Source: a virus
Taxonomy: Duplodnaviria > Caudoviricetes
Reading direction: 5' to 3' (one strand)
IMG/VR virus record: IMGVR_UViG_3300005662_000128
Coordinates: 1-32,632 of that record
Length of the DNA: 32,632 nt
Shown: in pieces, positions 1-32,632 of the stretch
How positions within the stretch are numbered: position 1 is the first letter of the stretch
Layout of the letters: the number at the start of each line of letters is the position of its first letter
Notes under the pieces: generated by a model
What the model was told of the DNA's origin: nothing
Databases searched by the model: none
Seen by the model: only the letters and a program-made list of their open reading frames with translations
Translations under genes and position numbers: made by a program

Positions 1-25
1 ATGTGCCGAGAGAAAAAGTTGCCAT
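1..25 (-). CDS. 5' end of a gene running off the window (MATFSLGT...), possibly a tail structural protein
   Basis: ATG at 25 after an AT-rich leader, downstream of tail genes; only 8 codons visible. Confidence 0.35.
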
Positions 26-136
26 TTTATTATGGGGGGAATCCTTCCATTCCGTCTCCCTGTGATGGCGAAGGCGATTCCATCGTGGTGCCCGAGGGCC
101 AGGGTTTCGGGTCATTCAACGAGTACTTTTACCCGG

Positions 137-511
137 TTACTGGATTCCCGTAATAGCTTGCGTGCTATCGAATGTTATTCCGTTCAATGTTTCGCGTTCT
201 ACAACGCCTTGTAGAGTGTAACGGTAGAGCGCTGTGTCATATTCCTTTTGCGTGTCGTAAGGAAAAATGGCGTCGCTAGCGTCTCCAAATACTGTGCCGA
301 ACACAAATGACCCCTGTGTTAGGCCTCCGGGAGTACCAGCTGTAGATGCAACTTGGCTTAGGCGCAGTTGAGCGCCGATGGGGGGTAGTTCCCAAACCGA
401 CCACTGGCGATTTTGCTCCAGTACCTCACGGTATTGCAGAGAATCTGTGAATGCCAGGTAGCCAAGCTTACGCCAGGTGTACTGCGGTTGGAATGGGAAC
501 GAAACGGTCAT
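137..511 (-). CDS. putative tail/baseplate protein (P2 gpX / LysM-like N-terminus)
   Basis: TWxxLxY...DS..Y..VL..N pattern; tail gene context. Confidence 0.5.
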   Translation of the reverse strand: MTVSFPFQPQYTWRKLGYLAFTDSLQYREVLEQNRQWSVWELPPIGAQLRLSQVASTAGTPGGLTQGSFVFGTVFGDASDAIFPYDTQKEYDTALYRYTLQGVVERETLNGITFDSTQAITGIQ

Positions 512-876
512 TAGGCTTTCTTCTGAGCGCGGGCCATCAGACGGGCGCCGATTGAGGTGCCACGGTTAAGTTGAAAACCCTGTTCCTGGGCAACAACTGC
601 AGCAGCCTTCTCAAGAGCGACAGGGTTGGCAGGAACAAATACGTTTTCTTCGACTGATTTTTTCGAGAGTTTCTCGCGAACGTCCGTTTGGATTTTTTCA
701 GCCGGAGCAGCCTCAGCGGGAACCACAGGCTCATCTGAGGGAGTCTCAACCTCGAGGTTGACGGGAGCGGAAGCTTCTTCCACCACTGGACTTTCAATGC
801 GTCCCTCTTCGGGGGTAACTTGAATGTCGCTGGGAGCGGCGGGAGCGGCTTTGGAGCGAGTAGATCTGCGAGTCAT
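511..876 (-). CDS. hypothetical Pro/Glu/Ala-rich protein (121 aa)
   Basis: ATG at 876 follows the upstream stop at 879; low-complexity acidic region and basic C-terminus. Confidence 0.7.
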   Translation of the reverse strand: MTRRSTRSKAAPAAPSDIQVTPEEGRIESPVVEEASAPVNLEVETPSDEPVVPAEAAPAEKIQTDVREKLSKKSVEENVFVPANPVALEKAAAVVAQEQGFQLNRGTSIGARLMARAQKKA

Positions 877-878
877 GG

Positions 879-1292
879 TTAGCGTTTGCGTGAAAGGATG
901 TTTTTCCAGGAGATCGGGACGATTTGCACCAAGGAGATATCTGGGACTCCCATCCAAGGGCGGGCCGCCATCTTAGAGGTACCAAATTGATGGTATTTAC
1001 CGTAATCAGTGCTCTTCACGTAGAATACGTTACCTTCGGTGTATATTTGGGCAATGTCCTGCATCAGACCAGTTGCCCGCAATATTGGTTGCCCAGGATA
1101 ACGTTGACCTTTCCAGTTGGCGTATTTCGGGGTTAGTTGAGCCCAGGGACGCTTATAGGTCGGGTCAACTTGTTGCTTCCAAAACTGAGGGTGATCGTCA
1201 AGAAGAACAGGTGTCCACTCCCTTTTTGTGGGCTGCCACCAGTTCAAGTTCATGGGCGTGAGCCCGTTACCTTGCACCTTGAACTTAATCAT
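879..1292 (-). CDS. phage virion morphogenesis / tail completion protein (Mu gpG, P2 gpS-like)
   Basis: W..L...Y...K, IL..TG.M, YGKYHQFGT, ARPWMG motifs. Confidence 0.8.
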   Translation of the reverse strand: MIKFKVQGNGLTPMNLNWWQPTKREWTPVLLDDHPQFWKQQVDPTYKRPWAQLTPKYANWKGQRYPGQPILRATGLMQDIAQIYTEGNVFYVKSTDYGKYHQFGTSKMAARPWMGVPDISLVQIVPISWKNILSRKR

Positions 1293-1714
1293 TACCGTTT
1301 CCGGGCATTTTTCTTCATTTCCTTGGCCTGATCTTCGGCGTGATTCTTCACGATTTCAATCATGGTTCGCACCTTACTCATGGGCTGAGTTTCGAGCCAA
1401 TCAATCGAGGAATCCCACCTTTGCTTACACAAATGGTAGGCAACCTCCATCCAGTTTTCTACAGACAGGATTGTTTGATCGAGAAGAGCTTCCCCAACCC
1501 ATTTCATAACCTGGCGAAACTGCGTCGATGTAACCTCATCTGAAGTTTCAGGATTAAGGTATAGCCGCAGAATTAATTCCATTTGACTTTTTTCGTTCTG
1601 CCTTAGAATCTGGGCTAGATAAAAGTCCTTGGGGGCAACTTCCCGAAAATGAAGAGTGGGACCATTTGGAATATGCACTAAATAAGTGAAATCCTCCTGG
1701 TCCTCAACTATTAG
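1292..1714 (-). CDS. tail assembly chaperone extension (T-like), probably reached by -1 frameshift
   Basis: Frame is open from the slippery site CCCAAAC to the stop at 1292; no ATG near its 5' end (GTG at 1678). Confidence 0.7.
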   Translation of the reverse strand, partial: LIVEDQEDFTYLVHIPNGPTLHFREVAPKDFYLAQILRQNEKSQMELILRLYLNPETSDEVTSTQFRQVMKWVGEALLDQTILSVENWMEVAYHLCKQRWDSSIDWLETQPMSKVRTMIEIVKNHAEDQAKEMKKNARKR

Positions 1715-2037
1715 TTTGGGTCTTCTTCGTCAGTGCCGTTGGCTTTGGCCACCAGATCACTAAGTTTGCGGAAGTCCTTGACACCCAGGTCGAGGATCTC
1801 GTCGTAGGTAACTTTATCGTCGCCCACAATCAGACGCTCGATGATGCGCATGCCTTTCTCGACATCGCCTGCTTTGGTCAGGTCTTTTTCCATGTAAATT
1901 AGGTCGCGACCGGTCATTTCCCGGATGGTAATTTCGCGACCGTCCGTCAGGGTCGTGCTGAAGGTTTCAAGTTGGGGCATTACTTTCTTCTTGGTTGCCG
2001 GTGTGGATTCAACCGCGTCGTTAGAGATTGTTCTCAT
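1711..2037 (-). CDS. tail assembly chaperone (G-like; Mu gp41 / P2 gpE type)
   Basis: ITIREMTGRDL and DEI..L..KDF..L motifs; ends in slippery heptamer. Confidence 0.75.
   Translation of the reverse strand: MRTISNDAVESTPATKKKVMPQLETFSTTLTDGREITIREMTGRDLIYMEKDLTKAGDVEKGMRIIERLIVGDDKVTYDEILDLGVKDFRKLSDLVAKANGTDEEDPN
1714..1720 (-). other. -1 programmed ribosomal frameshift site C CCA AAC
   Basis: In-phase X XXY YYZ heptamer directly before TAA; -1 frame continues into the downstream ORF. Confidence 0.75.
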
Positions 2038-2270
2038 TGGTTACGTGAGTGAGATTGATCTAGTTTTACCCGCAAATCGTAGATTCGGTCTTCTAACTCC
2101 ATACTGCCATACCCTGCGGGAACGGACAAGTAAATGGCATTTGCTTCTCTCCAACTAAGCTCAGCGTCCTGATAACGGCCAAGCTCGATCCGGTCGCCTA
2201 CATCATCGAGCCAGAACTCCACGCAAGTTTTGCGAAATTCCGGATCAATTGGAAGAGGAAAAGCCATCAA
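2034..2270 (-). CDS. hypothetical protein
   Basis: ATGA overlaps with both neighbours. Confidence 0.7.
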   Translation of the reverse strand: MMAFPLPIDPEFRKTCVEFWLDDVGDRIELGRYQDAELSWREANAIYLSVPAGYGSMELEDRIYDLRVKLDQSHSRNQ

Positions 2271-2455
2271 AGAGCTCGGAGCATGTTAACTGTTTGTTGT
2301 AGGGAAAAATATCGAGAGTTGTAAGCACATTCCACAGAGGAAGGGATGATGCGATTTTTCTTGTCATACGGAACTGTCATATAGTACGTATCGTTGACTC
2401 CTTTATAAAGAACGACACCCACGTTCTCAACGCGGGATTTCTTTTGCTTTTTCAT
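2267..2455 (-). CDS. hypothetical protein
   Basis: TAATG coupling to the polymerase stop. Confidence 0.65.
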   Translation of the reverse strand: MKKQKKSRVENVGVVLYKGVNDTYYMTVPYDKKNRIIPSSVECAYNSRYFSLQQTVNMLRAL

Positions 2456-5220
2456 TAGATTAGCCCTTTCTGAATTGCGTTATAGCGTTTTGTGAGTTTT
2501 TCTATCGCCCCGATTTCGGCAAGCTCTGCCATTGAGTACTCAGTTCCGTTGGGTTCTTTGTCTCCACCAGGATTAGATAAAGTTTTCGTGCACTCTTTGG
2601 GCGATTTCCGAAGCCTGTCGTCAATCGCCACAGAAGAGAAGTAGGCGCGGGAAAGAGGGAGTTCGGGAATGCCTACCGCTGAATGGAAGAGAGACCAGGT
2701 GTACATGTGAGCGATTTGGAAAAGAACCGCAAACTGTTCGGCGTATCTTTCAGGCGTTTGAAACCAGATCTCGTCATGTATACTGAGAACGAAGCGGGCA
2801 GGAATTTTATACTCGGTGGTGAGCCAATGGACCGCGGTTAGCATTATCGACAGGATCTCGGCACCGGAAGATTGAATCGTCCAGTTCACTCGACCTGTTT
2901 TGAAGTCATCTCCGACAGCAGCGGGTCGCATTGCGGTTGAGATTTTGGTTCCGAGGCACGGCAGCGTTGGTACGCGTGACCGCATTGCAATCTCTTCCAT
3001 GTAGTTGAAGCAACCGGAGTCAGAGCCTCCCTCATACATCCCGTTCCGTAATTTCCCTTTCTTGCCTTCCAGAATTCGATAAGCGAAATTCTTGACTTCG
3101 GTTGCAGACTTTTCAGGGTATTTGCGTCGAATGTAAGTTTGCACTGCGCGAACTCCCGCTCCGTAAAGCACCGCAAATCCTGCAATTTTTGCAGTATCCC
3201 TGTCTACGCCCGCGAGCTTCGCGAGCGCGGAATGCGGGTCTGTGCCTGCCTCCTTACTTCCACTTAAAACGTTGTAGCCAAATGGCGAGCATCCTACATA
3301 ACCGCCTTCCCACTTGTCACTGTAGATCGAAGCAATCTGCATTTCTTGGCCGTCGAAGTCAGCACCCACGATCTTCCAACCACCCGGAGCTTGGACCCTG
3401 GACTTCAACTCGGTTCCAATGCGCCAATTTTTGGTAGAGCACATGGTAACCATGAGAGATTCCACAGTGCGCCGAGTTACGGTGCCATGGCAAAGGATCT
3501 CTGGCAGGGTCACCAGGGCATCTTCACCGTAGGGGTTGTGAGCGGAAATGAAGATGCGATCCATGACTCGTTTTCGCACCGAGGTCCAGTAAGAAACTGA
3601 ATTCGCAATTTCAAGAGCTCGTTTTGCTTCCGGCAGGTCACTGCTCAGACGACCTACTTTCATGTCATCGACAAAGTCTTTGGATAAAACACCTCCGACA
3701 TTATCTCCGGCACCCTTCGGGTGCGGGATTTTCGTTAAAACACCGTCCTCATTGTGAAAACACCATCCCATGTCTTTTGTTAGAGTCATGGGTGAGTTTT
3801 CCCACTGCAACTTGAGAAGTAAATGAGACAGGTTACTTTTTACGCCGATGTGAGTGTCAGGGTCCTTGACAAACGGGCGAACCCACTTTGGAACTCCCGC
3901 GTACTTTCCTTTCTGCGTTTTAATTTCCCAATCGAGCTGGGAGAGCCACGGATCTCGGCTGATGTATGTTTCAGGGTCTTTCGCTTCTTTCCACTCCTCG
4001 TAATACCTCCATACAAGATCCTGGCACAACGTGGTCATTTCCTTGTTGTGCTCATCGAAGACTCTCTCGACATTCTTGATCCAGTCCTCCCAGTCGGGGA
4101 CGAGCGGAACGATGGAACCATTCAGGTGGTAGTGGCCACACAGTGCGGTCAGACTTGGAGTGGCATCAACATATTTCGGCCAGAGTGCCTGGAAAAGTTC
4201 GGCTGTGTAGAATGCGTCTTTCACAGCGTAATCAACGGCATCCGTCAGCATTTGACGGATTTGACTCAGGTGTGTTGCCTTCACAAAGATGTCTCTCACT
4301 GCTTTGTCGCCCGCGCCGAGCGGCTGCACGTCGTCGCCGAAGAATTTGCGAACTTCATAAACGTGGAAGTTGTAGGCGGCGACAAGAGAATTGGTAGCAC
4401 CCTCGTCTAGCCATTTCGGGGCATACCTTAGCTTTCGCTTCTCTTCCTCAGTAAGGTTCTCAGGGTCCTTACCAGCCAGAACATATAGCCAGCGCTGGCC
4501 ACTGGCAAGGCCAGATACGCCAATGTGTGCAGAGAGTGTGTCAAAGTAGAAGTTTTCAGGTTTAGTGCGATCGAGGGAGTATCCCTCGCGAGCACGCACG
4601 CGGTCGTAGGAAATGTTATGACCAACCACAAAGCGATTCTCACCAATGGGAATCAGATCGTGCTGATCCCACGATTCCTCTGGAATCGAAGGGTCGATTA
4701 GCTCGGAGGCAAGCCAAATGTAGGCGGCTTTAGCACTCAGAGCAGTGCCAATAATGGGGAACGCCCCGCCGTGCACGTAAGTCTCGGTGTCAAATGTGAA
4801 TGCCTTTTCCAAGGGATATGGCACTGATTCAGTTTTCCATTTGCCGCAAACCTTGGTATAACGAATCCAGCCTGCCTTAAACACCAGCTCGGTTCTGGGA
4901 GGGATTTCAGGTAGTTTGCAAACTGCATAGATATCCGCATATTCTTTGTATTCGCCAACTTGCTCTTTGGCAATTGCTTCAAAGTGAGCTCTTAAATTGC
5001 CATCCTTGAGATCGGGCAACGGTAAAGGACCGTCGTAGAGATTGTCAGGGTAGTCGACGGGTGTCTGTATATCAAACTCTTTGAGCAGATTTTCTGCCTT
5101 TTGTTTGGCAAGGCGAGACATTTCTTTTGGCTTCTCCTTACCAAAAATCCTCTCGTGATTTTCTTCTGAGAGGACGGGATAACCTAAAGTCGTTTTCCGC
5201 ATAGGCGTTAGGTTTTGCAT
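2455..5220 (-). CDS. family A DNA polymerase, mitochondrial Pol gamma-like
   Basis: Exo motifs FDTE, VGHNISYDR, YAVKD; pol motifs VGADFDGQE, R..AK....A.LYGAG, SIHDEI; Pol gamma blocks GTVTRR.VE, RIG.ELKS.VQAP, GTD.HS, RVNW.IQSS. Start at 5220 or 5202. Confidence 0.93.
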   Translation of the reverse strand: MQNLTPMRKTTLGYPVLSEENHERIFGKEKPKEMSRLAKQKAENLLKEFDIQTPVDYPDNLYDGPLPLPDLKDGNLRAHFEAIAKEQVGEYKEYADIYAVCKLPEIPPRTELVFKAGWIRYTKVCGKWKTESVPYPLEKAFTFDTETYVHGGAFPIIGTALSAKAAYIWLASELIDPSIPEESWDQHDLIPIGENRFVVGHNISYDRVRAREGYSLDRTKPENFYFDTLSAHIGVSGLASGQRWLYVLAGKDPENLTEEEKRKLRYAPKWLDEGATNSLVAAYNFHVYEVRKFFGDDVQPLGAGDKAVRDIFVKATHLSQIRQMLTDAVDYAVKDAFYTAELFQALWPKYVDATPSLTALCGHYHLNGSIVPLVPDWEDWIKNVERVFDEHNKEMTTLCQDLVWRYYEEWKEAKDPETYISRDPWLSQLDWEIKTQKGKYAGVPKWVRPFVKDPDTHIGVKSNLSHLLLKLQWENSPMTLTKDMGWCFHNEDGVLTKIPHPKGAGDNVGGVLSKDFVDDMKVGRLSSDLPEAKRALEIANSVSYWTSVRKRVMDRIFISAHNPYGEDALVTLPEILCHGTVTRRTVESLMVTMCSTKNWRIGTELKSRVQAPGGWKIVGADFDGQEMQIASIYSDKWEGGYVGCSPFGYNVLSGSKEAGTDPHSALAKLAGVDRDTAKIAGFAVLYGAGVRAVQTYIRRKYPEKSATEVKNFAYRILEGKKGKLRNGMYEGGSDSGCFNYMEEIAMRSRVPTLPCLGTKISTAMRPAAVGDDFKTGRVNWTIQSSGAEILSIMLTAVHWLTTEYKIPARFVLSIHDEIWFQTPERYAEQFAVLFQIAHMYTWSLFHSAVGIPELPLSRAYFSSVAIDDRLRKSPKECTKTLSNPGGDKEPNGTEYSMAELAEIGAIEKLTKRYNAIQKGLI

Positions 5221-5226
5221 ATTTGC

Positions 5227-5254
5227 AATATATCGTGGTTTGCCCTCAAGTAAA
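5227..5254 (-). promoter_or_regulatory. sigma70-like promoter of the polymerase
   Basis: TTTACT-16nt-TATATT, ending 6 nt before ATG 5220. Confidence 0.55.
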
Positions 5255-5255
5255 C

Positions 5256-5741
5256 TCAAGGAGTTACGTAATCGATTGGGGGTTGGGTTGGGTTGTCGAC
5301 CACAGGGTACATGAAACTGTACTGGATGGCTTGAGGGTTGTTGACGTTTTGCGGAGGAGTGATCGCCGAGACTTGGTTCTGGTAGAACCGGTGAGGGGGC
5401 TGAGCCCACTGTGGAGCGTTTCCGGTAGTGAAGGAATGGACCACGTAGTCGAACATGGTGGGAGCGCCTGGATATACCGGATACGCAGGGGAATCAGCTC
5501 GAGTGTAGTACTCCATGTAGTTGGTGGTCCAACCTTTCATGGCAGGGCGCACTGAGGTTACAACCGGCAGGGGGGCGGCGGGAGCCAGGGGGCTGTCGGG
5601 CCAGCACCAGCCGAGCGTTCCTGCAGAGTTGGGCCCAGTGGTTGCGTAACCGTTAAGAATAATGTTTCCGTACTCGTCGAGTTCGGTGGAGGAGAAAATA
5701 GACGCAACCTCCTTCGCCATTTGTACTGTGCGTGGAATCAT
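5256..5741 (-). CDS. hypothetical Pro/Tyr-rich protein (161 aa)
   Basis: ATG 5741 avoids overlap with the upstream gene and lies about 24 nt after GGGTAAAA. Confidence 0.65.
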   Translation of the reverse strand: MIPRTVQMAKEVASIFSSTELDEYGNIILNGYATTGPNSAGTLGWCWPDSPLAPAAPLPVVTSVRPAMKGWTTNYMEYYTRADSPAYPVYPGAPTMFDYVVHSFTTGNAPQWAQPPHRFYQNQVSAITPPQNVNNPQAIQYSFMYPVVDNPTQPPIDYVTP

Positions 5742-5766
5742 TGCCGTGTCGAGAATATACTCGCTT

Positions 5767-6042
5767 TTACCCTCCGAAATCGCAATCCCAGCATAGTTTT
5801 CCTGGGTTTTCATCGTACAAGCCAAGATTACGCGCTTCGTTGATCGCATCGAGGAGGCCTCGATCGTTTTTGAGACGGCGATGGAGACGGAGCCTCCATA
5901 GGCAATACGCTTTGGCGTTGGCCTCGTTCGGTTTTTCGCAGTATTTTTGATAGTAATTCTCGATGGTCGTAACCATACCGATACCAACCTTTGCAATCAA
6001 GTGGTCGACGGGATCCAGAGGCTGGCTATGCGCTTTTTTCAT
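5767..6042 (-). CDS. hypothetical protein (91 aa)
   Basis: ATG 6042 just after the upstream stop. Confidence 0.7.
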   Translation of the reverse strand: MKKAHSQPLDPVDHLIAKVGIGMVTTIENYYQKYCEKPNEANAKAYCLWRLRLHRRLKNDRGLLDAINEARNLGLYDENPGKLCWDCDFGG

Positions 6043-6043
6043 T

Positions 6044-6838
6044 CTAGAATGAGAAGAGTTTGAGCTCAAGTTCTCTAAGACCGGTAGTTCCATAGATTTC
6101 GTCTTTATGTTTGCGGTAAATTTCGTAAGCATCGAAGATTTTCGGGAAATTTAGGGGGCGATCACCCGGTGACTCTCGCCACAAAAGAATTTCGGGTAGT
6201 GACAACGGGATGTCAATGTCCCATTGCTCATCTCGAGCTCCGTAAATCATGGGTAGAGCATCGTTACGCCACCACTCAACCACGTAGTCAATGGCTGTGA
6301 GCCACGTTTCCGGGTCGGTAATGTGGGTGTCATACTCACTACGAATCCATTCTATATATTCGCGACCGCGTTCGACCACAATCGGCATGCTAGTGGGAAC
6401 CTCACTCAGAAAATAAGCGTCTTCGTCACCTGCCATGGCACGTTCGTACACGGTAGGGAACAAGAAGGCTTCAGAAGCCAAACGGAAATCTTCCGCATTG
6501 GTGCACATGTGGCGCAAGATTGCATCGAAAATAGCGATGGTGCTTGCAACTTTGAGGTCGGTTTCGTTTGTTGCACCTACCATTGGTAAGTTGGAGTTGC
6601 CCTTACTCAAAAGCGTCAGCTCACGTTCGAGCCGACGCACTTCACGACCGAGCTCGCGTTCCAGTTTGGACTTATAGATTTCGGTTTGCGTAACAATATT
6701 GTCAAACTTCGCGTCTATCTTAGAGAGTTCGGCGTCGAAGCGCTCGACGTGAACTTTAATGTCGGAGAGCTTCTTCTTCAGTGAAGATACCGACGACCGC
6801 ATACTGTTGGTTGCATGTACAATGTTGTCAGCAGTCAT
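6044..6838 (-). CDS. hypothetical protein with N-terminal coiled coil
   Basis: 264-aa ORF; heptad pattern in the first 80 aa; coupled to the upstream gene. Confidence 0.8.
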   Translation of the reverse strand: MTADNIVHATNSMRSSVSSLKKKLSDIKVHVERFDAELSKIDAKFDNIVTQTEIYKSKLERELGREVRRLERELTLLSKGNSNLPMVGATNETDLKVASTIAIFDAILRHMCTNAEDFRLASEAFLFPTVYERAMAGDEDAYFLSEVPTSMPIVVERGREYIEWIRSEYDTHITDPETWLTAIDYVVEWWRNDALPMIYGARDEQWDIDIPLSLPEILLWRESPGDRPLNFPKIFDAYEIYRKHKDEIYGTTGLRELELKLFSF

Positions 6839-7389
6839 TAGGAAATTGGTTTGTATGTGGCCCTAAGGATGTCACCCTGAACATCGACTATATCGACAGT
6901 AAATGCAAACTGCCGCTCAGGATCACTCAGCAGGTGGAAGGAACCTTCGAATCGCTCACCATCGTCGGAGCGAAGGTAACTGTTTCCTGGAGTGGGTGGA
7001 GAGCATAAAGCGATGTCCCCGTCAAATTCGGGGTTGGCTTCAACTAAGCACTTGATAATACGATCATAAATGGCACTTGTTGCAGCCATCTCATGGTCGT
7101 TTGTAATTTGCGCTTTAATTTCGCCTTCAAGTGGCTTCAAAATTGATGCGAGACCGGTATCGAGAGTGATTTGAACTTCGCCGTTCTCAACATCAATTGT
7201 GAAACAAACCTCGTTTGCTTCGAATTCGATTTCGTCGGGATCCTCGTATTCTGCGAACCCATATTCCATCAATTCGTAAAATGAATTTTTGAGGGTTTCT
7301 CCGTCAGGACCGCCTAGGTAATTGGCAATTGCGAAGAAAACGCGAGGGTTGGCGAACAAGCGCTCCACCGGATAAAAAAGTTCAGACAC
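6838..7389 (-). CDS. hypothetical acidic protein
   Basis: 183-aa ORF, GTG start, promoter-like TATATT at 7411-7416. Confidence 0.8.
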   Translation of the reverse strand: MSELFYPVERLFANPRVFFAIANYLGGPDGETLKNSFYELMEYGFAEYEDPDEIEFEANEVCFTIDVENGEVQITLDTGLASILKPLEGEIKAQITNDHEMAATSAIYDRIIKCLVEANPEFDGDIALCSPPTPGNSYLRSDDGERFEGSFHLLSDPERQFAFTVDIVDVQGDILRATYKPIS

Positions 7390-7473
7390 GGTAGCACTCC
7401 GTTCGACGAGAATATAGTGCTTTCATTTCCCAGTAAACTGAGATTTGGTTTTACCCGTGTCTGAAGATTGCGC

Positions 7474-7569
7474 TTATCCGCCTGCAGCAAATGTGAACAG
7501 TAACAAGACCGACATAAGCATGCCTGGACTCAGTAGTAAAATCAATAACTCAAGGTCATGCCCTGTCAT
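7474..7569 (-). CDS. 31-aa single-TM microprotein MTGHDLELLILLLSPGMLMSVLLLFTFAAGG
   Basis: ATGA overlap with the AP2 gene stop; hydrophobic; fills the gap. Confidence 0.55.
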   Translation of the reverse strand: MTGHDLELLILLLSPGMLMSVLLLFTFAAGG

Positions 7570-7838
7570 TCTTCTTCTACGATTTCGTTAACGACTGCGT
7601 GTGGTCCGATTATTCGAAAGGCGCATTCATTGTAAGCTTTGGCTGCTTCTATCTCGGTTTCGAAGGCACCTAAATAATGGCGAACGCCTTTGAATGAAAG
7701 CTGGGCCATCCACGGATGTTGTTTACTTCGCCTGCGGCTCACTCCGCGGTACTTCGAGGCGGCGTCTTTTCTCTGTGGCCGATTTGCCAAGCGCAAATAA
7801 TGCGTCTTTTCGTCAATGCGCAGGTTGTAGTACCCCAA
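7566..7838 (-). CDS. AP2 DNA-binding domain protein
   Basis: SKYRGVS, W.AQ, YLG.F.TE.EAA.AYN..A motifs. Confidence 0.85.
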   Translation of the reverse strand: MGYYNLRIDEKTHYLRLANRPQRKDAASKYRGVSRRRSKQHPWMAQLSFKGVRHYLGAFETEIEAAKAYNECAFRIIGPHAVVNEIVEEE

Positions 7839-7847
7839 GGGAATCGT

Positions 7848-9791
7848 TTATAGGAGGATTTCTTCCAGTTTACTCACCTTTACGCCTTTGCCGCCGGGTT
7901 TGCCCTGCTTTGAATCCAAATTGAGTGTCATTGGTTTCTTTCGAGCCGACTTGTACGTGACAGTGAATGAATCCTCGCCGAAATGCACGAGTGTTGCTCC
8001 TTCCGGTAGAATGTTTTTGCCTTTGCTGGTCGCTCGTGCAAGGTCTTTGCCATCGAGGACCATGACTTTGAGTGTGTTTTCGAGCGTAAACACTGTGAGA
8101 TAGCGGCGTGTAATCACTTCGTTCTCTCGTTTCGCGAGTTTAACTTCGCTGTACGTTGATGCCAGCGTTCCTTTGAAGGTTGCCGGCAATTTGCGGAGCG
8201 TACCGTCGGCGGTTACCGTAATGAGTTTATCATTGCGTTCTAAAGGGATCGCTCCACGGGGGCCCTTTTCTTGCGTGACGGTGCCACGCTTCATGTCGAT
8301 TTTCAGGAAACGGGGTTTGGCGATTGCTGGTGCCTGTTTGGCGCCTTTTTCCACTTTGGCTTTCTCAGGCGCCTCGATAATCTCGCTTCGCGTTTTTTCC
8401 CCATGTCGCACGCTGATTTCTTTGATTTCTTTTAACATGTATGCTTCTCGCTTACTTTGGTTGCTGATATGCTCTTTCAGCCATTCGATATTATCCCAAA
8501 GCGCGTATTTTTCGTTGGTTAAGGCGGTTGAGTCTAGGTTAGTAAGTTGGCGTAGGCGCATCTCGAGAATGGCCTCGGCTTGGTTCTTTGTGTATTTAAA
8601 CGGTTTCGCTATTAGTGCAGCTAATGCCTCTACCTTGCTCGCAGCGGCACGGATGCATTTGATTACCTTATCAATCTGCCCGATTGCTTGTAGCAATCCT
8701 TCGACGATCTCAACTCGGAATTCTTTGCTTTCTAGGTCGTGGGCAAATTGTATACGCAGCCGATCCAGTCGCCATTGCTTCCAGTGCCGAATAATTTCAG
8801 TACTGTTGTATTCGACTGGTTTACCGTTGTGTATACATAGATTCCGCGCTGGATATGTAGTTTCCAGGTCGGTGTAAGCGAAAAGAAGCTGGGCAAGCCG
8901 ATTGGGTTCGACATTGGCCTTGCTAACAACTGTGAGACGGTCTCCGAATCGATCAGATTCATCGATGACTTGTGCAACTCCCTCTATCTTACCGGATTCG
9001 AGAGCGCTTTTTATCTGTTGTCCGATTTTTTCCGGGTTTGTTGTGGGCGGAAGGTTCGTGAACGAGTAGGTGGTCCGAGGCGCTTTCTTACCCGTCTTCT
9101 CACTCGTAGTAATCTCCAACTTACTACGAAGCAACAGAGTGCCATTCCCAGTTGCAACGTAGGAATCAAGTCCGTCGTTTCGAATAATGTCACAGTGTGT
9201 TGGGAACGAAGGTATTAGCTTGGTGCCTTTAACTACCGCATCACAAATGTCGCGAAGGTTGTGTGGTGGTATCTTTGTTGCGAATCCGACACCGATTCCC
9301 TCCTGCCCATTCAGAAAGATTGCAGGGATTTTTGCATCGAGTTCGACAGGTTCTTGTAAAGAACCGTCATAATTTGCATCAGTTGTCCAGGTTTCGTCAT
9401 CCATCAGTAGGCACTCCCACGCGAATCCACTGAGTTTGCACTCGGTATAACGAGATGCTGCTGCATTATCTGTGGAACTTCCGAAGTTGCCGTGGCCGTC
9501 GATAAACGGAACGTTGTTATTCCATGGTGAAGCCATCGTCACCATGGCACCATAGGCAGAGCCGTGTGGATGGTATTTCCCCATCACTTCGCCCTCAACG
9601 CGAGCGCATTTCATATAGCGTCCGTCAGGTTTGAGATTAAGGTGCTTCATTGCCGCAAGAATGCGACGTTGCACTGGCTTTAGCCCGTCGGTTAACGAGG
9701 GAATGGCCCGACCCACGAGAACACTCATGGAATAGGCTAAATAGTCTTCTTGTATTTGCTTCGTTAGTGAAACTTCTATTAGTTTTTCCAA
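7848..9791 (-). CDS. gyrA: type IIA topoisomerase subunit A (GyrA/ParC)
   Basis: DGLKPVQRR, GKYHPHG, DGHGNFGS, catalytic AAASRYTE, GIGVGFATKIPPHN, QAEAILEMRL; GyrA versus ParC not resolved. Confidence 0.93.
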   Translation of the reverse strand: MEKLIEVSLTKQIQEDYLAYSMSVLVGRAIPSLTDGLKPVQRRILAAMKHLNLKPDGRYMKCARVEGEVMGKYHPHGSAYGAMVTMASPWNNNVPFIDGHGNFGSSTDNAAASRYTECKLSGFAWECLLMDDETWTTDANYDGSLQEPVELDAKIPAIFLNGQEGIGVGFATKIPPHNLRDICDAVVKGTKLIPSFPTHCDIIRNDGLDSYVATGNGTLLLRSKLEITTSEKTGKKAPRTTYSFTNLPPTTNPEKIGQQIKSALESGKIEGVAQVIDESDRFGDRLTVVSKANVEPNRLAQLLFAYTDLETTYPARNLCIHNGKPVEYNSTEIIRHWKQWRLDRLRIQFAHDLESKEFRVEIVEGLLQAIGQIDKVIKCIRAAASKVEALAALIAKPFKYTKNQAEAILEMRLRQLTNLDSTALTNEKYALWDNIEWLKEHISNQSKREAYMLKEIKEISVRHGEKTRSEIIEAPEKAKVEKGAKQAPAIAKPRFLKIDMKRGTVTQEKGPRGAIPLERNDKLITVTADGTLRKLPATFKGTLASTYSEVKLAKRENEVITRRYLTVFTLENTLKVMVLDGKDLARATSKGKNILPEGATLVHFGEDSFTVTYKSARKKPMTLNLDSKQGKPGGKGVKVSKLEEILL

Positions 9792-9849
9792 AAGTTGTAA
9801 GGCGGCACGAATATAGTATGTTCGTGAACTTCCTTGGGTAAACTCTCGT

Positions 9850-10398
9850 CTATTCTTCGGCGTAACGCATCGTATATCCTTTGTGTTTGTTCAGTTTTTT
9901 GCCCAATATCTTATATAAGTTCCCTCTGTTTAAACCGTTGTCTCGAGCGGCTTCACTGATGGACTCATAATATTTTTCCTCACCGTTAGGTGTAACTAAA
10001 ACGACTGCTATTTTTGAACATCGAGGTGCTCCTCGTCTGATTTCTTCAACTGTTGGCTTTGGGGGTGCGTTCCTGGCATTAATAACTCTGACTGAATTTT
10101 CGTTGTTTATTTTACGCGTTACTATTCGCAAATTTTTTATTCTGTTGTCTGTTCTAATTCTGTTTATATGGTCTATGTCCAAGCCCTCGGGCGGCTCTTC
10201 TTTGTAATGCATCTTCCAAACAATCCGAGCAACTCGATAATGTTTGTTGTTTACTTTAACCCTCAACCAACCTCCATCTGTATAATAACCTGCTGGCTTC
10301 CCAGATTTTTTATGCGTTAGAATGCCGGAATCGGGGTCGTAATAAAACCTTTGCTCTAAAATTTCTAAAGAGGGTAAAGAAAGAATCTTATTTTTCAT
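9850..10398 (-). CDS. free-standing HNH homing endonuclease with NUMOD1 C-terminus
   Basis: IDHINRIRTDNRIKNLR; YESISEAAR...L..GNL...HKGY; AT-rich. Confidence 0.88.
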   Translation of the reverse strand: MKNKILSLPSLEILEQRFYYDPDSGILTHKKSGKPAGYYTDGGWLRVKVNNKHYRVARIVWKMHYKEEPPEGLDIDHINRIRTDNRIKNLRIVTRKINNENSVRVINARNAPPKPTVEEIRRGAPRCSKIAVVLVTPNGEEKYYESISEAARDNGLNRGNLYKILGKKLNKHKGYTMRYAEE

Positions 10399-10489
10399 GG
10401 TTATGCAGAGTTAGTGTAAGCTGTCAACGGGGCCCCAAGGAAGGGGGGGGTTCCTGGTAATTGCTGCGATAGTGTATGAGAATGCATAG

Positions 10490-10516
10490 AAAAAGGAGGC
10501 ACCGAGTGGCACCTCC
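10490..10516 (-). terminator. intrinsic terminator
   Basis: GGAGG...CCTCC stem then TTTTT on minus strand. Confidence 0.6.
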
Positions 10517-10559
10517 CCAAAAATCCCCTCTAATTTCTGAAGCTTAATCCCAGAGGCAA

Positions 10560-11018
10560 TTAGTAGCAAACAGCACCAGCGAATACCTTAGCTGCCTCGA
10601 TTTGACCGGAAAGAACCATCCGATCCAGCACCTCGGCATTCATACGAGAGATGCAACGCTTACCAATAATTTGGTTGGTCTTCTTTGCCAGAACAGCCAG
10701 ATTGTTCACATTGTTGAACTTTTTGCGATTCTCTTGTAGCGAACGGTTAAGGCTGTACAGGTGGCAAAGCTCGCGCTTTTCGCCGTCGATCTTTTCGAAA
10801 AACTGACACTGCTCGGAGAGCTGGGCCAGCCGGACCAGTTCGTTGGCGGTATTGTGGTCAACGAAAGACTCGTAGGTGCGACCGCGATCTTTGGCGTTCG
10901 TGTGGATCGAGAGGCGCTTCGAGAAGCAATCGTCGAAGGCAGAGATTTCGGCGAACTTGCGCGAGGCGGTGGAAACCTTTTGGTAACGGACGACTGCAGG
11001 ATTTGCGGTGGTTGCCAT
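10560..11018 (-). CDS. hypothetical protein, possible degenerate HNH fold
   Basis: ELCHLYS...NNVNNLAVL...NQ; own promoter and terminator. Confidence 0.7.
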   Translation of the reverse strand: MATTANPAVVRYQKVSTASRKFAEISAFDDCFSKRLSIHTNAKDRGRTYESFVDHNTANELVRLAQLSEQCQFFEKIDGEKRELCHLYSLNRSLQENRKKFNNVNNLAVLAKKTNQIIGKRCISRMNAEVLDRMVLSGQIEAAKVFAGAVCY

Positions 11019-11078
11019 TGGGCTATGAATTAAGACGGTTGATTAAGGGTGGTAACCGGTTGCGCCAGTTACATTTAG

Positions 11079-11106
11079 AGTATGGGCAGTGGCTCGGGGT
11101 GGTAAA
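11079..11106 (-). promoter_or_regulatory. sigma70-like promoter
   Basis: TTTACC-16nt-CATACT. Confidence 0.45.
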
Positions 11107-11109
11107 CCG

Positions 11110-11634
11110 CTGGGAGTGGGTATGCTGTAAGCAGTTGGCTTACTGAAATGAAACACCTTGACGTGGTTTGCCCTGCGGCACCGTGGGAAGGCACAACTTG
11201 CGACGAGGGTCGGGCTTGGGATCTTTCGGAGGAATACGGCTACGCGGAAGTGCGAGAGAATGGGGTTATTATTGGATCGTACCGAGACGGCGGTGTGGGG
11301 TAGAAAGTGCTGCAGCGGCGGGGGTATTTGGGCTCTCCCCGCCCGAGTTTAGAGCCACAAAAACCGCCCCCCTCCCGAAAAACCGTCCACCACTGTAAGG
11401 GGACCCGACCACTGGGGGGGTTAACCACGGAGATGGGGAGGGGGGAGGGAGCAGGGTGATGGTGTGATGGTGCCGGATGGGAATGGTAACCGCCATACGG
11501 TCAGAAAAACAGGATAACAGCAACGCAAAGAATACGGAAGAACATTTCTTGCAAGAATGTGCACATTCCTGTGAGAAAAATAATATTCAGATTCAGAAGT
11601 AGAAACAATGTTGGAAATTCTGACCGCAACGCGG
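11110..11634. other. long non-coding G-skewed region, candidate origin or terminus
   Basis: No credible ORF; G-runs at 11414-11456; AT-rich tract 11500-11620. Confidence 0.45.
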
Positions 11635-12366
11635 TTACCTTTCTTCACAGTCTTCACTGCGTGGGGCAATAACAACTCTCTCTACTTTTCCTTCTCGTTT
11701 CCGTTGGCACCACACCCAATGTCGCTGTTCTAGTTGCTGTTTAACATAGCGATACTGTTGCCCGTTGGCATGGAGATTCAGCGCTGCGGGAATCCGATTG
11801 GCTGGGATGGTACCATCGTCACGCACCAACGTAAATAGTAGCGATTCTATGCGTGGTATATCTGCGCCCTCTGACACGGGGAAGCAGATGCGCTCCTGCA
11901 CATAGTTAGGTGGGAATCCAAACACCGGGTCTGTGAATATGCCATGCCACGTTGCCCGTCCCGCTTCCGGAACAAGCTCTATCGCTATCTGTACTAAACG
12001 TTTCCGTTGCCCAGGGAACGGGTTTGCCTGCACCGCTGTCAGCAATCGCTTAACTAATTCTGTACACAGCTCATGATGGTCGTTAATTCTGATACGTTCA
12101 CACCAACCATCATACTCTGATCTATCGAAAGAACTAAACGCTTGCGTCCGGCGTTCTGCGTCACGCCGCTCGACTGCGTAGGCTCGCCTCGCTCTCCAAG
12201 CATGGACTCTCTCCTGAGCAGATTCGACGCATTTCGTCAAAGTACTCAGCAGACAGTCGTAGGTAGTACTCGGACTGTTTGATATTCTCGTGGTCACGAT
12301 AGACCCTCGCCAATGTGAGGCAAGTCGAGAGAATACTGACCTTCCGCTCGTAGGCTTCTCTGTCAA
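11635..12366 (-). CDS. hypothetical protein, possible C-terminal winged-helix DNA-binding domain
   Basis: 243-aa ORF; C-terminal V...L....W.....R.GK..RV...P pattern; start uncertain. Confidence 0.7.
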   Translation of the reverse strand: MTEKPTSGRSVFSRLASHWRGSIVTTRISNSPSTTYDCLLSTLTKCVESAQERVHAWRARRAYAVERRDAERRTQAFSSFDRSEYDGWCERIRINDHHELCTELVKRLLTAVQANPFPGQRKRLVQIAIELVPEAGRATWHGIFTDPVFGFPPNYVQERICFPVSEGADIPRIESLLFTLVRDDGTIPANRIPAALNLHANGQQYRYVKQQLEQRHWVWCQRKREGKVERVVIAPRSEDCEER

Positions 12367-12482
12367 TCATAATTCTGATTTGCCGGTTGAATTTTGGGAA
12401 CCAGAGCAGTGCTCCCAAGGGCCAACCGCTAAGCAAACCCAACACTACTCCGGCGTTGTTGATATTTTACCCAAACTCTGAA

Positions 12483-12662
12483 TCAGTAAACTGCAAAACC
12501 TCCCTCACCCCTCCCCCCCTGAGGGGGGTTGAGGGTAGAGGGTTTAGACACATACTTAAGCACATATCGAAGGGCTCTCATCGTACCTTCGTCTGCACCG
12601 TGTTTGGAAAGCTCAGAGCAAATCTTGAGCACTGCATTAATCGCCTTTTCTTGTTCAGCCAC
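12483..12662 (-). CDS. hypothetical protein (59 aa, MAEQEKAINAV...)
   Basis: GTG 12662 to TGA 12483; amphipathic helices; below ORF-track cutoff. Confidence 0.45.
   Translation of the reverse strand: MAEQEKAINAVLKICSELSKHGADEGTMRALRYVLKYVSKPSTLNPPQGGRGEGGFAVY
12496..12545. repeat. GC-rich imperfect inverted repeat
   Basis: aaacctccctcacccctcccc...ggggttgagggtagagggttt. Confidence 0.65.
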
Positions 12663-12868
12663 AGTAGCAATTAGTAACCATTCTTAACATAGCGGTGCAA
12701 AGTAAACGTAAGGCACGCACGCTCATACCACTCCAGCTTATTTCATCTTCGCTGTTATTCGCAGCGCCAGAGGTGTCCTGCAGGCTGATGGGTCGGTTGC
12801 GGCGGTGGGATTGTTGACTGCAGCATTCCAACAACATCCCACACGTTCCTACCAAAAACGTAAACCCG

Positions 12869-13126
12869 TCACCCCCTGCACCCCCCAGGCCTCAACACCC
12901 ACTGCCTGTATCCCCCCTCACACCTCACCACCTTGAGCAGACCAAGCTCCTCCAGCCTGTCAATCGCCTTAATGTACTTCTCCAGGCAGTGCCCATCCAC
13001 ACGTGGCACAAAGCATGGACTGTTCGGAAACTTAGCAAAATGGGCGATGGCGTACAGGTACAGATTCCGCTGCTGCCTTCCCAATCCGAGCGGCTCCCCA
13101 CTCACCGCATCAATCTTTGCAGGCAT
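12869..13126 (-). CDS. small putative winged-helix protein
   Basis: IKAIDRLEELGLLKV followed by a beta-wing. Confidence 0.6.
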   Translation of the reverse strand: MPAKIDAVSGEPLGLGRQQRNLYLYAIAHFAKFPNSPCFVPRVDGHCLEKYIKAIDRLEELGLLKVVRCEGGYRQWVLRPGGCRG

Positions 13127-13132
13127 GGTTCC

Positions 13133-13345
13133 TCAGTAAAAGCGCACGTTCGAGGGGCACTTGGCCTGTTCCGCCTTTGCGATTTCCGCCGAGACCGCGC
13201 TCATCTTCCCAGCTTTCATGTAAGCAGCAGCACGCTTCAGGTAGTACTGGCACATGTCAGCATCATAAGCTTTGGCAGCAGGAGCCTGGGCAGTGCCAAG
13301 AAGAGCAGAACCGAGAAGGATGCAAGCAAGGAGTTGGTTCTTCAT
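13133..13345 (-). CDS. small secreted protein
   Basis: Signal peptide; Cys pair in the mature part. Confidence 0.75.
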   Translation of the reverse strand: MKNQLLACILLGSALLGTAQAPAAKAYDADMCQYYLKRAAAYMKAGKMSAVSAEIAKAEQAKCPSNVRFY

Positions 13346-13350
13346 AAGGA

Positions 13351-13438
13351 GGGAGAAACTTCAACACTCTAAATATAGCTCACCGTGCGGAATAAAGCAA
13401 GCGGCCGCATACAGAAAAAGGACGGTTCCCCGCCCTTT
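13351..13438 (-). promoter_or_regulatory. terminator plus promoter module, copy 1
   Basis: Hairpin/T-run 13415-13438; TTGCTT-17nt-TATATT 13372-13400; resembles 18046-18135. Confidence 0.7.
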
Positions 13439-13474
13439 GCTCGCTCATCACTGTGATAAAGTCCTTGACACCCT

Positions 13475-13690
13475 TTAACCAACCTTGGTGAGCACCATTT
13501 CCAAATGTGCAGCCAACTCACTCCGCACCTGATCCAGAGAAGTGGTGTACTTCCTGAGCAACATCTCCTGCCGCTTGCTCGCCGAGTTCGTGTCCACATG
13601 AGATGACACTGCATTCAACGCAGCCACCAATTCCACAATTTCCTCAGGCTCAAATCCATGTTTGAGTAAAGCGTTGACAGTCAGATCCAT
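13475..13690 (-). CDS. hypothetical protein (71 aa)
   Basis: ATG 13690; helical composition. Confidence 0.65.
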   Translation of the reverse strand: MDLTVNALLKHGFEPEEIVELVAALNAVSSHVDTNSASKRQEMLLRKYTTSLDQVRSELAAHLEMVLTKVG

Positions 13691-13778
13691 GTGAAGGGAG
13701 CGAAAAACGGTAACAGCTCCGAACAAGTTTACCAATCCCAGCAACGAAAGCTCGATACGAAAGGATTTCTTTTGTTTT

Positions 13779-14591
13779 TCAGTGCAAGCACTCCGCCTTG
13801 TCCACCTTCGCATTCGTAACCACCTTCAGCCGAATGTTCGTCACATCGCCAGATTTGAGGTAGGTTTTAGCCAGATGCGGGTAGCGAGAGCAGATTTCCT
13901 CTAGCGCTTTCGCATGATCAAGGCGCCTCGCTTCTTTGCCACCAATCGACTCTTGGATGCCACCATGGTTAAAATACTTGGTTTTCGGAGCGAGCCAGTC
14001 CAAGCGCACCACGTTTCCGTAAAGGACGAAAGAGCGCAGCGAGTTTTCGAAGTCTTCGCCAGAAGATATGAGCGAACGCTCCGGGTCCGTCAAGCATGGG
14101 TCCTGGGCATAGCCACCATGGAAGATTCCGCAAATATATCGCAAGCCCACAGTGGCCGTATCTCGCATGAACATGCCATTGAGTGCAGCGTTGATGCCCC
14201 AGATGCGAGCACCATGCTTCTCACACAGTTTGTACCCAGCTTCTACAATCTGATCGAGAGTGAGCGTAACTTCTTCATATTTATTCTCCTTTTTCTGGAA
14301 GACACCGCACACATCGTCATCCATCGAGAAAATTCGGGTGTTTTCTGGATAATATTTGTTGATAAATTGCCGTTGCGGACCGATGCCTGGTACACCAACG
14401 ACTACTGGGATGTCGAAGCCTGCACCGTCGAGCGTTGTATCGTAGATTGACTTCTCATCCTCGTTCGCCACAAAGACAGTCACTCGGCTCAGGTCGGCTT
14501 TAAGCTTCTGTAGCGTCGGGATGGTTTGCTGCAACAGCAAATTATGCCGCTTGTAGCTCGGAATCGCGATTTGATATTCGAATTTGGCCAT
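13779..14591 (-). CDS. TET-associated glycosyltransferase (TAGT/GREB1-like, GT-A fold)
   Basis: IAIPSYKR, MDDD, EDFE.SLR, GG motifs; adjacent to the dioxygenase. Confidence 0.85.
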   Translation of the reverse strand: MAKFEYQIAIPSYKRHNLLLQQTIPTLQKLKADLSRVTVFVANEDEKSIYDTTLDGAGFDIPVVVGVPGIGPQRQFINKYYPENTRIFSMDDDVCGVFQKKENKYEEVTLTLDQIVEAGYKLCEKHGARIWGINAALNGMFMRDTATVGLRYICGIFHGGYAQDPCLTDPERSLISSGEDFENSLRSFVLYGNVVRLDWLAPKTKYFNHGGIQESIGGKEARRLDHAKALEEICSRYPHLAKTYLKSGDVTNIRLKVVTNAKVDKAECLH

Positions 14592-14638
14592 GGTAGTTGT
14601 AATTCAGTCAGAGTTTAGTGAGTTTGAGTTCAGGTAAA

Positions 14639-16033
14639 TCAATCTTCGGTTCGCATCAACAACACGGCTTCCTCACCAGGCCACTCATCCGGATTGCCCC
14701 AGTATGACGTGTTGCTGCAGTGCTCCATATCATTCTCCTTCTTAAAATCTTCCCAGTAGGGACTTGAGAACATGTGCGGAAAGCTGCCAGCCCAGTTTTT
14801 CTCACCTGTGCCGAGATGCTGCAGATTAAGTTTTGACCAGTCGATAAAATCCTTGCGACATTGCTCGCACTTCAGATCGTCCACTTTAATAATTGCGTCT
14901 CTCTGATACATTACAATGGTGATTGACTCCGCATCCGTACTATGCGGCATCATTTCCGTGATGCTGTGCACAGTGCTCTGATTGTCTCCACACCAGAAAT
15001 CCCCATGCCGCAACCTGAATGCTAGGCGCAGCGGGTGAATCACAAAGTCAAATCCGTCAAATTTGCCATTGTCAAGCGCAGAGAGCACAGCCAGCGCATT
15101 TTTCGCATTTTGCCCGTCAACATGACAAGCAACCTGGAAATTGTAATTGACAGTGATGCTGGTAAATGCAGTACCAAACAGGTTGTACCGCTCGTCCTTC
15201 ACTTGCTGAAAGCGATCGTGCAGAATCTGCCAGCGTTCTGGCATGTACTTTCGTACCAGGCTGTCAATCTCTTGATACACATGCTGCTCTGAGAAAAACT
15301 CGTCCCAACGCTCGAGCGTGGGTTTGGTCATGCGAGCATACGGTGTGCGTGCAGACCGAGTGATGGCACCTAAAACGGCTGAGTAGGCAGCATTGCCTCG
15401 CGGCTGCGACGTTTTATAAGTTTTCTTGCCGAGCTTCGCCATTGCTACTTTGTCCTCAGCGACAGCCCACTCGCGCTCAAGCCAGTTGTCAAACCAAGAT
15501 GCCCGAATCTCGTTGCGCTCAGCCAACATCCTACGCCTTTCAGCAATATCCGTGGCTTTTTTACATCGCTTGTCAAGCTCAAGATAAGCCTCAACATCGA
15601 ACAAAGCAGCATCCTTGGTCTTGCCGAAATAGTACGTTTCTCGACTCAACCGAGTATCACTCAAGATCAACTCGCGAGCTTGCTCGAATGTGACAACATT
15701 ACCAGCAGCAGCTTCTTTGTAAAAGGCCAACTGGCCATGCGTGAATCGAATCTCAGGCGATGTATAAATTTCCGCACCAGCAGCAGCACCACGCTGGTCT
15801 GAATAAAGCGATTGCGATGCCCATTTCCAGTATGCGTATCCTGCTGTATCAGGATGGTATTCTACCAGAGATTTGACTGCACTCTTGCGAAACACAATGG
15901 CCAACGTGCCGTCGGGAAGATACACATCGGCATCTTCATCGATGATTTCATCATAATCCGCCTCAGTCGGAAAGCGACCGAGCTCGCTCTTAGGAAATTC
16001 TACGATTTCCTCCACGACAATTTTCCGCACCAT
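14639..16033 (-). CDS. TET/JBP-family Fe(II) dioxygenase
   Basis: DADVY, FRK, RGAAAG, FTSITVNYNF, HVD (HxD), distal VHS, IVMYQR. Confidence 0.85.
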   Translation of the reverse strand: MVRKIVVEEIVEFPKSELGRFPTEADYDEIIDEDADVYLPDGTLAIVFRKSAVKSLVEYHPDTAGYAYWKWASQSLYSDQRGAAAGAEIYTSPEIRFTHGQLAFYKEAAAGNVVTFEQARELILSDTRLSRETYYFGKTKDAALFDVEAYLELDKRCKKATDIAERRRMLAERNEIRASWFDNWLEREWAVAEDKVAMAKLGKKTYKTSQPRGNAAYSAVLGAITRSARTPYARMTKPTLERWDEFFSEQHVYQEIDSLVRKYMPERWQILHDRFQQVKDERYNLFGTAFTSITVNYNFQVACHVDGQNAKNALAVLSALDNGKFDGFDFVIHPLRLAFRLRHGDFWCGDNQSTVHSITEMMPHSTDAESITIVMYQRDAIIKVDDLKCEQCRKDFIDWSKLNLQHLGTGEKNWAGSFPHMFSSPYWEDFKKENDMEHCSNTSYWGNPDEWPGEEAVLLMRTED

Positions 16034-16080
16034 ATGCCAATGCCATATTCGTTGTACTCATGGGTTCTACCCACAAGAAG

Positions 16081-16108
16081 AATATAGCGGTGGCGATTAA
16101 ACCGTAAA
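16081..16108 (-). promoter_or_regulatory. promoter of the dioxygenase/GT operon
   Basis: TTTACG-16nt-TATATT. Confidence 0.55.
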
Positions 16109-16121
16109 CATACTTGTGCAC

Positions 16122-16147
16122 AAAAAAGCCCCAGCGTTAGCCGGGGC
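16122..16147 (-). terminator. intrinsic terminator
   Basis: GCCCCGGC TAAC GCTGGGGC TTTTTT. Confidence 0.8.
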
Positions 16148-16166
16148 AAAAGCTGAATTATGGCAC

Positions 16167-16709
16167 TTAGCAACCTTCTCCTCGAACGGGCAGATTCAAG
16201 AACATACGAATCCGGCTAGCTGTATTACCTGTTTCAGTTACATTCTTCGGATCTGCTTGTATCTCTTCCCCCTTGATCGCTTGTTTCATATTAGCTGCAT
16301 TAGCAAAAGCATCAGCTGCCATAAATGAGATGTCTTTACGGATTTCCTGAGGCCAAATGAATTTAGGATCAGACAAAGCCTTTGACTGCACTACCAACGC
16401 ATCACTCTTTCGATGAGCCAACGAGATTAAGTTGTTATTCAAAGCGCCCACACGGTTATTGGCACGGGCCAGGGCAGCAGGATCATAATATGTCACCTTG
16501 AGCTCTTCATTAAACTTTTTCTGTGTTTCAATAGCCTGGTCATTAATCTTGTTAACCGGGCAAACAGACTGTAGATAGCGTTTCGCAGCTTGCTCTTTCG
16601 TCATATTGACAGGCAAGGATTTACGATAAGCATCAATATGGGGATAAGCAGCGGCGCCGGTAAGAGCAGTGAGCGTAACGCCGAGAGCAATTTTGGGGAG
16701 TAGTTTCAT
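16167..16709 (-). CDS. secreted or membrane-anchored helical protein
   Basis: N-terminal signal MKLLPKIALGVTLTALTGAAA; two Cys. Confidence 0.8.
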   Translation of the reverse strand: MKLLPKIALGVTLTALTGAAAYPHIDAYRKSLPVNMTKEQAAKRYLQSVCPVNKINDQAIETQKKFNEELKVTYYDPAALARANNRVGALNNNLISLAHRKSDALVVQSKALSDPKFIWPQEIRKDISFMAADAFANAANMKQAIKGEEIQADPKNVTETGNTASRIRMFLNLPVRGEGC

Positions 16710-16733
16710 GGTTCTCACCAGTAGTTTAGCGAT

Positions 16734-16810
16734 GGGAGATACTTCCCCCGTTGAATAAATATACCTCCCTATGGGAAAAAAGTAAAGCCCCCGGCGATAA
16801 CCGGAGGCCC
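16734..16810 (-). promoter_or_regulatory. terminator plus promoter module, copy 2
   Basis: TTTACT-17nt-TATATT 16758-16786; hairpin upstream; shared GGGGGAAGT..TCTCCC leader. Confidence 0.7.
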
Positions 16811-16860
16811 ATGGTTTGCTATCGCAAACGGTCGGTGCTTCGCACCTCCTCGGATTCAGC

Positions 16861-17247
16861 TCAGGGGCTCACATTGGCGCACAATGCCGCCACCATCTGA
16901 GCTTCCCCAGGTTTCGCACCCTTCGCGATGGGACTGCGCCAACCAGTCCACTTACTGGCTTCAGTGACATTAATCTTCAGAGCAGAACAGCTGACAGCGA
17001 CGGAAGTGGGAGTCTGAGCCGACTCCCCTTTACATGTCCGGAAGGTAGTTCTCACACCGTCCTTACTAAGTTTCCACTGATCCCAGAGATAAGTGCATTC
17101 CGAGAATGTTTTTTCCGTAGCAACAGCCGGCGCTTGCTCCATTATCTTTTGAAGGATCTCCTGTTGACGGTTCTTGGTTGGTTCTGGTTGAACAACAGGG
17201 GGAAGTTCAGGGAGAGCGGTTGCGAGGAGTGCCATCATGTCGATCAT
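16861..17247 (-). CDS. putative secreted Cys-containing protein
   Basis: Hydrophobic N-terminus; 4 Cys; VAVSC..LKIN pattern. Confidence 0.75.
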   Translation of the reverse strand: MIDMMALLATALPELPPVVQPEPTKNRQQEILQKIMEQAPAVATEKTFSECTYLWDQWKLSKDGVRTTFRTCKGESAQTPTSVAVSCSALKINVTEASKWTGWRSPIAKGAKPGEAQMVAALCANVSP

Positions 17248-17251
17248 ATCT

Positions 17252-17776
17252 TCAAGGAGTGGTGAGAGGTACGTTATTCATGAAGTCATTGATGCTAGCA
17301 TTACTCACACAGTTCTGCAACTGCCCCACAGTGTAGACACCGTATTTATTAGCGAGATAAGATTCGCACCGTCGAATGTTGCCCACTTGCCTGGGTGGAG
17401 CAGTGTACGCATTTCTTTTAGGGTCATAAGGCGCTTCGTAACTCACTTGGTACCTTTGCTTGCATGAGTAAGGATCAAGGGAATCGACCACTTTCTTGAC
17501 GTTCTTTTCAATGCTATCTAAATGGGAATTCGCAATGACGTCATTGTTAGCGGACACTCCATTCAGTTGAAATGCCTTGAGCAAAGATTGCCCCACATCC
17601 GAAATTCCTGGGAAAGTCTGCCGATTGTTCCGAGCATTGCAAATAACATACGCTTGCAGAACGGAAATGCTCTGGATTTGCTTATCAGTCAAATACTTCA
17701 GAGGAGCGGCGTAAGACGGTAGACACGAAAACAAAGCTGATGCAGAAATCAGAGTTTTCAGGAGAGACCTTTTCAT
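17252..17776 (-). CDS. putative secreted protein
   Basis: Signal MKRSLLKTLISASALFSCLPSYA; Cys pairs. Confidence 0.75.
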   Translation of the reverse strand: MKRSLLKTLISASALFSCLPSYAAPLKYLTDKQIQSISVLQAYVICNARNNRQTFPGISDVGQSLLKAFQLNGVSANNDVIANSHLDSIEKNVKKVVDSLDPYSCKQRYQVSYEAPYDPKRNAYTAPPRQVGNIRRCESYLANKYGVYTVGQLQNCVSNASINDFMNNVPLTTP

Positions 17777-17783
17777 TGTCAAT

Positions 17784-18029
17784 CTAGTACACATTGGGGC
17801 ACATGGGCTTGACATCTTTCATGATGACGTTTGCCAGGTACTTTGGTTGACCACGACCAATCAACATTTGCTCCAACATATACTTACCAGAGATACCGTC
17901 TTGGTTAGCCATGCGAAGAGCAGAGCAGATGCGATACTTCTCGGCAGAAGATGTAGGGCTTTGAGCCAGAGCGGGGAACGAAGCGGTTGCAGTGCTCAAG
18001 AACAGAGCAGCAGCGATCAGTTTTCTCAT
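17784..18029 (-). CDS. small secreted protein
   Basis: Signal MRKLIAAALFLSTATASFPALA; IC...CP pair. Confidence 0.8.
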   Translation of the reverse strand: MRKLIAAALFLSTATASFPALAQSPTSSAEKYRICSALRMANQDGISGKYMLEQMLIGRGQPKYLANVIMKDVKPMCPNVY

Positions 18030-18045
18030 GTTCTCTTGGAAAGTC

Positions 18046-18135
18046 GGGAGAAACAACTTCCCCCATGAGTTAAATATAGCTCAACCCGCGAAATAAGTAA
18101 AGCCCTATGCAAGAAAAAAGGACGGTCGCCCGTCC
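18046..18135 (-). promoter_or_regulatory. terminator plus promoter module, copy 3
   Basis: GGACGGGCGACCGTCCTTTTTT; TTTACT-17nt-TATATT 18073-18101. Confidence 0.75.
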
Positions 18136-18142
18136 CTCTTTC

Positions 18143-18598
18143 TTATCCCCATTTGCTGTAATCAGTTGGAGGAGTAGTTGCTGCGACGGTCCGTTTCTTT
18201 CGGTTGAATCTCTTGTCGTTAGCTTCCATCAGCCCTTCTCTCACAACTTTGGTGCTAAAGAAGAATCGCTTTCCTTCGTGGTTTTCAACCACCCATGGGT
18301 TGGCATTTCTGCGAGGATCCACATCCACCAAGGTGAAAGTCTGATGACCCAGTGAATCAACTTTGAATGGCTGCTGGATGTTTAAAGACTCATGGCCTTC
18401 CACCAACAGCATCTTCCAGCAATCTATCCGCCGCATCCTTGCTTGCGTGGAGGTAGTTTCAAAGGCGAAGTGCAGATTGTTGTCAGGAGTGCGACCAAAC
18501 CGAAAATCAGAGGCTAACTCCATGTCTCGTTTAGACAGTATCGACCGGACGGCTTCTTGCAGTTCTCGTTTCAGGTCAACAATCGTTTCTTGGTTCAT
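18143..18598 (-). CDS. hypothetical protein
   Basis: 151-aa ORF in operon order. Confidence 0.75.
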   Translation of the reverse strand: MNQETIVDLKRELQEAVRSILSKRDMELASDFRFGRTPDNNLHFAFETTSTQARMRRIDCWKMLLVEGHESLNIQQPFKVDSLGHQTFTLVDVDPRRNANPWVVENHEGKRFFFSTKVVREGLMEANDKRFNRKKRTVAATTPPTDYSKWG

Positions 18599-18616
18599 GT
18601 TAAGATTAAATTGAAA

Positions 18617-18898
18617 TTAGCGGCGCACGCGCCCAAGGTACTTAACCGCATGCATCAGATTAGCTACATCGTCTTCCCATGCAATCCGGCTGGTGGTGTC
18701 CAGGGCTGGACCCTGCTCTTTCAGGAAATCAACATGGTAATACATAATCAGTTCGGCCAGCTCCAACGTCAAGCCAATCACATCACAGGGGTGAGCCTGA
18801 TTCTCATTGAGAACTGAGACGACCTGTTGAAACAGAGTTTCGGTGATCTGCATTTCGGCAAGCTCTTTTGGAGTGTCAGGAACTTTTGTTTCTTTCAT
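18617..18898 (-). CDS. hypothetical protein
   Basis: 93-aa ORF. Confidence 0.75.
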   Translation of the reverse strand: MKETKVPDTPKELAEMQITETLFQQVVSVLNENQAHPCDVIGLTLELAELIMYYHVDFLKEQGPALDTTSRIAWEDDVANLMHAVKYLGRVRR

Positions 18899-18950
18899 GG
18901 TAGTTTAAGCAACAGTAGACCAGAACAATTTAAGTATACCATTTATTACC

Positions 18951-19190
18951 TCAGATAGCAACCCCCCTGTTCTCGAAGAAGGTCTTAAATTCCTCATCCG
19001 TAGTATTGTCTTCCAAGGTGTCAATCAGCTCGCCATCATTCATCTCATCGAGCATCTCTCCATTTGTGCTGGTGAAGAAATACTGCAGATCCTTCACACT
19101 TGAATTATCGAGCCAACGCAAAACCACGAAATCGCGGATGGCTTCGCGCTGTTCCTGGGAAAGTTTTTTCTTGGTAACAATAAAGGGCAT
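18951..19190 (-). CDS. small acidic helical protein
   Basis: 79-aa ORF; pattern shared with 23993-24714 and 28193-28414. Confidence 0.75.
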   Translation of the reverse strand: MPFIVTKKKLSQEQREAIRDFVVLRWLDNSSVKDLQYFFTSTNGEMLDEMNDGELIDTLEDNTTDEEFKTFFENRGVAI

Positions 19191-19241
19191 TGACGTGGTT
19201 TGAACCCGACAAAATAACTATAGCTCTAAACAATCTCAATG

Positions 19242-19277
19242 AAAAAGGGGGTGACGGCCCGAAAACCACCACCCCTC
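19242..19277 (-). terminator. intrinsic terminator
   Basis: GGGGTG...CACCCC TTTTT. Confidence 0.55.
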
Positions 19278-19297
19278 TTTCAAAATGCCGACTGAAC

Positions 19298-19729
19298 TCA
19301 GCGGCAGTTACGCAAAACGTGATTGAAAATACGCTCGCGATCAGCACGGGGTAGTTCTTGCAGCTGATTTGCAAACAGCTCAGCAGGCACTTCGACTATT
19401 TTGCTAAGCCAATGTACACCGAATACAGAGGAATCTGCATTCTTCGAAGCAGGCCAGATTGTACGAGCAACTCCAGACATGGTGCTACCAGTGGCAACAC
19501 CGACTTGTGCGTACCACCGGTTCCCCGATTTGGCGTAGTTAATTACAGGAGTGTTGGGAGAGATTGTCTTGCGCTTACCGCTAACAACCAGACCATGAGC
19601 TTGGCCAATAGCCAGATGCTCAAGAGGAGTGGCTTCTTTGATGTTTAAACCAGCAGGCGTGTAATAAAACGCAGCGTATGACTCCTCGGTTTGTAGGACT
19701 GGAGCTGTGTAGGTTTCTGATTGAGTCAT
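19298..19729 (-). CDS. hypothetical protein (143 aa)
   Basis: ATG 19729 avoids overlap with the upstream gene. Confidence 0.75.
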   Translation of the reverse strand: MTQSETYTAPVLQTEESYAAFYYTPAGLNIKEATPLEHLAIGQAHGLVVSGKRKTISPNTPVINYAKSGNRWYAQVGVATGSTMSGVARTIWPASKNADSSVFGVHWLSKIVEVPAELFANQLQELPRADRERIFNHVLRNCR

Positions 19730-19814
19730 GTTAAACCGTAGGTATTGTAGGTTATTTGAACCGGTGAAGAGGCTCTCACGAACCAACACCAAGTTTACCT
19801 CACAATGGGCTGAC

Positions 19815-20042
19815 TCATTCACTCTGCGCAGAGCCTTCCGCAAACAGCTCCCTAATGTCAATTTCTCGTTGGCATTCTCGTCTCAGCCACTCGCAGACCG
19901 CATACACTTCGGTCTTGCAATCAAACACCTGAGCCGCTAGGCGCAAATCACGACTGGGATACTCGAATTCATCGAGCATGAGTTTGAGAGCTTTTACATA
20001 TTTCGCGTCATTCATGGTCTCAATTTTCATCGTCTGTGCCAT
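19815..20042 (-). CDS. hypothetical protein
   Basis: 75-aa ORF. Confidence 0.65.
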   Translation of the reverse strand: MAQTMKIETMNDAKYVKALKLMLDEFEYPSRDLRLAAQVFDCKTEVYAVCEWLRRECQREIDIRELFAEGSAQSE

Positions 20043-20676
20043 GCATCAGATCTTTCCAACCAGGAGCCACATATTGGCAACGCCATCCCTTGTGATGTTG
20101 ATTGGGATATTTGGCTGTTTGAAACATGTGCCGATCATCCAGACCCATTTCTTTACAGAACTTAGCTAAACCGCGTATCCGGTAAACGTTGCCTTCCGGG
20201 TCAATAACGATGAACTCTTTACCAGTCTCTTTATGTTTCCCTAATTCTTTATTTCTACGGTAGGTCTCAGCCCTCTTTCTGTTTATTTCTGCCAGTTTCT
20301 CTGGGTCTTTTGTTAAGAACCCGATGCCTTCTTCCGCTGCTTTCTTGCCCCATTCTTTGGCGGCCTCTTTCACTGGCTTGTTGCTCTTCAATCGCTTGGC
20401 ACTGCGATAGAACTTCCGAGCAATTTTTTCCAACTTGGATCGATGCGCACCCAGCTTATTATCCGCCTTCCTCCACTGCTTACCCAGCTCTACAAAAATT
20501 TCGCGATCTTCTCGTTTGCCTGTCAGACCCCATTTCAAGTAAGCCATGCAGAATTGCTTACGCAGGGAGAGGTCGCCGACCTTTTCAAGCCGAGCACTCA
20601 CGTAATAATATGTGTCCACCAGCGTGCGCCAATGCGTCTTCGGCATTTTAGCGTAACTGCCTCTCTTCTCCGTCAT
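20020..20676 (-). CDS. basic NUMOD-type DNA-binding protein, homing endonuclease-related
   Basis: C-terminal IDPEG...GL.KFC.E.GL...HHKGW. Confidence 0.65.
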   Translation of the reverse strand: MTEKRGSYAKMPKTHWRTLVDTYYYVSARLEKVGDLSLRKQFCMAYLKWGLTGKREDREIFVELGKQWRKADNKLGAHRSKLEKIARKFYRSAKRLKSNKPVKEAAKEWGKKAAEEGIGFLTKDPEKLAEINRKRAETYRRNKELGKHKETGKEFIVIDPEGNVYRIRGLAKFCKEMGLDDRHMFQTAKYPNQHHKGWRCQYVAPGWKDLMHGTDDEN

Positions 20677-20882
20677 TTAACAAACAATCCAGCAATGTTA
20701 ATTCCGAGCATGGTGGAGATAACCATGATGACATCCCACATTCGCTCTTTATAAAAATAAGGCAAACTAAATATGCTGCTGAAAATGATGATGGCTAACC
20801 CGATACGGCGTGATACAAACAGCAAAATATATTGGCCCAAAATCAGGCCAAAATTGCTCATCACTCTGAGACGCGCCATCAT
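20673..20882 (-). CDS. small membrane protein
   Basis: Three hydrophobic segments; coupled overlaps. Confidence 0.7.
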   Translation of the reverse strand: MMARLRVMSNFGLILGQYILLFVSRRIGLAIIIFSSIFSLPYFYKERMWDVIMVISTMLGINIAGLFVK

Positions 20883-21010
20883 TGCTCATGATACCCGATT
20901 ATGACATAGCCCTGGTTGCGTAATTCATCGAGAGCATGTTTACCCCAAGGAACAAAGCGCCATTCGGTTTTACCACCAGGCAGCAATAAATGCACCCATA
21001 TGTAGCGCAT
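20879..21010 (-). CDS. hypothetical protein (43 aa, MRYIWVHLLLPGG...)
   Basis: Fills the gap; ATGA overlap. Confidence 0.55.
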   Translation of the reverse strand: MRYIWVHLLLPGGKTEWRFVPWGKHALDELRNQGYVIIGYHEQ

Positions 21011-21035
21011 TGTTATTCTTAAACTCTAAGTTCTC

Positions 21036-21929
21036 TTACCCGACTTTCAATGCCTTTTTGATTTTGTCCAAGCGAGAAGGCTTCAGGTATGAGCGGAATT
21101 CCAAATCTTGGAAGATGGAAATGATCGCCTGCTCATGAGGAGCCGAAGAAGCAAACCAACGCAAATCAGGGACGTCATGCTCAAGAGTGACTAAGCGCAA
21201 ATTGGCGAGAAACACTCCTGCATTTTCACGCACCTTTGGGTGCATACAAATACGATCTGCACCCGTAAAATCACCGATCGGTTCGTCTGGCTTAGGAGTG
21301 CAATCCTGAATAATCTTCACAGCAGTTTTGGGGCCGATCCCTTTGATGCCGGCGACATTATCACTAGAATCACCAGCCAACGCTTTGAAGTATTTAACGT
21401 CAGCAGGATAAACGCCGAATATGTCTACAACACCGTCGATGTCTACTTCTCTGATTTTCTTCGCTGAGTTAAACAGCAGGACTTTGACCCGATTAGTAAC
21501 AAGTTGAAGCAAATCTTTATCACACGTTAGGATAAAAATCTCTTCGTAACCAGGCGATTTGCGCGAGATTGTGGCGATAACATCGTCCGCTTCAAAACCA
21601 GGAATACCGATCGGAGTGAAACCGAGGGACGGTAACACATCTTGAACCAGCAGATTCATGTCCGCATAATGCGCAATGCCAGAAGGGTCGCGATTCGCTT
21701 TGTAATCAGCATCCTCCTTTTTCCTCCAGTTATTTCCTGCATCATACACTGGCACCACCGAGTCAAACTGGTATTTCTCGATGATCGCAAACAAGGAGTT
21801 GCAGAATGCGTAAGTCCCAGTAGTCGGAATGCCAAACGAAGTCTGCATTTCACCCATTGTCCGAGTGAGCGCAGCCCTGCTTCTGTGGAAAAGGGCGTTC
21901 GTGTCAATCAGAAGTAAACGTTTCAGCAC
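21036..21929 (-). CDS. 5'-3' exonuclease / flap endonuclease (Pol I N-terminal domain)
   Basis: LLID, YKANR, EADD, DKD, ALAGDSSDN..GI.GIGPKTA. Confidence 0.93.
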   Translation of the reverse strand: MLKRLLLIDTNALFHRSRAALTRTMGEMQTSFGIPTTGTYAFCNSLFAIIEKYQFDSVVPVYDAGNNWRKKEDADYKANRDPSGIAHYADMNLLVQDVLPSLGFTPIGIPGFEADDVIATISRKSPGYEEIFILTCDKDLLQLVTNRVKVLLFNSAKKIREVDIDGVVDIFGVYPADVKYFKALAGDSSDNVAGIKGIGPKTAVKIIQDCTPKPDEPIGDFTGADRICMHPKVRENAGVFLANLRLVTLEHDVPDLRWFASSAPHEQAIISIFQDLEFRSYLKPSRLDKIKKALKVG

Positions 21930-22627
21930 AGCTTAGATTCGACTTGAACGTAGGTATTGTTGGTTACATTATAGGCAGTGAGAACCCCTGTGTAAACCGC
22001 GCCGCTGTCTATACAAATTCCACCAGGCACCTCGTAAGGCATTCCCGTCATCTCGTCCCACTCGCCAAACTCAGGTGTGTGACCGAACACCACTTGTTTA
22101 TACGTTTTGGTCCATGACCTTAACTTAGCACCTTTTTTGACAGTACGGCGTTGCCATACAAAATCTTCACGTTTGTATGCACTCTGCATGTAAGTTGCAG
22201 GATCTTCACCAGGAGGTGTTCCGGCATGCGCAAAGATCGTTTTTCCCACGGTCATATAGTAAGGCAAAGCACTCATCCAACCCGCATGTTTATGAAGCTC
22301 TCTTAGCTTGTCATAAGCTCCCCCATTATCGATCCACAAGTCGTAATCTTCGTACTCTAGCGCCTTTAGAAACATGTCTTCGTGGTTACCGCGCAACACG
22401 TAGAAACTGTTTAGGCCCCAAGAGTTTGGATCATTTAAAAGAGCTTTGGCAAGCTCAAGCACACCGACGTCGTCCGGGCCTCGATCAATCAGATCACCGA
22501 GACAAATGACGGTAGCGTTGGTATCGCGCAGTTTTTCCATCATCGCGCGAAATAGGTCTAGCCTGCCGTGGATATCTCCGATGGCAATTACGCTGTTATT
22601 TGTGAAAGAGTCAGTAACATTAATCAT
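21923..22627 (-). CDS. Ser/Thr protein phosphatase (calcineurin-like metallophosphoesterase)
   Basis: GDIHG, GDLIDRG, RGNHE, HAG, GHTP, IDSG. Confidence 0.92.
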   Translation of the reverse strand: MINVTDSFTNNSVIAIGDIHGRLDLFRAMMEKLRDTNATVICLGDLIDRGPDDVGVLELAKALLNDPNSWGLNSFYVLRGNHEDMFLKALEYEDYDLWIDNGGAYDKLRELHKHAGWMSALPYYMTVGKTIFAHAGTPPGEDPATYMQSAYKREDFVWQRRTVKKGAKLRSWTKTYKQVVFGHTPEFGEWDEMTGMPYEVPGGICIDSGAVYTGVLTAYNVTNNTYVQVESKLC

Positions 22628-22635
22628 GGCTTAGT

Positions 22636-23115
22636 TTACTCGTTAACCATGTCATTTTCATTATCGACGGCTGTGAACACAACGTGGTCAAATCCCTCGA
22701 AATCAATTGTCTTCAAAGATTTCTGCAGCTCAGAGTGCATGTCCTTAATTACGTAATCAGGGACAGAACGTTCCCGCTTGAAATTGCGAGCAAGGCAAGT
22801 GGCTAAAGAAGGGTTTAGAACGACAGCCCTGATCTCAGTGTAACCGAAGCTGCTTAGTAGAGAAAGAATCTCATGCCGATAATCGCGGCGGAAGTGCGTG
22901 CCATCGACAACTAGGTTAAGTCCGCAGCTTTCTGAAACAGCTTCTTCAACTGCTTCCCAAATCTCACCCCAATTCCCCTGAATCTCGGGCGAACCATATA
23001 AACGGGAACGAATATCGTCATAACAAATTACTGTAGCGTTTTCGCGCTCGGCCAGGCGAGTGGCATAGGTGCTTTTTCCGGACCCAGGAGCACCCACCAT
23101 GACAAATGCCTTCAC
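22636..23115 (-). CDS. P-loop kinase (AAA_33 / polynucleotide kinase-like)
   Basis: GAPGSGKST, DDIR, VVDGT, RN..RER.VP; GTG start. Confidence 0.88.
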   Translation of the reverse strand: MKAFVMVGAPGSGKSTYATRLAERENATVICYDDIRSRLYGSPEIQGNWGEIWEAVEEAVSESCGLNLVVDGTHFRRDYRHEILSLLSSFGYTEIRAVVLNPSLATCLARNFKRERSVPDYVIKDMHSELQKSLKTIDFEGFDHVVFTAVDNENDMVNE

Positions 23116-23303
23116 AGAGACTCCATCATGCGCTTGATGCACTGAAGTGTTTGCCTTGAGTAGCCAGCCGTGTGAGCGTAGCCTTTCTCCCTGTAGTTTT
23201 CCTCAGTGAGGGCGTCCTCATAAGCGAATTCCGCTGCTGCAATCAGCTTAAGAATCTCTTCTTTCGTGGTTTGATCAACGAATGGTTTGTTCGTGGGGTC
23301 CAT
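23112..23303 (-). CDS. hypothetical protein (63 aa)
   Basis: ATG 23303 downstream of the promoter. Confidence 0.65.
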   Translation of the reverse strand: MDPTNKPFVDQTTKEEILKLIAAAEFAYEDALTEENYREKGYAHTAGYSRQTLQCIKRMMESL

Positions 23304-23328
23304 GGTGAAATCGATTTCCGATAACCCG

Positions 23329-23357
23329 AGTATAGCGGTATATGCGCAAAAAGTAAA
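23329..23357 (-). promoter_or_regulatory. sigma70-like promoter
   Basis: TTTACT-17nt-TATACT. Confidence 0.7.
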
Positions 23358-23358
23358 G

Positions 23359-23577
23359 TCAGTGAAATGTTGTGGCGTAATAGAATTTGCATTCCTCAAC
23401 CCACTCCTTAAGCGGGTCATCTACCACATCATTTTGTTTTCGCAAATATGCTTCTACAGTCCACACTGTTTCCCGCAGCTCCAAATCATTCCAAGGTCGG
23501 TCTACAACCAAAATCTTAAGCGTGTGAGCGCGAAGAATCTTGCGCAGCTTTTCTTGCAGCTTCTTTGGGTCTTTCAC
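23359..23577 (-). CDS. hypothetical protein
   Basis: 72-aa ORF about 25 nt after GGGTAAAA. Confidence 0.6.
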   Translation of the reverse strand: MKDPKKLQEKLRKILRAHTLKILVVDRPWNDLELRETVWTVEAYLRKQNDVVDDPLKEWVEECKFYYATTFH

Positions 23578-23615
23578 GACGGAGCTGATTCAGTTACCGG
23601 GTTTTACCCGATGCC

Positions 23616-23741
23616 TTACTCGGAACACTCCACTTTTGCGTAACATTCAAAGTCAGAGTTGGCGGAGGAATCGCGAATCGCTAGGGCTGTTACTCCGGTA
23701 ATGAGGGCAACAGCAATGAGGCACAGATACCGAGTCTTCAT
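23616..23741 (-). CDS. tiny secreted or membrane protein (41 aa)
   Basis: MKTRYLCLIAVALITGVTALA signal. Confidence 0.55.
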   Translation of the reverse strand: MKTRYLCLIAVALITGVTALAIRDSSANSDFECYAKVECSE

Positions 23742-23746
23742 GGCAT

Positions 23747-23878
23747 TCAAAGGTAGGAGAGAGTGAAATGACGACCTTGCTCTCGCAACAGACTGATGGT
23801 CTCGCGCCATTCGGGGTCACTCTTTTCGAAGCTAACGTTGATTCGCCGGGTTCCGAGGAAGTAGGAAATGAGAACCAT
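23747..23878 (-). CDS. hypothetical protein (43 aa, MVLISYFLG...)
   Basis: Directly after promoter 23903-23931. Confidence 0.5.
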   Translation of the reverse strand: MVLISYFLGTRRINVSFEKSDPEWRETISLLREQGRHFTLSYL

Positions 23879-23902
23879 GGTTGATGAAACATCCATGGGC
23901 TA

Positions 23903-23963
23903 AATATAGCGTGAAAATTGCCAAAAAGAAAGCGGCTTTCTGAAAATCAGAAAGACCGCCTTC
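23903..23963 (-). terminator. terminator overlapping a promoter (TTTCTT-17nt-TATATT)
   Basis: GCGGTCTTTCTGA TTT TCAGAAAGCCGC TTTCTTTTT. Confidence 0.7.
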
Positions 23964-23992
23964 GTCCCTTAGGGTGTTAAATTGTCAAGTAT

Positions 23993-24714
23993 TCAAGCAG
24001 GAACAGCTTCGCCTTCCGGGGCAGCTTCCTCGGCCGGAGCTTCGGGCACTTCAAGATTGAAGGCTTCGAGAATGTCGCTGTAACCAGCTGCAGAGATAGA
24101 GCGGATCACATCTTCATCAGACAGATTGCCGATTGCGGCTTGCACAGCCTCTGAATAACAAGTGTTATCGCGGAACTCTTTATTTCCGCTTCTTACTGTT
24201 TCCAGTAAGTTCAGACTATATCTTCACCCGTTTACGGGGCAGGGCATTCGTGGATCCATTACTGAGTTTCCTCTCGGGATCTAGTCGTTGAACCTTCCAG
24301 CTTGTAGGCTGGCTTGGCTGCTGATTTCCCTCGGCTTAACGTTAGGGGGTCCCAGCAATTAACCCTGTTTGCTGTAAGAATTACTTCTTACAGGAGCCTA
24401 TTCAGTTGACCCGGATCAGTTCACGCACACGTGATCCACAAGTTTACCATTCTTGTGGGGTGGACTATATCTTCAACCGATGCGGTTGTCGGGCGCTTTA
24501 ACCTGTCATTAAGGGGGCTTTACCCCTCAGGTAGTCTCTGAACGTTCCCCAAGTGTACTTGGGGCTTCGCTGCTGATTGACCGTGTTAGGAGGCTTTCCA
24601 GCAATTCACCCGATGATTAACCCAATGATTACTCAATGGGGCCCCAGCGATTTAGGGCGCGTTCTCAATCACACGACTGGTGAGAACATTTACGACTTCG
24701 GTACGGTTTTCCAT
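23993..24714 (-). CDS. spliced 81-aa protein; exons 24714-24654, 24427-24409, 24158-23993
   Basis: Joined exons give 246 nt: MENRTEVVNVLTSRVIENAPLRELIRVYSEAVQAAIGNLSDEDVIRSISAAGYSDILEAFNLEVPEAPAEEAAPEGEAVPA. Confidence 0.85.
24159..24408 (-). ncRNA. group I intron 2 (250 nt, ORF-less, subgroup IA-like)
   Basis: P AATTGCTGGGA, Q AATCAGCAG, R TCAACGACTA, S AAGATATAGTCT; P10 CTGAATAG/TTATTCAG; terminal G. Confidence 0.92.
24428..24653 (-). ncRNA. group I intron 1 (226 nt, ORF-less, subgroup IA-like)
   Basis: P1 GCCCU/GGGGC with U.G at the splice site; P AATTGCTGGAAA, Q AATCAGCAG, R TCAGAGACTA, S AAGATATAGTCC; P3 TCGGGTG/CGCCCGA. Confidence 0.92.
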
Positions 24715-24734
24715 TTTTGTAAAAAGTAAGTTTG

Positions 24735-25475
24735 CTATTCCCAAAGAAAGATAAATGCTTTTTCTTCGGGTGTAAGTTCGACACGTTTTGAGGTGTCTAT
24801 TCCACGGGCTTTCTGGTAAATCTTCAGAGGCCCAGGGGTGCTTATGTGGCCTGTCTTCAGGCACATGAATTTTCTGTTGTTTGCGGCCTTCATGGGGTCA
24901 AATATGCCGGTTTTATTTTGAAAGGTCTTAGGGCCATTTATTTTTCCGGATTTACGGCCAGCTTTACGACTACCCTCTCTACAAATTTCTTTGTTAGCGG
25001 GGTCATGGATGCCGGTTTTTTGGTCTCTGGCCCTAGGTCCTTGAATTAAGCCACCGATCCTGCCATCTTGGGACATTTTCTCGGGACTTCTGCCGCATAC
25101 GCCGGTTTTATTGATGAAGTTGGTTTTACCGCCAATTTTTCCTCCCCAGTTAGGTTTCCCAGGGAAACTGGAGCCGCAGTTGGATTTGGTGTGAAGATAC
25201 CATTCTTCGCCCATAAATTCCAACAAAACCCACTCTCCTGGAAGATCTTTCTCAAGATCTGCTCCAACTAAGAAAAGACAAAGATCTCCGGGATTAACCG
25301 GTATTGTCCCAATCTCGTCGTGAGCAACTCGCCAGGGCAAGAATCGATTGTTCTTTGATTTGTTGACGCTTTCTTCCCTTTCTTCAAGATTCAAAGAAAC
25401 GCTCAACCCACAAATAAGTTGGTAGTTCCTTCCTTCTTTCCAAATAGGGTCTATGTGGTCAATTTGAAGATTCAT
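24735..25475 (-). CDS. free-standing HNH endonuclease with Gly/Lys-rich DNA-binding repeats
   Basis: IDHIDP...ICGL.V..NL......N.SK.N; repeated KTG(I/V) units. Confidence 0.75.
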   Translation of the reverse strand: MNLQIDHIDPIWKEGRNYQLICGLSVSLNLEEREESVNKSKNNRFLPWRVAHDEIGTIPVNPGDLCLFLVGADLEKDLPGEWVLLEFMGEEWYLHTKSNCGSSFPGKPNWGGKIGGKTNFINKTGVCGRSPEKMSQDGRIGGLIQGPRARDQKTGIHDPANKEICREGSRKAGRKSGKINGPKTFQNKTGIFDPMKAANNRKFMCLKTGHISTPGPLKIYQKARGIDTSKRVELTPEEKAFIFLWE

Positions 25476-25542
25476 TTCGCGGTCGCTTTGAGTTGCGACA
25501 CCCTTATTATAGCAAAATGGCAAGATGGTAAACTCTTGCCAA

Positions 25543-25626
25543 TAGGGTGAGAGGGAGTTGAACCCTCACAGGCAAATGCCCGACGGATTTTAAATCCGGT
25601 GCGTCTACCAATTCCGCCACCACCCC
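25543..25626 (-). tRNA. trnL: tRNA-Leu(TAA)
   Basis: Cloverleaf with long variable arm; loop TTTAAAA; no encoded CCA. Confidence 0.93.
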
Positions 25627-25629
25627 AGG

Positions 25630-25702
25630 TGCTCCCTACGTGGATCGAACACGTCTGAGGCCGATTATGAGTCGGCTGCTTTCACCAGATAGCTAAGGGA
25701 GC
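25630..25702 (-). tRNA. tRNA with CAT anticodon (elongator Met or Ile2)
   Basis: GCTCCCT/AGGGAGC acceptor; GCCGA CTCATAA TCGGC. Confidence 0.9.
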
Positions 25703-25718
25703 ATGCCATTAGCCTACC

Positions 25719-25961
25719 TCACTTCAACCCATATTCAGTCTGAGCCAGCATGCCAATTGCTTTTTCCACGAAGTAGAATTGATCGGTACCGACCCGCTCC
25801 ATCACTCGATTAAGAAGCACTCGAGTCACTTCTTTGTCTTTGCTCTTCATTTTGGTACCGCACCAGAACTTGCCGTGCACATAAACCAGTTCTTCAACAG
25901 TTTCACGGAGGACTTTGTCATCCGACTGGAGCCAGGTTTGGAAAGGAAGAGCGAAGGCCAC
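25719..25961 (-). CDS. hypothetical protein
   Basis: 80-aa ORF. Confidence 0.7.
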   Translation of the reverse strand: MAFALPFQTWLQSDDKVLRETVEELVYVHGKFWCGTKMKSKDKEVTRVLLNRVMERVGTDQFYFVEKAIGMLAQTEYGLK

Positions 25962-25995
25962 GTTTGGTGAAATTTCCTTACCTGAATAGTTTACC

Positions 25996-26268
25996 TCATG
26001 GCAGCCTGTTGTAAACCCCTAAAAAACTGCTGCGCAGTCTTACATCTAGAACAGGAATTTCTGGACTTTTCGCCGCCTTCTCCAGATCTCTCTTACTTGC
26101 CCAATACAGCCTCAGATCAACGCGACCATCTGGATATATGGTTGCGGTTTTGCGAATGTAACCCCGCTGTTGCATCAACCAAGGTTCCCAGATTGCCGTG
26201 TCAGCATCAATGAAGTCATTGACTCGATCCGCAGGAATAATAATGAATGAAAGCTTCTCAATTTCCAC
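25996..26268 (-). CDS. cyanobacterial TIGR03792-like dimeric alpha-beta barrel protein
   Basis: IE.L.F....FI.AD..IW.PWL..Q.G...K pattern. Confidence 0.65.
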   Translation of the reverse strand: MEIEKLSFIIIPADRVNDFIDADTAIWEPWLMQQRGYIRKTATIYPDGRVDLRLYWASKRDLEKAAKSPEIPVLDVRLRSSFLGVYNRLP

Positions 26269-26527
26269 GCCATTCCTCCCACTTGTCGATTGGGCAACGA
26301 ACATTTGCCATGGCTGTCTTCAACTTCATGTAACACTGGCAGAGAGAACACTGCCCAGACTTAGGCAAATAACGGTCGCAATTCTCGCAGATAGCCAGCC
26401 TTTCAGCTGCAACAGCCCTGGGAGCTACGGTTGGATCTTCAAGGAGCCGCTTAGCAGTGTCTTTAATCGAAGCAGCGAAACTTCTCCTACAGCACTCTGG
26501 CGCGTCGTCATTCATTTCTAATCCCAA
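26258..26527 (-). CDS. DUF6171-like Cys-rich protein
   Basis: ERL.IC..C, C..C.C, CP..KW. Confidence 0.75.
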   Translation of the reverse strand: MGLEMNDDAPECCRRSFAASIKDTAKRLLEDPTVAPRAVAAERLAICENCDRYLPKSGQCSLCQCYMKLKTAMANVRCPIDKWEEWRGN

Positions 26528-26970
26528 TATTGTCCGAGAGTGCGCAAATGCGAAAGTATTATACTGCCTTCAACAGCGCGGTAAACCGACGGCAACGTTC
26601 TGTGTTTTTTGTAATGCTCCAGCTCTGCGACGATGGCGCGAGTCACGGTGCAATCGGCAACCCACTGTCGAAACCAGAAACAGTCGAATTTTTCGATGCG
26701 CCTCCACTGGGGATCTTCATGGACCCAAGCTTTCCCGTAACCGTCGTACCGTTCCTTTAAATCCCAGTGGCTGCAAATCCATTCTTCGTAGCGCTCCGGG
26801 TCATCCACAGTAAGCACCTTGTGATATTCCTCCGACCATGCCTTCGCCTGATTCCACAGGAAATCATAACTCCCCGGATCGCGATCGCATTTGAACACGC
26901 AGTTGACGACCAAAAATGGAACGTCATTGCCTTTGGCGTCAACGCGTAAACTCGTAATTGTTAGTGTCAT
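26518..26970 (-). CDS. hypothetical protein
   Basis: 150 aa from ATG 26970. Confidence 0.7.
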   Translation of the reverse strand: MTLTITSLRVDAKGNDVPFLVVNCVFKCDRDPGSYDFLWNQAKAWSEEYHKVLTVDDPERYEEWICSHWDLKERYDGYGKAWVHEDPQWRRIEKFDCFWFRQWVADCTVTRAIVAELEHYKKHRTLPSVYRAVEGSIILSHLRTLGQYWD

Positions 26971-27023
26971 TTGTATAGCAAAACAGGGAGGGTTGCCCCT
27001 CCCGTAAATCAACAAGACTAAAT

Positions 27024-27860
27024 TCAGACTGCAGCCAACTCAAGGCCAGCACGAAGAGCCCGATTGTTGACGCGCGAACCTTGGCCAAACTGGACGTAAT
27101 TGAAACGACCTGAAGTCGTTTGACGTGAGTTGTTCGAGCCGTAATCTAACACAGCTTGGTAAGCATCGTGGTAAGTCTGGCCTGAGTTACCCGCTCCTTC
27201 ATAAAACAGTTTGTTCAATTGATCCACGAAGCTAACACGCAGTTCGTTGAGCGGCTTTTCGTAAACAGCTTCGACATAAGCATCAAACTGCTTTTTCGAA
27301 CACTTGCCCTTGGTAAGTTCAGCCATGTACTTGCTGTAGGTTCCCATCGCACCATTTACATAATCAAGGATAAAGGTGCTTTCTAGAACTTTTTCGGTAA
27401 CGCCTGAGGAATGCCGATACTTCTCAGAAATGTCCGAATAGGCGCCCGCAAAAGTGTTACCGCAAATAACACGAGTCAGGGTTGAGCCGATAGCCACAGA
27501 AGCATTGCCAATGTGGCCATTGAGCAAAGTCACGTAGCCTTTGTAGTCTTCCCCAATTACACTAAACTCTTTATTGAGTTTGGCTTGAGCAAAGACCCGA
27601 GCGCCATGATTGAGATAACCCATGTTCTCAATCGTGAGAACCCCCTCATCAACCATCGGTTGAATCAGCTTGAGAAGGTCAGAGTTCTGTACCGTTTCAA
27701 ACGATGGAGCTACAGCACCGAGGCAACGACCGGTGTCTTCTCGAACTACAGCCACCTTTTCGCTCCAAGCAACTTGTTTGCCGTCAACCCCAGTGAAATA
27801 AAGTGGGCGGTGGCTGATGAGCCAATCAAGGTTGTCCGTGACAGCGAAGGCAGGAGCCAT
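27024..27860 (-). CDS. DUF932 family protein
   Basis: LDW, VRED...LG.V, VQN, G.L..G.RVF, LLNGH.G, RVICGNT. Confidence 0.88.
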   Translation of the reverse strand: MAPAFAVTDNLDWLISHRPLYFTGVDGKQVAWSEKVAVVREDTGRCLGAVAPSFETVQNSDLLKLIQPMVDEGVLTIENMGYLNHGARVFAQAKLNKEFSVIGEDYKGYVTLLNGHIGNASVAIGSTLTRVICGNTFAGAYSDISEKYRHSSGVTEKVLESTFILDYVNGAMGTYSKYMAELTKGKCSKKQFDAYVEAVYEKPLNELRVSFVDQLNKLFYEGAGNSGQTYHDAYQAVLDYGSNNSRQTTSGRFNYVQFGQGSRVNNRALRAGLELAAV

Positions 27861-27890
27861 GGTTTTACTGGTTGTTCTGAATCCGAAGAT

Positions 27891-27919
27891 ATTTTACGCT
27901 GAAAAAGTGTTTTTGAAAA
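27891..27919 (-). promoter_or_regulatory. sigma70-like promoter
   Basis: TTTTCA-17nt-TAAAAT. Confidence 0.45.
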
Positions 27920-27920
27920 G

Positions 27921-28139
27921 TCAACGGACGCAGTAATTGCGAGCCGAGCGCGTCCACCCCAGAGGGCAAGGGCCCCCATTGTTGATGTAGACTTGGGTGT
28001 TACCGACCGGTACGCAAGAGCCACTCTGGCTGGAGGTGCCTGTGGGGCAAGAGCCACCGATTTTTGGGACAGGTACGCTTTGAGCCAGTACGGCTTGACC
28101 AACGATGCAGGCGCCGAGGCAAAAGAGGAATGACTTCAT
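27921..28139 (-). CDS. small secreted protein with two GGxCPxG...C repeats
   Basis: Signal peptide; GGSCPTG and GGPCPLG. Confidence 0.8.
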   Translation of the reverse strand: MKSFLFCLGACIVGQAVLAQSVPVPKIGGSCPTGTSSQSGSCVPVGNTQVYINNGGPCPLGWTRSARNYCVR

Positions 28140-28162
28140 GGCAGGAATTTGAACCTAACAAT

Positions 28163-28191
28163 ATGTTAGCTCTCACTCGCCAAAATGTAAA
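28163..28191 (-). promoter_or_regulatory. sigma70-like promoter
   Basis: TTTACA-17nt-TAACAT. Confidence 0.55.
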
Positions 28192-28192
28192 G

Positions 28193-28414
28193 TCACCCTG
28201 GCACTTTTTCTTGGAATTGCTCCACCAGGTCAGGAGCATACTGCTCAGCATGCATCCAAAGGTCTGACCAGTCCTGCCAGACAAGATCTTCATATAGACG
28301 ATCCCACACTGATTGCCGCAGTTGCTCTAGTGTCATTTCCGAAATCATTCCGTCTACGATCTCAGAAACCAGATTTTCGCGATCTTCTTCAACCCAGTTG
28401 TTAGGCAGCATCAT
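28193..28414 (-). CDS. small acidic helical protein
   Basis: 73-aa ORF. Confidence 0.75.
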   Translation of the reverse strand: MMLPNNWVEEDRENLVSEIVDGMISEMTLEQLRQSVWDRLYEDLVWQDWSDLWMHAEQYAPDLVEQFQEKVPG

Positions 28415-28569
28415 ACAGCTTGATCCCTCAGTTGCTTGTAAACTTCTTCAATGTCGATTTCGCCCTGGATGTACTTTTGAGCGAGACCAATTTTATTGAG
28501 ATAAATCACTTCATCCAGTGAAAACACGGATGACAAGTATTTATCTCGGGATTCTTGCGGCGTTGACAT
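28411..28569 (-). CDS. hypothetical protein (52 aa)
   Basis: Fills the gap; ATGA overlap. Confidence 0.6.
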   Translation of the reverse strand: MSTPQESRDKYLSSVFSLDEVIYLNKIGLAQKYIQGEIDIEEVYKQLRDQAV

Positions 28570-28571
28570 AA

Positions 28572-28871
28572 CTAGGTAATTACAAATTCATCAGTGCGTT
28601 GTTGTTGCATCTGAGATACACGAAGAAGGACAAGATAGCCAATTAAGTCGAGAATTACGTCCTCGTCCTCATCCATTGGCTGGTTACGGATGCGACTCAA
28701 CTTGTCATCCAGGCGAACTCTGATGGCCGCTTGGCTGTCAGCTTGGCTGAAGATACGAACAGGGTTTAAGGCGGAGTCGCCGTATTTCTTGTTCTTTTCT
28801 AACAGCAATGCCTTGATAGCATCACAGGTAACAGCGATGTCAATTTGAGCCTGAGCGATTTTGTTCATCAC
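28572..28871 (-). CDS. DUF1599 / nucleotide modification-associated domain 1 protein
   Basis: KN..YGDS, R.DDKL.RI, ED...DL.GY. Confidence 0.8.
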   Translation of the reverse strand: MMNKIAQAQIDIAVTCDAIKALLLEKNKKYGDSALNPVRIFSQADSQAAIRVRLDDKLSRIRNQPMDEDEDVILDLIGYLVLLRVSQMQQQRTDEFVIT

Positions 28872-29068
28872 AATTTCCCTCCGACAGTTCCTTCGTGTAC
28901 GACGACATTATCGTTATCCCATCCCTCCTGTAAACTCTTCAAATACCACCGTGTTGCGGTAATGCATTGTTCTTCGGTCAGAGAAGTGATGTGTTCTTTG
29001 CCATGGGCATCAACGGAAACGAATGTCCCCCAACGTTGACGCTTAATCCAAAAGGCGTCATCAATCAC
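28868..29068 (-). CDS. cyanophage-type hypothetical protein
   Basis: IDDAF...WGT...ATR.YLK..QEG...VGGKL; start uncertain. Confidence 0.65.
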   Translation of the reverse strand: MIDDAFWIKRQRWGTFVSVDAHGKEHITSLTEEQCITATRWYLKSLQEGWDNDNVVVHEGTVGGKL

Positions 29069-29243
29069 GGGAGTCTCTTCCGGCTTGCCAACCCAATTGC
29101 CATGCTGTTCTGATCCACTCATAAAGTCGCTCTTTGTTTCCGTATTCAGCATCGTCGAAGAATCGCTCCGAGCGAGTGTCAAATCCTTCGATTTCTTCGA
29201 ACCACGCAAGGAATTTGCCATTGTCAGAAATAGGGTTAGTCAT
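29061..29243 (-). CDS. cyanophage-type hypothetical protein
   Basis: WF.EIEGF..RSERF.DD. Confidence 0.65.
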   Translation of the reverse strand: MTNPISDNGKFLAWFEEIEGFDTRSERFFDDAEYGNKERLYEWIRTAWQLGWQAGRDSRD

Positions 29244-29553
29244 GTTGCCTCCAATCCGAGCTGTCCTCACGCTTAAACCAGTTAGCGAGATCCACAGGGT
29301 TTTGAGGGCCAATTAAATGGTTCGAAGGATCTGGATCACCAAGGTCTAGACCCTCCATCAATTCGTCAAGAGAATCTTTTTCCGGCTCACCTGTAATTGC
29401 CCGACGACGCGCCTTCCTTAAAATCGCTGCTGCAGAATTATTATGGTCAGCCCATTTTTGAGCCCACTGCATTTCTTCAAAGGAAACATTCAGCCCTCCT
29501 GCGATGCGGGCAGCGATATCCTCAAGGCGCAGCCTTGTTTGCGTTGAAAGCAT
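29236..29553 (-). CDS. cyanophage-type hypothetical protein
   Basis: MLST..RLRLE...LGDPDPSNH...DWRQ.D. Confidence 0.8.
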   Translation of the reverse strand: MLSTQTRLRLEDIAARIAGGLNVSFEEMQWAQKWADHNNSAAAILRKARRRAITGEPEKDSLDELMEGLDLGDPDPSNHLIGPQNPVDLANWFKREDSSDWRQHD

Positions 29554-29593
29554 TATGGTTTCCCAGATGGATAAGTTTTACCTTACTTTTCAG

Positions 29594-29809
29594 TTAGTGA
29601 AACAAATGCGTGTCTGATTCTACGCAGTAATCTTCATAAGCACTTTGAAACTTGCGTCGCACTGACAGGAAATCTTCATCATAAGAGGCTGCTGCACGAA
29701 ACTCAATTGCCTCAAGCGCAGCGCAAAGTTCACCTTTAGTGAACATCATGCAAACGTCGCCGGTTTCATAAATGGCAAGCTCGTCAATGTGCCTAATTTT
29801 CGCACTCAT
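29594..29809 (-). CDS. hypothetical protein
   Basis: Coupled ORF. Confidence 0.65.
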   Translation of the reverse strand: MSAKIRHIDELAIYETGDVCMMFTKGELCAALEAIEFRAAASYDEDFLSVRRKFQSAYEDYCVESDTHLFH

Positions 29810-29961
29810 CGCTCTTGTTCCTGGTTCTGGTTGTAATACATAGGAAAGAGTGCCGAAAGAATGGCATCAGCAGCGTTATAAACTTTTCCGCCGACAAGGC
29901 ATTCCTGAATTTGATATTTTCGGAGCAGTTGATACAACTGTCGATACTCGTCCTGCGTCAT
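29806..29961 (-). CDS. hypothetical protein (51 aa)
   Basis: ATGA overlaps on both sides. Confidence 0.6.
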   Translation of the reverse strand: MTQDEYRQLYQLLRKYQIQECLVGGKVYNAADAILSALFPMYYNQNQEQER

Positions 29962-30134
29962 AACTCTGCCCCTATTTTATCGGCGAGGTGGTTGCAGATC
30001 CCGTGTTCTCGCCAAAGAATCTCGTAATATGTGCCCTGTTCACCAAGGCTTTTCATTTTGTTGTAATGATCTCGAGCATGAGCTCGCAGTGCCTGGTGGA
30101 TTCTCATCCAGTCGTCCCGGCAAAATGTTAACAT
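29958..30134 (-). CDS. hypothetical protein
   Basis: 58 aa from ATG 30134. Confidence 0.6.
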   Translation of the reverse strand: MLTFCRDDWMRIHQALRAHARDHYNKMKSLGEQGTYYEILWREHGICNHLADKIGAEL

Positions 30135-30325
30135 GCGTAAGGAAATACCATACACATGTAACATAGTTACAGCTTGTCCGGGTAAACGGAATTGCCTTTA
30201 CCTTCAAGCGATTTCACTAACAACTCAGTGTATTTTTCTTGAAAGTCAGCACCATAAGCCATCAAATTTGCGTTCAGATTGTCTCGAACTTGAAGCAGCT
30301 GCTCCCATTCGTGGTCTTCCATGGT

Positions 30326-30601
30326 TCAGAATACGTCGTTCGGTTGGAATTCGATGGGTCCAGCTGCCCAATTAACAAGCTGGTCACCCAAGTTTAAGGC
30401 ACTTTCCGGAGAAAGCAAGATTTCTTCAAAATCTCTGTAACGAGACCGGCGCCCTAAAATGTAGTGGAAGGCGTGAATTAAGCGCCTATGCCAAGGCAGG
30501 GGCGCTAAGTGTATCTCGATTGTTAAGTCTTCCTCGTTTGCGCATACGAAGAAAATGTGCTCCGATCTGAAACACTCGCAGGAGTAGAGTGTCCTTTTCA
30601 T
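30326..30601 (-). CDS. hypothetical protein
   Basis: 91-aa ORF; CxC...H N-terminus. Confidence 0.7.
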   Translation of the reverse strand: MKRTLYSCECFRSEHIFFVCANEEDLTIEIHLAPLPWHRRLIHAFHYILGRRSRYRDFEEILLSPESALNLGDQLVNWAAGPIEFQPNDVF

Positions 30602-30602
30602 T

Positions 30603-30989
30603 TTAGGTTATATGAATGACGGGCACTTGATTCTTTTTCAGCATCTGAATGTTCGCCAAATTGTCGTCAACCCATAACATTGGCTGTCCGTGTTTCTCCT
30701 GCATGTTCCTTAAATGCTCAAGTTTAATGAGCGGATCGGGCACGCCATCTTTATCCTCCGGTCGCATATATATCTCTACGGGGTAAATGCCATGCTTGTT
30801 CAGCCAAGACTCCGTAACATGCCGAAGAGATTCAGGTCGAGCAGTAGAGATAAGTAAGGGTCTTTCTAGTTGTAAAACCATGGCCAGGATGACCATGGTT
30901 GGGTTTTCTTTCAGAGTTAACAGGTTACTTTCGTCGTATGGCTCTGCGGTCAGCGTTCCGTCCACATCAAACGTAACGGGCGCTTTCAT
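30603..30989 (-). CDS. HAD phosphatase (PNKP 3'-phosphatase-like)
   Basis: FDVDGT, STAR, T..WL, MR, D...K, VDD. Confidence 0.88.
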   Translation of the reverse strand: MKAPVTFDVDGTLTAEPYDESNLLTLKENPTMVILAMVLQLERPLLISTARPESLRHVTESWLNKHGIYPVEIYMRPEDKDGVPDPLIKLEHLRNMQEKHGQPMLWVDDNLANIQMLKKNQVPVIHIT

Positions 30990-31225
30990 ACCACTCTCGC
31001 TTGCAATCGGTCAAGGCGCATCAGCAAGGCGTTCATCTTAGTAGCTTCATTCTGGGCTTCTTGTAGTTGCCCACGTGTCACATATGTGGCGATAGTTTGG
31101 CTGTGTTGATTGCGATACGTTGTCGCAAAAGACTCAAGAGCCTGACTGATTACCAGCCACTCATTGTTGCTTAGAGTGACAGACCTCTGCAGCTCCTGCT
31201 CTTCAGTGATTATGACCAGATCCAT
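30986..31225 (-). CDS. hypothetical protein
   Basis: Coupled ORF. Confidence 0.65.
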   Translation of the reverse strand: MDLVIITEEQELQRSVTLSNNEWLVISQALESFATTYRNQHSQTIATYVTRGQLQEAQNEATKMNALLMRLDRLQARVV

Positions 31226-31451
31226 CGCGTTCTTTAATAAGTTCTTTGGCTAGTTTGTCAGCGTTTTTTAGAATTTCATGCCGCACCCACGGACTTTCTG
31301 GATGATACCGAATACGATACCATTGCCGTTCTGACCACACTTTCAGTAGTTTAGATTGTAACACTAACCACGGAAAGATATAATCATCTAAGGCGACTGC
31401 ATATAAAATACAGGCTCCAATTGTGAACCAGGTTAGTGTTACTACATTCAT
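31203..31451 (-). CDS. hypothetical membrane protein
   Basis: N-terminal TM segment. Confidence 0.7.
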   Translation of the reverse strand: MNVVTLTWFTIGACILYAVALDDYIFPWLVLQSKLLKVWSERQWYRIRYHPESPWVRHEILKNADKLAKELIKERDGSGHNH

Positions 31452-31633
31452 TTGTTTCTATTGTCAGATACAACGAGATCAGCGTCAATGGCACGGAGCC
31501 AACGGTTCAAAGTTTTAAGCAATTTAGCATCGTCCACGTTTTCCACGTCCATATTGACATTAAGGTCTGTGTCCCGAGTGTCCTCGTCGTCCGCGCGGAA
31601 GGATAAGGAAATGTAGTTTTTGTTGCTATACAT
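31448..31633 (-). CDS. hypothetical protein (61 aa)
   Basis: ATG 31633. Confidence 0.6.
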   Translation of the reverse strand: MYSNKNYISLSFRADDEDTRDTDLNVNMDVENVDDAKLLKTLNRWLRAIDADLVVSDNRNK

Positions 31634-31844
31634 TGTGTTTCTTGTAGATGTTAAGAAGTAAGAGAAACCCTTCGTATTTTGAAAGGGATGGAATCGGCTG
31701 CCAATGGCCGAGATATGCTGTAGCAAGATACCAGTCGGAATCCTTGCGATATACTCGAGCAACAGCTATGCCATCTGGCTCTTCAGCATATATGATCTCC
31801 GTGTCGTTATGGGAGACGATCCACAGTGGAGATTGGTAATGCAA
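31626..31844 (-). CDS. hypothetical protein
   Basis: 72-aa ORF. Confidence 0.6.
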   Translation of the reverse strand: MHYQSPLWIVSHNDTEIIYAEEPDGIAVARVYRKDSDWYLATAYLGHWQPIPSLSKYEGFLLLLNIYKKHNV

Positions 31845-31845
31845 T

Positions 31846-32154
31846 CTACCTCTCTAGACGCACTCTATCCCAAAATTCGGAAGAAGGGCGCTGAGCAGGT
31901 TTTACCTCAATAGACTGTAAGGTCGCTTTGCGACGCTTGAGCAGTTCCCATAACGTTGCTTTGAGTTTAGGGTCGGCAGTAGTATTGTAGGCAATTACTA
32001 AACGTGTAAACGCTTCATCGCGCTTCGGTATCTGCAGGTTTTCCTTGTTAAGAATTTGCTCCGTCAGATCAAGAGTTTCTTTCTTCGCTTGGATTTTGTT
32101 ACGGCCAAAGTTCCCAGTTGGTCTGCCAGTTGTCCGAAGTCCGTGGTTTGCCAT
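31846..32154 (-). CDS. hypothetical basic protein (102 aa)
   Basis: ATG 32154. Confidence 0.65.
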   Translation of the reverse strand: MANHGLRTTGRPTGNFGRNKIQAKKETLDLTEQILNKENLQIPKRDEAFTRLVIAYNTTADPKLKATLWELLKRRKATLQSIEVKPAQRPSSEFWDRVRLER

Positions 32155-32174
32155 GGCCGCAGAAGCAATTACCG

Positions 32175-32297
32175 TTATTTTAGGTTGTTTGTTGAGTGAA
32201 TGAAAGCTATGCCCAGGATCGGAACCATGATAAGGGCAAAACAAAGAAACCCGAGAAAGACTGGGTTATTGAGCGCGTAATGAACGAAGTGAATCAT
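32175..32297 (-). CDS. 40-aa single-TM protein
   Basis: MIHFVHYALNNPVFLGFLCFALIMVPILGIAFIH...; ATGA overlap. Confidence 0.6.
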   Translation of the reverse strand: MIHFVHYALNNPVFLGFLCFALIMVPILGIAFIHSTNNLK

Positions 32298-32464
32298 ACT
32301 TTAAACCACTCCACAACTTTAATTAAACCGTGGGAGTAGAATGCGAGCACAGTGAAACCAAGGCAAGCGCTAATTAAACTAGCGTTTCGATTATGCCTAC
32401 GCATTGCTTCAGTGATGGCTTCGTCGATCATGCTTTGGACCTTTTGTTGCTCTAACTCAGTCAT
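32294..32464 (-). CDS. 56-aa cyanophage-type membrane protein
   Basis: I.EA...RRHNRNAS.IS...G..VLA. Confidence 0.65.
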   Translation of the reverse strand: MTELEQQKVQSMIDEAITEAMRRHNRNASLISACLGFTVLAFYSHGLIKVVEWFKV

Positions 32465-32481
32465 TCAGATTAGGAGGATAA

Positions 32482-32553
32482 TGGGCGATACTGGATTTGA
32501 ACCAGTGACTTACCACTTGTAAGGAGGCCACTCTACCACTGAGTTAATCGCCC
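32482..32553 (-). tRNA. trnV: tRNA-Val(TAC)
   Basis: GGGCGAT/ATCGCCC acceptor; loop CTTACAA. Confidence 0.92.
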
Positions 32554-32556
32554 GAG

Positions 32557-32628
32557 CTCCCCCGGCAAGATTCGAACTTGCGACCAATCGATTAACAGTC
32601 GATGGCTCTACCGCTGAGCTACAGGGGA
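32557..32628 (-). tRNA. trnN: tRNA-Asn(GTT)
   Basis: TCCCCTG/CGGGGGA acceptor; ATCGA CTGTTAA TCGAT. Confidence 0.94.
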
Positions 32629-32632
32629 ATGG

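Follow-up and report, generated by a model that had tools for sequence, protein, structure and literature searches.

Introduction

A short phage gene interrupted by more than one group I intron has a precedent in Staphylococcus phage Twort: orf142, later assigned as a tail tube gene, is described as carrying three such introns and undergoing exon skipping (PMC11878797, PMC3073962). Small exons between introns are described for Bacillus phages in the same papers, and PMC11878797 places most split phage genes among the core nucleotide and DNA genes. The catalogued multi-intron phage genes have two or three group I introns each, with small internal exons; they serve DNA metabolism or packaging as core functions, and their introns have a mean length of about 800 nt. 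In cyanophage S-PM2 the psbA intron and the free-standing F-CphI constitute a case of collaborative homing (PMC6083498, PMC3984707 and PMC2988022), and in psbA of Synechococcus phage S-CBWM1 (MG450654.1) two group I introns are annotated, of which one carries a homing endonuclease and the other is ORF-less.

Here we analyse an 81-codon gene in the window, by which we mean the whole 32,632-nt stretch of DNA, i.e. the complete IMG/VR virus record IMGVR_UViG_3300005662_000128, a single uncultured metagenome record estimated to be 15% complete. Two group I introns surround a small internal exon, as in the known multi-intron genes, and the arrangement recalls that of Twort orf142, itself then a short phage gene of unknown function. 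The Twort introns are described as similar to each other, whereas those in the window are unrelated (154 of 265 aligned positions are common to both) and have different nearest kin; orf142 is a tail tube gene, whereas the window protein matches no family above cut-off; and, unlike Twort orf142 as portrayed there, the window's locus occurs in nature in all four states of intron presence. Like S-PM2 psbA (PMC6083498), the gene, in a likely cyanophage, combines an ORF-less intron with a neighbouring free-standing nuclease gene, here a putative one, but the host gene in the window is tiny, there are two introns and the neighbouring putative nucleases are HNH-like or GIY-YIG-like, varying by allele, and not Endo VII-like. 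S-CBWM1 psbA likewise has two introns in one gene, but its exons are long, the host gene is different and S-CBWM1's own copy of the small gene is intron-less. Compared with the catalogue of multi-intron hosts, to which this gene does not belong, the introns of the window's family are short (225-265 nt) and free of ORFs. The element is of a known kind; its host gene appears to be new, and the population evidence for it is unusually complete. We consider it probable that this is a conserved phage gene holding two unrelated ORF-less introns in its most conserved motif, that these are likely self-splicing, and that they likely spread selfishly, through endonuclease-driven gene conversion, instead of acting as a switch.

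Results

Two group I introns in a hidden gene

In the window, genes are encoded on the minus strand; among them are those for a DNA polymerase and topoisomerase II, several HNH ORFs and four tRNAs. Among cultured phages, 11 records match the polymerase, the best being that of S-CBWM1 (55.6% over 97%), the nearest cultured relative, and because all of these are cyanobacterial phages we infer that the virus likely has a cyanobacterial host. Elsewhere in the window a Tet/JBP-type 2OG-Fe oxygenase gene (14639-16033; PF12851, E 1e-14) adjoins a glycosyltransferase-like gene (13779-14591), and the two possibly form a DNA base-modification pair. The initial annotation had called the small gene hidden, which is apt: in the protein collection this contig is represented at the locus by only a 50-aa C-terminal fragment (P0004), so the gene has escaped the gene callers. 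Its parts and neighbours are listed in Table 1.

Table 1. Features of the small gene and its surroundings in the window (coordinates on the 32,632-nt stretch)
Feature	Position	Strand	Remarks
Terminator-like hairpin 3' of the small gene	23936..23954	-	Consensus scan only
Exon 3	23993..24158	-	166 nt including the stop; last base of Val27, then codons 28-81
Group I intron 2	24159..24408	-	ORF-less, 250 nt; Rfam 84.1 bits; 3' hairpin P9.1 covaries, P10 pairs with exon 3
Exon 2 (micro-exon)	24409..24427	-	19 nt; codons 21-27, including the family-invariant E23 and R26; 17 of 19 nt form the loose end of the X1 RNA contig
Group I intron 1	24428..24653	-	ORF-less, 226 nt; Rfam 87.1 bits; covariation; absent from the RNA contig of run X1
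Exon 1	24654..24714	-	61 nt; codons 1-20 and first base of Leu21; no difference from the RNA contig of run X1
Putative free-standing HNH-type endonuclease, 246 aa	24735..25475	-	Between the promoter motif and the small gene
Sigma-70-like promoter motif	25506..25533	-	-35 at 25533-25528, extended -10 at 25514-25506; sequence comparison only
tRNA-Leu(UAA) and tRNA-Met genes	25542..25702	-	Usual upstream neighbours in one set of alleles

Both introns match the Rfam group I model RF00028 over its whole length, intron 1 at 24664-24436 (E 4e-21) and intron 2 at 24418-24192 (E 3e-20), above the gathering score of 50. They are complete and sequence-divergent, make up 66% of the locus and hold no stop-free stretch longer than 43 codons, in agreement with the initial annotation, which had predicted two complete, divergent, ORF-less introns filling about two thirds of it. 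Also as predicted there, the unspliced RNA encodes only 20 aa and skipping of exon 2 shifts the frame; the skipped product has 37 aa, removal of intron 1 alone gives 28 aa, and only removal of both introns yields the 81-aa protein, making both splicing events necessary in this allele.

Both 5' exons end in U and both introns in G, and of 1,200 enumerated sets of U/G junctions 20 stay open for 78-92 aa, so the reading frame alone is ambiguous and leaves junction 2 unfixed. It is fixed by homologues, which match the predicted length over both junctions. A search with exon 3 alone returned 216 proteins, and among the best 120 of these 88 of the 90 full-length homologues (at least 72 aa) span residues 15-35 with the same 21-residue length; the other two are translated through the end of intron 2, and six of the best 120 proteins in all are read-throughs of this kind. 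The 81-aa product is co-linear with intron-less homologues, and the junctions proposed earlier hold to the base. Ending intron 2 where the Rfam match stops (3' site at 24192, giving a 92-aa frame) was rejected, as it adds 11 residues foreign to the intron-less homologues and removes the covarying P9.1.

Each intron has the P3-P4-P6-P7 core with P, Q, R and S, a 5' U-G and a terminal omega-G, and its removal restores the frame. Helices were read by eye from the window introns and mapped on MAFFT alignments of nine unique alleles per intron, without a shuffle control; so assessed, 506 of 513 cells are paired in intron 1, with changes on both sides at 17 of 57 pairs (mainly P2 and P6a), and 490 of 540 in intron 2, with such changes at 19 of 60 pairs and the unpaired cells mostly in P2, P6a, P7.1 and P8, where the alignment is gapped. 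P3, P4 and P7 are fully paired in all nine unique alleles of each intron, and five of the six P9.1 pairs of intron 2 covary. P1 has 4-5 bp and opens with U-G in 17 of 17 distinct junction contexts, and the terminal G is present in all 22 delimited introns. P10 in the window has eight of eight pairs for intron 2 and just three for intron 1. Both P1 and P10 vary in step with synonymous exon bases: P1 of intron 1 follows changes of the Pro20 codon (L041, L118), and P10 of intron 2 follows those of the Tyr28 codon (L105, L119, L126). From group I chemistry, splicing would proceed in two guanosine-dependent steps guided by P1, P10 and P9.0, and would restore the protein.

An RNA-library contig carries junction 1

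Nine RNA runs contain small parts of the locus, which have no bearing on habitat, and six of them were examined (X1, X2 and X6-X9). Metatranscriptome X1 contains a single record on 13000-32632, a 267-nt contig of depth 5 that is identical to 24903-24654 (250 nt) and continues with 17 nt equal to 24427-24411. It joins exon 1 to exon 2 exactly, with intron 1 gone, the short side of 17 nt lying below our 31-nt bridge threshold; it is one contig without strand, RNA libraries can contain DNA and its source could be an intron-less DNA allele. That source is less likely because the junction codons 19-23 of the contig are confined to intron-1 alleles, being present in seven of nine of these and in none of 115 alleles without intron 1 among the loci listed. 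The contig also includes the upstream ORF's 3' end and is compatible with a common transcript for that ORF and the small gene. For junction 2 there is no record of the window strain in the six of nine runs examined; X6, X9 and X2 contain only relatives (an intron-2-like piece, an intron-less allele and unspliced intron-1-only alleles), and X7 and X8 have no matching records at the locus. Taken together, the locus is probably spliced in nature.

The small protein is strongly conserved

The initial annotation had offered two explanations for a pair of introns in so small a gene, an important conserved function or a splicing-gated switch, and the first agrees with the protein itself. Residues 14-32 are 90-100% conserved in 104 distinct alleles among the loci listed, with free variation at synonymous positions. 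Searched with a profile, 1.84 billion representatives yielded 28 proteins, and in 23 of 23 aligned family members E23, R26 and Y28, the residues bracketed by the two introns, are invariant. By this alignment the introns flank the most conserved motif of the protein, and since group I introns favour conserved sites (PMC2814812) two independent insertions would mark codons 20-28 as functionally fixed. A distant homologue (E 1e-5) lies unannotated and intron-less on the plus strand of S-CBWM1 (MG450654.1; L149, about 30,826-31,040), where the record places gp46 on the opposite strand; a phosphatase gene follows downstream, as in the window's neighbourhood.

Four helices (mean pLDDT 86 for the model) are predicted, together with an acidic tail of low confidence. 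Close homologues gave no match above cut-off in Pfam or PHROGs, the protein none under E 0.08 among PDB sequences and none by tblastn against 50,697 phage records, and Foldseek of the model against BFVD and PDB returned no fold match. The best VIA Z is 3.9; three NblA chains appear at Z 3.0 (rmsd 5-7 Å over 48-50 residues), the noise level for helical hairpins, and no NblA-like sequence match was found. DUF7326 (PF24012) is matched by six of 23 wider family members (best E 8e-6) and weakly by six of 45 close members (best E 0.019), whereas three close homologues have no match at E 0.1 and the close intron-less homologue P0005 none either; phrog_1352 is matched by five of 23 family members (best E 2e-4), and Atlas feature matches point toward both at 0.82-0.85. 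Kinship to DUF7326/phrog_1352, both of them small proteins of uncharacterised function, is at most distant, and no function follows from it. We found no paper on the gene, which has no name to search by, and it appears to be new as an intron host; our guess would be that it acts as a small regulator which binds other proteins and is expressed from a promoter of its own.

Both introns are optional and independent

Intron-less alleles, which the initial annotation had proposed seeking, are abundant. A degenerate exon-3 pattern found at least 120 metagenome loci which, with the viral loci, make 147, 145 of them oriented; after removal of 10 duplicates of the same contigs and six intron-less or unclassifiable loci too short upstream, 129 were kept. 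Among these matches 109 are intron-less (89 distinct), six have intron 1 only, six intron 2 only, seven both and one is a truncated intron-2 locus. The seven double-intron loci include the window, L144 (identical to it) and L056 and L112, which repeat the introns of L041 and L099, so that at least four distinct sequence types, the window among them, carry both introns. All insertions are at the same two sites. The 22 delimited introns among the loci listed all measure 225-265 nt and lack an internal endonuclease ORF (longest stop-free stretch 37-83 codons), and identity among alleles is 73-95% for intron 1 and 69-100% for intron 2. The arrangement is therefore not kept as a splicing-gated switch, the second of the two explanations offered earlier, would have led one to expect; related loci have one intron, the other or neither, and the introns are likely self-splicing mobile passengers.

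An exon tree was built from 98 sequences and 189 columns and is weak and prone to recombination; on it the 12 intron rows require nine changes, at least six of them forced by strong branches. Shuffling gives a mean of 11.5 changes and only seven of 500 shuffles are as low as nine, so intron alleles cluster slightly; they are otherwise scattered across the tree. L041 and L082 have an identical intron 2 and exons that differ at 34 of 174 nt, and intron 2 of L408 (in the distant clade L397/L408 of the gene) is identical to that of the window at 226 of 250 positions (90%), the exons at 111 of 189 (59%). By these comparisons intron 2 has evidently crossed between divergent alleles. Exon codons common to intron alleles reach only about three codons from each site, and long co-conversion tracts, looked for among the intron alleles, were not found; the homogeneity near the sites is largely explained by P1/P10 pairing, without co-conversion.

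The introns come from different sources

Nearest to intron 1 are cyanophage psbA introns (76-82%; 76% over 154 nt with that of S-PM2), and the nearest relatives of intron 2 in other genes are introns of phage major capsid genes (77-80%), which points to unrelated introns of separate origins. Scans of viral contigs with 19-nt core motifs found at least 127 intron-1-like loci and 118 intron-2-like loci. The flanks of the former group largely with psbA, the largest cluster comprising 58 upstream flanks, which we take to be psbA from the D1 sequence. One tested host gene of the intron-2 relatives matches a major head protein family, and the other host genes of its best relatives are presumably capsid genes also. 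A first DNA pattern had found a single, unrelated match in viral contigs.

Twelve of the 245 motif loci listed have two or three copies within 1.4 kb (L176, L185, L229, L239, L274, L306, L326, L327, L360, L363, L380 and L405), so the small gene is not alone in having tandem introns of these families; in L306 two copies are merely 276 nt apart, implying another micro-exon. Intron-2-like introns also occur in major capsid genes of several types at differing positions (L303, L360, L361, L398 and others). Relatives with an intron-less small gene have group I intron matches elsewhere (L156/L158 in G004, 43,085-44,309; L157 in G002), those of L156/L158 being 78-80% like intron 1 over 92-123 nt.

Nuclease-like ORFs upstream of the small gene

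In most alleles the small gene is preceded by a sigma-70-like promoter and a conserved leader, and in nuclease-free alleles the promoter motif is directly upstream. The leader lies about 100 to 20 nt upstream of the start, right after the -10 box (e.g. L104, L067, L037, L041). In 85 of the 113 loci that reach far enough upstream (66 distinct), it contains a covarying hairpin with a GAGAG loop that is able to pair with CTCTC further downstream. It is likely an H-type pseudoknot and could be autoregulatory. Seven loci gave no Rfam match at E up to 1, and the leader pattern has no copy in the window and a single one in viral contigs, at the small gene.

The window's HNH-like ORF occupies the place of this leader, and other alleles with the same ORF family likewise have it at that position with the leader replaced, while the leader is intact in alleles with GIY-YIG-like ORFs, these being located upstream of the promoter. 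A short hairpin (25499-25482) precedes the ATG of the window ORF. This ORF has the pattern D-H-x-D-P...N...N...N, with H7, P10 and N29 invariant and D6, D9, N38 and N43 at 90% or more in 50 sequences, and its C-terminal 132 aa are 80% identical to a Pfam HNH protein. It has no direct Pfam, PHROG or fold match, its N-terminal model is at pLDDT 46-70 and the Atlas structure rows with HNH clusters are all under TM 0.5; a U-box-like fold, suggested by weak fold-search rows (E over 0.5), was rejected. On its motif, we regard it as a putative HNH-type endonuclease. The upstream ORF of L041 matches the phrog_314 homing endonuclease (E 1e-16). The window has three more free-standing HNH ORFs (7566-7838, 9850-10398 and 20020-20676), two of them flanking the topoisomerase gene, and any of these could act in trans on the intron sites.

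With nuclease classes set by BLAST clustering and one ORF added by eye (three members being fragments), 73 of 86 loci are distinct and informative, and among these loci listed an upstream nuclease-like ORF accompanies five of seven intron alleles and 11 of 66 intron-less ones (p=0.005) or, with L408 added, five of eight against 11 of 66 (Fisher p=0.01), an association resting on eight intron loci that are not phylogenetically independent. This enrichment suggests collaborative homing. The HNH-like family co-occurs with both introns, with either one only and with none, and each nuclease family is found with differing intron states. L037, L091 and L408 are intron alleles without an upstream nuclease. 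Because the window ORF stands in the leader's place, it may be aimed at the leader and not at the intron sites.

Discussion

In the reading we prefer, a free-standing nuclease such as the HNH-like or GIY-YIG-like ORFs upstream would cut intron-less alleles at or near the insertion sites, and the intron would shield its own allele from the nuclease and then be copied during repair. That collaborative homing, or homing in trans, by such a nuclease is the most likely driver of the spread we judge to be nearly evenly balanced against the contrary. Once occupied, the sites would persist because the P20-Y28 motif does not tolerate change and an imprecise loss of an intron would ruin the protein.

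It is also conceivable, though unlikely, that the introns are real and splicing but were spread by ordinary recombination during co-infection, or by nucleases whose genes lie elsewhere, once rare first insertions (e.g. by reverse splicing) had occurred. The upstream ORFs would then be homing to targets of their own, the leader or the tRNA region, and the association would reflect only shared exposure. The lack of one-to-one pairing between introns and nucleases agrees with such a history, as do the three intron alleles without an upstream nuclease, the 11 nuclease alleles without introns among the loci listed, the very short exon tracts common to intron alleles and the HNH-like ORF's replacement of the leader, which by itself would remove a target there. 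Passive recombination would, however, poorly achieve the placing of intron 2 at exactly the same site in an allele with 59% exon identity, and the nuclease enrichment (p=0.005-0.01) likewise favours homing.

Far less credible is that splicing gates expression, with the ribozymes as a GTP-, light- or energy-dependent switch or with exon skipping giving a second product. Such gating would draw on the need for both splicing events in the window allele, on the absence there of the usual structured leader, by which control could have shifted, and on precedent, since PMC11878797 considers a 'molecular on-switch' as a hypothesis for phage introns and describes exon skipping for Twort orf142 and a SIOphi gene. 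Against this, 109 of the 129 loci are intron-less and, among the matches listed, 12 have one intron, single-intron alleles being as common as double; the skipped product is an out-of-frame 37-aa peptide in which we saw no sign of conservation, and the two introns are of separate origin. That the window gene is a decaying, intron-inactivated pseudogene or its tandem an assembly chimera, a concern with this lone, 15% complete metagenome record, is largely refuted by the intact catalytic cores with covarying stems, the near identity of the spliced protein to intact homologues, the double-intron alleles at six loci besides the window and junction 1 in the RNA-library contig.

Selfish spread of the two introns thus remains our preferred reading. 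A more extended version of it is tentative: the 81-aa protein may be a core factor of S-CBWM1-like cyanophages that has escaped recognition, normally expressed from a promoter of its own and possibly controlling itself via the pseudoknot leader, its invariant motif a homing target contested by several free-standing nuclease families, and the introns, drawn from psbA-type and capsid-type pools, independent shields. If true, nature would here offer collaborative homing with four alleles, in a class of genes not known to host introns and at a size that allows the whole system to be tested.

The locus reveals neither a new splicing mechanism nor a regulatory switch. It points to an overlooked conserved cyanophage gene, missed in the window, where only the 50-aa fragment was called, and in the cultured S-CBWM1, where the annotation is on the opposite strand, and it shows that introns of phages also occur outside the large genes for replication, packaging and photosynthesis. 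With all four combinations of the two introns present in nature beside exchangeable nuclease genes, the locus provides a compact test bed for the spread of ORF-less introns.
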